Virus record (IMG/VR): IMGVR_UViG_3300037789_000038
Span: 1 to 38,018 of that record
Reading direction: 5' to 3' (one strand)
Origin: a virus
DNA: 38,018 nucleotides
Part shown: piece by piece, positions 1 to 38,018 of the stretch
Layout: the number at the start of each line of letters is the position of its first letter
How positions within the stretch are numbered: the stretch's first letter is position 1
Notes under the pieces: model-generated
Databases searched by the model: none
What the model was told of the DNA's origin: nothing
What the model saw: the letters and a program-made list of their open reading frames with translations, nothing else
Position numbers and translations under genes: made by a program

Positions 1-127
1 GGCCGGTCGGCCGCCCCGCTGAGCCAAGGAGCCATAGGCGATCATTGTAAAACTCTGCGTCATTGGCGTACCCGCGAGCATCCGAAAACACCGCTTCGTC
101 CCAATCGGTTGTCGCAGCCGTTGTGAT
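1..127. repeat. 127-bp terminal overlap identical to 37892..38018 (circular contig closure)
   Basis: Direct comparison: ggccggtcggccgccccgctgagccaagg...gtcgcagccgttgtgat is present at both window ends. An ORF reads through the junction in frame. Confidence 0.95.
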
Positions 128-805
128 CGTGGCACGGCAAGTGCCGGTTGCGCTGGTTGCGCTCGCGACCGCCGTAATCTCGATTTCAACCTCATCCTTA
201 CGCACAATGAAGCCGATATGATCCGAAGTGAAAGCGCCCGCGCCAGATAGCGTGAGCGTGACCGAACCAGTTGTCCCGCTTGCCGCCAACGTCATATCAG
301 TTGCCGCAAATTTATAATACGGCTGATACATGACCGTGCCGCCTGAGTTTTCCTCAAAAGCAAAGTCTGCACGGGTAAAAGACGTGGCCCCCGTGCGGGT
401 AATCACCTGCATCGGAATATCCGGGTGGCACAAAATCATCGTGTCGCCAAACTGCGTCCAAGATAATTCATCCAGCATCGCCGTTGTCCACGGGCAGCTT
501 GTCAGCGAAGCCGCCAGCGTCCACGTCTGTAGTTCGTAAATATCCGCCCGGGTGTTGGAAAACGCGATCACATATCGCTGAGCGTCATTGAAGATGAAGT
601 CTGCAAGGACTGACGGATTGTAGCCAAGGGTGGCCTTATAAACGAGCCCCGGCCGCGTGCGCGCCCCGCCCTGGATCAATGGCGCAAAGTTCTCTAGTTG
701 CTGCGCTCCATTGCGAAAAGCCGCCATGTCATAGCGGCCTTTCATTTCCGGGGCCAACTCGCCTCGCGTGAAGTTGGTTTGGGCTTGGCGGATAACGATA
801 CCCAT
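1..805 (-). CDS. tail tubular protein B-like (nozzle), N-terminal part; continues across the junction into 36756..37891
   Basis: Minus-strand ATG at 805, directly after the stop of 806..1384, stays open to position 1. The frame is continuous with ORF 36756..37982 through the overlap, giving one 646-aa protein. The N-terminus MGIVIRQAQTNFTRGELAPEMKGRYDMAAFRNG...GGARTRPG resembles podovirus tubular B proteins. Confidence 0.7.
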   Translation of the reverse strand, partial: MGIVIRQAQTNFTRGELAPEMKGRYDMAAFRNGAQQLENFAPLIQGGARTRPGLVYKATLGYNPSVLADFIFNDAQRYVIAFSNTRADIYELQTWTLAASLTSCPWTTAMLDELSWTQFGDTMILCHPDIPMQVITRTGATSFTRADFAFEENSGGTVMYQPYYKFAATDMTLAASGTTGSVTLTLSGAGAFTSDHIGFIVRKDEVEIEITAVASATSATGTCRATITTAATTDWDEAVFSDARGYANDAEFYNDRLWLLGSAGRPTG

Positions 806-1384
806 TTACGCCCCCACGGCCCGCCGGCGAACAAGATTGGATTGCTTGAGCTTCTTCGTCGTCTGTTGCTGGCTGTCGATTGACCGCGCCTTTGGCAGCG
901 TCATTGTCTCGACGCGCTCATTAATTTGTTCCGATAGTTTGGTATCGCGCCGCACGGCAGCAGCGAACACCGACTGCATACGCTCAACAATCACGCGCTG
1001 GAAATATGCCGGCCAAAGGCTTTCTGTCGGCCGGTAGGTATAATCGACCACAACGCCTTCTGAGACGTTGCAGGCAATTCGGTCCTCGTATCGATCAAAC
1101 TCAATTGTGCGCCCGCCGACCTTGACAGCCTGCAGTACGACCATATCAGACGGGATTTGGTAGAAATAATCCCATTCATCAGCGGGCGTCGTTACTAGCT
1201 TGCTGAGCGTTGCCTGTTTTGTCGCAAATCGCCAGCGATAGGCCGCCAACTCATCGCGCACCAAGTCCTCATATTCCTGCCCCGCAACAATACTTTCCGT
1301 TGTCCCGTCATTGAATGACGTGATTTCCTTGGCGCCAACGCGCACCGAAGCCCGGGAACAGATTTCAAACTTGGAAGTAGCCAT
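806..1384 (-). CDS. tail tubular protein A-like (adaptor/gatekeeper)
   Basis: 192 aa, immediately upstream of the tubular B-like gene. Size and layout match T7 gp11-type proteins. It is preceded by late motif copy 1. Confidence 0.55.
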   Translation of the reverse strand: MATSKFEICSRASVRVGAKEITSFNDGTTESIVAGQEYEDLVRDELAAYRWRFATKQATLSKLVTTPADEWDYFYQIPSDMVVLQAVKVGGRTIEFDRYEDRIACNVSEGVVVDYTYRPTESLWPAYFQRVIVERMQSVFAAAVRRDTKLSEQINERVETMTLPKARSIDSQQQTTKKLKQSNLVRRRAVGA

Positions 1385-1439
1385 GACCGCCTCGCAAATG
1401 TCTCTTTGAGGCGGGAGAATGAAGGGTTATTGAAAAAGC

Positions 1440-1451
1440 CTCACTGGACAG
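1440..1451 (-). promoter_or_regulatory. late-operon 12-mer CTGTCCAGTGAG, copy 1
   Basis: Exact 12-mer on the minus strand, 56 nt upstream of the ATG at 1384, followed by GCTTTTTCAATAA. Confidence 0.6.
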
Positions 1452-1704
1452 GCGGGGGATTTTCCGGCTCCAACAACACAGAACGACCTTGGCGCGTAAC
1501 AACAAGCGTGAAGCCCTGCACCTTTAATCGGCCCGTGCTGAGCACATGAATACGATCACCAAGCCGCAACCGACCAGCGACCATCGACCAATACCCGCTT
1601 TCTAGTAAATCTTCTGCCTTATGCTTTGTGCGATATGACCAGATCGAAATGCCCTGGCCGATTACCTCTTTGTGCAGGTTTTTGACTTCAACGCTCACGT
1701 CCAA
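1441..1704 (-). CDS. hypothetical virion-module protein (87 aa)
   Basis: ORF in the late operon with a 10-nt overlap with the upstream gene. No motif recognised. Confidence 0.55.
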   Translation of the reverse strand: MDVSVEVKNLHKEVIGQGISIWSYRTKHKAEDLLESGYWSMVAGRLRLGDRIHVLSTGRLKVQGFTLVVTRQGRSVLLEPENPPPVQ

Positions 1705-2375
1705 TTATCCCTCGCAAACTTGAGTGCGTCGATAAAGCCCTGGCCTTCGGCCCGCTTAATCTGTTGCGCCTGCAGGCGCGTATCGGCCTCACTAAGCCGC
1801 TTCGTGCATTCGCCAATATGATGATTGAGCCACCGGCGCATCGGATCGTTGCCACGAAACGGATATGCCTTTTTCGGGCTCGCAAGCGGACAACCAACCG
1901 GCATGTCAACTTCAATGCCGAATAGCTTTGCCACTTCGATGAAGTGCATCATCCCGGGCCGCTGATCCTCATATTCCGTGGCGCTCTCCATGTCGACGCC
2001 CCATAGGCCGATCTTTTGCGGCCCGGCCTCGATAGCATGGGCCATCAGCCAGTTTGGCGTGCCCTGCAGAAATTCCGTGGAATGTTTAGCTTCAATCAAG
2101 CTGCGGTCAAAAACCTGCGCTTCTGGAAGCCCATCAAAAGGCTCGAACAAAAACACCTTATCGCCAAACTCTTTGAGCCGGGAGATATCGTCAGCCGTGT
2201 AATAGGTGTTGAGCGTTTCGTTGCCGTGTATTTCGAAAAACTTGTCGCATCGGGGAATATGAATAGAGCCGCGACACATGGCCCATATTTCGGCGCTTGG
2301 GTCCGAAAAAGGGGCAAGGTGACGAGAAGATGGTGAAGTGCCGACGATATGAATTGACTTCGTTTTCGCTGACAT
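1695..2375 (-). CDS. hypothetical protein with Rossmann-like N-terminus (possible DUF115/sialyltransferase-like fold)
   Basis: 226 aa between the head and tail genes. Motifs IHIVGTSPS near the N-terminus and WLMAHAIEAGPQKIGLWGVDME later. The similarity is weak and judged by eye only. Confidence 0.6.
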   Translation of the reverse strand: MSAKTKSIHIVGTSPSSRHLAPFSDPSAEIWAMCRGSIHIPRCDKFFEIHGNETLNTYYTADDISRLKEFGDKVFLFEPFDGLPEAQVFDRSLIEAKHSTEFLQGTPNWLMAHAIEAGPQKIGLWGVDMESATEYEDQRPGMMHFIEVAKLFGIEVDMPVGCPLASPKKAYPFRGNDPMRRWLNHHIGECTKRLSEADTRLQAQQIKRAEGQGFIDALKFARDNWT

Positions 2376-2421
2376 TCTTCTCTCGCACCTTGCCCCACTC
2401 TCGCTTGGGCGGGAAGGAACC

Positions 2422-2703
2422 TTAAGCCGTCGAAATCGTCATCGGCGTAACGGTAACGTCCGTGCCGCCAACTCCGACAATGTACTGCTTGCCTTCCGGC
2501 GTGCCGTCAACATCGAGCGAAGCGAAAATCAAATCGCCCGTGTTCAACGGATCGCCGGCCGCGCCATCAAAGTACCCATCGGCCTCAACAGCCGTATCGG
2601 TATCATTGGTGGCGTAGTGATAGATTGCCTTAACGGAACCGTCGCCAGTGCCGATAGCGCCGCCTGCGGCAATCATTTTCAGTCCTGCATCATCGTATGC
2701 CAT
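2422..2703 (-). CDS. small Gly/Asp/Thr-rich protein, possible capsid decoration/cement protein
   Basis: 93 aa, directly downstream of the major capsid gene. The call rests on position only. Confidence 0.45.
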   Translation of the reverse strand: MAYDDAGLKMIAAGGAIGTGDGSVKAIYHYATNDTDTAVEADGYFDGAAGDPLNTGDLIFASLDVDGTPEGKQYIVGVGGTDVTVTPMTISTA

Positions 2704-2717
2704 GATTGTGGTCCTCC

Positions 2718-3551
2718 TTAACCGTCTTCATCCACAAGGAACTGCTGCACGCCTTCGGTGTCGATCAACACCGAGCCTTGCGACATGGCGTTGTTGACGA
2801 AGTGCGCGTGGTAGTCGCCCTGCCAAGTGATATCGGTTTCGACTTCGGCGCCGACTGCGTGACCAATCGCCGTGCGATGGTACACAAAGTTGGTGCTGAC
2901 CGTGGAGGACACCGTAAGCCCCGAGTGCGGCATCCAGATAACGTCCATCCACATTTTTGCCTGCATGGCGCCGGAACGGAACGGCAGGTTTTCCCCGATG
3001 TAATCGGAACTCGCGAACTGCTGGAAGCTGAGCATTTTGTCCCACACTTCCCAGGTCACGATACCAAATACTTCGCCGGGTTCAATCGGCACATCGCGAG
3101 AGCCAAGCGTCGTGACAATGCCCGAGAAGCTTGCCGCCGTGAGGGTCGACTTATCGGCTTCCGCCGTCTGATACGTGGTCGCACCGTTTGCCGCCGTGAT
3201 GATAAGATCGTCCGTCTGTCGGCCGAGCGCATAAGCGCCCGCGTTGACCTGAACGCGCCGCTCATCGTGGTTGATTTTCAACTCATCGAACTTGTCGACG
3301 TAATCGCCGGCAAAGTAGTCGGTGAGCGTGCATTCAACCGGCGTATGGTCGACGTTCATCAGCGGCACTTTGCCGTGACGGGTCTTGGTCGAAGCCGTGC
3401 CCTTGCCAACTTTCTGGAACGTGGTGCTTTGACCGCGCACGTTGTTTTTGACGCGAACGGTATTGCGAAGTTTGGAGCCCTTGCGCTGGTACGCTTCGTG
3501 AACTTCACTCTCGTACTGCTTTACAAAGGCGTCATCGATATCCATCGACAT
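2718..3551 (-). CDS. major capsid protein
   Basis: 277 aa following the scaffold gene, with RBS AAAGGAG before the ATG. The sequence FVKQYESEVHEAYQRKGSKLRNTVR...RHGKVPLMNVDHTPVECTLTDYFAGDYVDKFDELK matches a remembered phage capsid family. Confidence 0.8.
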   Translation of the reverse strand: MSMDIDDAFVKQYESEVHEAYQRKGSKLRNTVRVKNNVRGQSTTFQKVGKGTASTKTRHGKVPLMNVDHTPVECTLTDYFAGDYVDKFDELKINHDERRVQVNAGAYALGRQTDDLIITAANGATTYQTAEADKSTLTAASFSGIVTTLGSRDVPIEPGEVFGIVTWEVWDKMLSFQQFASSDYIGENLPFRSGAMQAKMWMDVIWMPHSGLTVSSTVSTNFVYHRTAIGHAVGAEVETDITWQGDYHAHFVNNAMSQGSVLIDTEGVQQFLVDEDG

Positions 3552-3750
3552 GATGGTTCTCCTTTTGACTGTGATTTACCTTTGATTGCTGCAGTTGGGT
3601 GTCGTTCCCTTGGCCGGGGTGGGTGTCCTACTTGCCGCCGCCGCCGGGTATCCTTTCGGGCCGGGTTTGGTCTTGGCGTTTGGGCCAGCCGGTTACGGTT
3701 CGGGCCTCCTGAAACAAATCGGGAGGACCGTAGCCCCCCCGAAAAAAACC

Positions 3751-3762
3751 CTCACTGGACAG
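3751..3762 (-). promoter_or_regulatory. late-operon 12-mer CTGTCCAGTGAG, copy 2
   Basis: Exact 12-mer just after the scaffold stop, followed by GGTTTTTTTCGGGGGGG. It heads the 217-nt leader of the capsid gene. Confidence 0.6.
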
Positions 3763-3768
3763 AGAGTG

Positions 3769-4701
3769 TTATGCCGCGCTTGGATAAACGCGCCGGAAGA
3801 TTTCTTGGACGCGGGCCTGTTTATCGTTGTTTTGCCAATAATCGTCGGAAGCCTGCAATTCCTTGGCCTCGGCCAACAATTCTTGGTTGTCCTTGCCCTG
3901 GATTGCGTGCAATTCCGGCGAAAATTTAGGCTCACCGGCGGCCGTCAAGATGGCCTCGATTGCCTCAACGCCCTGCGGCGATGGATTGGCGTTATCCGGC
4001 CAGATCAGCTTGGCATTATCCGCCCCAATCAAACCTTCCAGGCGCGACCGCGCAAAATCGAAGCGGTCTTTGCCATTCTCCCCGAGAGCCTTGTACGTTT
4101 CCGCCCTGGCCGCTTCCAGCGCTTCCGGCCCCGGCGTCATCGCCAATTCGGCTTCGGCATACGCCAGCACACCATCCATGAATTGTTCTTGGGAAAGCCC
4201 ATTGTCGAAAGCCGTATTCTTCCACCAGCCCAATAGCGGGTGCGTCTCATCAAACACGAAATACGACTTCCCTTCCTCGGGCTGGAAGTCATCGCCGGGC
4301 TTTTCCGACAACAGCACAATGCCGGTTTTTTCCGCCCGCTCGACCAGATTACCTTCCTCGGGCAACCCCACGGCGTAATCATCGACCTTGGCCGGTCGCT
4401 CTTTGAAGATTTCGGCCTTTACCGTGCCCTCGATTTCCGGGCGCAGCTTTTCCGTCAGTTCTTTGGTGATATCCGCTTCGATTTCCGAGCGAAGGCCGTC
4501 TTTGCCTTTTGAGAACCGCGCCCCCAGGTCCGTATGGGCCTTGGCCAAGTCCTCGACTTTAACTTCGCCTTTCTCGGCGTCCCAAAAATTCTCGGGAACA
4601 TATTCCGGGCGCGTTACCGCATCGCCGCCTTTGTCGCCATCACTTTGGCTTTCCGGGGCCGGCGCCCCCTCGTTCGATGTTTGGCCTTCCGCTTCTGCCA
4701 T
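3769..4701 (-). CDS. scaffolding protein
   Basis: About 310 aa, acidic and helical, located between the portal and capsid genes. The ATG at 4701 has AAGGAG 8 nt upstream; the track start at 4707 is a TTG. Confidence 0.65.
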   Translation of the reverse strand: MAEAEGQTSNEGAPAPESQSDGDKGGDAVTRPEYVPENFWDAEKGEVKVEDLAKAHTDLGARFSKGKDGLRSEIEADITKELTEKLRPEIEGTVKAEIFKERPAKVDDYAVGLPEEGNLVERAEKTGIVLLSEKPGDDFQPEEGKSYFVFDETHPLLGWWKNTAFDNGLSQEQFMDGVLAYAEAELAMTPGPEALEAARAETYKALGENGKDRFDFARSRLEGLIGADNAKLIWPDNANPSPQGVEAIEAILTAAGEPKFSPELHAIQGKDNQELLAEAKELQASDDYWQNNDKQARVQEIFRRVYPSAA

Positions 4702-4957
4702 TTTCAATTCTCCTTTGGATTACAGCGACAATGAAGCGTTGCCCCTCAAGATGACGAAGTTCGGTATCTGTCGTGTGCGGTCCCGTGACGGCGTTGATTG
4801 TCACGTTCTTTAGGTAGTTCAGGAATTTCTGGCCGGCTTTCGTTTTGAACGTGGCGGCCGCGAGGTCATTCAACTCAAATTCGCGCTCGGCAGAGCGCGT
4901 CACGCCATCTTCGCCCGGAACCAATTGCTCCGGTCGATACGTCTTTTCTTCGCTCAT
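4640..4957 (-). CDS. Bbp19-like small head-module protein
   Basis: 105 aa, with an ATGA-type overlap with the portal stop. The segment ELRHLEGQRFIVAVIQRRI resembles the Bbp19 domain of BPP-1-type phages. It overlaps the scaffold start by 62 nt. Confidence 0.5.
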   Translation of the reverse strand: MSEEKTYRPEQLVPGEDGVTRSAEREFELNDLAAATFKTKAGQKFLNYLKNVTINAVTGPHTTDTELRHLEGQRFIVAVIQRRIENGRSGRPNIERGGAGPGKPK

Positions 4958-6522
4958 GCTTGCTCCTGCGCGGCGGCAGTGGCGGCAGCGATGGCCTTCG
5001 CCAATTCCTCACGTTCAACCTGATTGCGCACAATGTTCGGATCAATGCCCATCTTGGCCGCCAGCCAATCAGCATATTGCTCTTGCTTAACCACAAGGCC
5101 GGCCGCCTGCGGGCCGATCCGCATATTCAGCATTTCCATGTAGCGGTCATGGCGCAAAATCTCGTCTTGTGCCTGCGCCCGCGTCAGGGGAGAGAGGGGC
5201 CGAAGCACAATTTTGCGGCCATCGATGGCCGGCAGCTTAATCCTCCCCTGTTTCTGCTTGATATACGCCACGCGCCGGATCGTCTGCCCAAGCAAATTCA
5301 CCAGCAATCGAGTGTATGGGCCCGCCCGGCGCCGGGCGCGATTAGAAGTCCGCTGCAGAACTTCCGTCGCACTCATCGGCGTGCCCTCGGGCGGGCCCAA
5401 ATCATCGACGCCCATCGCGTCTTTGATCGATACCGTGAGGTTGTTCACCATATACTCGCCAATGTTAAAATCAACGGCGGTATCAATACGCTGCAGCCCG
5501 TTTGAATTAGGCGCCTTCGGGATAATCGTGCGCGGTTCAATCGAAACCGTGTCCGGGTTTAGCACACCGTCATCATCGGCCTGCCAAATGCCGCCAAGCG
5601 CCAGATCGCCGCTTTCCAGCATGTATTCTTTGATGAGGTTGATCGTCTTGATATCCGGTAGCGCCACCATCACAGGGCCGCGCCCAAGCACTTCGCCGGC
5701 TACACGCATGTAAGAAAAGTCTACGAAAGGCTTGGAGCCCGCGCCCGAAATAGACCGCTCAAGCACCATATCCTTTGACTTGCCATACTCAACGGCAACA
5801 CACCACTTCCAAGTCTCAGCGCCCTTGTTTGTCCAATCGCGCTCATACGCTTCGATAAAGACAATCTCTTTCTCCGGCGTCTCTTTAGCCGCCTTTTCCA
5901 GATCGGTATTAAATTTGCCGCCCTTGTAGACCATTTTCATGTCGCCGGCCTTCACCTTGCGCGGGCGAAACAGCGCATCGTATTTGTCGTAAGGGCCGGT
6001 ATCCGGGTACGCCTCCGTCAAGGGCAGCGAGCGAAAACCCAAAGGCTCCACCGCATCCCCATCCTCGGGCAGCAAAAACCCGGTCGCGATGCCCCAATCC
6101 ATCAAACTTTCATGGGCCGCACTGCGGAAATTGGAATTGTTGATCGCGTCCGTTAATTCTTCGGTGACTTCCGCCAGCGCCCGGTTGACGGCGCTATGTT
6201 GTTCAATAGGGATTTCGCGGCCGGCGGCCAATTCAAAAGGCTTGCTATCAGTCGGCCAAATATCGTCCAACATTTGCGAAGCCATATCCTGCAGCGCATT
6301 CGGCGCAGTGCCGTCAAACAGGCGGTCCAAATCGGGCAGGCTTTCCCCGGTCGAATACACACGCTCACGCAAAGGCAGCGCAAACTCGTAACACTCATCG
6401 ATGATCGTGTTGAATTTATCGCGCCGGCCTTTCGCCCGGGCAAAACGCTTGAAAAAAGCCGCAACCTTTTCATCGCTCGCCTTGCTCGTATCAGGCCCGA
6501 TATTCGTGTTAGGGGTTTCCAA
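4954..6522 (-). CDS. portal (head-tail connector) protein
   Basis: 522 aa. Position and size match T7-type connector proteins. Confidence 0.8.
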   Translation of the reverse strand: METPNTNIGPDTSKASDEKVAAFFKRFARAKGRRDKFNTIIDECYEFALPLRERVYSTGESLPDLDRLFDGTAPNALQDMASQMLDDIWPTDSKPFELAAGREIPIEQHSAVNRALAEVTEELTDAINNSNFRSAAHESLMDWGIATGFLLPEDGDAVEPLGFRSLPLTEAYPDTGPYDKYDALFRPRKVKAGDMKMVYKGGKFNTDLEKAAKETPEKEIVFIEAYERDWTNKGAETWKWCVAVEYGKSKDMVLERSISGAGSKPFVDFSYMRVAGEVLGRGPVMVALPDIKTINLIKEYMLESGDLALGGIWQADDDGVLNPDTVSIEPRTIIPKAPNSNGLQRIDTAVDFNIGEYMVNNLTVSIKDAMGVDDLGPPEGTPMSATEVLQRTSNRARRRAGPYTRLLVNLLGQTIRRVAYIKQKQGRIKLPAIDGRKIVLRPLSPLTRAQAQDEILRHDRYMEMLNMRIGPQAAGLVVKQEQYADWLAAKMGIDPNIVRNQVEREELAKAIAAATAAAQEQA

Positions 6523-6528
6523 GACGGA

Positions 6529-6738
6529 TTACCCGAGCGTCATCGGGAAGCCCAATTCGCCCCCCTCATTGGAAAACAACGCACGGCGCCCACGCAAGCC
6601 CCGCCTCAGTGCGCTTTCTTCCTCTCTCTTTTTCCGCTCAAGTTCTTCTTTCTCGCGTTGCGCTTCCGCTTCCGCTGCGGCCCGCGCTTCCGCTGCGGAA
6701 TTATCCTGTTTCGGCGGCCCGCTGAATAAACTGTCCAT
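6529..6738 (-). CDS. small coiled-coil protein (69 aa)
   Basis: Charged stretch AEARAAAEAEAQREKEELERKKREEE, located 6 nt upstream of the portal gene. RBS GGAGGT. Confidence 0.55.
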   Translation of the reverse strand: MDSLFSGPPKQDNSAAEARAAAEAEAQREKEELERKKREEESALRRGLRGRRALFSNEGGELGFPMTLG

Positions 6739-7138
6739 TGCTTACCTCCAAGGCTTCAAGCGAGAGCAATTTGCGATATAAACCGTATGGGCTCACTGGA
6801 CAGACACCCGGCAAACCCAAAAGCGCCGATATTGCAGTGACGCACGTAGCAAACAGACGCGGCCGGCACGGCGCCCCCGTCATCTGCCGGGCCAGCACCA
6901 CCGTTGCCCGCCTTTTCGCCACCGCCGCCATGTATGCGCTAAATTCAGCCGCCGTATAGGCCCGGATCAGGCCACATTCCACCTGCGGCGCAAACAATAT
7001 CCACCGGCCGGCCGCCTCATCCCAGGCAATAGCCTCCACATGCTGAAAACCAGGTCGACACAGCCGCACCCACCACGGCCGCGCCGCACTATCCATGAAA
7101 ATCACGTACCATGCCGGCAGCAACCCAGGCCGCATCAT
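6701..7138 (-). CDS. hypothetical protein (145 aa)
   Basis: ATGATGA overlap with the terL stop. Contains late motif copy 3 near its 3' end. Confidence 0.55.
   Translation of the reverse strand: MMRPGLLPAWYVIFMDSAARPWWVRLCRPGFQHVEAIAWDEAAGRWILFAPQVECGLIRAYTAAEFSAYMAAVAKRRATVVLARQMTGAPCRPRLFATCVTAISALLGLPGVCPVSPYGLYRKLLSLEALEVSNGQFIQRAAETG
6792..6803 (-). promoter_or_regulatory. late-operon 12-mer CTGTCCAGTGAG, copy 3
   Basis: Exact 12-mer 54 nt upstream of the ATG at 6738. It lies inside the 3' end of the preceding ORF. Confidence 0.55.
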
Positions 7139-8682
7139 CGAAGCGCCCGCCTGCTAAACACGTTTTTCCGCTGCCTCGACGCCCGGGGCTCCTTGTGCCG
7201 CTCAAACACGCTCGCCGGCCGCTGCGCCACACGCGCCTGCGGGCGCTCACGGTTCCCATGCAGCGCCATGCGGCCCTCACCAGCACCCAACACAAGGTAC
7301 TGCAGCGCATCGGCAGGGTGCGAATATCGGTTTTTATCCGGGCTCTCACCGTACCGCTCACCGCTCACCTTCATGCGCTTATACTGATACCCGCCGCTCA
7401 TCGCCGCCTTGAGTATCCGAGCCCGGGGCGACAACAAAAACCTCGGCCGCCCGTCCACGGCCTGCGACAATATCTCCTTCACCGCCTCAATTCGCACCAC
7501 CGGGTCATTGCTAGGCGCCTGCACCACGTCCAAGCCCTCTGCCCGAAACATCATAAACGGCGAGATATCGTCTGCTTCCGCCAAGTGCGCGCCCGCCGGG
7601 TCGCCCCACAGCGCAAACTTGTGTCCAGGGTATTCCTCCGACAAATGCCGCTTCAATATCCGCGCAAACCCACGGGCGCCCATGTCCTCTGCCAAAAATT
7701 CTTCCAGCACCCGCCACCGATCAAACACACGCTGCCCAATGATCGCCGCCGGCGTGCGGCCAAAATCCAGCCCAATCAATATCGGATGGCCCGGCGCCGC
7801 CTCCAACGGCTCCTTAGAGACATGCCAATCCTCCTTAAACTCAGGCCACACAGCACGCCCCGCCGTCAGCGTCCCAGGCTTCACCATAAACTCAACGCGC
7901 ACCCACTCCCGCGTCTTGCCCTTCGCACGATCCACGTAATAATTCGCCGGCAGATACTTCAAATTCTCCGCCTTCGGGTTCGTGTCGTACCCAACCAACT
8001 GCCCGTTATCGTCAACACGCTCAATAACCCCAGGCGGTTGCACGTGAAACGACCAGTTATCAGGCCGCGTCAAACTCAAACGCTCACTCTCACTCAAATT
8101 CTCAGGGAACGGCACCAAATCCGCCATGATCGATATAAAATGATCCTCCCCAGGCGCGTTCGTGTCCAACAACACCTGCGGTTCAAAACAACCACCCATA
8201 TCAACACGCGGATAGCGCCCAATCCGACCAATCCCCGCATCAATCAATTCACGCGGTATCTCACGAGCCTCGTTAAACCAAATGTCCGAAGGCTCAGCAC
8301 TCAACAACTTCTTAACATCGTCCGGGCTGTCCAAAGCCAGAAAAACAACCTCCCAATGCAAATCATCCGTAACAATCTCATGCACCATCGGCTTCGACCG
8401 CTTCAACGGACCAACCTTGTTCTCCTGCCACCAATCCAACCACGTCTTCACCGTAGTCCGGTTCAGATCATCATACGTGTTCCGAATAATATACTGACGA
8501 CGACGACGCACCCCATCCGGCCCAGGAGGCTGGCCCAAAGCCTTCATACCCAACTTGATACACGTCGCCGCAGACTTACCAGAACCCCAAGGACCAACTA
8601 TCCCGCTCAACATCGATGAACACTGCAAAAAATTCACCAACGTCTCACCGTCAGGCGCATACGTTATCTCAACGCTCATCAA
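7135..8682 (-). CDS. terL: terminase large subunit
   Basis: 515 aa with Walker A motif GPWGSGKS near the N-terminus, upstream of the portal gene. Confidence 0.9.
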   Translation of the reverse strand: MMSVEITYAPDGETLVNFLQCSSMLSGIVGPWGSGKSAATCIKLGMKALGQPPGPDGVRRRRQYIIRNTYDDLNRTTVKTWLDWWQENKVGPLKRSKPMVHEIVTDDLHWEVVFLALDSPDDVKKLLSAEPSDIWFNEAREIPRELIDAGIGRIGRYPRVDMGGCFEPQVLLDTNAPGEDHFISIMADLVPFPENLSESERLSLTRPDNWSFHVQPPGVIERVDDNGQLVGYDTNPKAENLKYLPANYYVDRAKGKTREWVRVEFMVKPGTLTAGRAVWPEFKEDWHVSKEPLEAAPGHPILIGLDFGRTPAAIIGQRVFDRWRVLEEFLAEDMGARGFARILKRHLSEEYPGHKFALWGDPAGAHLAEADDISPFMMFRAEGLDVVQAPSNDPVVRIEAVKEILSQAVDGRPRFLLSPRARILKAAMSGGYQYKRMKVSGERYGESPDKNRYSHPADALQYLVLGAGEGRMALHGNRERPQARVAQRPASVFERHKEPRASRQRKNVFSRRALR

Positions 8683-8775
8683 TCAATCCCCAAAACAATA
8701 AAAAAAATAGCAAATTGCGTTTCCAGAAATCGTGCGCGTGATACCCGTGGGGCGGCGGCAGCCCGCGTTTTTTTT

Positions 8776-8827
8776 GCCCCCCCTGCCCCCTCGGTCGCGG
8801 CGTCTACTCATCCCCCCTGCCCCCCTC
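8776..8827 (-). repeat. direct repeat of a G-run motif (GAGGGGGCAGGGGGG type on the minus strand)
   Basis: Plus strand reads C7-TG-C5-TC at 8777..8792 and C6-TG-C6-TC at 8812..8827. Flanked by a T8 run (8768..8775) and an A8 run (8700..8707). Confidence 0.8.
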
Positions 8828-9319
8828 AAGGGCAAGGTCTACCTGCTGTAAGCCGCGCTGACCCTCGCTTTCGTGCTCTATCACCTGCGCCTGTGTCACT
8901 GGTGGGGCTGATTGCCCGTTGAGCACCACGTTCAACACAATGCCTCCGCTTTCCGCTGGTGACTTGTCGTGTGTTGGCTTAACCCCCGCAATCGCGAGCA
9001 GATGAGCGCTTGCGTCCTTTCTTACGCTTTCGCTGTTTGCCTTGTGTGCGAGGTGTTCGAGGGCTGCGGCTGACTTCATCAGGCCGATGGTTCGGAAGCG
9101 TTTATTTACCTTTGATGCGATTACGTCTGTGACATGCGGGCGGTTTAGGGCTCGATTGAGCGCTTCCCGTGTCATGCCGACTTTTTCTGCGGCAGCGCCT
9201 TGTGTTTCACACTCGCCGGAGATGAGCAGGTCGATAGCCTGGAGGACTTTCTTGCTCGGCGGTCTAGGTTTCTTTTTTTTTGCTGGCGTTTTGTCGTCGC
9301 TGTTAGCGGGCACACTCAT
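8804..9319 (-). CDS. putative terminase small subunit / DNA-binding protein
   Basis: Lys-rich N-terminus followed by an HTH-like segment AAAEKVGMTREALNRALNRPHV, directly upstream of terL. Start chosen at Met22 (9319) because the 9382 ATG lies inside the TATAAT that follows late motif copy 5. The start is uncertain. Confidence 0.5.
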   Translation of the reverse strand: MSVPANSDDKTPAKKKKPRPPSKKVLQAIDLLISGECETQGAAAEKVGMTREALNRALNRPHVTDVIASKVNKRFRTIGLMKSAAALEHLAHKANSESVRKDASAHLLAIAGVKPTHDKSPAESGGIVLNVVLNGQSAPPVTQAQVIEHESEGQRGLQQVDLALEGGRGDE

Positions 9320-9390
9320 GGCTGTTTTGTCCGTGTTGATAGGGTGGGGATGAGTGCGCGCGCGTAGCGTTGCCTGTCTCATTATAGGTT

Positions 9391-9402
9391 GTCAATGGAC
9401 AG
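9391..9402 (-). promoter_or_regulatory. late-operon motif variant CTGTCCATTGAC, copy 5, followed by TATAAT
   Basis: 10 of 12 positions match the late 12-mer. The minus strand reads CTGTCCATTGACAACCTATAATGAG at the head of the late operon. Confidence 0.5.
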
Positions 9403-9430
9403 ATGGTTTTTTGGCTCTGAGCCTTCGATA

Positions 9431-9545
9431 TGCAATTTGCTTTATATGTTTTTGGTTTGGCGTTTTGTGGGGGGTTTCGCTGTTTTTATATCACTATGAT
9501 GCAATTTTCTTGTTTACTTTGATTACATCATGGTGATATAGTTCT
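9431..9545 (+). promoter_or_regulatory. AT-rich early promoter/operator region
   Basis: Palindrome GCAATTTGC at 9432..9440. TGCAATTTTCT at 9500..9510 is identical to 15874..15884. Extended -10-like TGATATAGT at 9534..9542. Confidence 0.45.
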
Positions 9546-9620
9546 TTTGTATCGGGCAGGAAGGCGCTGCAACGCCAACCCGCCCTAATCACCACCCCGG
9601 ATAATAGGAGTATCCCGGAT

Positions 9621-9797
9621 ATGACTATGCACAATCTTACAATCTTCGGTCTTTCGCTGACAATGGCAATCATCGCCTTGTCACCCACCGTTGCGGGTTT
9701 TTGTTTCCGCGCCGCCGTTGTCATGCCGTTCGCCTGGGTTGGCCTGGTCGATGAACCGACCGCCCGCGCGATTGTGTTTCTCGGCATGGAGGGCTGA
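9621..9797 (+). CDS. small membrane protein (58 aa, two hydrophobic segments)
   Basis: ORF below the track cutoff. AGGAG lies upstream, and the stop is 3 nt before the next start. Confidence 0.4.
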   Translation: MTMHNLTIFGLSLTMAIIALSPTVAGFCFRAAVVMPFAWVGLVDEPTARAIVFLGMEG

Positions 9798-9800
9798 CCG

Positions 9801-10157
9801 ATGGCAACAGTAAGCTTTGAGCAAATGGCCGAGCGGATCGATTGCGGTTTCTTCGTGCGCGGAGAGGGCCGCCAGACTGACGCCGACCGCTTGGAGCGCT
9901 TGCTTTCCACGTTCGACTTTCAAGCCTTGCTAGAATGCGAAGAAGAAGGCGACGACCCGGACGAGGAAGAGCTGCACCGGCGTTTCGATGATGAAATCTT
10001 GCCGTTTGTTGTGGAGCAATACGAGCAAGACGGGCAGCCAGATTGGCCGGCGCGCCGCGAAGCGTTTTGCAACTGGATCGACAGCCTAAACAAAGACGGC
10101 GAAATATCCGACTGGATAGCGTCTAACATCGATCAACCGGCAAGCTGTGGAGACTGA
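9801..10157 (+). CDS. highly acidic early protein (118 aa)
   Basis: RBS GGAGGG. Contains the acidic run ECEEEGDDPDEEEL plus many further Asp/Glu residues. Confidence 0.6.
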   Translation: MATVSFEQMAERIDCGFFVRGEGRQTDADRLERLLSTFDFQALLECEEEGDDPDEEELHRRFDDEILPFVVEQYEQDGQPDWPARREAFCNWIDSLNKDGEISDWIASNIDQPASCGD

Positions 10158-10161
10158 CACC

Positions 10162-10410
10162 ATGAAACAATCATTCAAAGACATGGCAACGCGCCACGAT
10201 AACGCAATCATTTCGTTCGTCTCTTGTGTTGTCCGAGATATCGACTGCACCGAGGCAGACGCGCGCGCAATCCTGGGCTTGTACCTTGAGCACAAGATAG
10301 CCACCGTCGACCACCTGGGCGGAGGTGTGCGCGTTAAGCATGGCGCGTACCTTGAGCCCAACAGCCTGGAAAATGCCTTGCAGATGGTGCGTGAGACAGC
10401 CGCCGCATGA
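10162..10410 (+). CDS. hypothetical protein (82 aa)
   Basis: ATG at 10162 preceded by GGAG. The upstream ATG at 10147 would overlap the preceding gene. Confidence 0.5.
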   Translation: MKQSFKDMATRHDNAIISFVSCVVRDIDCTEADARAILGLYLEHKIATVDHLGGGVRVKHGAYLEPNSLENALQMVRETAAA

Positions 10411-10495
10411 CGCACCGCCGAGGGGCTTGGCAGAACGCCGAGCCTCTAACGGTGCGCCAATGGTGGCGGCCAGTTCAAGATAGGAGATTGGACAA

Positions 10496-10702
10496 ATGAC
10501 TTGGAACAATGAGCGCCGCGCAGAATGCGGAGGAAATGCCGTGCAGGCCGGAACGCCTGACTTCGAATACAACGACCCGCAAACAAACCTTGTGGACGCG
10601 CTAACAAATATCATGCACCACGCGGCCGCCGAATGTGACTTTGATCAGGCGTTACGGTCGGCCCGTATGCACTTCGAAGCAGAGCAGGAGGGCGACCAAT
10701 GA
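10496..10702 (+). CDS. hypothetical protein (68 aa)
   Basis: RBS TAGGAG 9 nt upstream of the ATG. Confidence 0.55.
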   Translation: MTWNNERRAECGGNAVQAGTPDFEYNDPQTNLVDALTNIMHHAAAECDFDQALRSARMHFEAEQEGDQ

Positions 10703-11004
10703 TTGCGCGCCACACGCCGGGCCCTTGGAATATCCGCCCAAAATGCGGAGGACAGATCGACAGCCCGAAAGGGCACCTTGCGACAGTTTACACGCACGGA
10801 GCAAATGACGCCGACTTTGACGAATGCACGGCGAACGCTCGATTAGTTGCCAGCGCGCCAGAACTCTTGCACGTATTGGAGCGCATTCTGTACGCCCACG
10901 ACACACACGGCACCGGCGCCGCAATGGGCGAGGCTATATTGTGCCGCGCTTACGCTGAAATGGCGCGGCACGCCATCGCCAAGGCGCGGGGGCTGGACAC
11001 ATGA
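10699..11004 (+). CDS. hypothetical protein of the HTPGPW ... NARLVASAPELL type
   Basis: ATGA overlap with the preceding gene. The motif pair recurs in many phage proteins of unknown function. Confidence 0.6.
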   Translation: MIARHTPGPWNIRPKCGGQIDSPKGHLATVYTHGANDADFDECTANARLVASAPELLHVLERILYAHDTHGTGAAMGEAILCRAYAEMARHAIAKARGLDT

Positions 11005-11267
11005 GCGAGCGCCCATTATGGCGGATCACTGCCTACAGCATGAAATACCGCAAGCGCATTCACTTGTTTACGTGGAGACGTTCGCCGGATGAAGGGATTG
11101 CGCGCGCGAAGCGTGACACGCTCGACTTTCCGCACCTTGGCGAATTGCGCGAATACAAGGCCGAACCCTTGGCCGTCGAATTGACAGACCAGGGCCAGCA
11201 GTACGTAATTCCGGGCGCAGAACGCGACCCGGAGCGCGGGCCCACACAAGGGAGCCTTTGGGAGTGA
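11001..11267 (+). CDS. hypothetical protein (88 aa)
   Basis: ATGA overlap with the preceding gene. Confidence 0.5.
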   Translation: MSERPLWRITAYSMKYRKRIHLFTWRRSPDEGIARAKRDTLDFPHLGELREYKAEPLAVELTDQGQQYVIPGAERDPERGPTQGSLWE

Positions 11268-11470
11268 ACGCAGAGCAGCTAGAACGCGCGGGGAGGGGAT
11301 TGTTTGGCGAGCGCTGGCAATCTCCCCTTGCGCGCGCGGTCGGAGTATCAATCCCGCAGATGCAACGATATGCAAAAGGCTCATATGAGATACCGCGCGC
11401 CGTGGAATTAGCGGTTAAGTATCTTTCCGCTCATCCAAAGATTGCGCAAGAGTACGGCCAGAAGCGATAA
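11258..11470 (+). CDS. small HTH DNA-binding protein (about 70 aa)
   Basis: HTH-like segment LARAVGVSIPQMQRYAKGSYEIPRAVELAV. Start is TTG at 11258 or GTG at 11264. It is the last gene of the early operon. Confidence 0.55.
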   Translation: MGVNAEQLERAGRGLFGERWQSPLARAVGVSIPQMQRYAKGSYEIPRAVELAVKYLSAHPKIAQEYGQKR

Positions 11471-11858
11471 CGGTCGCCGCGTTTGATAAGGTTTCGGCGG
11501 CCTCCATTAATTCCCGGGCAACCTCTGTCCGTTTTGGCATCGGTACACCAGTTTCCTTGATTTCCAGGCGGCACTGATGGTCATCAAGTATCTTAGCGAT
11601 CACGGTCGCGGAACTGCGCCAACTAGCCTTGGGAAAGCCGTCTGTTTCGATTGTTAGCGCCATACCAAGCGCCCGGGCCCACCAGTTTAACGAAACAAGC
11701 GATGGCCGCCGCTTTCCGCTTTCATACCAGCCGCACAAACCAGCGGCCCACCCCGTCATCCTGTCCACGTCGAGTTGCGTATAGCCAAGCTGTTTACGGC
11801 GGTTGCGGAACCCATCGATAAGCGGTCGCAAGAGCGGATCAATCTCATATGCCGGCAT
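11415..11858 (-). CDS. XRE-family HTH regulator with a C-terminal domain
   Basis: HTH segment RRKQLGYTQLDVDRMTGWAAGLCGWYESGKRRPSLVSLNWWARALG. It is the last gene of the leftward operon. Confidence 0.7.
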   Translation of the reverse strand: MPAYEIDPLLRPLIDGFRNRRKQLGYTQLDVDRMTGWAAGLCGWYESGKRRPSLVSLNWWARALGMALTIETDGFPKASWRSSATVIAKILDDHQCRLEIKETGVPMPKRTEVARELMEAAETLSNAATVIASGRTLAQSLDERKDT

Positions 11859-12033
11859 TCTTAAACTCCTGCAATCCGGTTTCGATCAACACGCGGAATT
11901 GTTCGGAAAGGCTGCAGTTGCTAAACACAGCCAGCGCCCGCACTTGGTCAAATGTTTCTTCATCTAGCCGCAGGACGTGCCGCTTGATGTGCGGGCGACG
12001 TTCGTCTCGCCACCCTTTGCCGATCCGCTTCAT
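11845..12033 (-). CDS. ribbon-helix-helix (Arc/CopG-like) protein
   Basis: 62 aa. The segment HVLRLDEETFDQVRALAVFSNCSLSEQFRVLIETGL fits a strand-helix-helix pattern. Confidence 0.55.
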   Translation of the reverse strand: MKRIGKGWRDERRPHIKRHVLRLDEETFDQVRALAVFSNCSLSEQFRVLIETGLQEFKNAGI

Positions 12034-12605
12034 TCGGCAGCGTCCGCTTCGGGCGGTTGAACGGCGGCCGCGAGGCTTGCCATTAAATCCTTGAGACCGG
12101 CCTGCACTTTTTCGCGATCACGTTCAACGAGTGCGGCCCGCTCATCCTCATCCCGCCGCCGCTTGTGCTCTGCAAGCTGTCTCTCTGCGCCGACGATCAC
12201 AAGTCGGCGCCGCGCCACCAACTCAGACAATACGGCCTGCACGTCAGCGATGGACGGCAACCAGCGCGCACGCCGAGGTATCTCCTTACACGCCTGCATT
12301 ACGATCACCGGCGGGAACTCAGCAAGCAATGCCGTGAGAGCCCGTGCGTAGGTTGCTGCGTCGTGAAAATCCTCTTTGCCGCGCTTCGGGTACTGCGCGA
12401 TGATACGCTTGCTTGCGGCCGAAGCGGTATCAACATCGCTTGTCCCGGTAATCTCGCTTGTGGCCGCCTGGATGGCCCGTTGGCACACGTCCTCTGGCAC
12501 CAGCATGTCATTCCGGGCGATAACGTCATTGTGCCCTAGCGCCCGCGCTACAGCGTCAGACACGCCTTCCGGCGCAATTGCCGGCAGCCCCATTTGCTCG
12601 CTCAT
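12030..12605 (-). CDS. hypothetical replication-module protein (191 aa)
   Basis: ATGA-type overlaps on both sides and a charged C-terminal helix. No NTPase motif seen. Confidence 0.55.
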   Translation of the reverse strand: MSEQMGLPAIAPEGVSDAVARALGHNDVIARNDMLVPEDVCQRAIQAATSEITGTSDVDTASAASKRIIAQYPKRGKEDFHDAATYARALTALLAEFPPVIVMQACKEIPRRARWLPSIADVQAVLSELVARRRLVIVGAERQLAEHKRRRDEDERAALVERDREKVQAGLKDLMASLAAAVQPPEADAAE

Positions 12606-13438
12606 GCCGCGCCTCCGAAATACTCGTCTCGGATTTTGTCAAACTCATCCATGATCGATCCGCCTCCCGCACCGTCCGTGCGGTCATAGGCGCCTTCCAT
12701 CAATTTCGTGAATGAACTTTCCTGCAGCACAAAATCGATGTTCGCTTTCCAGCCACGACTATTCTCGCCGTGCATCCAGGCGGCATCGGCCACCTTACTC
12801 ATCGCCACGCGCCAGCCTTCGACGCCGCCACAGTCCGACAGCCGCTTTCGCAATCGGCTGCGCCTTGCGTCAGTCAGTTTTTGGCATTGAGGAAGCCCGA
12901 GGCTTTTCGCTGTCTCATTCCAAATCCGCACCGCTTCGCCTTCGGTCGAACGGTCGCAGATGGCAGGGAGGGCGAGCAGATCATCATCGTCTTTGCCGTC
13001 ATCGAAAAGCGACGGCGGATCAGGTTTATATTCTGTAGTACCGTTAGGTACTACTGGTGTAGGTGAAGGTGAAGGGCATGCTTCATGCAATGCGTCCGCA
13101 TCGTCTTTTTGCCATCTTTTGTTTGCGGCATTTCTGGCTATTTCGCTCTTTTTGTCGCGGTTTTCTGCGGCCTGCAGGCGCTCTTTATCAATTCTCTTAT
13201 GACGCAGCACCCCATCTTTTTCGTAAAAAAATTCACGAATAATTGGCGAGAGATTTTTCCATTTGTATGGTGATAATTTGCAAATTCTCTGCAAACGCAC
13301 ATCATCGTTGGGCAATTCGCCCTTTCGCCAGCAGTGCATCAGCAGCAGCAAATAGGCACCATGTTCCTCACAAGAAAGGTCGGCAGTGTCAGCCAAATAG
13401 TCCGCAATATAGAGCGGCATCCACATATCGGTTTTCAT
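12602..13438 (-). CDS. DUF1376 (YdaU-like) replication-associated protein
   Basis: N-terminus WMPLYIADYLADTADLSCEEHGAYLLLLMHCWRKGELPNDD is typical of DUF1376. Confidence 0.8.
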   Translation of the reverse strand: MKTDMWMPLYIADYLADTADLSCEEHGAYLLLLMHCWRKGELPNDDVRLQRICKLSPYKWKNLSPIIREFFYEKDGVLRHKRIDKERLQAAENRDKKSEIARNAANKRWQKDDADALHEACPSPSPTPVVPNGTTEYKPDPPSLFDDGKDDDDLLALPAICDRSTEGEAVRIWNETAKSLGLPQCQKLTDARRSRLRKRLSDCGGVEGWRVAMSKVADAAWMHGENSRGWKANIDFVLQESSFTKLMEGAYDRTDGAGGGSIMDEFDKIRDEYFGGAA

Positions 13439-13659
13439 ATCTCACCGTCCTCGTTCCTTCGCTTCTCTAACTCTTTTCGGATTACGTTCCCGGAAAACGA
13501 ACGGCCGGCAGCGAAGCCAGCGCGGTACGCATCGCTTGTGCCTTCCAGGCTGGCTTTTGCCGGCGCGTATTCGACTAACGACAAGGCATCACAAAGCCCG
13601 TCACGGGCTGCACGGTTAAATAGCTTTTTTAATTCGCCGTTGATAATCTGATCGCTCAT
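13435..13659 (-). CDS. hypothetical protein (74 aa)
   Basis: Overlapping starts and stops within the operon. Confidence 0.5.
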   Translation of the reverse strand: MSDQIINGELKKLFNRAARDGLCDALSLVEYAPAKASLEGTSDAYRAGFAAGRSFSGNVIRKELEKRRNEDGEI

Positions 13660-14108
13660 GTTGGCATCCCCGCCAAAAGGCAGCCAATCGCATCAGCAGT
13701 GTGATCGCTGCACGGTGAATATCCGCGCTCTTTGAGCGCTTCGATCATTTCTTCTTTTGTGGCGCGTCCGTTGCCGGTGGCCGCCTTCTTAATCGTTCCC
13801 GGGCTAAAGCCGCGATAGTCAAAGCCGTGGTGTTCGCACCACCAAAGCAAAATTCCTGTCTGCATAAGGATGATTGTCTGATTGCCTTGGGCAAAATCGA
13901 TCTTCTCGTAAAAGACCGTATCAATGCCCTCATATTGGCTTTTCATTTCCGTGAGCCAGCGCTTGAACTCAAAATGCCGTCGACCCGGGCGCTCTTTTGG
14001 CCCGCGCTGCGGAAAGGACTTAGCACCGTGCAGCACGACGCCATCGGCGCGGCGCACGGCCCACCCGACATTACTGCCAAGGTCAAGCGCGAGCACCGCG
14101 CCTGTCAT
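13656..14108 (-). CDS. RuvC-like Holliday junction resolvase
   Basis: Motifs LALDLGSNVGWA, FYEKIDF and DHTADAIG fit the RuvC acidic catalytic residues. Confidence 0.8.
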   Translation of the reverse strand: MTGAVLALDLGSNVGWAVRRADGVVLHGAKSFPQRGPKERPGRRHFEFKRWLTEMKSQYEGIDTVFYEKIDFAQGNQTIILMQTGILLWWCEHHGFDYRGFSPGTIKKAATGNGRATKEEMIEALKERGYSPCSDHTADAIGCLLAGMPT

Positions 14109-14506
14109 TAGGCGGCCTCCGGTTGCGAGCCGACGCCGGGATTATCGGCGTCAGGATCGGCGCCGCCGGCCCCATGCGCCCGCTCCATAGCCGCGACGAA
14201 ATCAAGTTGGTCGCCGGCGCCCAAAGCATCGAACGTGGTTTTGATGGTAGAGAGAAATTCGGCCCGGTCATCGCCATCGATACCGTAGAGCCCGCGGGCA
14301 AAGTTGAAATCGGCAATCTTCATGCCGAGTTTGCCCTTAATGTTTGTATGTTTGAGTTTCTTGATCTTCTCGGAGACAGCCTTGCGCTCAGCCTCTAATT
14401 CATCCAATTGCGCGCATGTTGTTTTGATGAACTGCGCTTTTTCGTGTTCTGACATTTCAGAATTGTGCCCCTCGCCTGGGGCTTGATTGGTTTGTTCTTC
14501 GTCCAT
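14108..14506 (-). CDS. GapR/DUF2312-like protein (weak)
   Basis: GHNS motif followed by LDELEAERKAVSEKIKKLK...GMKIADFNFARGLY. The pattern resembles the DUF2312 coiled-coil DNA binders of Alphaproteobacteria. Confidence 0.45.
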   Translation of the reverse strand: MDEEQTNQAPGEGHNSEMSEHEKAQFIKTTCAQLDELEAERKAVSEKIKKLKHTNIKGKLGMKIADFNFARGLYGIDGDDRAEFLSTIKTTFDALGAGDQLDFVAAMERAHGAGGADPDADNPGVGSQPEAA

Positions 14507-14563
14507 TTAAACGTCCTTTCGGTGAAGTTGGTACGAAGTCCCGTGCGCCGGAAAAGTGAAAAA

Positions 14564-14623
14564 CACTATGTATTGATACTCACACTATATTTTGTGTTAT
14601 TTTAATTGGCCTGTACTATATTG
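14564..14623. repeat. AT-rich patch with three iteron-like repeats (CACTATGTATTG / CACTATATTTTG / TACTATATTG)
   Basis: Read directly at 14564, 14583 and 14614. The patch lies between the terminator and the first replication-operon gene. Confidence 0.6.
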
Positions 14624-14629
14624 TTTTTT

Positions 14630-14660
14630 AACAGAAAAATAGGGCGCTACACTTGCGCCC
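14630..14660 (-). terminator. intrinsic terminator downstream of the cro-like gene
   Basis: The minus strand reads GGGCGC-AAGTGTA-GCGCCC followed by TATTTTTCTGTT. Confidence 0.7.
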
Positions 14661-14675
14661 GACTAATAAATTAAA

Positions 14676-14873
14676 TTATGCTGCTTGCCCTTTGGCGAGA
14701 ATTTCCATGTGCTCGAACATTTTTCGAGCCGTGCTCTCAGTGAATGAGGTCTTGCCTTGACGTGCCCGGGCAAGCGTGGTTGCCGCCACGCCGGTTGCCT
14801 TACAAACGTCAGCCAAATCAACGCCGATATCAGCGGCGCGTCGTTCCAATTGGTCTAGGTATGTTTCGAACAT
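14676..14873 (-). CDS. Cro-like HTH regulator (65 aa)
   Basis: The internal ATG at 14873 gives MFETYLDQLE...VDLADVCKATGVAATTLARARQGK. It is divergent from cI. The longer track ORF would cross the operators and the cI start. Confidence 0.7.
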   Translation of the reverse strand: MFETYLDQLERRAADIGVDLADVCKATGVAATTLARARQGKTSFTESTARKMFEHMEILAKGQAA

Positions 14874-14893
14874 ACCTGCGGGATAATGCGTTT

Positions 14894-14943
14894 TTGCACG
14901 TATGTCAATGCGATCTTGCAGGATGACACACATTTTGCAGGAT
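14894..14943. promoter_or_regulatory. operator cluster between cro-like and cI (OR-like)
   Basis: TTGCACGTAT at 14894, TTGCAGGAT at 14916 and TTGCAGGAT at 14935, spaced about 20 bp apart. Confidence 0.6.
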
Positions 14944-14956
14944 TGGATGATGCGAT

Positions 14957-15604
14957 ATGCAAAACAGATCAGACTTAAAGCACTGGTTACAATCGAGAAT
15001 GCGGCAAACAGGATGGTCTGCGGACCGTTGGGCGAAACAAGCAAAAATCGCCCCATCGACCGTCACGCGCTTTCTAAAGCACGACGATGCGCCGATGATG
15101 TCTCTAACCACGATCAATAAACTGACCGACGCACTGCCAGAAAATATCGACTATGGCGATGAAGATGATGACGCTATTTATTCGACACAACACGCAGCCG
15201 TGCCAAGATGGGACTATCGCGCCAGCGCCGGCCAAGGCATCCAAATACAAGAAGGCCCGGAAGAACGAGACTGTCTCCTTTTTCAGCGCGATTGGTTGGA
15301 GGGCATTGCCTCAAACGGCATAGACAAACTCTTTGCCTTAACAATCGAGGGCAACTCAATGGCGCCCACGCTCTTAGATGGCGATACGATCCTTGTCGAC
15401 CGCGCACAGACAAAGCCTCGCGGCGACGGAATTTACTTGCTCAACGTCGACGGTGAGTTGCTAGTAAAGCGCCTGCAGCGATCAATGGCCGATGGCACAT
15501 GGACGATTATCAGCGACAACCAGCTATATCCGAGTGAGCACGGCATAACGCCTGATTTGCTCGACATTGAAGGGCGCGTGCGATGGATCGGCCGTAAGAT
15601 TTAA
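14957..15604 (+). CDS. cI: CI-type repressor with LexA/S24 autopeptidase domain
   Basis: N-terminal HTH WSADRWAKQAKIAPSTVTRFL. C-terminal GNSMAPTL (Ser) and LLVKRLQ (Lys). Confidence 0.9.
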   Translation: MQNRSDLKHWLQSRMRQTGWSADRWAKQAKIAPSTVTRFLKHDDAPMMSLTTINKLTDALPENIDYGDEDDDAIYSTQHAAVPRWDYRASAGQGIQIQEGPEERDCLLFQRDWLEGIASNGIDKLFALTIEGNSMAPTLLDGDTILVDRAQTKPRGDGIYLLNVDGELLVKRLQRSMADGTWTIISDNQLYPSEHGITPDLLDIEGRVRWIGRKI

Positions 15605-15828
15605 CGGCAACGCCAAATGACATGATGGCGATTTTTTTCGGGAATGTATTGTACCATTTCCGGGCTCTTGCCGGGGTGGGTTTTATTACACCAATTCTCA
15701 GCAATCAAATCGACTTCCTTTGAAGGAATACCCCGAACAACCATTGTGTTTTCGGTTTCAGAAACGATATGCGGCGCCACGCATCCCGCTATAGCGCCAG
15801 CAATAAACACTACTGCAATTTTATTCAT
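15601..15828 (-). CDS. small lipoprotein (75 aa), candidate prophage-expressed moron
   Basis: Signal peptide with lipobox MNKIAVVFIAGAIAGC. It lies between cI and the OL-like operators on the opposite strand. Confidence 0.65.
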   Translation of the reverse strand: MNKIAVVFIAGAIAGCVAPHIVSETENTMVVRGIPSKEVDLIAENWCNKTHPGKSPEMVQYIPEKNRHHVIWRCR

Positions 15829-15861
15829 AGCCCAATCGTTGCATGACTAACTCGGTCACGC

Positions 15862-15919
15862 ATCCTGCAAAATTGCAATTTTCTCTTGCTTCGTAAAAAA
15901 TATTGCATTATTGCAGTAT
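15862..15919. promoter_or_regulatory. operator cluster upstream of the rightward recombination/int operon (OL-like)
   Basis: ATCCTGCAA at 15862 is the reverse complement of TTGCAGGAT. Palindrome TGCAAAATTGCA at 15866..15877. TTGCA at 15903 and 15911. Confidence 0.6.
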
Positions 15920-16025
15920 TCGTTGCCCCTCAAGGCAACAAGTTCGAGTGCGCCGAAGCCCGCCGGTCTGACACCGAGGGATGGTCCCAAGGGGGGCCGG
16001 CGGGCAGGCGGCAAGGAGGCGCAAT

Positions 16026-16268
16026 ATGCAATTGCAAAAACTTCACATCGAAAGAAACACCTGGGGAAGCCGTGAAGGTCTATTAGACGGCGCCATTACG
16101 CTGAAAGGTGAAAGCGGTGAAATTTCCCTGCCGCTGGACGATCAAATGGCGCAGCAGATCGTTGCTATTTGCGCCGAAGCAATGGTGCGCGTCACCAAAG
16201 AAACCGCCGAGAATATGACGGCCGAAATCATCGCTGCCACGCCCGCACTTGCGGCGCCGGCTGAATAG
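16026..16268 (+). CDS. hypothetical protein (80 aa)
   Basis: ATG at 16026 preceded by AAGGAGG. Confidence 0.55.
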   Translation: MQLQKLHIERNTWGSREGLLDGAITLKGESGEISLPLDDQMAQQIVAICAEAMVRVTKETAENMTAEIIAATPALAAPAE

Positions 16269-16277
16269 GGGGCCGAT

Positions 16278-16514
16278 ATGGATATGCTTCCCCACCAGCC
16301 CGCCGGCAATTGGATGACGCCCTATTTCTATATCATCGAGGAAGCCGGCACGTATGGCCGCGACCTTGGCGACGTGATTGCTGAGTTGAAGCGCACCGGC
16401 CACAAGGCGCCAGAAATTGAATACGCCCGCGACATGGCATCCGTGCATCTGAAAAAGCGCACGTTTGAAGTCGTCGCGCATCGCCGCGAACTAGCTGCGG
16501 AGCAAGCGGCATGA
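16278..16514 (+). CDS. hypothetical protein (78 aa)
   Basis: ORF in the operon with a purine-rich stretch upstream. Confidence 0.5.
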   Translation: MDMLPHQPAGNWMTPYFYIIEEAGTYGRDLGDVIAELKRTGHKAPEIEYARDMASVHLKKRTFEVVAHRRELAAEQAA

Positions 16515-16687
16515 GGATGGCAAAGGGCATTGCAAACATCGTCACCCGCCTACGCGCTGGTGAAACGCTCTATTCATGGGACGTGCATCATACGTCGCTG
16601 CGGCACGCGATCCGCAAAGGCTTAGTCGAGTGCGGCGATACTGATTGCCGTATTCGCTTGACCGACCAGAACGCGCAAGCGGCATGA
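16511..16687 (+). CDS. hypothetical protein (58 aa)
   Basis: ATGA overlap with the previous gene. Below the track cutoff. Confidence 0.4.
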   Translation: MRMAKGIANIVTRLRAGETLYSWDVHHTSLRHAIRKGLVECGDTDCRIRLTDQNAQAA

Positions 16688-16773
16688 CCAATTTCACTAT
16701 CAAATCTCTAATTGTCGGCGCTGCATTGCTCGCGCTTTTAATTGGAGCCTATTCATTGATGGAGGCGATATGA
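16684..16773 (+). CDS. 29-aa hydrophobic micropeptide (tentative)
   Basis: MTNFTIKSLIVGAALLALLIGAYSLMEAI, with ATGA overlaps at both ends. Confidence 0.3.
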   Translation: MTNFTIKSLIVGAALLALLIGAYSLMEAI

Positions 16774-17708
16774 TTTCTGAGCCAGGATTTTATGACATGC
16801 CAGAGGACGAGTATCACGCGGACCCGTGCCCGAAGCCTTCTTTGTCGTCATCCATTGCCAAAATGCTGGTGTCGATTAAGGACACGCCGCGCCACGCATG
16901 GCTACAGCACCCGCGCCTAAACCCAAACCATGACGCCGCACGCGCCTATAACAAGGCCCAGGCATTTGGCACAGTCTGTCACAAGCTGATGCTGCGGAAA
17001 GGTGGCGACGTAACGATCATCGAATATGACGATTTTCGGGGTAAAATAGCACAGAACGAGCGCGATGAAGCCGTGGCCGCCGGCAAGACGCCGATCCTAG
17101 CTGCAGACTACGCGAGCGCAGAGCAATTAGTGAAAGCCGGCCGGGCGCAACTACAGCGCCATGAGGACGCGGCAGACGCCTTTCAGACCGGCAAGCCTGA
17201 AATGACGGGGATATGGCGTGAAGGTGACGCCTGGGTACGTATGCGCCTGGATTGGCAACCTACCGGCGGAAATGTGCTCTACGATTACAAGACCGTCTCG
17301 GGCTCCGCTGCGGCCGACCAGTGGGTAAAGCAGGCGTTCGATCTTGGCAGCGATATTCAAGCGGCACTTTATAGTCGTGGGTGGCGCGCACTAACCGGAG
17401 TTGAAGGCGACGTTCACTTTCGCTTTGTCGTGCAGGAAATGGACCCGCCGTATGCTCTCAACGTCATTCAGTTTTCCGGCGCCGCGATGGCCTTGGCCGA
17501 AGCCAAAACCGCCGAGGCGATCCGCCGTTGGCAGTGGTGTATGAAGCACAACGCATGGCCGGGGCACCCGAAGCAGATATGCCATGTCGACGCACCAATT
17601 TGGCATGAGCGCGCCTGGGAAGATGTGAGCCTGCGGCGCGAAGTCGCAGACAAAGACCTGATGGAATTAGCAAACGATTGGCAAGCGCCATTGGAGGCAG
17701 CAGAGTGA
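16770..17708 (+). CDS. PD-(D/E)XK recombination exonuclease (DUF3799/RecE-like)
   Basis: GFYDMPEDEYHADPCPKPSLSSS at the N-terminus, then MRLDW and LYDYKT as the D...D-x-K motif. Confidence 0.75.
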   Translation: MISEPGFYDMPEDEYHADPCPKPSLSSSIAKMLVSIKDTPRHAWLQHPRLNPNHDAARAYNKAQAFGTVCHKLMLRKGGDVTIIEYDDFRGKIAQNERDEAVAAGKTPILAADYASAEQLVKAGRAQLQRHEDAADAFQTGKPEMTGIWREGDAWVRMRLDWQPTGGNVLYDYKTVSGSAAADQWVKQAFDLGSDIQAALYSRGWRALTGVEGDVHFRFVVQEMDPPYALNVIQFSGAAMALAEAKTAEAIRRWQWCMKHNAWPGHPKQICHVDAPIWHERAWEDVSLRREVADKDLMELANDWQAPLEAAE

Positions 17709-18781
17709 CATTCCAATTCAAACCCGCCGTGCGCGAAAATGTTGGCCTTCTAATCTCGTTTGCTGGTGGCACGGGGTCAGGCAAGACTTACAGCGCAATG
17801 GAATTGGCGCAAGGGATCGCCGGCGATAAACCGTTTGCCGTCATCGACACCGAGGCCGGCCGCGCCAAGCACTACGCCGACCAATTTAAATTCGATCATG
17901 GCGAACTACTCCCGCCATTCCGCCCTATGCGTTACCTAGAGGCAATCAAAGCCGCCGATGAGGCGGGATATCCCGTCATCGTCGTGGACAGCGCCAGCCA
18001 CGAACACGCAGGCGAAGGCGGCCTGCTAGACTACCACGACGAAGAACTAACCCGCATGGCCGGAGACGATTGGAAGAAACGCGAGCGCGTTAAAATGGCG
18101 GCCTGGATCAAGCCAAAGACGGAGCACAAGAAATTTGTGCAATCGCTCCTACAGGTCCGGGCCCACCTAATCCTATGCTTCCGCGCCGAGGAAAAGGTGG
18201 AAATGGCGAAGGACCAAAGCGGCCGCACGCAGATTGTTCCAAAGCAATCGCCAGTCGGGCTTAACGGCTGGATACCTATTTGCGAAAAAAACCTACCGTT
18301 TGAAATGACCGCCTCGTTTCTACTCACTGCCGATCAACCGGGCGTGCCCCGACCGATCAAACTGCAGGAACAACACAAATTTGCCTTCCCGCCGAACCAA
18401 AAGGTTAGCCGATCCGCTGGCGCGGCACTGGCACAGTGGGCAAAAGGCGCGCAATCCTCCCCCCAGGCCGAACTCCCGGGCCAGGGCAACTCAGGGGCCG
18501 GCAAACCCTCAGACCGTCAGGAAACCCTGCCTGAAACCGAGGACGCCGGCCCCAAATTTGTTATCCAAGGCAAGGAACTAAAGACCTTCGATAGCATCGA
18601 CGCATGGCACGCTGGCTGGATGGGGATTATCGACGCAGTGAAGGCAGATAGCCTTCCGGCCATCCTTGAGCGCAATAAGCCGCACTTGGAGGCGCTTTAT
18701 GCCATCGATCAATATCAGCCGAAGGTTGTCGCCGTCGAGGCCGAGATTGAAAACAAAATCGAAAGAGGGGATGCAGAATGA
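17705..18781 (+). CDS. Sak4-like AAA_24 ATPase (recombination)
   Basis: GTG start overlapping the previous TGA, with GGAGG 7 nt upstream. Walker A GGTGSGKT, then VIDTEAG and VVVDS. Confidence 0.75.
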   Translation: MTFQFKPAVRENVGLLISFAGGTGSGKTYSAMELAQGIAGDKPFAVIDTEAGRAKHYADQFKFDHGELLPPFRPMRYLEAIKAADEAGYPVIVVDSASHEHAGEGGLLDYHDEELTRMAGDDWKKRERVKMAAWIKPKTEHKKFVQSLLQVRAHLILCFRAEEKVEMAKDQSGRTQIVPKQSPVGLNGWIPICEKNLPFEMTASFLLTADQPGVPRPIKLQEQHKFAFPPNQKVSRSAGAALAQWAKGAQSSPQAELPGQGNSGAGKPSDRQETLPETEDAGPKFVIQGKELKTFDSIDAWHAGWMGIIDAVKADSLPAILERNKPHLEALYAIDQYQPKVVAVEAEIENKIERGDAE

Positions 18782-19113
18782 GTGCATGGCCGATCACGCT
18801 GCAAGAAGCCGCCGAACGCCTACACGCCTCCGAGCGATGGCTACGCGACCACATAAAGACCCACCCTTGCGGCAGAAAGGCAGGCAGGCGCATCATCTTC
18901 ACCGAGCATGATTTCAACCACCTGTTAGGAACGCTGCAATGTCTCTCAAACTCACAAAGCGCGGTGACACCTACTACGTCACCGGCACAATCGGCAACCA
19001 ACGCATCCGAGAAAGTGCGAAAACTTCTGATCGACGGAAAGCAGAAGGCTTGCTTGCGAAGAGAACACAAGAGGCCTGGAACCGTCATATCTATGGCGAG
19101 CGGGAAACGGTGA
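18778..19113 (+). CDS. xis: excisionase-like HTH_17 protein; C-terminal extent uncertain
   Basis: ITLQEAAERLHASERWLRDHI...GRRIIFTEHDFNHLL. ATGA overlap with the upstream gene. The last 175 nt overlap int in another frame. Confidence 0.6.
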   Translation: MSAWPITLQEAAERLHASERWLRDHIKTHPCGRKAGRRIIFTEHDFNHLLGTLQCLSNSQSAVTPTTSPAQSATNASEKVRKLLIDGKQKACLRREHKRPGTVISMASGKR

Positions 19114-19967
19114 CACTAGCCGAGGCCGCGCTGATTTACTGCAGTGGCCGCGAGTTTTCCCCTAGTTATTATGATTGCCTGCTAAAGATTACGGATCGAC
19201 TTGGCGCCCGCCCATTGAGCAGCATCGATCAGCGCACGATGGATGACTATATCGCCACCTACTACCCGTCAGCAAAGCCTGCGACGATCCAGAAGAACGC
19301 CATCACCCCAATTACTGCGATTATGACCGCCGGCGCCAAGCGTGGCTGGTGCGACGTGCCGAAGTTTGAGCGCCCGAAGCAATCTCGCGGCCGCCTGCGC
19401 TATCTCTCGCGGGATGAGGCTGACCGGCTGATTTCTGAGTGCGCCGATCACATTAAGCCGCTTGTTACCTTTCTCATTCACACCGGCGCCCGCCTTGGCG
19501 AAGCGCTTGACCTTACCTGGGATGATGTTGACCTGTCCCGCCGCTTTGTCACGTTTCACGAAACCAAGAACGAAGAAAGCCGCAGCATCCCCCTCAACGG
19601 CACGGCATTTATGGCACTGGCGAACCTACCCGAGCGCGAAGGCGTAGTGTTCCGCAATGACAAGGGCGATCCTTGGTCACGCAAGACCAGCAACCCCATG
19701 AAAACGGGATACAGCGCCGCCTGCCGGCGAGCCGGGATCAAGAATTTTACAGTACACGACTTGCGGCACACGTTTGCCTCATGGCTTGCGCTGGAGAATA
19801 AAAGCCTGCGAACGATTGCGGAATTGCTTGGACATAAAGACCTGAAAATGGTCATGCGATATGCCCACCTGTCGCCCGGGCACCTTAAAGAAGCCGTGAG
19901 TGCAATTGACACACCAGCGACACAGCGCGCCGGCGATCAAGTGCAATCAATTGAAGGAAAACAATAA
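18939..19967 (+). CDS. int: tyrosine integrase
   Basis: C-terminal HDLRHTFASWLA...LLGH...RYAHL catalytic pattern, and an N-terminus MSLKLTKRGDTYYVTG typical of phage integrases. Confidence 0.95.
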   Translation: MSLKLTKRGDTYYVTGTIGNQRIRESAKTSDRRKAEGLLAKRTQEAWNRHIYGERETVTLAEAALIYCSGREFSPSYYDCLLKITDRLGARPLSSIDQRTMDDYIATYYPSAKPATIQKNAITPITAIMTAGAKRGWCDVPKFERPKQSRGRLRYLSRDEADRLISECADHIKPLVTFLIHTGARLGEALDLTWDDVDLSRRFVTFHETKNEESRSIPLNGTAFMALANLPEREGVVFRNDKGDPWSRKTSNPMKTGYSAACRRAGIKNFTVHDLRHTFASWLALENKSLRTIAELLGHKDLKMVMRYAHLSPGHLKEAVSAIDTPATQRAGDQVQSIEGKQ

Positions 19968-19971
19968 AAAA

Positions 19972-20031
19972 TGGCAGAGCGCGTAATTGGTAAGGGGGAG
20001 GTCGTGAGTTCAAATCTCACCGGCAGCACCA
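19972..20031 (+). other. attP region carrying the 3' part of a tRNA-Thr(GGU) gene (not a functional tRNA)
   Basis: 19987..20031 reads as anticodon loop TTGGTAA, 3' anticodon stem GGGGG, variable AGGTC, T-arm GTGAG-TTCAAAT-CTCAC, acceptor CGGCAGC, then A-CCA. The 5' anticodon stem (CGTAA) cannot pair and no 5' acceptor strand is present. Confidence 0.8.
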
Positions 20032-20241
20032 CCAACCCCATTAAAAATAAACACTTTTTCGATTTCTGTAAAATCCGGCCGAAGCCCAATTCGGCAGGAA
20101 TTGTCAGAACATGGCGAGAACGTGCGTCAATAAGTGGCACAAAACTGACACACAAGTTGCCGTGCTGTTCTCGGGAAAAACCGCCAGAAAACATTTGGTC
20201 CGTCTACTCCCGGCTCATTCGCGGCTGATAGGAGCAAATAG

Positions 20242-20433
20242 ATGGCTGAGTGTGAATTTTGTAAGGGCAGCGGCAAGCTGCACCTGAAAACCAAAGGGTG
20301 GGATTATATGCCCTGCCTTGAGTGCAACGGCACTGGCATCCAGCATTGTTGCGAAGGTCTGCAAGCCGATCCAGTTGTGGATGCTGAGTGGCCCGACAAC
20401 CCCGCAGAAATCTCGACGTTTGGGAGGAAGTGA
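20242..20433 (+). CDS. DnaJ-type zinc-finger miniprotein (63 aa)
   Basis: Two CxxCxGxG motifs, CEFCKGSG and CLECNGTG. RBS AGGAG. Confidence 0.65.
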   Translation: MAECEFCKGSGKLHLKTKGWDYMPCLECNGTGIQHCCEGLQADPVVDAEWPDNPAEISTFGRK

Positions 20434-20639
20434 TGGCTGACAATATCCCTACTCGACTCCGCGTTCTAGCGATTTGGCATGACTTAAAAGACGACCAAAA
20501 CGGATATACAGGTCCGCGAGAGGTTCAAGACGATCTGCGAAAGGCGGCAGAGTTGATGGAAAAATACGTGCCGGAGCAAGAGATGGTCGGCGTCGAAATG
20601 ACTGACAACCCGCCCGAAATTCGGCGTGTTTCAACTTAA
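20433..20639 (+). CDS. hypothetical protein (68 aa)
   Basis: ATG at 20433 overlaps the previous TGA, with GGGAGGAAG upstream. Confidence 0.55.
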   Translation: MADNIPTRLRVLAIWHDLKDDQNGYTGPREVQDDLRKAAELMEKYVPEQEMVGVEMTDNPPEIRRVST

Positions 20640-20654
20640 CAAAGGAGAAATGGA

Positions 20655-20984
20655 ATGAGTATTGAAAATCTGACGATCAAAGAAGTACGAGAAATTGCCG
20701 CAATGCTTGGCGGTAAGTCACAAATAGAACAGCACCCGTGTGTTGGCAAAAAGGTTCTAGCGATCTTGCCGGGGCGGTTCATTTACATGGGTACTCTTGA
20801 ACAATCCGGCGAACACTACGTCCTAAGAGACGCGAAGAACATTCGCTACTGGAAAGAACGCGATAACGGTCTTGGCGGGTTGGCTGCAAAAGGGCCGATC
20901 TCTGGCGATAAGATCGATGACTGCCCGCCCGTTTGGTTCCGCGCCGATGAGGAAATCGCGCTCATGGAAGTGACCTATGAGTAA
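20655..20984 (+). CDS. conserved phage protein of unknown function (109 aa)
   Basis: RBS AAAGGAG. The layout IKEVREIAAMLGG...HPCVGKKV...G.L...GEHYVLRDAKNIRYW matches a widespread uncharacterised phage family (from memory). Confidence 0.6.
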   Translation: MSIENLTIKEVREIAAMLGGKSQIEQHPCVGKKVLAILPGRFIYMGTLEQSGEHYVLRDAKNIRYWKERDNGLGGLAAKGPISGDKIDDCPPVWFRADEEIALMEVTYE

Positions 20985-21270
20985 AGGCTACGGCTACGGC
21001 TACGGCTCCGGCTACGGCTCCGGCGACGGCGACGGCTACGGCGACGGCTCCGGCTCCGGCGACGGCTCCGGCTACGGCTCCGGCTACGGCTACGGCTCCG
21101 GCTACGGCTACGGCTCCGGCTACGGCTACGGCTCCGGCTACGGCTACGGCTCCGGCGACGGCTACGGCGACGGCGACGGCTCCGGCTCCGGCGACGGCTC
21201 CGGCTACGGCTACGGCTACGGCTCCGGCTACGGCTACGGCTGCATTATATGGGGCGAAAAACATGGTTGA
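20977..21270 (+). CDS. Gly-X dipeptide-repeat protein, (G-[Y/S/D])x42 then GC (97 aa)
   Basis: MSK, then 43 Gly-X units, then IIWGEKHG. Translationally coupled to both neighbouring genes. Confidence 0.6.
   Translation: MSKGYGYGYGSGYGSGDGDGYGDGSGSGDGSGYGSGYGYGSGYGYGSGYGYGSGYGYGSGDGYGDGDGSGSGDGSGYGYGYGSGYGYGCIIWGEKHG
20986..21243 (+). repeat. 258-bp hexamer array GGC-(TAC/TCC/GAC)
   Basis: 43 consecutive GGCNNC units with only one codon used per amino acid. Four perfect 18-bp GGCTACGGCTACGGCTCC units form the centre. Confidence 0.95.
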
Positions 21271-21493
21271 CGCACACCTCGTCTCAGACCTGATCCACAG
21301 CGTGAAGGTCAAAGGATTCTACGACCTTACAAATCAGGAAGTGGACACGCTGATCGCAGAGATCGAGCGGCTGCGGGCGGCGTTGGCCGACATACAACGT
21401 GAGGCATGCGCACTCGGCCCTGAATGGGCCAGTGATACAGCGTTTAATGCGCTTCAACCGGCGTCCCCCAAAGCTAACGGAGAGAGCGAATGA
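21263..21493 (+). CDS. hypothetical coiled-coil protein (76 aa)
   Basis: Start overlaps the upstream stop (ATGGTTGA). Confidence 0.55.
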   Translation: MVDAHLVSDLIHSVKVKGFYDLTNQEVDTLIAEIERLRAALADIQREACALGPEWASDTAFNALQPASPKANGESE

Positions 21494-21714
21494 GCAATAT
21501 GTCTTTATTTCAAGAAAGCCTGGATTGGCCATCCGATGCACATCAGTTAGTGCGGATCGCAATGGCCCGTCGCGCGGCGGCGGATAAGTTGGTTGAGCAA
21601 GCCAACGAAATGTACGCCGAGGCGAGCCAGATGGAGCGGTGTGCCAGGGCTTTGGGTGAACACGCAAACCGCAATTTGCCTACGTCCGAGAAACGAGGTA
21701 ACGATGCCAGTTAG
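21490..21714 (+). CDS. hypothetical protein (74 aa)
   Basis: ATGA overlap with the previous gene. Confidence 0.5.
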   Translation: MSNMSLFQESLDWPSDAHQLVRIAMARRAAADKLVEQANEMYAEASQMERCARALGEHANRNLPTSEKRGNDAS

Positions 21715-21862
21715 GCCGAAACCCGAAATGCAAGGGGAGGGTCAACGCATCTTAGAGGCGTGGAGCTTGCACCCTAAGCGATGCCCGAAACCGCCGAGCG
21801 ATACCGTGACCGATAGACGGATGGCGGTTGAACACGATGGAGGAAATGAACATGAAGTTTAG
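21704..21862 (+). CDS. hypothetical protein (52 aa, tentative)
   Basis: Internal ATG preceded by GAGG. Overlaps the upstream stop. Confidence 0.3.
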   Translation: MPVRPKPEMQGEGQRILEAWSLHPKRCPKPPSDTVTDRRMAVEHDGGNEHEV

Positions 21863-21953
21863 AGAACACCTTCGCCATAACTGGCGGCACCCGAAAGAGG
21901 CAATCATTTTCATTTTACTGACGGCTCTCGTCGTCAGCTTGGCTACACGATAA
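21852..21953 (+). CDS. 33-aa single-TM micropeptide (tentative)
   Basis: GGAGG lies 7 nt upstream. Sequence MKFREHLRHNWRHPKEAIIFILLTALVVSLATR. Confidence 0.35.
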   Translation: MKFREHLRHNWRHPKEAIIFILLTALVVSLATR

Positions 21954-21966
21954 GGAGCGTTGATCG

Positions 21967-22161
21967 ATGTTTGGGTGGTTCAAGAAAAAGAAGTCATACC
22001 GTGATCGGAAGATCGAACTGGAAACGCGGATCGAAGTCTGCAGACGCATGTCGTCGCTATCCGATAATCAGATGGACCGCCTGATCGATGCAGAGGTCGA
22101 GTTGAAGAAATTGCATCAGCAGTATGGCGGCGTTGCATCGCTCGCCAGCAAACGAAATTAG
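21967..22161 (+). CDS. hypothetical basic/coiled-coil protein (64 aa)
   Basis: Preceded by the TAAGGAGCG junction. Confidence 0.55.
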   Translation: MFGWFKKKKSYRDRKIELETRIEVCRRMSSLSDNQMDRLIDAEVELKKLHQQYGGVASLASKRN

Positions 22162-22177
22162 GAGAAGGAAACGGGCA

Positions 22178-22258
22178 ATGGATATGACCTACACGCGCAA
22201 GGTTCATGGATGGTGGCGGATATTCCGACTTACATCCTGGGATGATCCGGTTTGTTAG
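22178..22258 (+). CDS. 26-aa Trp-rich micropeptide (tentative)
   Basis: GGAGAAGGA lies 8 nt upstream. Sequence MDMTYTRKVHGWWRIFRLTSWDDPVC. Confidence 0.3.
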   Translation: MDMTYTRKVHGWWRIFRLTSWDDPVC

Positions 22259-22271
22259 GGGAGGGTGGATT

Positions 22272-22391
22272 GTGGCAGCAACATTGAAACAGTTACGGAA
22301 GCAACTCGGCAAAAAGAAAGTGCCGGTTGAAAAGCCTAAAAACTACGAGTTTGCAAAGAAGATTTTACAGCTCTTTGCATTAATTAGATAG
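22272..22391 (+). CDS. 39-aa Lys-rich peptide (tentative; alternative ATG at 22206)
   Basis: GTG start with GGGGAGGG 6 nt upstream. Confidence 0.3.
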   Translation: MAATLKQLRKQLGKKKVPVEKPKNYEFAKKILQLFALIR

Positions 22392-22405
22392 GAGGGTCGA
22401 AGCTA

Positions 22406-22576
22406 ATGGAACGCTACCTGACGATTGAAACGACGCGGACCTACCGCATCCCCGATGGGATGAAGGACGAAGATGCGCAGCGGGTTCTTGTTCACCCAGG
22501 CAGCGGCTTGGAACTTGTATCCGACGAAGAAACTGACCGGAACGTCTGGTCCGGCGACACATACAAAGGCCAATAG
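22406..22576 (+). CDS. hypothetical protein (56 aa)
   Basis: GGAGGG RBS. Below the track cutoff. Confidence 0.5.
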   Translation: MERYLTIETTRTYRIPDGMKDEDAQRVLVHPGSGLELVSDEETDRNVWSGDTYKGQ

Positions 22577-22769
22577 GGAGCGTTTAACGAGGCAGCGGCC
22601 AGACAACCTACGGCCAGCTATGAGGGCGACGAGTGAAGGCGATATCCGTAGTGCCACAACGAGCCCGAGCAACAGTAGCGAAGCACGGTTGAGGCAGAGC
22701 CAACTGCCATAAACAGGCCCGGTCGGGTGAGAGGCCCGACACGATTTAGGAAATAAGGAGCGTATTTCA

Positions 22770-23018
22770 ATGAGCACGATATGGGAAACCGAGGAACTGG
22801 CGCGACACTTATGCGGCGTCGATCCAGACGACGACCGCATAGATATTGACGACGAGTTATACGAAAAATTCGACGTTAATCTTGAACAGTTTCACAAGAT
22901 CGTATCGGCGCTTCTGCCGATGGCGATGGTGTCGGGACAAACAGTGAGCGGTGAGACCTATCAGGGTTTCGTCAACCGTGAGCGCAACTGCTTTTTAGTC
23001 AAGCAGCCAATTCAATAG
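22770..23018 (+). CDS. hypothetical acidic protein (82 aa)
   Basis: Preceded by the ATAAGGAGCG junction. Confidence 0.55.
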   Translation: MSTIWETEELARHLCGVDPDDDRIDIDDELYEKFDVNLEQFHKIVSALLPMAMVSGQTVSGETYQGFVNRERNCFLVKQPIQ

Positions 23019-23035
23019 GGGAGGCTGATACGCAC

Positions 23036-24046
23036 ATGGCGGTAAAGATCATCGAGGGCGATTGTCGGGAGCGGCTTCAAGAGATTGAGGCCGGTTCCGT
23101 GCATTGCTGCGTGTCGTCGCCGCCGTACTTCGGTTTGCGGGATTACGGCATAGACGGCCAGATCGGGCTTGAGCCGACGCCTGACGAGTTTATCGCGGGC
23201 CTTGTCGACGTGTTCAGCGAGGTTCGTCGGGTTCTGCGCGATGACGGCACCTTGTGGCTCAATCTCGGTGACAGCTACTGGACCGCCAAGGGCAAGAGCT
23301 GCGGCGTTGATCCGAAGCAGAGAGCGCGGCGCGGCTGGGAGCCCCCGCAAGATCGGCCGGCGCCAATGGGAATTAAGGGCAAAGACCTGATCGGCATACC
23401 TTGGATGGCGGCTTTCGCCCTTCGCGCGGACGGCTGGTTTTTGCGCTCGCATATCGTATGGCACAAGCCGAACCCTATGCCGGAGAGTGTCGCGGACCGT
23501 CCGACAAGCGCCCATGAAAGCCTGTTCCTGCTGGCGAAGTCGTCACGGTACTACTATGACGGTGACGCGATCCGCGAGGCCGAGGCGGTGCCGGATTGGG
23601 ATGACGGTTCGCGAGTGTTCGGCGGTGCCAATAAGCACGGTGCGAACGTGAAGCATGGCGACCGGACAACGGGCCGGGTTGCTGAGAAACGCAAGCGGGG
23701 CGTGCCGCCTCGACACTCTCAATATGAAAGCAGCGATCAATCGGGCCTTGATACGGTCCCGCGTGGCGCCGGTCGCAATAAGCGAAACGTATGGACAGTC
23801 GCGACACGGCCTTTTGCCGAGGCCCATTTCGCGACGTTTCCGCCTGGCCTGATCGAGCCGTGTATTCTTGCCGGCTGCCCGAAAGGCGGCACGGTGCTAG
23901 ACCCGTTCGGCGGTGCCGGCACAACCGGCTTAGTTGCTGATCGCCTTGGCCGCGATGCGTTGTTGATCGAATTGAACCCTGAATATGCCGCAATGGCCCG
24001 CCGGCGGATTGCCAGCGATGCGCCGTTGCTGGCCGATGTTTCATAA
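23036..24046 (+). CDS. orphan DNA methyltransferase (N6_N4_Mtase family, beta class; SPPY suggests N4-cytosine)
   Basis: Motif IV CCVSSPPYFGLRDYG at the N-terminus and motif I VLDPFGGAGTTGLVA near the C-terminus. No nuclease partner nearby. Confidence 0.9.
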   Translation: MAVKIIEGDCRERLQEIEAGSVHCCVSSPPYFGLRDYGIDGQIGLEPTPDEFIAGLVDVFSEVRRVLRDDGTLWLNLGDSYWTAKGKSCGVDPKQRARRGWEPPQDRPAPMGIKGKDLIGIPWMAAFALRADGWFLRSHIVWHKPNPMPESVADRPTSAHESLFLLAKSSRYYYDGDAIREAEAVPDWDDGSRVFGGANKHGANVKHGDRTTGRVAEKRKRGVPPRHSQYESSDQSGLDTVPRGAGRNKRNVWTVATRPFAEAHFATFPPGLIEPCILAGCPKGGTVLDPFGGAGTTGLVADRLGRDALLIELNPEYAAMARRRIASDAPLLADVS

Positions 24047-24057
24047 CGGAGCGCGAT

Positions 24058-24213
24058 ATGGACCGAGAGGAAAAGTGGGCCAGTGAACAAGACCGACAAG
24101 GGGCGCTTGCCGATCTGCAATATTACGGGCGGATGGTCACAAAGAACGAAGACGGCGTACTGCATCACGTTCCACTGATCGACGTGATCGAAGTCCCGGA
24201 CGACACAAAATAA
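24058..24213 (+). CDS. hypothetical protein (51 aa)
   Basis: GGAG RBS. Below the track cutoff. Confidence 0.45.
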   Translation: MDREEKWASEQDRQGALADLQYYGRMVTKNEDGVLHHVPLIDVIEVPDDTK

Positions 24214-24228
24214 GGAGCGAGAAAGCTA

Positions 24229-24468
24229 ATGACGTTAGTTGAGAAGATAGAGGCCGAATACGAAAAGGCCAAATGTGGTCATCCATATCGCTTGTCTGAT
24301 AGGCCAATGCAAGCCGCCATCGACGCCGTGTTCGATCATCTGAGTGAGCCGAGTGAGGGGATGGTTACCGCTGGAGCAGAAGAACTAGTCGGCCCAACAG
24401 CAACAGACGCGGCGCATTGCTGGCAAGCCATGCTCCACCAGGCACGGAAGGAAGCGAACGATGACTGA
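24229..24468 (+). CDS. hypothetical protein (79 aa)
   Basis: Preceded by the TAAGGAGCG junction. Confidence 0.55.
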   Translation: MTLVEKIEAEYEKAKCGHPYRLSDRPMQAAIDAVFDHLSEPSEGMVTAGAEELVGPTATDAAHCWQAMLHQARKEANDD

Positions 24469-24793
24469 TGAAACAATTACAAATTGGCGCGAATACAGTG
24501 ACGCCGACCTTGACGTCATCTTCCCGGAAATGCGCGACACCATCGAAGCCCAAGCCAAGCGAATTGCGGAGTTGGAGGGTGAATTGCTTGTTTGTGAACA
24601 CAACTTCACCGGAGCGGCGATTGAGTTAGATGAACGCCGAGAACAGTGCGAGGAACTGGCGGCACTGTTAAGGCGCTATCGCAAAGAAACTCCGCTTGGT
24701 CATCAGCCTCACATGATTGCTCATCAGGCTGACGAAGCCCTCGCCAAGCTAGACGGCGCAGACTTAGACCAAGGCCAAAAGGCCGACGACTAA
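24461..24793 (+). CDS. hypothetical coiled-coil protein (110 aa)
   Basis: Overlaps the upstream stop. Its 3' end overlaps the convergent gene 24764..25246 by 30 nt. Confidence 0.5.
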   Translation: MTDETITNWREYSDADLDVIFPEMRDTIEAQAKRIAELEGELLVCEHNFTGAAIELDERREQCEELAALLRRYRKETPLGHQPHMIAHQADEALAKLDGADLDQGQKADD

Positions 24794-25246
24794 GAAGCCC
24801 GCAGGGATGGTGCCTACGTCACTACTGGTCAGCCTTTGCATCCAATCCGGCTTGCGTTCGACAAGAAGCAGTTGCCCGAAACTGATCCCAACCGCACAAA
24901 TTACAGGATACACCAGCGCGTAATCCGCCGCCGTTCTCATCGCGAGCCACGGCAGGATGCCCGCCAGCGGCGGCAGGCCGTAGCGCAAAAGACCGTAGCG
25001 AATTGACTTCCAATCGGTGTATCCGCCACCAATCGTCCAGCCGCAGCACGCGGCGGTCCAGACAATCCACAGAACGCTCCAACTAAGCGTCGTCGTCGCG
25101 TTCGCTGGGCCGTACCAGGATGCGACGAGGCACAGGGCGTACACCGCCCACCGCCCCGGCCCGCCGTGCCCATTCCCCTGCGCGAAGCGGGCGGCGCTGC
25201 CGAGCGCACCAAGAAATATTGCGGCACATATGGCAGTCGTCATCAC
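24764..25246 (-). CDS. polytopic membrane protein (160 aa), lysis-cassette associated
   Basis: Several hydrophobic, Trp-rich segments. ATGA overlap with the holin stop. Confidence 0.55.
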   Translation of the reverse strand: MMTTAICAAIFLGALGSAARFAQGNGHGGPGRWAVYALCLVASWYGPANATTTLSWSVLWIVWTAACCGWTIGGGYTDWKSIRYGLLRYGLPPLAGILPWLAMRTAADYALVYPVICAVGISFGQLLLVERKPDWMQRLTSSDVGTIPAGFLVVGLLALV

Positions 25247-25824
25247 AAACCTCCATTACGTCGGTTCCACTCTAGGATCGCTTTGTTGCTAAGAGGTTTT
25301 GACGTATCCGCCATCGCCGCCTCGAACTCCTCATCTTCCATAACCGGCTCGCGATCGCGCTTGCGCTTTTCCAGCTCGTCGTGGCGCCGCATACGCTCTT
25401 CGAACTCAGCCTTCGACAGCGCCATCTTCTTGTCACGGGACTTCTGGAACTCGCGGGCCACGAAGTAGAACGAGACGATAGACCCGGCGATGATCCACAT
25501 ATTCTCCGGTACTGTGTCGAGGCCCTCGTTGATCTGCTGGAAGGTCAGCGGATTCATGAACGACGACATGAAATAGCATATGACCATTGCCACGATTACG
25601 GGCCGTGGCAGGCGGTTCAGGCCGTCGATCAGGCTGTCGAACCATGTACGGTTCTGCACTTGAAACTCGGCCGCAAACTGGCCGTATGTCGCCATGTTCT
25701 CTTGAGACCGATACGTTTCCCTTGCCGATTTGTCACCGACGAGTACCTTGGCGACACCGGACACGGCATTGCCGATGCCTTGCACGGCCCCGGACACGAT
25801 GTTTAAGGGGTTCAGGAAGTTCAT
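25243..25824 (-). CDS. holin, GTA-type 3TM family
   Basis: WFDSLIDGLNRLPRPVIVAMVICYF and the overall layout match the 3TM holin family that pairs with GH108 endolysins. Confidence 0.7.
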   Translation of the reverse strand: MNFLNPLNIVSGAVQGIGNAVSGVAKVLVGDKSARETYRSQENMATYGQFAAEFQVQNRTWFDSLIDGLNRLPRPVIVAMVICYFMSSFMNPLTFQQINEGLDTVPENMWIIAGSIVSFYFVAREFQKSRDKKMALSKAEFEERMRRHDELEKRKRDREPVMEDEEFEAAMADTSKPLSNKAILEWNRRNGGL

Positions 25825-26366
25825 GCGTTGTACCCCTCGATGGCCGGCTCAAACTCAGCAACCCGGTTCATCCAGCCGTTGAGGAACACTTGCTGCGACG
25901 GATTGGCCGCGACGATCTTGCGGTACACATTGCGCCGTTCTTCTACCAACGCTGCCAGAAATAGCCCGCCCATATCGCGTTGTGCCTTCTCGGCCATGAT
26001 GCGCGTCTGCGGCCCTATCACGCCGTCCACGTCGCCGGGTCCAAACCCCGCTTCGTTGCACACCCGCTGCACCATTTTGACAGCGGAGCGCGGCCCGTGG
26101 TTGATCGAAGCGTCAAACACAAACGGCACGATCTGTTCCGGCAAACTATTGATGCGCGGCCCTGTCAGGTAGTTGCGCTCATAGATCTCGCGGGCTTCCA
26201 TTTCCGTCAGCGCCTTCACGTCCGCGATAGTCGCCTCACGGCCAAGCCAACCGGACAGCGTGGCTTGCGTGACGCCCATATTCGTCGGCCCGCCACGGTC
26301 GGCAGGATGATTCACGTAGCCGCCCTCGCGACGGATTATCTCGGAGATCATTTCGTCAACAGTCAC
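25821..26366 (-). CDS. endolysin, GH108 lysozyme with peptidoglycan-binding domain
   Basis: REGGYVNHPADRGGPTNMGVT is the GH108 signature. GTG start with GGAG upstream. Confidence 0.85.
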   Translation of the reverse strand: MTVDEMISEIIRREGGYVNHPADRGGPTNMGVTQATLSGWLGREATIADVKALTEMEAREIYERNYLTGPRINSLPEQIVPFVFDASINHGPRSAVKMVQRVCNEAGFGPGDVDGVIGPQTRIMAEKAQRDMGGLFLAALVEERRNVYRKIVAANPSQQVFLNGWMNRVAEFEPAIEGYNA

Positions 26367-26407
26367 TTACAACTCCGACACCGATCAGGCTGGCGATCTT
26401 CCAGAAG

Positions 26408-26845
26408 TCACTCATTGACTTGCACCAGAATATCAACCGGCGGGTTTTTAATTGTTAGGTCGGGCAAAATGATCCGGTCATAGGTTATGTGGCCGCTGTA
26501 GTAACACCGCCCCTTCGATCCCTCTGGTATCTTAATGCGAAGCGATGCTGTCTGGTTAAACCCGGAAGGCCACGTTGCGCCTCCCCCATCAATCTCTGTT
26601 TCTGGGACGCGGACAATACCGTCGTCACAAACAAATTGTCGGTCAACATGAACGATACGCGCAGGCAGTAAGCGGTCGTATTTCCATGTCAGCGTAAAGA
26701 CGCCACCCGGCTCATGCGGGTTGTCGCTCGTCACTTTCATATTGTAAATCGGAGGGAAAAGATCGACGCCAAGCACCCCGCCAAGAATAGCAACAACAGG
26801 CAGGAATACCCAATCACGCTTGCGCCAGACAATGGAAGGCATCAC
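26408..26845 (-). CDS. N-terminally anchored membrane/periplasmic protein (145 aa)
   Basis: TM segment WVFLPVVAILGGVLGVDLF followed by a beta-rich domain. Confidence 0.5.
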   Translation of the reverse strand: MMPSIVWRKRDWVFLPVVAILGGVLGVDLFPPIYNMKVTSDNPHEPGGVFTLTWKYDRLLPARIVHVDRQFVCDDGIVRVPETEIDGGGATWPSGFNQTASLRIKIPEGSKGRCYYSGHITYDRIILPDLTIKNPPVDILVQVNE

Positions 26846-27114
26846 TTTACCACCGCCTTAACTTTATCCCAAAAGCCAGCAACAATCAGGGACACGGTTC
26901 CAGCCGCAATCAGCAAGACTCCGTACTTCGTCAACTCACCCGCTGCGGTCTCGCAACGCTTGGCGTTTCGATCACTAAATTCCAAAGAGCGACGGAAGCG
27001 GTTTTGCCCTTCGACTGTATCCAGATCGAAGCCAGCGTTTTGAACTTGCCGCAACATACGCTCCATACGTTTCTGGTCGGCACGGCGCTCCGGGCCGTTG
27101 TATCCGTCACTCAT
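26842..27114 (-). CDS. C-terminally anchored membrane protein (90 aa)
   Basis: The ATG at 27114 has GGGGAGGG just upstream (the track start is 27135). C-terminal TM YGVLLIAAGTVSLIVAGFW. Confidence 0.5.
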   Translation of the reverse strand: MSDGYNGPERRADQKRMERMLRQVQNAGFDLDTVEGQNRFRRSLEFSDRNAKRCETAAGELTKYGVLLIAAGTVSLIVAGFWDKVKAVVK

Positions 27115-27160
27115 CGCGCCCTCCCCTGAGTCCATGCGTCAGAGTTTTTCTCATTAATCA

Positions 27161-27844
27161 TCACGCTGGTCCTATCGAAAACGCAATGCTGACAAAAGAA
27201 GCGCCCGTCCCAGGAGTCGCGGTTACGGTCAGGCCGGTTTGCTCTGTTTCAAACTCATCATGTGCGCCGGAGGATTGCTGGTTTTCCCCGTCATACTCGT
27301 CAAAATCTTCTGTGATGCTGCCCCATGTGAATGACGTAGCACTTCCGTTTGTGACCGCCGCGTAGCCAATGATCCCGCCCTCTGCCGGACAATATATGGA
27401 CTGAGAAAGCGGAGACGAGTCATCAATAACAACATCGCTGACATCTCCAGCGTACTCTGCCGCCCACACACCCCCCGAACAACGTTGCGCCGTGGTGTCG
27501 AGGTTGATAACTATTGTGCCGCTCGTCCCTGTAGGAACTGAAGCAACCCAAACTTCTGCAGAACTATCCCCATTCGTAACTTGTGCGTCAGTTACACCAT
27601 CACTCACGAGACTGGCGCTAACACCTCCGATGGTAACGGAAGTTGCAGCGGCAGCCCCAGACGCTGTACGGCACCCAAACGCAACATAAATCTTCCGACC
27701 CGGCACCACTGACCCAAACGAAACACTGTTAAATGTGTATGTTGACAGATCAGACGTGCTTTGTAGGTCTGCTGTATGCGTAATGTTGACGGGGCCGCCG
27801 CCATCACCTGGCATGAAAACTTTAAAGGGAGGAAGGTTCAGCAT
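27161..27844 (-). CDS. putative distal tail fibre / receptor-binding protein (227 aa)
   Basis: Gly/Ser/Thr-rich. Start overlaps the tail-fibre stop (TAATG). Confidence 0.45.
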   Translation of the reverse strand: MLNLPPFKVFMPGDGGGPVNITHTADLQSTSDLSTYTFNSVSFGSVVPGRKIYVAFGCRTASGAAAATSVTIGGVSASLVSDGVTDAQVTNGDSSAEVWVASVPTGTSGTIVINLDTTAQRCSGGVWAAEYAGDVSDVVIDDSSPLSQSIYCPAEGGIIGYAAVTNGSATSFTWGSITEDFDEYDGENQQSSGAHDEFETEQTGLTVTATPGTGASFVSIAFSIGPA

Positions 27845-29256
27845 TACGCTACCGTCGAGTTAGGGGCCAGCCAAGTGTTCGTGTCGATCTTTAAAAGCGA
27901 TGCCCCTGCGTACTGCGCCAAGGTGAAGCTGCCCGCAGACACGCCGTTGATTGTGACGCCAGTATCCCCTGAAACAGTAACCTCTCCCGCGCCGAGGTTC
28001 ACAAGGTCAATGCGGGTTTCGTCAGCCGTGAAGGCGACCGAAGCGTTCGTTGGGACCGTGACAGCCACGGCGCCCGCGTTGTTGAGCGAGACAGTCTTGA
28101 GATTATCTGTCAGGGCTAGCGTGTAGGTCGTGCCGGTCTGAGCGTTGCGGCCAGCGATAGCTTTGGTCGGATCAACTGCATCGTCTGCAAGCTGTGGCGT
28201 ATCAACGCCGCCATCCCCGACACTGATCGTCCGACCGCTTTGCGTAATGGTCGTGCCGTCAACAACAAAGCGACTAATCAATCGCGCCGACCAATCATCA
28301 GGTGTGCCGTCAACAGCGATAAAGTGAACGACATCGCCGACCGCTGACAAGCTGGTGTAATCCCCGGCAACGCCGTTGATTGTGTCCGTGCCATCCCGCG
28401 CAATCGTGATGCTGTTCGATGCGTCAAGAACCTCAAAGCCAAGCGTCAGGCCGTCCTCAGTGCCAACTGCCGGAAGGTTCATCGTGATAGAGCCGCCGCT
28501 TGCGTCGAGGATGTAATACTTTCGAGCGTCCGTGGTTTCGATGTTCGTGGTGCCAGCGGTGACAGATACAGTGTCAGCCCATCCTTGAGCCGCCGCTGCT
28601 GCTGCTGCCTCGGATGCTGCTGCGTTGGTTTCGGAAGTGGCTGCTGCGGTTTCGCTGGCCGCTGCTGCCGTTGCAGACGCCGCCGCCGCCGTGGCGGAAG
28701 TTGCGGCCCCTTCAATGTCTGACAAATCTTCGGTAGATACAGTAACGTCCCCATTACTGTCGAAGGCCAAAACTTTGCTTGCACGGCTTGTCGCTGTCGG
28801 CAGGGTAAGGGTTGCGGCCGCATCGCCGTCAGCCAAGCGGATCGAGCGATTAATTTTCAGCAATAATTGCTGAGCCCATGCGGCGATCTTATCGAGCGCC
28901 GTGTTCAGCGCTTGGATATTCAGCGTTGAGGAAGGATACGGGAAATCCTCTGTGCGAAGCGTAGGCACATCGCGCTGCAAAGATATAGTAACGCTGGCGA
29001 CTGAGGCGCCGAGCGTGACCGTGCCCCCGAGGTATCCATCATCCGTGCCGGCTGTGCCAGAAACCGAAAACTCATCGTTCGTTGACGGGCTTGCCTGATA
29101 CGTTAATTCAACGCCGTCCTTAAAGACGCGAATATCAGTGCTTTCCGAAAAGAACGCCCAGGTTGCGGGAATTGTAAAGCTAGTCTGCCCGCCGCCGCCT
29201 ACTGAATACTCAATAAACGGTTCAATCTCTGGAACTGTAATGTGTGCCATAGCCAA
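27844..29256 (-). CDS. tail fibre protein
   Basis: 470 aa with an Ala-rich segment ATSATAAAASATAAAASETAAATSETNAAASEAAAAAAAQG and a beta-rich C-terminus. Preceded by late motif copy 4. Confidence 0.7.
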   Translation of the reverse strand: MAMAHITVPEIEPFIEYSVGGGGQTSFTIPATWAFFSESTDIRVFKDGVELTYQASPSTNDEFSVSGTAGTDDGYLGGTVTLGASVASVTISLQRDVPTLRTEDFPYPSSTLNIQALNTALDKIAAWAQQLLLKINRSIRLADGDAAATLTLPTATSRASKVLAFDSNGDVTVSTEDLSDIEGAATSATAAAASATAAAASETAAATSETNAAASEAAAAAAAQGWADTVSVTAGTTNIETTDARKYYILDASGGSITMNLPAVGTEDGLTLGFEVLDASNSITIARDGTDTINGVAGDYTSLSAVGDVVHFIAVDGTPDDWSARLISRFVVDGTTITQSGRTISVGDGGVDTPQLADDAVDPTKAIAGRNAQTGTTYTLALTDNLKTVSLNNAGAVAVTVPTNASVAFTADETRIDLVNLGAGEVTVSGDTGVTINGVSAGSFTLAQYAGASLLKIDTNTWLAPNSTVA

Positions 29257-29300
29257 CTCTCCGCTTGTGTGTGCGGAGTATGGACAAAGGCATAAAAGGC

Positions 29301-29312
29301 CTCACTGGACAG
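29301..29312 (-). promoter_or_regulatory. late-operon 12-mer CTGTCCAGTGAG, copy 4
   Basis: Exact 12-mer 45 nt upstream of the tail-fibre ATG, followed by GCCTTTTATGCC. Confidence 0.6.
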
Positions 29313-29342
29313 GGCTGTTCTTATAGGCGCGTAGAAGTGCGC

Positions 29343-31769
29343 TTATTGACCGAAAAGCGCACCAATATCAGGCGCCCTAACCTCATCGCGGCCGGGCCGC
29401 CACCAAAACTCTTGCCCGTATTCCTTGCGCTGCCGTTGCTCCATGCGAGCGAAGGAAGCCGCATAGTTAGGGTCCGTCATCATTTGAATTTGGTCCCAAA
29501 GCATACGGTCCATAACAAGGCGAGAGTACCAAAGGCTTGATCCAGGCGTGTTGTTTTTTACGAAACGGGCCAATTCTTTACCAAAATAGGGATCTTCGCC
29601 GTCAAGCGTTTGGCTAATGTTGGTGCCCGTCAACCGCATGAAATCATCGACAAGCCCACCTGTGGGGCCGCCAACCATCGTCATGTAAAAGCTGCGGTCG
29701 GAGCGATTGAGCCCGGAATAAAGAAAGTCGCCAAGAATGCCAGCGCCACCGCCCTGAACAAATGCCGCACCCCAAAACTTTGCATCGGTCATGTCGCGCG
29801 GATCACGCCCCTTTGCCACGTCTTTCATCTGCATAGCAAGCGCGCCCATAGCCGTCATCCCAATAACCGTGCCGGCGAGATAGCGCCCGTGGTCGCCGCC
29901 CTGGATAGCAGAAACGCCACGCATCAAGTGCGTAGTCATAATCGTGACCGGGAATGTCTTGTACTGCGCCATTGAGCGTACAAACTCGCCAACAAATGTC
30001 CCGGGCTTAGATTGCCCTAAAAGAAGGCTACGCTCTGCGGCGCCCGGTGTCGGAATAGCATAGTCCATTTCCGTGTTGACCATTTCCATAAGACGCGAGG
30101 CCGCGCCCATGTCGGCAACTTCCCCGCTACGCGCTATTTCTTCCGGCCAAATGAATTTCACGCCCTCATGGTCGAGCACATGGTTTTGAATGCGGGCCCA
30201 ATCGTCAGCCGTCACGCCATAGGTTTCAAACGCCCGTTGCAAAGGCGCGTCCAATTCATCGACGCCCTTGCCAATCTGATCTGCCAGATAGCCGAGAAAT
30301 TCCATCCCAAACGCCCATCGACCGGCCTGGGTGTGAGGCGCCAACAACGACGCCCGCATGACAAACTCGGATATACGGCCGGGCAACTCACGCCCCACTA
30401 TCTCCGCTTGGTGTCTATGCGCGCCGGCCGCCCGCATTGTCCATCCTTCCGCCACCATGCCCAGGCGCACCGCCAACTTGCGATCCGCGTCATTGCCGGG
30501 CGCCATGAGGCTTGTGTACCGGCCAATCACCTTGCTTGTCGGCAAGCCGTTCCAGGCCGACGCCGCCCGGACGGTTGCAAAGTCAGATACCGACGAAAGC
30601 ATTGCCGCCCCCAATTGAGCAGACGTAAGCCAGGAGCGAATGCCCCGGCCGGTCGACGCGACAAACTCAGACACGGGCGATTGTGCCCGCCCCTCAACGT
30701 GCTCCCATATCGCTTGCAGGCGGTAGGCTTTCATGCCGTCCACGCCATTCTTCTTTGCCGTATCGACCAACACCCGCGCCGTGTGTTCAGGGTTCGGACC
30801 GAGAATTTCTAGCTTGGCGATATCCCGTGCTAACCCGTCTAAATGCCCCGTCAGCACATCGTAAATTTGGCTGTCACCAACGCCCCACTGCCTATTGAAG
30901 TCCAGCCACGCATCGGCATTGGCCCACCGAAAGGCACGCCGTTCCGACCGGGCATTGGCGACACTCGCCTTGCTCAACTCACCCGGCACCAGCTTATTCA
31001 TGCCATTGGTTGAGATTGTTTCGTATGACGCCGAGATAATCTTGGCCGCCGTCTCAGCGTCCACCATTTCCCCGGTGTCAAAGTCTTTGATAATCAGGCG
31101 CCCCTCATTGAAGGCCTTGTTCATGTAATCTTCAAAAGCGGCCCGCCCGGCCTTTTTAACTTTGCGCGTATCCCATTCCTGCGGCAGCCGCCAATCCTCA
31201 AGATCGGTGATATTGCCGCCGGCAGTGTTAAAGCGCTTGGTCCCGTATTGCGTTGTCTTATTCCAGGCTTCGGCCGCACTGCGCGCTGTCGCATCGCCGG
31301 TGTTTTCGCCATAGAGTTCACGGACAAAGCGCTGCAGGCCAATAGCATCCTGCGACAAGCCGGCCATCTTGGTTCGGAATTGTTCAAGCCCATCAGCGAA
31401 TAAGGCGTGCATCGAGCCCAAGACCGCACGATACCGGCCCTCAACATTAGAGTACCCGGCCATTCCCCAAATATCGCGAGCAAACACTGCTGACACCCCT
31501 GCCGCCCATCCCTTTTTATGGCTTCCGGCTTGTTCGACAACGCGCTCTTGCGCCAGTATTTGCAGCGCCGTTTGTTGTTTCTTCTTAATCGCCCCGCGCT
31601 GCATGTAGTCCGAGGCTTGCTCGGCCGCCTTCGCCAGCGCTTGTTCCGGGCTCATGGTGTCCCGGTTTTGCGCTTCAAACTTCTTAATCAGCCGAAGCGC
31701 CTCATCAGCCTGGGCTTTGGAAATAACGCCAGCCGCTACCCGGTCCAAAAGACATTTTTCAATGCTCAT
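29343..31769 (-). CDS. internal virion / ejection protein (808 aa) with C-terminal hydrophobic segments
   Basis: Position after the other internal virion proteins. Segments GTVIGMTAMGALAMQM and FWGAAFVQGGGAGILGDFLY suggest membrane insertion. Confidence 0.6.
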   Translation of the reverse strand: MSIEKCLLDRVAAGVISKAQADEALRLIKKFEAQNRDTMSPEQALAKAAEQASDYMQRGAIKKKQQTALQILAQERVVEQAGSHKKGWAAGVSAVFARDIWGMAGYSNVEGRYRAVLGSMHALFADGLEQFRTKMAGLSQDAIGLQRFVRELYGENTGDATARSAAEAWNKTTQYGTKRFNTAGGNITDLEDWRLPQEWDTRKVKKAGRAAFEDYMNKAFNEGRLIIKDFDTGEMVDAETAAKIISASYETISTNGMNKLVPGELSKASVANARSERRAFRWANADAWLDFNRQWGVGDSQIYDVLTGHLDGLARDIAKLEILGPNPEHTARVLVDTAKKNGVDGMKAYRLQAIWEHVEGRAQSPVSEFVASTGRGIRSWLTSAQLGAAMLSSVSDFATVRAASAWNGLPTSKVIGRYTSLMAPGNDADRKLAVRLGMVAEGWTMRAAGAHRHQAEIVGRELPGRISEFVMRASLLAPHTQAGRWAFGMEFLGYLADQIGKGVDELDAPLQRAFETYGVTADDWARIQNHVLDHEGVKFIWPEEIARSGEVADMGAASRLMEMVNTEMDYAIPTPGAAERSLLLGQSKPGTFVGEFVRSMAQYKTFPVTIMTTHLMRGVSAIQGGDHGRYLAGTVIGMTAMGALAMQMKDVAKGRDPRDMTDAKFWGAAFVQGGGAGILGDFLYSGLNRSDRSFYMTMVGGPTGGLVDDFMRLTGTNISQTLDGEDPYFGKELARFVKNNTPGSSLWYSRLVMDRMLWDQIQMMTDPNYAASFARMEQRQRKEYGQEFWWRPGRDEVRAPDIGALFGQ

Positions 31770-34108
31770 TCTTGTGGCTCCTTGCCAGCAACACAGGCGT
31801 TTGCAATTTCGTCGGCCACCCGAATTTCGTCCTCTGCCTCATCAAGCAAATCCGCCGCCTTCTTTACACCATCAGGCGTATTCACATCAGGATTTTGGCT
31901 TGCAGCAAGGCGTTGCGCCTCAGTAAATGCCGCGTCATCGGATAGTACATCATCCATGACTTGCTCGGAAACTCTTGCTTTGTCGGCTACCAAGTTCAGT
32001 TGCGCCTTGCGCGGGTCCGTCGCACGGAGCACATCGATAGCACTTGCCGGCGCATCGCCAAAGATATCGGCCCCGGGTTGCGTCTTTTCCGCCTCATCCA
32101 AATAGCCAATCAAGCGATCAGCAATTGACTTGCGCCCGGCCGCACGTTGATAGTTCCCGTCACGATAAAACGACACCAACAATGCCTTTGTCGTGTCCGT
32201 TAGCCCTTCGTTAAACATTTCTCCCTGCGCCATCAAATCGGCCATCTTCATTTTCTCAGCGCGAGACTTTTCGACAATTCGCACCGCATTGATAAGGTCG
32301 GCCGTCACGTCCATGTGAGGCGCAATCTCTCCGCTACCGGCACGCTTCCGCATCCCCGACCAACGCGCCGCCACGTCCTGCAACGCGCCACCGATAGCTT
32401 TAATGTCGTTGTTTGTGCTTTCGAGCAGCTTGCCGATCAAAGTTGGCGCCTCATCACCGTATGCGGCGGCCAGCACCGCGCCTTCAATGCGGCGGATACC
32501 CTGCATGGAAAGGCCGCCTTCTTTCAGGGTCATTGCCCCCTGGTCATTCTTGGGCAAGCCCTTAATAAAGGCGTTCACAAATTTCTGGTTTTGGGCAAGG
32601 CTCACATCGCCGCCCTCGTATAGATCAATGATCCGCCGCACCGCGCCTGCATCTGCCAATGCTTGCTCCATAGCCGACATAGAAAGCGTCGAGGAAGCAT
32701 TGGCCTCTCGGGTAAAGGCTACCCGTTCCTCTGGCGTCAATTGCGTTGTGCGCCGGCGGATCAGCACCGGGTTTTTCATGTTATCGACATTGAAGCCCTG
32801 CGACTTGAGATATTCGCGATACGCTGTCGACTTAGCGCCGCCTTCCCCATGAGCCCGCATAATTGCCAGCGTGCGGCCGTTGCCGCTTTCCACAACGCCA
32901 TCAGGCCCGACGATAGGCGCACCATTGCCCGCTTCCGACGACGCGCCCAGGCGGCCCGGTTCAAGGTTCGCCGCGATATCCTGCACCTGCGTCTCGCCTG
33001 CCGCCCGCGTCCGGTCCCGTGGCTGCAATTCCTGGGGATAAATCGGGTTGATCGTCATATCCTGCGTATTGCTGGTGATAAGCCCGGCGCCCTCTACCAC
33101 CTGCAATTCTGTATCGATGGCGCGGCCGGTCGGCGTAAACACCTGCCCCGCTACTTGTGCCACCGCCGCGTCCGGATCTTGGCGCTGCACTACGGGCTCG
33201 GGCTGTCGTGCCACCGTAGGCCGGCCTTCGGCCAAGTCCATTTCCGCCTGATCGATATTGGCTTCATGCACCCGCTGGTTCTGGAAGCCATGTGGATTTG
33301 TCTCGGCATCATGTAATGCCCGATCCGCAACTCGGACCGCATCAAGTTCATCAAGCGTCAACCCTTCGCCACGGAAAAGACGATACCCGTCAACCGCCCC
33401 ACGCCCGACCATGCCAAGCACGCCCGCACCCAGGCCGGCGGCCAGGATATTGAACATGCTGTTGCCTTCAATCCCGGCGCGCGATTTAAAGTCCGCATTG
33501 CCAAGTTCAATTGCGCCCTGTGTGCCAGCGCCAATTGCGCCTTCCACGGCAAACTGTTTAAGCATCCGTACTGCCAGCCCGCCCGACATGCGCGCCGCAC
33601 CGCCAAGGGGCAGTGTTGCGACGTTCACGGGGTCCGTCATGGCGCCGGCGGCCGCCCCGAAAAAGCCCGCCACGTCTGCGCCCAGGCCAACATCAACCGC
33701 GCTACGCTCATCCAACTCAGTTCGGATAGCCTTGGCGTCAGCCAGTATCTTTTGCTGAATTTGCTCCGGCCTCAGAATGCCGGCGTCCGGGTACTCTTGC
33801 TGCAGAGTGCCCACCAGCGCTTCATAGTTCGCCAGCGCCTTCTCTCGCGTCAGCACCGACTTTGAGCCCGTATTGCGCCCAGGACGCACGGCCAGCGGGT
33901 TTGAGACACGTTGACCGCTTATCTCGGCAATACGCTCTATCTGCCGCTCGTATTCGTTATAAATGGCGCGTTGTTCAGATGAAAATTGCTCAGTACGACG
34001 AAACGCCTCTAACTCTAGGTCGAAGCGTTCACCGGCACCAAGGGGCTTTGCAGAAAGGGGATTGAGAGACACACGATCAAGCCTCCCAAAGCCAATGTCG
34101 AGTAACAT
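31766..34108 (-). CDS. internal virion protein (780 aa) with a central ParB-like segment
   Basis: Gly-rich hydrophobic N-terminal third. Residues about 330-480 contain ELQPRDRTR and VVESGNGRTLAI. Confidence 0.6.
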   Translation of the reverse strand: MLLDIGFGRLDRVSLNPLSAKPLGAGERFDLELEAFRRTEQFSSEQRAIYNEYERQIERIAEISGQRVSNPLAVRPGRNTGSKSVLTREKALANYEALVGTLQQEYPDAGILRPEQIQQKILADAKAIRTELDERSAVDVGLGADVAGFFGAAAGAMTDPVNVATLPLGGAARMSGGLAVRMLKQFAVEGAIGAGTQGAIELGNADFKSRAGIEGNSMFNILAAGLGAGVLGMVGRGAVDGYRLFRGEGLTLDELDAVRVADRALHDAETNPHGFQNQRVHEANIDQAEMDLAEGRPTVARQPEPVVQRQDPDAAVAQVAGQVFTPTGRAIDTELQVVEGAGLITSNTQDMTINPIYPQELQPRDRTRAAGETQVQDIAANLEPGRLGASSEAGNGAPIVGPDGVVESGNGRTLAIMRAHGEGGAKSTAYREYLKSQGFNVDNMKNPVLIRRRTTQLTPEERVAFTREANASSTLSMSAMEQALADAGAVRRIIDLYEGGDVSLAQNQKFVNAFIKGLPKNDQGAMTLKEGGLSMQGIRRIEGAVLAAAYGDEAPTLIGKLLESTNNDIKAIGGALQDVAARWSGMRKRAGSGEIAPHMDVTADLINAVRIVEKSRAEKMKMADLMAQGEMFNEGLTDTTKALLVSFYRDGNYQRAAGRKSIADRLIGYLDEAEKTQPGADIFGDAPASAIDVLRATDPRKAQLNLVADKARVSEQVMDDVLSDDAAFTEAQRLAASQNPDVNTPDGVKKAADLLDEAEDEIRVADEIANACVAGKEPQE

Positions 34109-36285
34109 TATTTTGCTCCCGCTCGGGCGCCCGTCAAAAAGCGATTGGTGACTGTCGACGGAATTTCACGCGGCGCGACGTTGCTAAGATCGAGCAGATA
34201 CCGAGAACCATCGGCGTTCGTTAGTTCCATTCCGCCGATCCGCACTTCATAGCGCCCGTCACCGACCGAAGCTAATTCCCCAAAGTCTCGAATGTCATCT
34301 GCTGTAATCTGCCGACCGTCCCGGGCATACAATGGTTCGCCAAGGTCTGCATCGGTAAGATTAAACATCGTGCGCGCAAAGTCCGAGCTATCCATGCCCG
34401 GCTGCGGCGCAATCATTTTGGCGCCGTTATACTCAACGATATTGCCGACCACCGCCGTAATCGCCCGGTCAAGGCGATCCGGGTCAAGCGTGCCCGTGAA
34501 GTCACCTTTGCTGTTGCTGTCATAGGCATAGACGGCCAGTACCGCATCCGTGATCGCGCCGGCGCTATCCGGGCGGCGCCACAACGCTTGCCGCAACTCC
34601 GTCAATTCAGTGCGGAATGTAGAGTTGTTGGCCGGCAGCACGCCTTTCTCCGACTTAATCACGTCCTGTCCAATAAAGATTTCACGGGCGATTTTCGGCC
34701 GATCAACGGCAATGCCGGCCGCCACCGCAAAGGTACGGCTTTCAGCATCGTTTGACACCAGCGCGTTCAACACCTGCGGCAGCCGGCGAGCACCGAAACC
34801 ATCTGCGAGAGAAGCAGCGAATACGGCTTTGCTGGTCGCATCCATGCTGGCAATCGTGGTCGAAAGCCTATCGACTTCATTTGCCGTGAGAGGGAGCACT
34901 TGGCTTTTCGGCAACCCCTCAAGATCAGCCGTGCGGTCGGCTTGTTCGACACGCTTTTGAAACGAGGCAACAAGGGTATCAGGTTGTGCGAAGTCCAACG
35001 CTTCCAACTCGCCTACTTGCTGCGGGTGCGCTTCGGCGCCGTAAGAAAGCGGGTCCGCATCGATGGCGCGGGCCTTTTCAGCGTTCGCCTTCTGGTACGC
35101 CAACAATCGCTGCACGTCCTCATCATCACCGCCCCCTGCCATGAGAGTGTCGTTGATAGTCGCCATACGCGCCTGTTGCTCGCCAAGCGGCAGACGAGCG
35201 AACGTCGCTACGTCTAGCTGGCGGTCTGCAGCCATCTGCAATTCGCCACTCAATATCGGATCATTCAGGGCCCGCGCTTGTTCGGCATAGGCCGCGATTT
35301 TGCCGGGCGACACCGGAAACCCAAGAGCGAGACGACGCAGGGCCGGCCGCGCTTCGGCTTCCAAAGCCCGCACCTTTGAGTTGCGAATGCTCTCGGCTTC
35401 ACGGATGGCCTCTTGCTGTCGATTGACAATCTGCGCCCGGCGCGCGGCGCTGATACCCGATAACTCCGGGCTGTCGAGGATTTGCTGCATTTCCTTGTTT
35501 GCAGCCTCAACGGCCTCTATGCCGCCGCCCATGCGATGATACGTCTGCAGGGACACATGGGCAATGCCTAGCGCTTCCGCATCGTCGGCAAGCATGTTGC
35601 GTTCAATGTCGGCCAGTTCCGGGGTCATATACCCCTTCGACACAGCGCCTTGCAGGTTTTCCTCAAACTGTTTTGCCAGCCGCCTGTATTCTTCGCCGCC
35701 AGCCTGCCCGACCTTCGCCAATGCCTGCATGTCTTGAATGATCGAGGCACGCGCACCGGCAATCGTTTGGTTCTGTAGCCGCCATGCGTTTTGTCGTTCG
35801 ACATTCAAGATCGCGTTGACGTTCTGCCTCATCAGGCTTTCAAGTTCTAATTCCGCTTCCGCCTTAAATTGATCCGGCACGTTGTTAAGTAGGCTGGTCG
35901 AGAACATGCCCGCCTGTTTTTCAAACTCTAGGCTGTCATCCCCCGTCTGCCGGCGCATTTGCGTGAAGTTCTGGCGCTGATCGTTGATGAAGCTAGCCAT
36001 GTACATTTGCTTGCCAGCGTCATTAAACGCCTTGTCCATCGGCGTATCGCCCGTGCGCGGCTGAAACGTCAGATTGCCATCCTCATCGCGAGCAATGCCC
36101 GCGTTGCGGCCTTCATCGGTTGCGGCATCGATAGCCTGCCGCTCAAGCCGCTGCGCTGTACGGCGCGTGCTTGCCGCAAATGACTGAATACCGCTGGTAA
36201 GTCCCTCCGCAACGCTGCCCGCTCGCACAACGCCAATGTTTTGCAGTATTTCGGAACTCTCTATTGTGGGTAGTGTGTCGGCCAT
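34108..36285 (-). CDS. internal virion protein (725 aa)
   Basis: Large helical protein in the T7 gp15/16-like position. No transglycosylase motif seen. Confidence 0.55.
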   Translation of the reverse strand: MADTLPTIESSEILQNIGVVRAGSVAEGLTSGIQSFAASTRRTAQRLERQAIDAATDEGRNAGIARDEDGNLTFQPRTGDTPMDKAFNDAGKQMYMASFINDQRQNFTQMRRQTGDDSLEFEKQAGMFSTSLLNNVPDQFKAEAELELESLMRQNVNAILNVERQNAWRLQNQTIAGARASIIQDMQALAKVGQAGGEEYRRLAKQFEENLQGAVSKGYMTPELADIERNMLADDAEALGIAHVSLQTYHRMGGGIEAVEAANKEMQQILDSPELSGISAARRAQIVNRQQEAIREAESIRNSKVRALEAEARPALRRLALGFPVSPGKIAAYAEQARALNDPILSGELQMAADRQLDVATFARLPLGEQQARMATINDTLMAGGGDDEDVQRLLAYQKANAEKARAIDADPLSYGAEAHPQQVGELEALDFAQPDTLVASFQKRVEQADRTADLEGLPKSQVLPLTANEVDRLSTTIASMDATSKAVFAASLADGFGARRLPQVLNALVSNDAESRTFAVAAGIAVDRPKIAREIFIGQDVIKSEKGVLPANNSTFRTELTELRQALWRRPDSAGAITDAVLAVYAYDSNSKGDFTGTLDPDRLDRAITAVVGNIVEYNGAKMIAPQPGMDSSDFARTMFNLTDADLGEPLYARDGRQITADDIRDFGELASVGDGRYEVRIGGMELTNADGSRYLLDLSNVAPREIPSTVTNRFLTGARAGAK

Positions 36286-36294
36286 GACGCCCCC

Positions 36295-36756
36295 TTATTC
36301 CAATTCTGCAAACTGACTTGCCGCGCTGCCAAAGCCGGCGACCATCGCGCTTGAAGCAGACGCCCGGGACTGAGCCGCCCCAAGCCCGAAACTACGCTGT
36401 TTTTTCAGGTAATTAAGCTGGCTGATACGAATATCCTTTTCGGCGGCCTTGATTGTCGCGTTGCGGACGGACCCCGAGAACAATTCGCCGCCGCTTCCGG
36501 CGCGGATAGATTGCTGCGTTGCCAGGACCGACGCCAATTGCTGCCGGCGCCGCACTTCGTCTTGAAGTGCTGCAACACGCGCCGTTTCCGCCTCATCCTC
36601 GTACTGCGCCGCTTGGGCCTCATAAGCCTTGCTTTGATTGACCGCACCAACAACCGTTGTGCCGATTGATGCAACCGTTGCCGCCTGGGAAATACCTGCC
36701 GCCGTCGCCGCTGCCGCCGCCTCCGACATGCCCGCCGCTACCAAAATGCTTTCCAT
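36295..36756 (-). CDS. internal virion protein A-like (153 aa)
   Basis: Ala/Gln-rich. Start overlaps the tubular B stop (TAATG). Confidence 0.5.
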   Translation of the reverse strand: MESILVAAGMSEAAAAATAAGISQAATVASIGTTVVGAVNQSKAYEAQAAQYEDEAETARVAALQDEVRRRQQLASVLATQQSIRAGSGGELFSGSVRNATIKAAEKDIRISQLNYLKKQRSFGLGAAQSRASASSAMVAGFGSAASQFAELE

Positions 36757-38018
36757 TATTCATTGACCTCCACTTCGCGAACCATGCTGAGCACGGTTAT
36801 TTTCGCAGGCGTTGCAATAGTGATCGTCGGTGCAGCGTCTTGGTCGTAGCCGAGAGAACTAATTTCCAGAATGCCGGTCTTGGTCGGCGGCGCACTGTCG
36901 TAGTCATCGCCTGCAAATTCCAGCAGAATGTCTTGACTGTTAACGGCAAAGGCATCCGACCGATCAACCTCTAGCAACGCCCGAACAAGCCCGATAACTG
37001 AGCCCCGGCTTTCGCCATCCCGAAGATCAAACACCGCCGGCATCGGCTGGATCGTCTGCGTGAAAGCAAGGCCAGCCTCAACAACTTCCACTTCCGGGTC
37101 TAAGTCTCCGAGCGTCAAATTACCGGAACCGTCGATATCATAGGTGCCAAGGCTGTGCCCGTTAGTCGTGACACTCACTGTCTCGTTTGCAAGGTGCGCA
37201 AAGCCGCTGAAACTTTTGGTAGGCGTGCCGCTGGTAGCCTCTTTTGAGCAATCCAACTTGTCCGCGTCATCGTCAAAAACTTCCAACGTCAAAACCGTGG
37301 ACGAGTTTAATTCGCGCTCCACCGCCACAACCACGTCCGAACCGACCGCCACGGCCGATTTAAAAGTGCCCGTTGTGCTCCACGGCACCCACGCCAGCAC
37401 TTCCTCCGTATTGCTGGAATGTAGCACGGAGAGATTGCCATCACCGTTTACGAGGATGGCGTATTTCTCGGTGCGCGCCGGGCTATCGTAAAGAACCGTC
37501 AGATCGGTTGGCGACGAAATCAAATGCGGCGCTAAATGAGAAAGCGGGTTAAATTTGTATTGCTGGTCAACATCGTTGTACCGCAACTCACCGACCACGG
37601 CGCCTTCCTTTTGCACCATAAGAACGCCCTGATCGTAGAGCATCGGCTTCACGTCACCTACGCCTACTTGCTCTTGCTCCTGAGACGCCGCGTTGTTCGG
37701 CGTTACTGGTCGCGACGCAGTTTCCGGTTGATAGAACACCGAGCGATCCGCGAACATAATCATGTGCCGGCCGCCGACCCCGTAGCGCAGCTTAGAAAGC
37801 CGGCGCCCGTTCACGGCATCCCAAGACGCCTCATTATCCTCTGCCGAGCCCACGTCGAAGTTGTAATAAGCACCCACCTTGGAGAACCACCGGCCGGTCG
37901 GCCGCCCCGCTGAGCCAAGGAGCCATAGGCGATCATTGTAAAACTCTGCGTCATTGGCGTACCCGCGAGCATCCGAAAACACCGCTTCGTCCCAATCGGT
38001 TGTCGCAGCCGTTGTGAT
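36756..38018 (-). CDS. tail tubular protein B-like, C-terminal part (same gene as 1..805)
   Basis: The frame stays open to the window end. 37892..38018 duplicates 1..127. Confidence 0.7.
   Translation of the reverse strand: MTTAATTDWDEAVFSDARGYANDAEFYNDRLWLLGSAGRPTGRWFSKVGAYYNFDVGSAEDNEASWDAVNGRRLSKLRYGVGGRHMIMFADRSVFYQPETASRPVTPNNAASQEQEQVGVGDVKPMLYDQGVLMVQKEGAVVGELRYNDVDQQYKFNPLSHLAPHLISSPTDLTVLYDSPARTEKYAILVNGDGNLSVLHSSNTEEVLAWVPWSTTGTFKSAVAVGSDVVVAVERELNSSTVLTLEVFDDDADKLDCSKEATSGTPTKSFSGFAHLANETVSVTTNGHSLGTYDIDGSGNLTLGDLDPEVEVVEAGLAFTQTIQPMPAVFDLRDGESRGSVIGLVRALLEVDRSDAFAVNSQDILLEFAGDDYDSAPPTKTGILEISSLGYDQDAAPTITIATPAKITVLSMVREVEVNE
37892..38018. repeat. 127-bp terminal overlap (copy of 1..127)
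   Basis: Exact identity with the window start. Confidence 0.95.

Follow-up and report, generated by a model that had tools for sequence, protein, structure and literature searches.

Five look-alike promoters most likely drive the virion genes of a temperate Alphaproteobacteria phage

What is the role of an exact 12-nucleotide word that recurs ahead of the late genes of a phage, always on the late-gene strand? The initial annotation placed four exact copies of CTCACTGGACAG on the plus strand of the window (the whole 38,018-nucleotide stretch of viral DNA analysed here), and a pattern search gives exactly these, at 1440, 3751, 6792 and 29301; on the minus, late-gene strand they read CTGTCCAGTGAG from 1451, 3762, 6803 and 29312. 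The 10/12 variant reported at 9391 is also present (GTCAATGGACAG, or CTGTCCATTGAC from 9402 on the minus strand) and is the one extra site in the exhaustive search that had been proposed, with up to 2 mismatches on both strands, in which the opposite orientation is empty. The repeat had been judged to exceed chance, and no match arises in 100 dinucleotide-preserving shuffles. Additionally, in a scan of the window with a position-weight matrix built from 22 related sites, nothing else exceeds 9 bits on the late-gene strand and nothing reaches 8 bits on the plus strand. The window assembles as a circle, with 127 bp of terminal overlap, which places the five sites in one genome of approximately 37.9 kb. 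The motif can be divided into two tandem pentamers, CNGTS and CNKTG.

The distances from the sites to the neighbouring genes, as first annotated, are correct to within 1 to 6 nt. In the tubular-A slot, the motif ends 55 nt ahead of the ATG, and its TGA doubles as the stop codon of an 85-aa gene. The capsid-slot motif lies 6 nt past the scaffold stop codon and heads the 217-nt gap between scaffold and capsid, and the portal-slot motif lies within the 3' end of a 145-aa ORF and ends 53 nt ahead of a 69-aa ORF that is followed by the portal gene. The variant at the head of the late operon is located 72 nt ahead of the called terS start, and the tail-fibre motif, 30 nt past the stop codon of an 808-aa internal virion gene, is separated by 50 nt from the fibre ATG downstream, or by 44 nt from the TTG used in the initial annotation.

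The word was compared across 12 related metagenomic phage contigs (L035, L036, L201/L202, L203, L204, L206, L210, L211-L214, L215 and L216), whose capsids, where measurable, are approximately 60-65% identical to that of the window. Absence from syntenic positions had been named as one observation that would speak against the motif, and the opposite is found: the relatives keep the slots before terS/terL, the portal cluster, the capsid, tail tubular A and the fibre gene, in every case co-oriented with the late genes, with the word in the form CTGTGCGGTG, CGGTGCGGTG, CTGTGCGTTG or CTGTCCTGTG. Counted from the C of CTGT as position 1, the first seven positions read CTGTCCA in the window, CTGTGCG in L035, L036, L203, L204, L206 and L210, CTGTGCG with a T at position 8 in L201, CGGTGCG in L211-L214 and CTGTCCT in L215. 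Small variants at the terS slot aside, each genome has one version at all its copies, and each portal-slot site carries the version of its own genome despite the coding location. Such concerted change within a genome is characteristic of a trans-acting reader specific to that genome and points to a phage-encoded factor that reads the word.

It is extremely improbable that the word is a repeat found throughout a host genome, such as an uptake sequence or a Chi-like or REP-like element, or a chance repeat. The word does resemble uptake sequences, which typically are short intergenic 10-12-mers with a strand bias and a T-rich stretch behind them; however, the shuffles exclude chance, the word is tied to fixed phage gene slots, and the core CTGTGCGGTG is common to phages of 53% and 67% G+C, which presumably have different hosts. 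A scan of IMG/VR for the word followed by a T run returned only unrelated coding-sequence matches, and the word is absent, flanks included, from prophages with 55-59% identical capsids in 80 Rhodospirillales and other alphaproteobacterial genomes.

An alignment of the sites reveals a second element. The 12-mer is a composite of a phage-specific heptamer (positions 1-7), which falls at about -42 to -36 of the predicted promoter, and a -35-like hexamer (positions 8-13); the two parts are identical at four of the five window sites. The hexamer variants are GTGAGG, GTGAGC and, at the operon head, the consensus TTGACA, which results from the G-to-T change in the variant motif. A -10-like hexamer occupies positions 31-36 or 32-37, separated from the first by 17 nt at four window sites and by 18 nt at terS, in keeping with the 17 +/- 1 nt of sigma-70 geometry. 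Across 23 aligned sites, the information content peaks only at positions 1-11 and 31-36, with A at position 32 in 19 of the 23 and T at position 36 in 18, whereas the spacer and flanks are near random. Sigma-70 region 2 relies above all on A at -11 and T at -7. Among 37 sites in 13 contigs, 32 have, 17 or 18 nt past the -35-like hexamer, a hexamer whose second base is A and whose sixth is T, where the background rate is 8.3% (binomial P = 6e-30, with sites treated as independent); in the window alone, all five sites do (P = 4e-6). Because orthologous sites are not independent, the P values overstate the evidence, a bias that the test on the window alone and the near-random flanks mitigate. With CATTCT, TACGGT and AACGCT among them, the -10 hexamers are weak, and a generic consensus promoter scan called none of the five window sites.

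The same arrangement is found slot by slot. All six orthologous tubular-A sites carry CATTCT or CATTGT at equal spacing, both orthologous fibre sites carry CAAACT at equal spacing, and the 18-nt spacing is present at six of seven terS-slot sites, L203:3670 being without a qualifying hexamer. Transcripts of sigma-70-type promoters begin 5-9 nt past the -10, and here they are predicted to start at positions 43-45, approximately 31 nt past the end of the 12-mer, which at terS is inside a conserved CGCGCGC block; predicted leaders are 20-40 nt long with Shine-Dalgarno sequences present. The value of approximately 31 nt lies at the edge of the 20-30 nt guessed in the initial annotation. In three relatives, a start codon falls at the predicted +1, namely for tubular A of L201 (position 43), terL of L203 (45) and, in L215, the gene following the helix-turn-helix (HTH) gene (44), which is consistent with leaderless mRNAs beginning there.

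Table 1. Predicted late promoters and associated features of the window
Feature	Position	Strand	Motif	-35-like hexamer	-10-like hexamer	Predicted start	Downstream start codon	Orthologous sites	Basis
Tubular-A slot late promoter (predicted)	1409..1451	-	1451-1440	GTGAGG 1444-1439	CATTCT 1421-1416	~1409	tubular A ATG 1384	L035:7533, L036:7370, L203:12423, L210:9147, L201:11758, L212:7721	sequence, orthologous sites
Capsid slot late promoter (predicted)	3720..3762	-	3762-3751	GTGAGG 3755-3750	TACGGT 3732-3727	~3720	capsid ATG 3551	L035:5949, L036:5687, L203:9778, L210:6572, L201:9791, L212:5698	sequence, orthologous sites
Portal slot late promoter (predicted)	6761..6803	-	6803-6792	GTGAGC 6796-6791	CAAATT 6773-6768	~6761	69-aa pre-portal ORF ATG 6738	L035:2897, L036:2599, L203:6741, L210:3485, L201:6823, L212:2617, L216:3419	sequence, orthologous sites
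terS slot late promoter (predicted), late-operon head	9359..9402	-	variant CTGTCCATTGAC 9402-9391	TTGACA 9395-9390	AACGCT 9371-9366	~9359	terS ATG 9319	L035:309, L203:3670, L201:4081, L204:3114, L206:2286, L212:5	variant motif
Tail-fibre slot late promoter (predicted)	29270..29312	-	29312-29301	GTGAGG 29305-29300	CATACT 29282-29277	~29270	fibre ATG 29250	L203:20453, L210:17151	sequence, orthologous sites
G-rich hairpin and T tract (TCGGGGGGGCTACGGTCCTCCCGA TTTGTTTC)	3709..3742	-							scan, 10-pair stem
XRE-type HTH protein, 147 aa, weak candidate trans factor	11415..11858	-							Pfam HTH_3
Ribbon-helix-helix-like ORF, 62 aa, weaker alternative candidate	11845..12033	-							by eye

The initial preference for a DNA-recognition element, be it a late promoter or a site bound by an activator, sigma factor or antiterminator, over an RNA hairpin agrees with both the syntenic relatives and the second element at fixed spacing. 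We consider it probable, with reasonable confidence, that each of the five copies forms the upstream half of a sigma-70-type late promoter, probably read with a phage-encoded activator. A conserved site lies upstream of or over a weak -35 and is common to all the predicted late promoters of the genome, as in activator-dependent phage late promoters of the Mu C or P2 Ogr kind.

The T/A-rich stretch that had been described after each copy is real in the window and is absent from the GC-rich relatives; in the predicted promoters it lies within the spacer and is not the -10. A run of T4-T7 follows three window copies that lie 0-30 nt past a stop codon. The motif with its T run could be read as an intrinsic terminator or as some other element acting in RNA at late-gene ends, for example one that is processed or that an RNA-binding antiterminator recognises. 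Short stems are possible (GCCU/AGGC at 1451; at 3762, 6 pairs with G-U counted, flagged by a scan), L035:2897 has a clean 6-bp stem followed by UUUUU, and in the AT-richer genomes three or four sites resemble weak terminators with a stem of 4-6 bp and a T run. However, the corresponding slots of the GC-rich L036, L203, L210 and L212 have no T run, the stems of 2-6 bp differ in register, and most sites fold no better than shuffles (z -2.2 to +1.0). As a set, the sites lack the mark of an intrinsic terminator, a G+C-rich stem of at least 5 bp with a U tract directly behind it, and only 3762 passes a lenient scan. No consistent hairpin is present across the sites, in line with the lack of stem covariation noted at the outset, and an Rfam covariance-model search of the whole window gave no match at gathering score. 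A terminator also leaves unexplained the A/T pair 17-18 nt downstream and the start codons at positions 43-45, and it fails on the copy that precedes the capsid gene, the most highly expressed gene. Such an RNA-level role is very unlikely.

The capsid slot does contain a separate hairpin (Table 1), which overlaps the spacer and -10 of the predicted promoter, with the predicted start just 3' of the stem. This hairpin looks like a terminator for transcripts arriving from upstream, and a hairpin of differing sequence is present at the same place in L035, L036, L203, L201, L210 and L212.

As to which protein might read the word, no RNA polymerase or sigma-factor domain is found in Pfam and PHROG scans of essentially all ORFs, which bears out the statement that the phage encodes no obvious polymerase or sigma factor. 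Promoters for a phage polymerase or sigma factor beyond profile recognition, analogous to those of the T7 group and with an unannotated protein serving as enzyme or specificity subunit, are unlikely. The virion module is T7-like, near-identical genome-specific late-gene promoters are the T7-group pattern, the concerted change of the word in each genome suits such an enzyme as well, and many ORFs have no family match, including those for 725-aa and 808-aa proteins. Against this, the domain scans are empty, the large unannotated proteins sit where the T7 internal virion proteins gp15 and gp16 do, and the bipartite arrangement of -35, 17-18 nt and -10, with A(-11) and T(-7), is the geometry of the bacterial housekeeping holoenzyme, whereas a single-subunit polymerase would not show it. 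A small factor that resembles or appropriates sigma may nevertheless be involved.

Known late-activator families (Mor/C, Ogr/Delta, RinA/ArpU and Q) were not detected in any ORF with Pfam and PHROG. The gene for the XRE-type protein (Table 1) closes the early rightward operon, the position of Q in lambda, and relatives of the protein are encoded immediately before the terS-slot motif or terS in L203, L204, L206, L215 and L216; gene position is what makes it a weak candidate reader. In L201, no XRE-type orthologue is detectable within 4 kb upstream, and a Lys to Trp difference in the recognition helix of the window protein ceases to track with the motif once L215 is included. The 62-aa ribbon-helix-helix-like ORF has no Pfam or PHROG match and is not orthologous to the ORF at that place in L204 and L206.

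The lambda-like gene order, with a regulator gene at the place of Q, also speaks for a reading in which the sites load a processive antiterminator of the Q or ops/RfaH type and not an initiation activator, as do the asymmetry of the element, its location on the non-template strand, co-oriented with the 22-kb operon, and an AlpA-like ORF that adjoins the site in L204. A single loading site at the operon head would be sufficient, yet five are kept, each with a -35/-10 pair, and the Q, NusG/RfaH and AlpA families have no match in the window; this explanation is quite unlikely. At the terS-slot site, by analogy with Q, a protein may be both promoter-binding and polymerase-modifying.

Around the observed motif, with its orientation, synteny, concerted change of word and second element at fixed spacing, we infer that the promoters are active, where transcripts start, that an activator is required and what it may be, as follows. 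The phage would be a temperate, lambda-organised podophage that has T7-like virion genes but lacks its own polymerase, and in which the host RNA polymerase holoenzyme provides recognition of the -10. The heptamer and poor -35 would most likely be read by a phage activator from the early operon, which, beside or over the -35 region, would recruit polymerase in the manner of a class II activator. In the lysogen, the virion genes would then not be expressed, and induction would turn them on from five points. A more specific proposal, advanced tentatively and as a whole rather doubtful, is that polymerase-less T7-like temperate Alphaproteobacteria phages possess an undescribed late-transcription system. 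In it, a small XRE-type protein of a rare family, or another unannotated early protein, would bind the adjacent 5-bp direct repeats CNGTS CNKTG as a monomer or tandem pair; the repeats would overlap the -35, and the protein would re-programme the host sigma-70 holoenzyme at five promoters; protein and word would co-diverge across phage lineages into orthogonal promoter-activator pairs; and the capsid promoter would lie inside the terminator hairpin, where incoming transcripts would end and the new one would begin.

The capsid family is present in more than 580 GTDB species genomes, mostly of Rhodospirillales (e.g., Azospirillum and Thalassospira), and among cultured phages a Pelagibacter phage has the closest capsid. 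To our knowledge, the timing of late transcription in T7-like phages without an RNA polymerase has not been described. The predicted promoters provide a testable model with coordinates, starts, four or five natural word variants and candidate regulators, and, as an annotation rule, the word would mark the heads of late transcription units, sometimes of leaderless genes. If the reader is found, the word-protein pairs of the lineages could serve as orthogonal promoter-activator parts for Alphaproteobacteria.

Several known systems share features with this arrangement. The late promoters of P2, 186 and P4 are activated by Ogr/B/Delta, and in P2 one small activator serves four late promoters; the window likewise has multiple predicted late promoters, whereas the P2 site, TGT-N12-ACA centred at -55, is unlike its element. 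In the lambda CII promoters, direct repeats (TTGC-N6-TTGC) flank the -35, a point of likeness to the window element, but these promoters serve lysogeny and not late genes. Neither the Ogr/Delta nor the CII family has a match in the window. The T7 group shares the virion gene order and the near-identical, genome-specific promoters before late clusters, but its class II/III promoters are a single 23-bp block for a phage single-subunit polymerase, whereas the window element is bipartite and the genome contains no gene for such a polymerase. CTCACT on the opposite strand, considered as a link to T7, is a coincidence that is lost in the relatives (CACCGCACAG).

Pho boxes, to which PhoB binds and contacts sigma region 4, are direct repeats beginning CTGTCA just upstream of or over the -35 of promoters with a good -10 and a poor -35. 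The heptamer CTGTCCA resembles a Pho half-site, but a Pho box consists of two 7-bp repeats at 11-bp spacing, whereas the window has adjacent repeats of 5 bp. Since the word varies with the phage and not with the host, host PhoB is unlikely to read it. In T4 middle promoters, an asymmetric MotA box of approximately 9 bp replaces or overlaps the -35 at a fixed distance from a normal -10, with the phage protein reading the box and host sigma-70 reading the -10, which resembles the arrangement proposed here. That box has its centre at -30 and works only with the co-factor AsiA, whereas the window retains a -35-like hexamer, and relatives of MotA and AsiA are not present in the window. In phage Mu, the late promoters Plys, PI, PP and Pmom are activated by protein C and the middle promoter depends on Mor. 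The Mu sites have dyad symmetry and reach as far as about -55, unlike the asymmetric element of approximately 11 bp at -42 to -32, and a Mor/C family protein was not found in the window with Pfam and PHROG. The Mu activator is a small HTH protein that reaches into the -35 and whose gene is expressed from the preceding temporal class, and the window resembles Mu in that its several predicted late promoters combine a conserved, probable activator site and a poor -35 with a -10 that can be recognised.

An exact 12-mer, CTCACTGGACAG on the plus strand, was found by pattern search at 1440, 3751, 6792 and 29301 of the window, and no match to it occurs in 100 dinucleotide-preserving shuffles. Allowing up to two mismatches adds a single copy, GTCAATGGACAG at 9391, and no copy in the opposite orientation is found at this threshold, which confirms the initial annotation's description of a repeated late-gene word whose four exact copies and one variant share an orientation. 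Read on the gene strand, the word is CTGTCCAGTGAG, and the C of CTGT is numbered here as motif position 1. The word is divisible into two adjacent pentamers, CNGTS and CNKTG, which are CTGTC CAGTG in the window, CTGTG CGGTG in most relatives and a perfect repeat, CGGTG CGGTG, in the relative contigs L211-L214. The five late-gene places of the motif (the terS, or terL, portal, capsid, tubular A and fibre slots) are listed in the table.

The window is a temperate phage. An exact 127-bp direct repeat at its ends (1-127 = 37892-38018) indicates a circular assembly, which thus holds one genome of ~37.9 kb, and the sequence matches a Logan contig of run SRR12659295. Gene content was taken from PHROG and Pfam scans together with gene calls on that contig. 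The late operon, on the minus strand, comprises terS (start 9319), terL, a 145-aa ORF, a 69-aa ORF, portal, scaffold and capsid, followed by three small ORFs, tail tubular A and tubular B (whose gene spans the assembly junction), and lastly internal virion proteins of 153, 725, 780 and 808 aa, the fibre, an endolysin and a holin of the GTA_holin_3TM family. The 780-aa protein contains a ddrB-like ParB superfamily domain (Pfam E = 6e-34), which is also present in its orthologues of the relatives L035, L037 and L201. RNA polymerase, sigma, Mor/C, Ogr and Q domains are found in no ORF of the window by the PHROG and Pfam scans.

Features of the window and versions of the word in relative contigs
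Feature	Contig	Position	Strand	Remarks
Tubular-A-slot motif	window	1451-1440	minus	over TGA stop of 85-aa gene; 55 nt before tubular A
Capsid-slot motif	window	3762-3751	minus	begins 6 nt past scaffold stop; head of 217-nt gap before capsid gene
Portal-slot motif	window	6803-6792	minus	within 3' end of 145-aa ORF; 53 nt before 69-aa ORF and portal
terS-slot motif	window	9402-9391	minus	divergent intergenic region, late operon head
Fibre-slot motif	window	29312-29301	minus	30 nt past 808-aa gene; 50 nt before fibre ATG
Tail tubular A	window	1384-806	minus	late operon
Capsid	window	3551-2718	minus	late operon
Fibre	window	29250-27844	minus	late operon
780-aa internal virion protein	window	31766-34108	minus	
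Early rightward operon	window	14506 to 11415	minus	RuvC-like protein, DUF1376 replication protein, several unknowns, XRE-type HTH last
CI-like repressor, HTH and S24 peptidase	window	14957-15604	plus	PHROG/Pfam scans and gene calls
Excisionase-like gene	window	18778-19113		PHROG/Pfam scans and gene calls
Integrase	window	18939-19967		PHROG/Pfam scans and gene calls
DNA methylase	window	23036-24046		PHROG/Pfam scans and gene calls
Dense tandem repeat (ORF 20977-21270)	window	20986-21240	plus	6- and 12-nt units (GGCTACGGCTCCGGC...); ORF encodes 97-aa protein rich in Gly/Tyr/Ser/Asp
Version CTGTGCGGTGA	L035	309, 2897, 5949, 7533, 52		before terS (309); 3' end of 141-aa gene (2897); 6 nt past scaffold stop (5949); TGA again the stop of the gene preceding tubular A, here 86 aa (7533); extra copy (52)
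Version CTGTGCGGTGC	L036, L203, L210			same slots; L203 and L210 additionally before terL and fibre gene
Version CTGTGCGTTGA	L201 / L202			same slots
Version CGGTGCGGTGC	L211-L214			same slots; CAGTGCGGTGACA before terS
Version CTGTGCGGTGACA	L204, L206			between HTH gene and terS
Version CTGTCCTGTGCG	L215			between HTH gene and following gene
Version CTGTGCGGTG	L216			portal slot

No close phage is present in INPHARED by DNA comparison, and the nearest cultured capsid is that of Pelagibacter phage EXVC031P (42% identity). The capsid family is large and alphaproteobacterial, with the nearest sequences just 63-65% identical; no capsid closer than 58% is found in IMG/VR or closer than 61% in GTDB genomes. 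Within the latter the family occurs in >580 species genomes, mostly Rhodospirillales, and many IMG/VR fragments that carry it are only 12-13 kb long. The contigs compared were those of the nearest capsid relatives and, later, those of relatives of the 147-aa XRE-type HTH protein encoded at 11415-11858 (minus). The motif is carried by twelve contigs of the nearer subclade. It is absent from L200, which has an ordinary terminator instead, and from prophages whose capsids are 55-59% identical (in Azospirillum, Thalassospira, Elioraea and further genomes, and in IMG/VR); a noisy search for analogous motifs in distant capsid relatives gave nothing convincing. The more distant L037 lacks the CTGT word and carries its own exact, co-oriented 13-mer, ATCCTACATTGCG, at 3289, 9846 and 11147, where it precedes the portal cluster, the capsid gene and tubular A and contains a -10-like TACATT, which suggests that lineage-specific late-promoter words may be general in this phage group.

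The opposite of an absence from syntenic positions is thus seen in the relatives: in all twelve motif-bearing contigs, a version of the word recurs in the same slots and on the late-gene strand without exception. Over 37 sites, positions 3, 4, 6, 9 and 10 are invariably G, T, C, T and G, and position 1 is C at all sites except one (36/37), while positions 2, 5, 7 and 8 differ between genomes and hardly at all within one genome. Even the portal-slot copy, although within coding sequence, matches the version of its own genome, and between orthologous sites the diverged flanks retain 26-60% identity. Judged from these alignments, the pattern looks like that of a cis site whose trans-acting reader is genome-specific. 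One copy of the window's version (CTGTCCAGTG) occurs within the 808-aa gene of L035 (L035:16192), a genome whose promoters use CTGTGCGGTG, and is probably due to chance. In L036, moreover, three tandem copies of a 194-bp segment occupy 2140-2720, and this segment covers the portal-slot promoter together with the 3' end of the gene upstream.

When 23 sites are aligned on the word, information is confined to positions 1-11 and 31-36, with A at position 32 in 19 sites and T at position 36 in 18, and positions 14-30 and those beyond 37 are near random. In a promoter reading, positions 8-13 form a -35-like hexamer (GTGAGG, GTGACG or GTGCGC), positions 14-30 a 17-nt spacer and positions 31-36 a -10-like hexamer (CATTCT, CATACT, CAAATT, GATATT or TACGGT); the terS-slot sites fit an 18-nt spacer (AACGCT, CATCCT, CACTCT). 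The operon-head copy of the window has a consensus -35, TTGACA, which is produced by the same G-to-T change that makes this copy a "variant". A hexamer with A at its second and T at its sixth position follows the first hexamer after 17 or 18 nt at 32 of 37 sites against a background of 8.3% (binomial P = 6e-30), and at 5/5 sites in the window alone (P = 4e-6); these P values overstate the case because orthologous sites are not independent, and the contrast with the random spacer and flanks is still clear. Sigma-70 region 2 is most stringent in its recognition of two bases, A(-11) and T(-7); given their placement, the heptamer (positions 1-7) lies between -42 and -36, and the start is predicted at motif positions 43-45. 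The proposal that the word is a DNA-recognition element or late promoter is therefore supported, and sharpened, by its synteny in relatives and by the second element, which follows at a fixed distance. The terS slot also has a GC block, (C)TACGCGCGCGC or TCGCGCGC, that is conserved near the predicted start in all lineages (window 9340-9366; L035, L201, L203, L204, L206 and L212); a role as initial transcribed sequence, regulator site or packaging signal is possible.

A T/A-rich stretch had also been noted after each copy of the word. This description holds in mid-GC genomes, in which the T run begins at motif position 15 or 16, and fails in L036, L203, L210 and L212, where the run is missing from the same slots; as it lies in the promoter spacer, we treat it as compositional or at most accessory. 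The accompanying view that an RNA hairpin is the less likely reading is borne out, as the stems around the word are short (2-6 bp), differ in register and, at most sites, have no folding advantage over shuffled sequence. A lenient terminator scan passes 3762 alone, Rfam gives no match, and a terminator or RNA hairpin was rejected because neither the T run nor the stems are conserved. The likeness of CTCACT on the plus strand to a T7 promoter was rejected as well, since it faces the wrong way, no polymerase is encoded and it is lost in relatives. An uptake sequence, Chi site or host repeat was rejected from scans of IMG/VR and alphaproteobacterial genomes; the word plus T run is found at 33 IMG/VR loci, all chance matches, most of which fall within one conserved coding stretch common to unrelated low-GC phages.

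At 3742-3709 (minus), the capsid slot has an additional structure, a G-rich hairpin with a T tract behind it, which overlaps both the spacer and the -10. In relatives, a hairpin is kept at this place with other stems (GGGGAG/CTCCCC in one, GGCGGGA/TCCCGCC in another). The loop contains the -10, and the predicted start is immediately 3' of the stem. On a reasonable reading, transcripts from the scaffold gene would terminate where the capsid transcript starts, and the hairpin may be a terminator merged with the promoter.

The genes downstream lend independent support to the predicted starts. The start codons of tubular A in L201 (11800), terL in L203 (4868) and the gene after the HTH gene in L215 (8987) are at motif positions 43, 45 and 44, respectively; neither a leader nor a Shine-Dalgarno sequence would fit there, which suggests that these genes may be translated from leaderless mRNAs beginning at the predicted +1. 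Apart from the long capsid leader, the window's predicted leaders are 20-40 nt and have ribosome-binding sites of the GGAG type.

From the geometry and the -10 signature, the polymerase would be the host housekeeping holoenzyme, and the genome-specific heptamer, fused to a -35 that is mostly poor, suggests a phage-encoded partner at or adjoining the -35 region. Late promoters that needed no partner would be expected to express virion genes in the lysogen. Activator dependence is the model that we consider probable. The best positional candidate for the reader of the word is the HTH protein, the last gene of the early operon; on this positional evidence the assignment is possible and is made tentatively. 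Its relatives are found directly upstream of the terS-slot word or terS in L203, L204, L206, L215 and L216, and a distant relative precedes terL in L037. Against this assignment, no orthologue is detectable within 4 kb upstream in L201, where the place is taken by a small, unrelated ORF in which one segment looks HTH-like by eye. The family is rare: an exhaustive search of 1.8 billion representatives gave 102 matches at <1e-3 and 3 at <1e-10, and a word-index homology search recovered only the protein itself. Covariation between recognition helix and word was rejected as a simple code, since the window alone has Trp (Lys in the others) with a CCA core, and L215 has Lys with CCT. An AlphaFold model made without an alignment is poor (pLDDT 49). 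An alternative candidate is a 62-aa ORF at 11845-12033 (minus), RHH-like by eye (KRHVLRLDEETFDQVRALA...), which has no family match and whose place in L204 and L206 is taken by an unrelated, non-orthologous 66-aa ORF. Between the HTH gene and the terS-slot promoter, the window also contains an opposite-oriented block of seven small ORFs (9621-11470, plus), one with a weak Phage_P22_Y8K6 match; the block is missing from L203, L204, L206 and L215, where the order is HTH gene, motif and terS directly.

Literature searches with the word and its variants returned primer matches only, and the candidate work on promoters of RNA-polymerase-less T7-like phages concerned Rhizobium phages, which have a polymerase. 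A T7-type promoter is excluded here by the lack of a polymerase gene and by the bipartite geometry. In function, the window's set is comparable to three known ones: Mu has four C-dependent late promoters, P2 has four that depend on Ogr, and T4 has its MotA-box middle promoters, and in all three a normal -10 goes with a -35 that is poor or has been replaced and with a conserved site, specific to the phage, at that place. The window's set differs from them in that the word is a different one, asymmetric and located at -42 to -32, in that no known late-activator family is present, and in being carried by a lambda-organised phage whose virion module is T7-like. As a lead only, the pentamer repeat is closer to the direct-repeat sites of PhoB or lambda CII than to the dyads of Mu C and P2 Ogr. 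Taken together, the five sites are best read as a variant of activator-type phage late promoters, with a well-defined, testable cis model.

Follow-up and report, generated by a model that had tools for sequence, protein, structure and literature searches.

The 97-residue Gly-X repeat ORF of this phage is a real gene, and it is the second half of a widespread but undescribed two-gene phage cassette in which a small DUF6948 protein with a predicted Sm-like barrel fold is followed by a Gly-Tyr/Ser/Asp polymer that is predicted to be disordered. The window analysed (the whole 38,018-nucleotide stretch of IMG/VR record IMGVR_UViG_3300037789_000038) is a ~38-kb temperate phage genome. A scan of viral contigs that did not depend on the Gly codon found 145 such arrays in 112 loci, and 84 of the 106 array ORFs with upstream DNA sit directly behind, or are fused to, a DUF6948 gene. 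The role of the pair proposed below, an acidic multivalent tail with tyrosine contact points working with the DUF6948 protein early in infection, is inferred.

The Gly-X ORF and its repeat structure

To determine whether the ORF described in the initial annotation is accurate, the sequence, its translation and its codon usage were re-examined. The results showed that every detail of the observation was reproduced. The features of the locus are as follows.

20655..20984 (+), upstream partner gene (109 aa), a divergent DUF6948-family small beta-barrel protein with a predicted Sm/LSm-like fold
20966..20970 (+), Shine-Dalgarno-like GGAAG, 6 nt upstream of the ATG of the array ORF and embedded in the conserved 'ME' codons of the upstream gene
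20977..20984 (+), 8-nt start/stop overlap ATGAGTAA between the upstream gene and the array ORF, consistent with translational coupling
20977..21270 (+), Gly-X array ORF (97 aa), MSK + (G-[YSDC])x43 + IIWGEKHG
20986..21243 (+), hexanucleotide coding repeat of 258 bp, 43 units of GGC-[T/G][A/C/G]C
21082..21153 (+), central perfect 18-bp x4 block (GYGYGS x4), the part that varies in length
21241..21270 (+), conserved C-terminal tail CIIWGEKHG plus stop
21263..21493 (+), downstream 76-aa ORF, overlapping the array ORF by 8 nt (ATGGTTGA)

At the X position there are 20 Tyr (46.5%), 14 Ser (32.6%), 8 Asp (18.6%) and 1 Cys (2.3%), the Cys being in the last unit. All 43 array Gly codons are GGC, all Tyr TAC, all Ser TCC and all Asp GAC, and hexamer positions 3 and 6 never vary, whereas positions 4-5 differ from GGCTAC in 23 of 43 units. 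Tandem Repeats Finder reported a period of 6, 42.7 copies and a score of 358, by far the strongest repeat in the window. The product is acidic and has no signal peptide. The unit string, YYYSYS, DDYDSSDS, YS(YYS)x4, DYDDSSDS, YYYSYYC, has the modular layout described. However, the impression of near-symmetry in the initial annotation was not supported as mirror symmetry, as only 12 of 42 units match their mirror (shuffle test, p about 0.84), and the repeat of the D/S block at a 21-22-unit offset is marginal (p about 0.05).

The array is conserved in the + frame

Five of the six reading frames are open across the array, so that openness alone says nothing about which frame is used. To determine which frame is conserved, a check already named in the initial annotation, the locus was compared with six relatives of this phage lineage, whose DUF6948 proteins are 67-80% identical to that of the window. 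The results showed that these relatives keep the ATG and its overlap, the Gly-X frame and a tail of the form C-Φ-Φ-W-G-E/D-K-H-x, whereas the order of Y, S and D is not conserved. The 8-nt overlap (ATGAGTAA, ATGAATAA or ATGAGTAG) was found in the relatives L131, L132-L134, L260, L262 and L263 (locus labels of this study), and GGAAG, GGAGG or GGAAT occurs at the place of the Shine-Dalgarno-like motif. The tails of the relatives read CLFWGEKHS, CVLGEKHA, CLLWGDKHS and CRLWGEKHG, and their third-position changes (GGC/GGA/GGT, CAT/CAC, TGC/TGT) are synonymous in the + frame. The same ORF had been called on the + strand by another source's gene caller in a second assembly (L006, from a different JGI sample; 85 aa). 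These data settle the + frame as the one that matters.

Two alternative readings of the coding potential were rejected. An antisense ORF (20962..21312, AVAVAG...) has a conserved 'MFFAP' start, but this is simply the antisense of the conserved GEKH, and the substitutions are synonymous in the + frame and non-conservative in the antisense frame. A programmed frameshift fusing the DUF6948 gene to the array was considered, but the ATG is conserved in all six lineage relatives, so independent or re-initiated translation is the simpler reading.

Array length differs between assemblies

To determine whether the length of the array varies, assemblies with identical flanks were compared. L006 has 0 mismatches to the window in its 1093-bp and 403-bp flanks but contains only x2 of the central block, giving 37 units, a difference of 36 bp. 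L133 and L134 likewise have identical flanks and differ by 24 bp. Both differences are in frame, although they could reflect assembly collapse at perfect higher-order repeats rather than true polymorphism. Short-k assemblies end inside the array (L005 at window position 21015, and L135). The possibility that the array itself is a mis-assembled or chimeric low-complexity stretch is nevertheless extremely remote, because the same array, apart from the central copy number, was recovered in an independent sample with identical flanks, arrays are identical in independent assemblies of relatives (L132 = L133 and L260 = L261), and more than 100 viral contigs and complete genomes of cultured phages carry such arrays in the same gene position. 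A search of IMG/VR and the JGI metagenome collection with an exact flank sequence for further assemblies of this phage gave no match.

The array follows a DUF6948 gene in a two-gene cassette

To determine whether the ORF is an orphan, the neighbours of arrays in viral contigs were examined. Of 126 array ORFs, 82 have a DUF6948 ORF directly upstream on the same strand and 2 are fused to it, while a further 20 lack upstream DNA. All nine INPHARED phages examined that carry DUF6948, including RcapNL, NK-7, PhiPLPE and Pectobacterium phages, have an adjacent or fused array; the genes are annotated as 'hypothetical' or 'fibroin-like', or are left unannotated. The pair is gp46/gp47 in RcapNL, WCD42787/WCD42788 in Ymer and XCO36015/XCO36016 in NK-7. 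As a control, none of 59 loci with such arrays found by the same scan of bacterial genomes contains any DUF6948 ORF. Arrays were also found fused in frame to DUF7666 and to other domains. The downstream 76-aa ORF is not a conserved part of the cassette: downstream genes differ between relatives, and no conserved third gene appeared in 102 loci, where the only cluster consisted of extra DUF6948 copies.

The window protein encoded upstream of the array falls formally below the Pfam gathering threshold for DUF6948 (PF22253; 20.7 bits against a 27-bit cut-off, E 4.6e-4). Homology is nevertheless supported by hhalign of its subfamily against canonical DUF6948 genes found upstream of arrays (96.1% probability, E 3.4e-9) and by Foldseek, whose top BFVD hits are 'DUF6948 domain-containing protein' at E about 1e-6. 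Close relatives of the protein (P0104 and P0115 in our set) carry precomputed PF22253 hits. The AlphaFold2 model (pLDDT 88.5) has a helix at 8-17, then strands at 33-37, 43-51, 54-57 and 61-65, with further elements after that, and it was compared with the Sm/LSm/Hfq superfamily, which has an N-terminal helix followed by a strongly bent five-stranded beta-barrel. The top 50 Foldseek PDB hits are all Sm/LSm proteins, but with E-values of only 2e-3 to 9e-3 and target-normalised TM-scores of 0.36-0.67, and profile searches against PDB sequences found no match to any solved Sm or Hfq protein. The Sm-like assignment rests on predicted fold alone, and small beta-barrels bind many kinds of ligand.

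The cassette lies in the same + strand gene block as exonuclease VIII, AAA_24, the integrase and a methyltransferase, and in relatives it lies near RecE, YqaJ, Erf or SSB genes. A DNA search of INPHARED found no close phage relative, with only the methyltransferase matching, and a profile of the lineage found no relative in 185,579 species genomes.

Searches of PHROGs, Pfam, NCBIfam and PADLOC gave nothing meaningful for the array ORF, the only Pfam hit being compositional (TrAA12, below threshold). A phmmer search against 1.84 billion cluster representatives returned 334 hits, dominated by compositional matches. Literature searches on DUF6948, glycine-tyrosine repeats in phage, 'fibroin heavy chain-like' proteins and literal array peptides gave nothing relevant, in line with the statement in the initial annotation that no characterised phage function was known for such a protein.

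Composition, predicted disorder and codon usage of the arrays

Family-wide, the arrays, defined as having at least ~8 units, have a median of 33 units, and the X position holds Y 41%, D 22%, S 22% and N 9%, every other residue being at most 1%, including single-nucleotide neighbours such as Ala, Thr and His. This pattern points to selection on the protein. AlphaFold2 with a 38-sequence alignment gave the window product a mean pLDDT of 34.4, a pTM of 0.18 and no secondary structure, so that the chain is predicted to be disordered.

The single-codon spelling is not special to this ORF: 110 of 145 arrays use a single Gly codon, and GGC is the majority codon in 123. GGC makes up 85% of array Gly codons in loci of 35-45% GC, where it is only 10-30% of background Gly codons. 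The strong preference for GGC in AT-rich phages and the lack of synonymous variation inside arrays suggest some constraint at the nucleotide level that a protein-based model does not explain. To determine whether avoidance of RNA structure explains GGC usage, the array RNA was folded. The window array folds worse than all 200 shuffles (z = +5.3), but the GGC+NNT spelling used in AT-rich phages is the most structured of the eight spellings tested, implying that no consistent RNA structure is selected, and this explanation was rejected.

The possibility was also considered that the GGCNNC array itself is the functional unit, for example a recombination hot spot, a protein-binding iteron array or a G-rich structure, with an incidental reading frame. 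The invariant hexamer positions, the single-codon spelling, the five open frames and the neighbouring recombination genes are in line with this. However, arrays written entirely with GGT, GGA or GGG exist and still encode Gly-X, the start codon, its overlap and the tail are conserved, arrays are fused in frame to protein domains, the restriction of X to Y/S/D/N has no evident DNA-level rule, and Rfam gave no hit at gathering threshold over the whole window. A DNA-only reading is now unlikely. Mutagenesis of the NNC codons by a diversity-generating retroelement was rejected, because none of the 30 window ORFs scanned against PHROGs or Pfam, which include the large ones, matched a reverse transcriptase, no second copy of the array exists in the window, and the variation spectrum is wrong, as such an element would give adenine-specific variation and the variable positions hold only T/G and A/C/G with no residual AAC.

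Comparison with known Gly- and Tyr-rich systems

The initial annotation compared the array to FUS-type low-complexity domains. The resemblance to the [G/S]Y[G/S] prion-like domains of FUS/EWS/TAF15 and hnRNPs, which have few charged or aliphatic residues, is partial. The composition is dominated by Gly, Ser and Tyr, all 20 Tyr are flanked by Gly in [G/S]Y[G/S]-type triplets, the chain is predicted to be disordered, and composition rather than sequence is conserved across relatives. The array differs in its strict alternation of Gly at every second residue, the absence of Gln and Pro, the 8 Asp (about 19% here, 22% across the family) that make the chain clearly acidic, its length of only 97 aa with no attached RNA-binding domain, its perfect hexanucleotide repeat, and its phage origin and pairing with a DUF6948 gene.

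Sm/LSm/Hfq cores with disordered tails (the yeast Lsm4 Q/N-rich tail, SmB/D RG tails, the Hfq acidic C-terminal domain) and bacterial SSB with its Gly-rich linker offer a second comparison, in that a small beta-barrel of predicted Sm-like fold is combined with a low-complexity segment, in one chain in a few relatives and elsewhere as separate genes with overlapping start and stop codons, in several phages beside recombination or SSB genes. However, no sequence similarity to Sm, Hfq or SSB was found, Sm1/Sm2 motifs are not evident, the tail is a separate gene in most phages, and its Gly-Tyr/Ser/Asp chemistry differs from RG, Q/N or SSB-type linkers.

The same degenerate DNA scan of bacterial genomes mainly recovered (GY)8-13 tails at the C-termini of proteins with the Wzz + GNVR + AAA_31 architecture, the tyrosine clusters of BY-kinases (Wzc/Etk/CapB type), so that (GY)n is a natural tyrosine-kinase substrate motif in bacteria. 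The array might imitate these clusters as a decoy that soaks up or redirects host tyrosine kinase or phosphatase activity, for example to change capsule production. This is improbable, as the kinase tails are short, nearly pure GY and attached to the kinase, whereas the phage arrays are 3-5 times longer, always mixed with S/D/N, free-standing or fused to non-kinase domains, and tied to DUF6948, which has no known link to kinases and is absent from the 59 bacterial loci. The window ORF itself has no other domain.

Silk-fibroin (Gly-X)n repeats and the EBNA1 Gly-Ala repeat of Epstein-Barr virus also show strict Gly alternation over tens of residues, and the EBNA1 repeat is likewise viral and written with a narrow set of codons. 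In those repeats X is Ala or Ser, whereas here it is Tyr, Ser or Asp and Ala is essentially absent (0.6% family-wide). Fibroin is secreted and forms beta-sheet crystallites, and the EBNA1 repeat is an internal segment of a large protein, whereas the array is predicted to lack order, has no signal peptide and is encoded in the early region. A related possibility is a precursor of a modified or cross-linked peptide or material, either a RiPP-like substrate (for example for radical-SAM cyclophane formation on Tyr-Gly-X motifs) or a silk-like or polyglycine-II fibrous protein with di-tyrosine cross-links. Repeated Y-G-[D/S/Y] triplets resemble aromatic-X-X cross-linking motifs, a radical-SAM-like gene follows the array gene in one lineage (L132-L134), one GenBank record names the product 'fibroin heavy chain-like', and Gly-rich polyproline-II bundles exist in phage adhesins and have been proposed for high Gly-Tyr keratin-associated proteins (PMC8409303). 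However, no modifying enzyme is conserved next to the cassette in the 102 downstream ORFs or adjacent to it in the window, there is no leader or core organisation, the gene is not in the structural gene block, and AlphaFold2 predicts no ordered bundle, making this reading very unlikely.

Finally, as in coding microsatellites and contingency-type tandem repeats, near-perfect short-unit tandem DNA lies inside an ORF, copy number differs between otherwise identical genomes as assembled, and assemblies break at the repeat. The unit here is 6 bp, so every change stays in frame and can adjust length but cannot switch the gene on or off.

Discussion

The observation in the initial annotation holds in full apart from the near-symmetry. 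Its interpretation was supported only in part: the phage gene, the + frame, the [G/S]Y[G/S] pattern and a repeat length that differs between assemblies were borne out, but the ORF is the downstream half of a conserved pair rather than a stand-alone curiosity, one codon per residue is a family-wide property, and the condensate or hydrogel formation, Tyr cross-linking and DNA-level role that it left open remain conjectural. What the analysis shows is an acidic polymer of 43 Gly-X dipeptides, predicted to be disordered, with Tyr at about every fourth residue and Ser/Asp in between, encoded by the second gene of a conserved cassette whose two genes overlap in most phages and form a single polypeptide in a few, and whose relatives conserve the composition and Gly spacing but not the order of units. 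Expression, self-association, ring formation, nucleic-acid binding and contact between the two proteins are, by contrast, matters of inference, as is everything that follows on mechanism. We are highly confident that this is a translated disordered protein belonging to the cassette, but the mode of action proposed here is doubtful, and the explanation as a whole is tentative.

In this view, the array would act as a flexible multivalent tail for the DUF6948 protein, in trans here and in cis in the fused relatives, with Tyr residues as contact points ('stickers'), Gly and Ser as spacers and Asp keeping the chain soluble, an arrangement seen in LSm/Hfq cores with disordered tails, in the Gly-rich linker of SSB and in FUS-type low-complexity domains. 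The pair would build a higher-order, condensate-like assembly or a multivalent binding platform, although about 19% Asp and a net charge near -7 would work against simple Tyr-driven phase separation. Its target may be RNA, ssDNA or a host protein. As the cassette sits in the early rightward operon beside the recombination genes and integrase, it would act early in infection or after induction.

Alternatively, the Asp/Tyr-rich chain might imitate nucleic acid and act as a competitor rather than a self-associating scaffold, occupying the binding surface of the Sm-like partner, as the acidic C-terminal domain of Hfq does, or that of a host nucleic-acid-binding or defence protein. The arrays are strongly acidic and almost free of basic residues (35 K+R against 922 D+E at 4138 X positions), are usually paired with or fused to a predicted Sm-like barrel, and sit among early, recombination and host-takeover type genes. 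However, known DNA mimics are folded proteins with ordered arrays of charge, Tyr at 41% of X positions is not needed for charge mimicry, and PADLOC, which covers defence rather than anti-defence genes, has no match. This reading, for which binding is purely hypothetical, is unlikely.

A more far-reaching reading, also unlikely on present evidence, is that the pair is a widespread, previously unrecognised phage system in which an Sm-like oligomer and a FUS-like low-complexity polymer together build a membrane-less assembly, or a multivalent trap, in the infected bacterium. That would make it a viral, prokaryotic counterpart of eukaryotic granule modules built from an LSm core and a low-complexity tail, with material properties tuned quickly by in-frame slippage of the hexanucleotide repeat.

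The findings have practical consequences for annotation, as these genes break short-read assemblies, are sometimes left unannotated (PhiPLPE) and are absent from PHROGs, Pfam, NCBIfam and PADLOC, so that a common phage gene pair is currently invisible. The near-universal single-codon spelling, and the GGC preference that is independent of genome GC content, raise the separate question of how coding repeats are generated and maintained in phage genomes. The partner is defined, natural fused and split versions exist, length variants occur naturally, and several cultured phages that could be mutated carry the pair (Rhodobacter RcapNL, Ralstonia NK-7, Pectobacterium Ymer/Sabo and Iodobacter PhiPLPE). 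If the pair does what its anatomy suggests, it would be a compact, genetically tractable example of a tyrosine/glycine low-complexity polymer used by bacterial viruses.

Sequence of the Gly-X array ORF

To verify the structure of the Gly-X array ORF described in the initial annotation, the ORF, its codons and its flanks were re-examined. The result showed that the observation was exact. The ORF encodes 97 residues, namely MSK, 43 Gly-X units and IIWGEKHG, in which X is Tyr 20 times, Ser 14 times, Asp 8 times and Cys once, in the last unit. Within the array every Gly is GGC, every Tyr TAC, every Ser TCC and every Asp GAC, so that the array is a pure GGCNNC repeat with 76% G+C in a window of 56% G+C. 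Tandem Repeats Finder gave period 6, 42.7 copies and a score of 358, far above any other repeat in the window. Both 8-nt overlaps with the neighbouring ORFs (ATGAGTAA and ATGGTTGA) are present, and a GGAAG lies 6 nt before the ATG. The unit string is YYYSYS/DDYDSSDS/YS(YYS)4/DYDDSSDS/YYYSYYC, which matches the modules described previously. However, the near-symmetry claimed for this layout was not better than chance when tested as mirror symmetry (p about 0.84), and the repeat of the D/S block at a 21-22-unit offset was only marginal (p about 0.05). In addition, five of the six frames are open across the array, so the frame cannot be judged from openness.

Genomic setting

The window is a ~38-kb temperate phage genome. 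The minus strand carries a replication initiator, small and large terminase, a head-tail adaptor, the major head protein and tail genes. The + strand carries a block containing an AAA_24 protein, several small ORFs and the following features:

14957..15604 (+), CI-like repressor
16770..17708 (+), exonuclease VIII
18939..19967 (+), tyrosine integrase
about 19900..20031 (+), 3' fragment of tmRNA
20242-20433 (+), 63-aa ORF with two CxxC pairs
20977..21270 (+), array ORF
20986..21243 (+), GGCNNC array of 258 bp
23036..24046 (+), N6/N4 DNA methyltransferase

The tmRNA fragment directly after the integrase matches Rfam RF00023 model positions 236-374 (E 1e-6, 21 bits, below the gathering score), and ARAGORN found no complete tmRNA or tRNA. 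This is what one expects of an attachment site in ssrA, and the fragment looks like the phage attachment site, which would mean integration into the host ssrA gene. The two CxxC pairs of the 63-aa ORF (CEFCKGSG...CLECNGTG) resemble a DnaJ-type zinc-finger motif, although the ORF has only weak Pfam hits (GRXCR1-2_C and DUF5351, both below threshold). The array ORF therefore lies in the early block that holds the recombination genes and the integrase, not among the structural genes.

Independent assemblies of the array

To examine the possibility that the array is an artefact, other assemblies of the same phage were compared. The upstream 109-aa protein was found with identical sequence on two other contigs. 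The first contig, L006, which comes from a different JGI sample, has no mismatch in 1093 bp upstream and 403 bp downstream, but its array has 37 units instead of 43 because the central perfect GYGYGS block is x2 instead of x4. The gene caller of that source called the 85-aa + strand ORF. The second contig, L005, a Logan assembly, is identical over 6361 bp and then stops 30 nt into the array, at window position 21015. A further case came from a relative, in which contigs L133 and L134 have no mismatch in 1681 + 1581 bp of flanks, yet their arrays differ by one 24-bp block (80 versus 72 aa). In independent assemblies of relatives, L132 equals L133 and L260 equals L261. So the arrays can be assembled reproducibly, and the differences lie at perfect higher-order repeats and are always in frame, being either true length polymorphism or collapse of perfect repeats during assembly.

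Conservation of the reading frame

To determine whether the + frame is conserved, relatives of the upstream protein were collected. This protein has 23 relatives at 61-80% identity, and six of their loci (L131, L132-134, L260, L262 and L263) were fetched. The result showed that in all six the next ORF starts 8 nt before the upstream stop (ATGAGTAA, ATGAATAA or ATGAGTAG) and encodes a short N-terminus followed by 30-48 Gly-X units, written almost entirely with GGC, TAC, TCC and GAC. In all five loci where the contig reaches the end of the ORF (L262 stops inside the array), it finishes with a conserved tail: CIIWGEKHG, CLFWGEKHS, CVLGEKHA, CLLWGDKHS or CRLWGEKHG. In the tail, the third codon positions of the + frame vary synonymously (GGC/GGA/GGT, CAT/CAC, TGC/TGT) and the two hydrophobic positions change conservatively, whereas the same changes are non-conservative when read in the antisense frame. 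The order of Y, S and D is not conserved between relatives. Relatives that keep the repeat but break the + frame, which had been named beforehand as the refuting case, were not observed. The + frame, which the initial annotation favoured, was thus supported. A rival explanation, against which these data also speak, is that the array is an element at the DNA or RNA level.

In one lineage, a 302-aa gene with a weak radical-SAM Pfam hit directly follows the array gene (L132 3599-4507, L133 1981-2889, L134 1923-2831), but it is not conserved in other lineages. A modified or cross-linked peptide is a further rival explanation for the array product.

A large family of array proteins

To determine whether similar arrays occur elsewhere, a protein search with the array was performed and gave 87 hits at E <= 1e-3. 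Their sequences showed the same (G-[Y/S/D])n module fused to different small domains, namely DUF6948 (proteins P0052 and P0087), DUF7666 (metagenome proteins P0040, P0044, P0070 and P0088), an N-terminal 'TRKHALKAVLMGAC'-type domain and two kinds of C-terminal domain. In the DUF7666 proteins, Gly-[Y/S/D/N] arrays are fused on either side to this domain, which is another uncharacterised one.

To avoid any bias towards a particular Gly codon, IMG/VR was scanned with a degenerate DNA pattern that fixes only GGN and TAY. The scan gave at least 120 contigs, and the 120 contigs analysed hold 145 arrays of at least 8 units in 112 loci. Across 125 array ORFs, X is Y 41%, D 22%, S 22% and N 9%, and every other residue is at most 1%. 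The median length is 33 units (quartiles 27 and 39, maximum 58). There are 35 K+R against 922 D+E, and an acidic decoy or autoinhibitory tail is one of the rival explanations for the array. Of 126 array ORFs, 86 are 'minimal' like that of the window, with tails shorter than 40 residues. Some phages carry two to five array genes in tandem, the copies of which share N- and C-terminal tails but differ in array length (viral loci L052 1681-2971 and L013 1476-2572; also L107, L039, L073, L105 and L118).

Codon spelling

Of the 145 arrays, 110 use one Gly codon throughout. The majority codon is GGC in 123 arrays, GGG in 13, GGT in 6 and GGA in 3. In loci of 35-45% G+C, 85% of array Gly codons are GGC (e.g. 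L009, L012, L014, L026 and L036), while GGC makes up only 10-30% of Gly codons in other long ORFs of the same loci. Yet a few arrays are written wholly with GGT, GGA or GGG (e.g. L046, L069 and L079). The third base of the X codons is uniform within an array, being T in AT-rich phages and C in GC-rich ones, and Ser is TCY in about 96% of cases. One codon per residue is therefore a property of the whole family, and it fits growth and turnover by slippage or unequal exchange of a few unit types. Y, S, D and N are all single-base neighbours of TAY, but so are His, Cys and Phe, which are rare. In the window, hexamer positions 3 and 6 never vary, while positions 4-5 differ from GGCTAC in 23 of 43 units, a pattern that independent point mutation at neutral synonymous sites would not produce. 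Avoidance of RNA structure was examined as a cause of the GGC preference and was ruled out, as it does not account for it.

Association with DUF6948

In the first three loci fetched for array proteins, a DUF6948 gene lay directly upstream (L008, L009/L010) or was fused to the array (L007). In L008, two identical DUF6948 genes (296-583 and 1169-1456) flank the array gene (574-1044), which may be a real direct repeat or an assembly duplication. In L009/L010, an IS605 OrfB / TnpB-type gene (10139-11329; Pfam OrfB_IS605 and Cas12f1-like_TNB) lies inside the phage early region, 1.6 kb downstream of the cassette. To determine how general the association is, a local profile of these proteins was built, and it found 94 DUF6948-like ORFs in 91 loci.

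Table. Position of DUF6948 relative to the 126 array ORFs
DUF6948 ORF directly upstream, same strand (gap <= 50 nt, mostly overlaps of 4-25 nt): 82
Fused to DUF6948: 2
DUF6948 further upstream: 11
Less than 400 bp of upstream DNA available: 20
At least 400 bp upstream, none found: 11

As a control, the same DNA pattern was applied to bacterial genomes. The result showed 59 loci with such arrays, and none of the 120 fetched loci (L140-L259, bacterial genome contigs) contains a DUF6948 ORF. Runs of 8-13 Gly-Tyr dipeptides end many Wzz + GNVR + AAA_31 proteins (BY-kinase-like capsule or EPS co-polymerases) in these contigs, especially in Bacteroidota (e.g. L156, L158, L174, L204, L209 and L213). 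The scan thus showed that (GY)8-13 tails are typical of Wzz+GNVR+AAA_31 proteins, which bears on the rival explanation that the phage array is a tyrosine-cluster decoy for BY-kinases. No other gene family was found to be conserved downstream of the phage arrays. All nine INPHARED phages examined that have a DUF6948 homologue carry an adjacent or fused array.

Table. INPHARED phages with a DUF6948 homologue and an array
Rhodobacter phage RcapNL: gp47 (DUF6948) + gp46 (array)
Ralstonia phage NK-7: array annotated 'fibroin heavy chain-like protein'
Pectobacterium phages Ymer and Sabo: adjacent array
Iodobacter phage PhiPLPE: array ORF not annotated
Vibrio phage IKEMa6-1: adjacent array
Chlorobiaceae phage CV-1-33: adjacent array
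Two uncultured phage genomes: in one, the array is the N-terminal part of the DUF6948 protein

In PhiPLPE (NC_011142, about 45994-46264; about 1190-1460 of the fetched locus L137), the 272-bp 'intergenic' gap between gp84 (a DUF6948 protein) and gp83 holds the unannotated ORF, which reads MSRLVNNKN, then about 35 Gly-[D/S/Y] units, and overlaps the end of gp84.

Predicted structures of the upstream protein and the array protein

To determine whether the upstream ORF of the window encodes a DUF6948 protein, sequence and structure comparisons were carried out. The Pfam hit is below threshold (20.7 bits, E 4.6e-4). However, the profile of its subfamily, built without any canonical member, matched a profile of canonical array-associated DUF6948 proteins at 96.1% probability, E 3.4e-9, and its AlphaFold2 model (pLDDT 88.5) hit 'DUF6948 domain-containing protein' models in BFVD at E about 1e-6, supporting homology. 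Against solved structures, the top 50 Foldseek hits were all Sm/LSm proteins, although with E-values of only 2e-3 to 9e-3 and target-normalised TM-scores from 0.36 to 0.67, and profile searches against PDB sequences found nothing. We therefore call it a divergent DUF6948 with a predicted Sm-like small beta-barrel fold, and do not claim membership of the Sm family.

For the array protein, AlphaFold2 with a 38-sequence alignment gave mean pLDDT 34.4, pTM 0.18 and no secondary structure. The N-terminus is MSK, so there is no signal peptide. The protein has 8 Asp, 1 Glu, 2 Lys and 1 His.

Interpretation

In the literature searched, no paper mentions DUF6948, these peptide strings or Gly-Tyr repeat proteins of phages. 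PHROGs, NCBIfam and PADLOC have no family for the array protein, and PHROGs has only an unknown-function family for canonical DUF6948. The sequences exist in public records, but the pair has not been described. Low-complexity Gly/Tyr proteins and coding microsatellites are both known, whereas the strict dipeptide form, the phage setting, the fixed partner and the codon behaviour are new here.

Taken together, these results show, from sequence and prediction, that the array ORF is a translated-frame gene, that it is conserved as the downstream half of a two-gene phage cassette, that its product is predicted to be disordered and is selected for composition rather than order, and that it is encoded by a repeat whose length differs in frame between assemblies. 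We hold the statements on the gene and the cassette with high confidence. The mode of action, in contrast, is inferred and remains tentative. The closest working analogies are LSm/Hfq cores with disordered tails, the Gly-rich linker of SSB and FUS-type low-complexity domains. By this inference, the array is a multivalent tail for the DUF6948 protein, acting in trans in most phages and in cis in the fused relatives, in which Tyr would provide the contact points, Gly and Ser the spacing, and Asp would limit aggregation, and the pair would act early, near the recombination functions.

Follow-up and report, generated by a model that had tools for sequence, protein, structure and literature searches.

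A DdrB-type ParB module within a presumed ejection protein of an epsilon15-like temperate podovirus

We report that a 780-aa protein encoded in the late operon of an epsilon15-like phage carries an internal DdrB-type ParB module, at the genomic position that gp16 occupies in epsilon15. The window (the whole stretch of DNA that was analyzed, 38,018 nucleotides) is the complete 38-kb genome of a temperate podovirus of Alphaproteobacteria. A previous reading, made from the sequence only, had pointed to a ParB-like segment at 32669-33121 on the minus strand; this corresponds to residues 330-480 of the 780-aa ORF, and the peptide quoted there lies at residues 357-421. We favor, with a probability of about 0.6, the interpretation that this is a gp16-slot ejection protein delivering an NTP-binding DdrB module that protects the incoming genome. 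The idea that such a protein is injected is not new, as it was already stated by Iyer et al. in 2017 (PMC5512222). Because the architecture, context, and injection hypothesis were published there, our analysis adds little as a discovery; it provides a further example of a DdrB-type module inside a presumed ejection protein, an arrangement described in that same year.

The gene order of the window is that of Salmonella phage epsilon15, and the phage encodes an integrase. Its late operon parallels that of epsilon15 gene for gene, comprising TerS, TerL, portal, capsid, gp11-like and gp12-like tail proteins, an internal virion protein, the gp15 slot, the 780-aa gene, a gp17 homolog, and a fiber; an equal order was found in Rhizobium and Roseomonas prophages (loci L006 and L007). 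The 780-aa gene has the gp15-slot gene on one side and the gp17 homolog on the other, with translational coupling to both. Its start codon shares bases with the stop of the upstream gene (TAATG), GGGAG serving as the Shine-Dalgarno sequence, and its stop overlaps the downstream start (ATGA). Comparing the 725-aa protein of the gp15 slot with epsilon15 gp15 by BLASTP yielded nothing significant, and Pfam detected no SLT domain in it; phrog_35810, which the C terminus of epsilon15 gp15 also matches, gave a weak hit to it (E 0.0038). The gp17 homolog matches phrog_684 (virion structural protein) with an E-value of 1.3e-166. The sequence-only reading had described these neighbors as T7 gp14-16-like. 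An ejection-type block is indeed present, but it is of the epsilon15 kind (phrog_418, gp15 slot, gp17), and the likeness to T7 in sequence did not hold. The coordinates of all features are given in Table 1.

Table 1. Coordinates of the 780-aa gene, its parts, and its neighbors in the window
Feature	Coordinates	Strand	Basis or remark
gp14-like internal virion protein, 153 aa	36295..36756	-	phrog_418 (internal virion protein), E 1.7e-6
725-aa protein, epsilon15 gp15 slot, upstream of the 780-aa gene	34108..36285	-	synteny
Whole gene (P0001), 780 aa, presumed gp16-slot internal virion protein with DdrB-type module	31766..34108	-	ORF
N-terminal helical region, residues 1-135	33704..34108	-	AF2 helices 25-136, pLDDT mostly 84-95
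Gly/Ala-rich, moderately hydrophobic helices, candidate membrane-active segment, residues 136-245	33374..33703	-	40% Gly+Ala
Low-confidence linker, residues 246-322	33143..33373	-	short motif ~278-300 (H..a.d.A...l..G.PV)
DdrB-like ParB/Srx-superfamily domain, residues 328-454	32747..33127	-	PF18763, E 6.4e-34
Helical extension, residues 455-700	32009..32746	-	aligned to P1 DdrB residues 167-421
Acidic C-terminal tail, residues 701-780	31769..32008	-	invariant Cys772; common to epsilon15 gp16
808-aa epsilon15 gp17 homolog (core or pilot protein), downstream	29343..31769	-	BLASTP E 5e-32

The central part of the protein was assigned through PF18763 (ddrB-ParB), which matched residues 328-454 with a score of 117.1 bits (cut-off 27.6) in an alignment to positions 3-121 of the 121 in the model. 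The same family was matched by all 26 of the 26 aligned homologs. Residues 323-695 align with residues 32-421 of P1 DdrB at 34% identity (E 5e-51). This homology covers the N-terminal ~390-aa module of P1 DdrB, which combines a ParB/Srx domain with a helical extension. The profile match and this homology bear out the ParB-like assignment that had been made from the letters. The helical extension always accompanies the ParB domain, and together they form a module of ~380 aa; the extension was also aligned to phrog_5143, phrog_2299, and phrog_14770.

In total, 749 homologs of the 780-aa protein were found at E<=1e-5. In 43 full-length homologs, Gln-362, Pro-363, Arg-364, Asp-365, and Arg-366 are invariant, as are Val-406, Glu-407, Ser-408, Gly-409, Asn-410, and Arg-412, so that the two boxes named by the sequence-only reading (QPRDR, 362-366, and VESGNGR, 406-412) coincide with the invariant core of the family. 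Arg-412, the ParB/Srx-pocket arginine of ESGNGR, is invariant in three alignments. Asn-470 is also among the family's invariant residues, and so is Tyr-430, which sits in helix 425-436, between helix 410-422 and strand 447-453. Asp-403, which follows the APIVG stretch, is conserved in at least 90%; judging from the text of Iyer et al., it probably represents their "strand 2" residue (PMC5512222).

AF2 modeled the ParB domain with a pLDDT of mostly 87-96, falling to ~72 at residues 361-370. The invariant residues (QPRDR, ESGNGR, and Asn-470) line a predicted nucleotide pocket, and modeled ATP with Mg contacts the invariant pocket residues. The docking scores were 0.87 for ATP, 0.73 for SAM, and 0.68 for GTP; the controls are close, and such ligand scores have no validated meaning. 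Neither the protein nor the module profile nor the ParB-only profile found a solved relative when searched by sequence against the PDB. The sequence-only reading had proposed a structural comparison with ParB N-terminal domains, and the best PDB hit obtained by Foldseek with the full-length and module models was indeed one, pNOB8 ParB-N (5k5d); with E-values of 0.02-0.05 and a probability of 0.72-0.87, the match is not significant, and no PDB fold match of either model reached 1e-3. In BFVD, many canonical ParB/Srx models followed the family itself (E 0.02-0.4, probability 0.8-1.0).

Comparison with the canonical ParB CTPase fold (ParB, Noc, KorB) revealed a superfamily common to both by Pfam naming, with QPR-type and GxxR-type boxes in equivalent places and the modeled NTP in that pocket. 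The superfamily name is also the only point in favor of a partition-type ParB that would maintain the prophage. Unlike canonical ParB, the 780-aa protein has no match to ParB_N (PF02195), the genome has no ParA-type ATPase (PF13614 and PF01656 are absent), and there is no partition context. The phage integrates by means of its integrase, and the gene lies within the late virion operon. A partition function is effectively refuted by these data. PF02195 was the basis of a 2025 survey of the ParB-CTPase fold, in which DdrB is not mentioned (PMC12704722).

Residues 1-322 and 455-780 matched no Pfam family, leaving PF18763 as the sole domain detected. Residues 1-135 are conserved only within an alphaproteobacterial prophage family, whose members alone were found by the HMM. 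The adjoining segment contains conserved Gly-151, Asp-159, and Pro-160 and has Kyte-Doolittle peaks of 1.2-1.6 near residues 145-155 and 222-231, which places its helices under the usual transmembrane threshold. This is the stretch that had been read as a Gly-rich hydrophobic N-terminal third; the stretch is real, but it extends over residues 136-245 only. It has a weak match to phrog_342 (internal virion protein with endolysin domain, E 0.001). In the ESM Atlas, features of this segment carry a membrane-active label, and its closest clusters consist of stand-alone viral proteins ~300 aa long (score 0.93-0.94). The C-terminal tail consists of a long helix, a β-hairpin (741-750), and a helix (751-773).

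We compared the 780-aa protein with epsilon15 gp16, which it resembles in position (gp15-gp17), linker motif, and C-terminal tail. Epsilon15 gp16 lacks the ParB module, and its sequence is not similar overall to that of the 780-aa protein (BLASTP E 0.43, nothing significant). Among 1002 six-frame ORFs, the linker HMM retrieved TPWB-05 (E 2e-4), Piluca gp047 (E 5e-4), and residues 470-507 of epsilon15 gp16 (E 4.9e-3), with the next decoy at E 1.8. The tail HMM, built with the window's protein left out, found residues 563-617 of epsilon15 gp16 with an E-value of 4.6e-4 among 1002 ORFs (next decoy 0.043). An "A..C.hydrophobic" ending is present in epsilon15 gp16, Piluca, TPWB-05, and the window's family. 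In the N-terminal 245 residues, similarity to epsilon15 gp16 was undetectable by BLASTP, hhalign, and HMM, and the 780-aa protein did not match phrog_1145, the epsilon15 gp16 family. Therefore, a homology to gp16 would rest on the two short motifs and gene position. With hhalign, the family N terminus or the whole family gave two short matches to gp16-type alignments, at probabilities of 3-5%, the gp16 alignment being shallow because the database search returned close relatives only. A search with the Piluca N terminus was dominated by near-identical Acinetobacter prophage proteins and provided no bridge to the window's family.

The linker motif and tail occur in the same order in both proteins, ~55 residues apart in gp16 and ~430 in the 780-aa protein. 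Since the module-less epsilon15 gp16 has these flanking motifs in that order, the ~380-aa module looks, from the sequence comparison, like cargo put into an ejection-protein scaffold. Prophage proteins of Acinetobacter and Alcaligenes that combine SLT with DdrB-ParB (e.g. Piluca gp047 and TPWB-05) occupy the equal slot in an epsilon15-like genome, have the linker motif and Cys-bearing tail in common with the window's protein, and carry a module 35% identical to it (E 3e-58). They differ at the N terminus, where a gp16-related, phrog_1145-matching region (E 1e-27 to 1e-30) is followed by the lytic transglycosylase (SLT) and then by the DdrB module, whereas the N terminus of the window's protein belongs to another family and a cell-wall hydrolase is absent. 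In relatives, SLT, PBECR3, PBECR1, or ART (ADP-ribosyltransferase) separates the N-terminal region from the ParB domain.

Close homologs of the 780-aa protein add PBECR1, PBECR3, ART, or LPD23 domains, and DdrB modules occur in giant proteins of up to ~5000 aa, which agrees with the link to polyvalent proteins made in the sequence-only reading. Five homologs (P0009, P0014, P0061, P0112, and P0057) are polyvalent, having at least two distinct effector-type domains; the 780-aa protein, with PF18763 alone, falls below that number. Iyer, Burroughs, Anand, de Souza, and Aravind defined the DdrB-like ParB domain, noted its neighborhood of virion genes, and predicted injection for this class (PMC5512222). 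The window's protein is like their polyvalent and solo proteins in its domain family and its late-gene context beside virion genes. As it has only one recognizable effector-type domain, it represents a minimal form, a carrier plus the DdrB module.

By analogy with P1 DdrB, the delivery into the host and counter-defense role suggested by the sequence-only reading are plausible for the 780-aa protein. P1 DdrB is a head-internal protein found in virions, and its only demonstrated role is to help DarB into the capsid (PMC9024508); P1 ddrB is non-essential (PMC10695390). In P1, a myovirus, DdrB works with Hdf, DarA, DdrA, DarB, and Ulx, and its module is N-terminal, with a metallopeptidase region at the C terminus. 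In the window, the module lies inside a presumed podovirus ejection protein, and there is no peptidase. A tblastn search of the window with P1 Hdf, DarA, and DdrA gave E-values above 0.8, and DdrB matched by residues 32-421 only; the longest ORF in the window is 808 aa, so none has the length of DarB. We therefore rejected membership in the Dar anti-restriction system of P1, given that neither Hdf, DarA, or DdrA nor the DdrB peptidase region is detectable.

The capsid-related task of P1 DdrB and its dispensability would both be compatible with a protein that has a structural or adaptor role only, acting inside the capsid as a scaffold for protein-protein or protein-DNA contacts (to organize the core stack, a DNA end, or how other proteins are packed) with no enzymatic or signaling activity in the host; the epsilon15 core also forms an ordered stack above the portal (PMC5850374). 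We regard this explanation as unlikely, as the Dar partners Hdf, DarA, and DdrA are undetectable in the window, and epsilon15 gp16 manages without the module. Moreover, highly diverged homologs keep a dozen polar pocket residues unchanged, and the module is found in thousands of unrelated architectures, a combination more in keeping with a ligand-binding or catalytic site than with a contact specific to one lineage.

Alternatively, the protein could be an injected nuclease or NTPase weapon that nicks or degrades the DNA of the host or of a rival element, like Osa, or depletes a nucleotide, with no protection of phage DNA. Several ParB/Srx domains act as nucleases without specificity or as NTPases, Iyer et al. 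include degradation of host DNA and the sensing or degradation of NTPs among their options (PMC5512222), and the corresponding protein of relatives also contains PBECR domains, which are RNase-like, and ART domains of toxin type. We consider this quite unlikely. The phage is temperate and has an integrase, so lysogeny would be undermined by an injected DNase directed against the host; the metal-binding acidic cluster typical of nucleases was not seen when the invariant columns were judged by eye, and Iyer et al. favored NTP sensing over DNase action (PMC5512222).

According to our preferred reading, that of a delivered, genome-protecting module, the all-helical N-terminal part (Gly/Ala-rich and weakly hydrophobic) and the Cys-bearing tail would serve as a carrier that places the protein with the core proteins; the ~380-aa module homologous to the N-terminal part of P1 DdrB lies between these two parts. 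A modeled complex of the C-terminal tail with the gp17 homolog was unsupported (score 0.06). The protein would be packed in the head and, at infection, exit with the other ejection proteins, so that the module might reach the cytoplasmic side along with the leading DNA. There, it would most likely bind a nucleoside triphosphate in the QPRDR/ESGNGR pocket and afterwards act either on DNA or on a host enzyme directed at DNA, protecting the incoming genome in an anti-restriction manner. In a more specific version, which we put forward as speculation and think rather unlikely, the DdrB module would work as an NTP-gated switch. On the inner side of the membrane, it would engage either the front end of the entering genome or a restriction or nuclease complex that is translocating, so that the ejection machinery itself would bring in a protective roadblock. 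If this is true, the 780-aa protein would be the simplest natural system in which to learn the function of DdrB-type ParB domains and the way cargo is targeted into podovirus capsids, since it has the module by itself, with a short carrier motif on either side.

Phage virion proteins contain DdrB-type ParB modules very often; a profile of residues 312-700 matches full-length in 7283 representatives of clusters made at 50% identity. With a single module, no additional cargo, and a small temperate phage as its source, the 780-aa protein would be a convenient test case. Relatives of the window phage live in culturable Rhizobium, Ensifer, and Azospirillum.

Profile searches confirmed that the ParB-like segment proposed by the sequence-only reading for P0001, the 780-residue product of a late gene, is real: Pfam family PF18763 (ddrB-ParB) matches residues 328–454 with an E-value of 6.4e-34, far over the Pfam cut-off, and the match cannot be due to chance. 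In tblastn searches of phage records, residues 323–695 shared 33–36% identity with DdrB of phage P1, with its relatives in P7, D6, and SJ46, and with proteins of small podoviruses, including Alcaligenes phage Piluca and Acinetobacter phage TPWB-05. The two sequence boxes that had drawn attention to the segment proved to be the invariant core of the family, Q362-P-R-D-R366 and V406-E-S-G-N410 together with R412, across 43 full-length homologues that are just 32–63% identical to P0001; Y430 is likewise invariant. The published hallmarks of the DdrB-ParB domain are also found in P0001, namely the pocket arginine, an acidic residue past the second strand, and an extra helix bearing a conserved tyrosine. 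P0001 belongs to the DdrB-ParB family beyond doubt.

The tie between this type of domain and the wider ParB/Srx fold was reproduced weakly. A search of the viral model library returned DdrB-like and polyvalent proteins first (to E 5e-34), with dozens of ordinary ParB/Srx proteins ranking next at E-values of 0.02–0.4. The expected structural likeness to ParB N-terminal domains was recovered in rank, as pNOB8 ParB-N was the best PDB match for both models, but not in significance (E 0.02–0.05). No solved structure is related to P0001 by sequence. A role in partition is excluded by the integrase gene, the lack of ParA, the lack of any match in P0001 to the canonical ParB_N model PF02195, and the location in the late operon.

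We constructed an AlphaFold2 model of P0001 on the 43-sequence alignment (mean pLDDT 82.6; see the table). A profile of residues 312–700 matched 7283 cluster representatives over its whole length (3881 with E<=1e-30), indicating that the evolutionary unit is a module of ~380 residues that comprises the ParB-like domain and a helical extension (the DdrB module). PF18763 spans only the first third of this unit, and the extension has no Pfam family. The proteins that house the module range from ~450 to nearly 5000 residues.

Features of the virus record and regions of P0001
Feature	Nucleotides	P0001 residues	Strand	Remarks
Late operon			minus	Single, long, terminase to lysis genes: small and large terminase, portal, major capsid protein, gp11-like and gp12-like tail proteins, 153-aa internal virion protein, then 725-, 780-, and 808-aa proteins, tail fibre and lysis genes
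gp12-like tail protein gene	805 down to 2, resuming 38018 down to 36756		minus	phrog_376; spans record ends
Tyrosine integrase	18939-19967			
Orphan DNA methyltransferase	23036-24046		plus	Accessory region; phrog_67, E 1.8e-75
725-aa gp15-slot protein	34108-36285		minus	
P0001 gene	31766-34108	1-780	minus	
N-terminal third	33143-34108	1-322	minus	
N-terminal part		9-293		All-helical (model)
Linker		~241-311		Low confidence (model)
Alpha+beta domain		319-453		Model
ParB-like segment	32669-33121	330-480		
Helical region		459-696		High confidence (model)
Tail		700-773		Long helix, small hairpin, last helix (model)
Cys772 region	31781-31795		minus	C-terminal Cys invariant in family

The record is complete at 38,018 bases, with direct terminal repeats at its ends, and the phage is temperate, with a tyrosine integrase gene. 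The gp12-like gene is split, with phrog_376 profile positions 5–195 at the window start and 290–711 at its end, in agreement with an assembly that is circularly permuted and has terminal repeats. The gene order of the late operon is that of genes 1–20 of Salmonella phage epsilon15, and the 808-residue protein is a homologue of epsilon15 gp17 (E 5e-32 by direct comparison; phrog_684, E 1.3e-166). Within the operon, the three large genes show translational coupling: their stop and start codons overlap as TAATG and ATGA, and Shine-Dalgarno sites are present. Gene position upholds the earlier proposal that an ejection protein houses the ParB-like segment; a Roseomonas and a Rhizobium prophage share the layout. 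Homologues of P0001 occur chiefly in prophages of Alphaproteobacteria, such as Rhizobium, Ensifer, Sinorhizobium, Azospirillum, Bosea, and Roseomonas.

P0001 showed no direct sequence similarity to epsilon15 gp16, and profile-profile comparison gave low-probability matches only. Therefore, we derived HMMs from sections of the family alignment without P0001 and ran them against 1002 six-frame ORFs of the window, epsilon15, Piluca, TPWB-05, P1, and the Roseomonas and Rhizobium prophages. The C-terminal tail HMM matched residues 563–617 of epsilon15 gp16 (E 4.6e-4; best decoy 0.043), and the linker HMM matched the gp16-slot proteins of three epsilon15-like phages (E 2e-4, 5e-4, and 4.9e-3) and nothing else among these ORFs (next decoy 1.8). 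The two motifs lie ~55 residues apart in epsilon15 gp16 and ~430 apart in P0001, the difference being the DdrB module. The P0001 family, epsilon15 gp16, Piluca gp047, and the TPWB-05 protein also end alike, in an Ala-rich helix with a Cys 6–10 residues from the end; Cys772 may form a disulphide, bind metal, or serve as a targeting signal.

The proteins of Piluca and TPWB-05 begin with an N-terminus that strongly matches phrog_1145 (the epsilon15 gp16 family; E ~1e-27 to 1e-30), with a lytic transglycosylase next and the DdrB module after it. Other homologues carry PBECR3, PBECR1, or an ADP-ribosyltransferase after the N-terminal part and ahead of the module, and PBECR1 or LPD23 downstream of it. 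The picture is of a gp16-slot carrier whose ends are conserved and whose cargo region varies, of which P0001 is the minimal form, with the DdrB module as sole cargo. Epsilon15 gp15 and its Roseomonas prophage counterpart carry an SLT domain, whereas no lytic transglycosylase could be recognised in the gp15-slot protein of the window; for Piluca and TPWB-05, it is the gp16-slot protein that bears the SLT. Searches found no cell-wall hydrolase among the three large internal proteins of this phage. Separately, a 521-residue variant of epsilon15 gp16 (among P0351–P0360), widespread in Salmonella and Enterobacter prophages, is ~90% identical to gp16 over about half the protein only, suggesting mosaicism of the gp16-slot protein even between close relatives.

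Gly and Ala make up 40% of residues 136–245 of P0001, a stretch with two peaks of moderate hydrophobicity (Kyte-Doolittle 1.2–1.6) that fall below standard membrane helix values. Such weakly hydrophobic segments are expected in a protein that has to stay soluble inside the capsid before it enters a membrane. The nearest entries to the N-terminal third in the ESM Atlas are stand-alone viral proteins of 280–340 residues (score 0.93–0.94), so the carrier part may be a separate gene in some phages. The features common to both are labelled membrane-active, which is a lead only. In epsilon15, the internal core proteins are located over the portal and build a tube across the envelope (PMC5850374, PMC8954989); by analogy, P0001 would most likely be packaged inside the head and ejected upon infection.

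The invariant polar residues of the module group in one pocket. Modelling with ATP placed the ligand there in all three runs, with contacts at 363–364, 366, 374, 407–412, and 470, and GTP and SAM scored only slightly below ATP. Since the modelling tool issues no verdict on ligands, these models do no more than agree with the presence of a nucleotide site. One live rival reading of the module is a nuclease or NTPase weapon that is injected. P1 DdrB is genetically linked to protection against EcoB and EcoK restriction and assists the entry of DarB into the capsid (PMC9024508); a purely structural role for the module is also a live rival. No Hdf, DarA, or DdrA was found in the window, so the module must act in a setting other than that of P1. 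With modest confidence, we favour a module that would act in a nucleotide-dependent manner, either on the DNA as it enters or on a defence that targets DNA.

The DdrB-like ParB domain was defined by Iyer et al. (2017), who found it among late genes beside virion proteins, solo or polyvalent, used an Acinetobacter lysozyme fusion as an argument for injection, and proposed an NTP-regulated activity (PMC5512222). To this picture P0001 adds little: first, a minimal architecture; further, evidence that the module sits between two motifs common to ParB-less gp16, and a conserved unit three times the length of the Pfam domain. The accessory region of the same phage also encodes the orphan DNA methyltransferase, possibly a second anti-restriction device.
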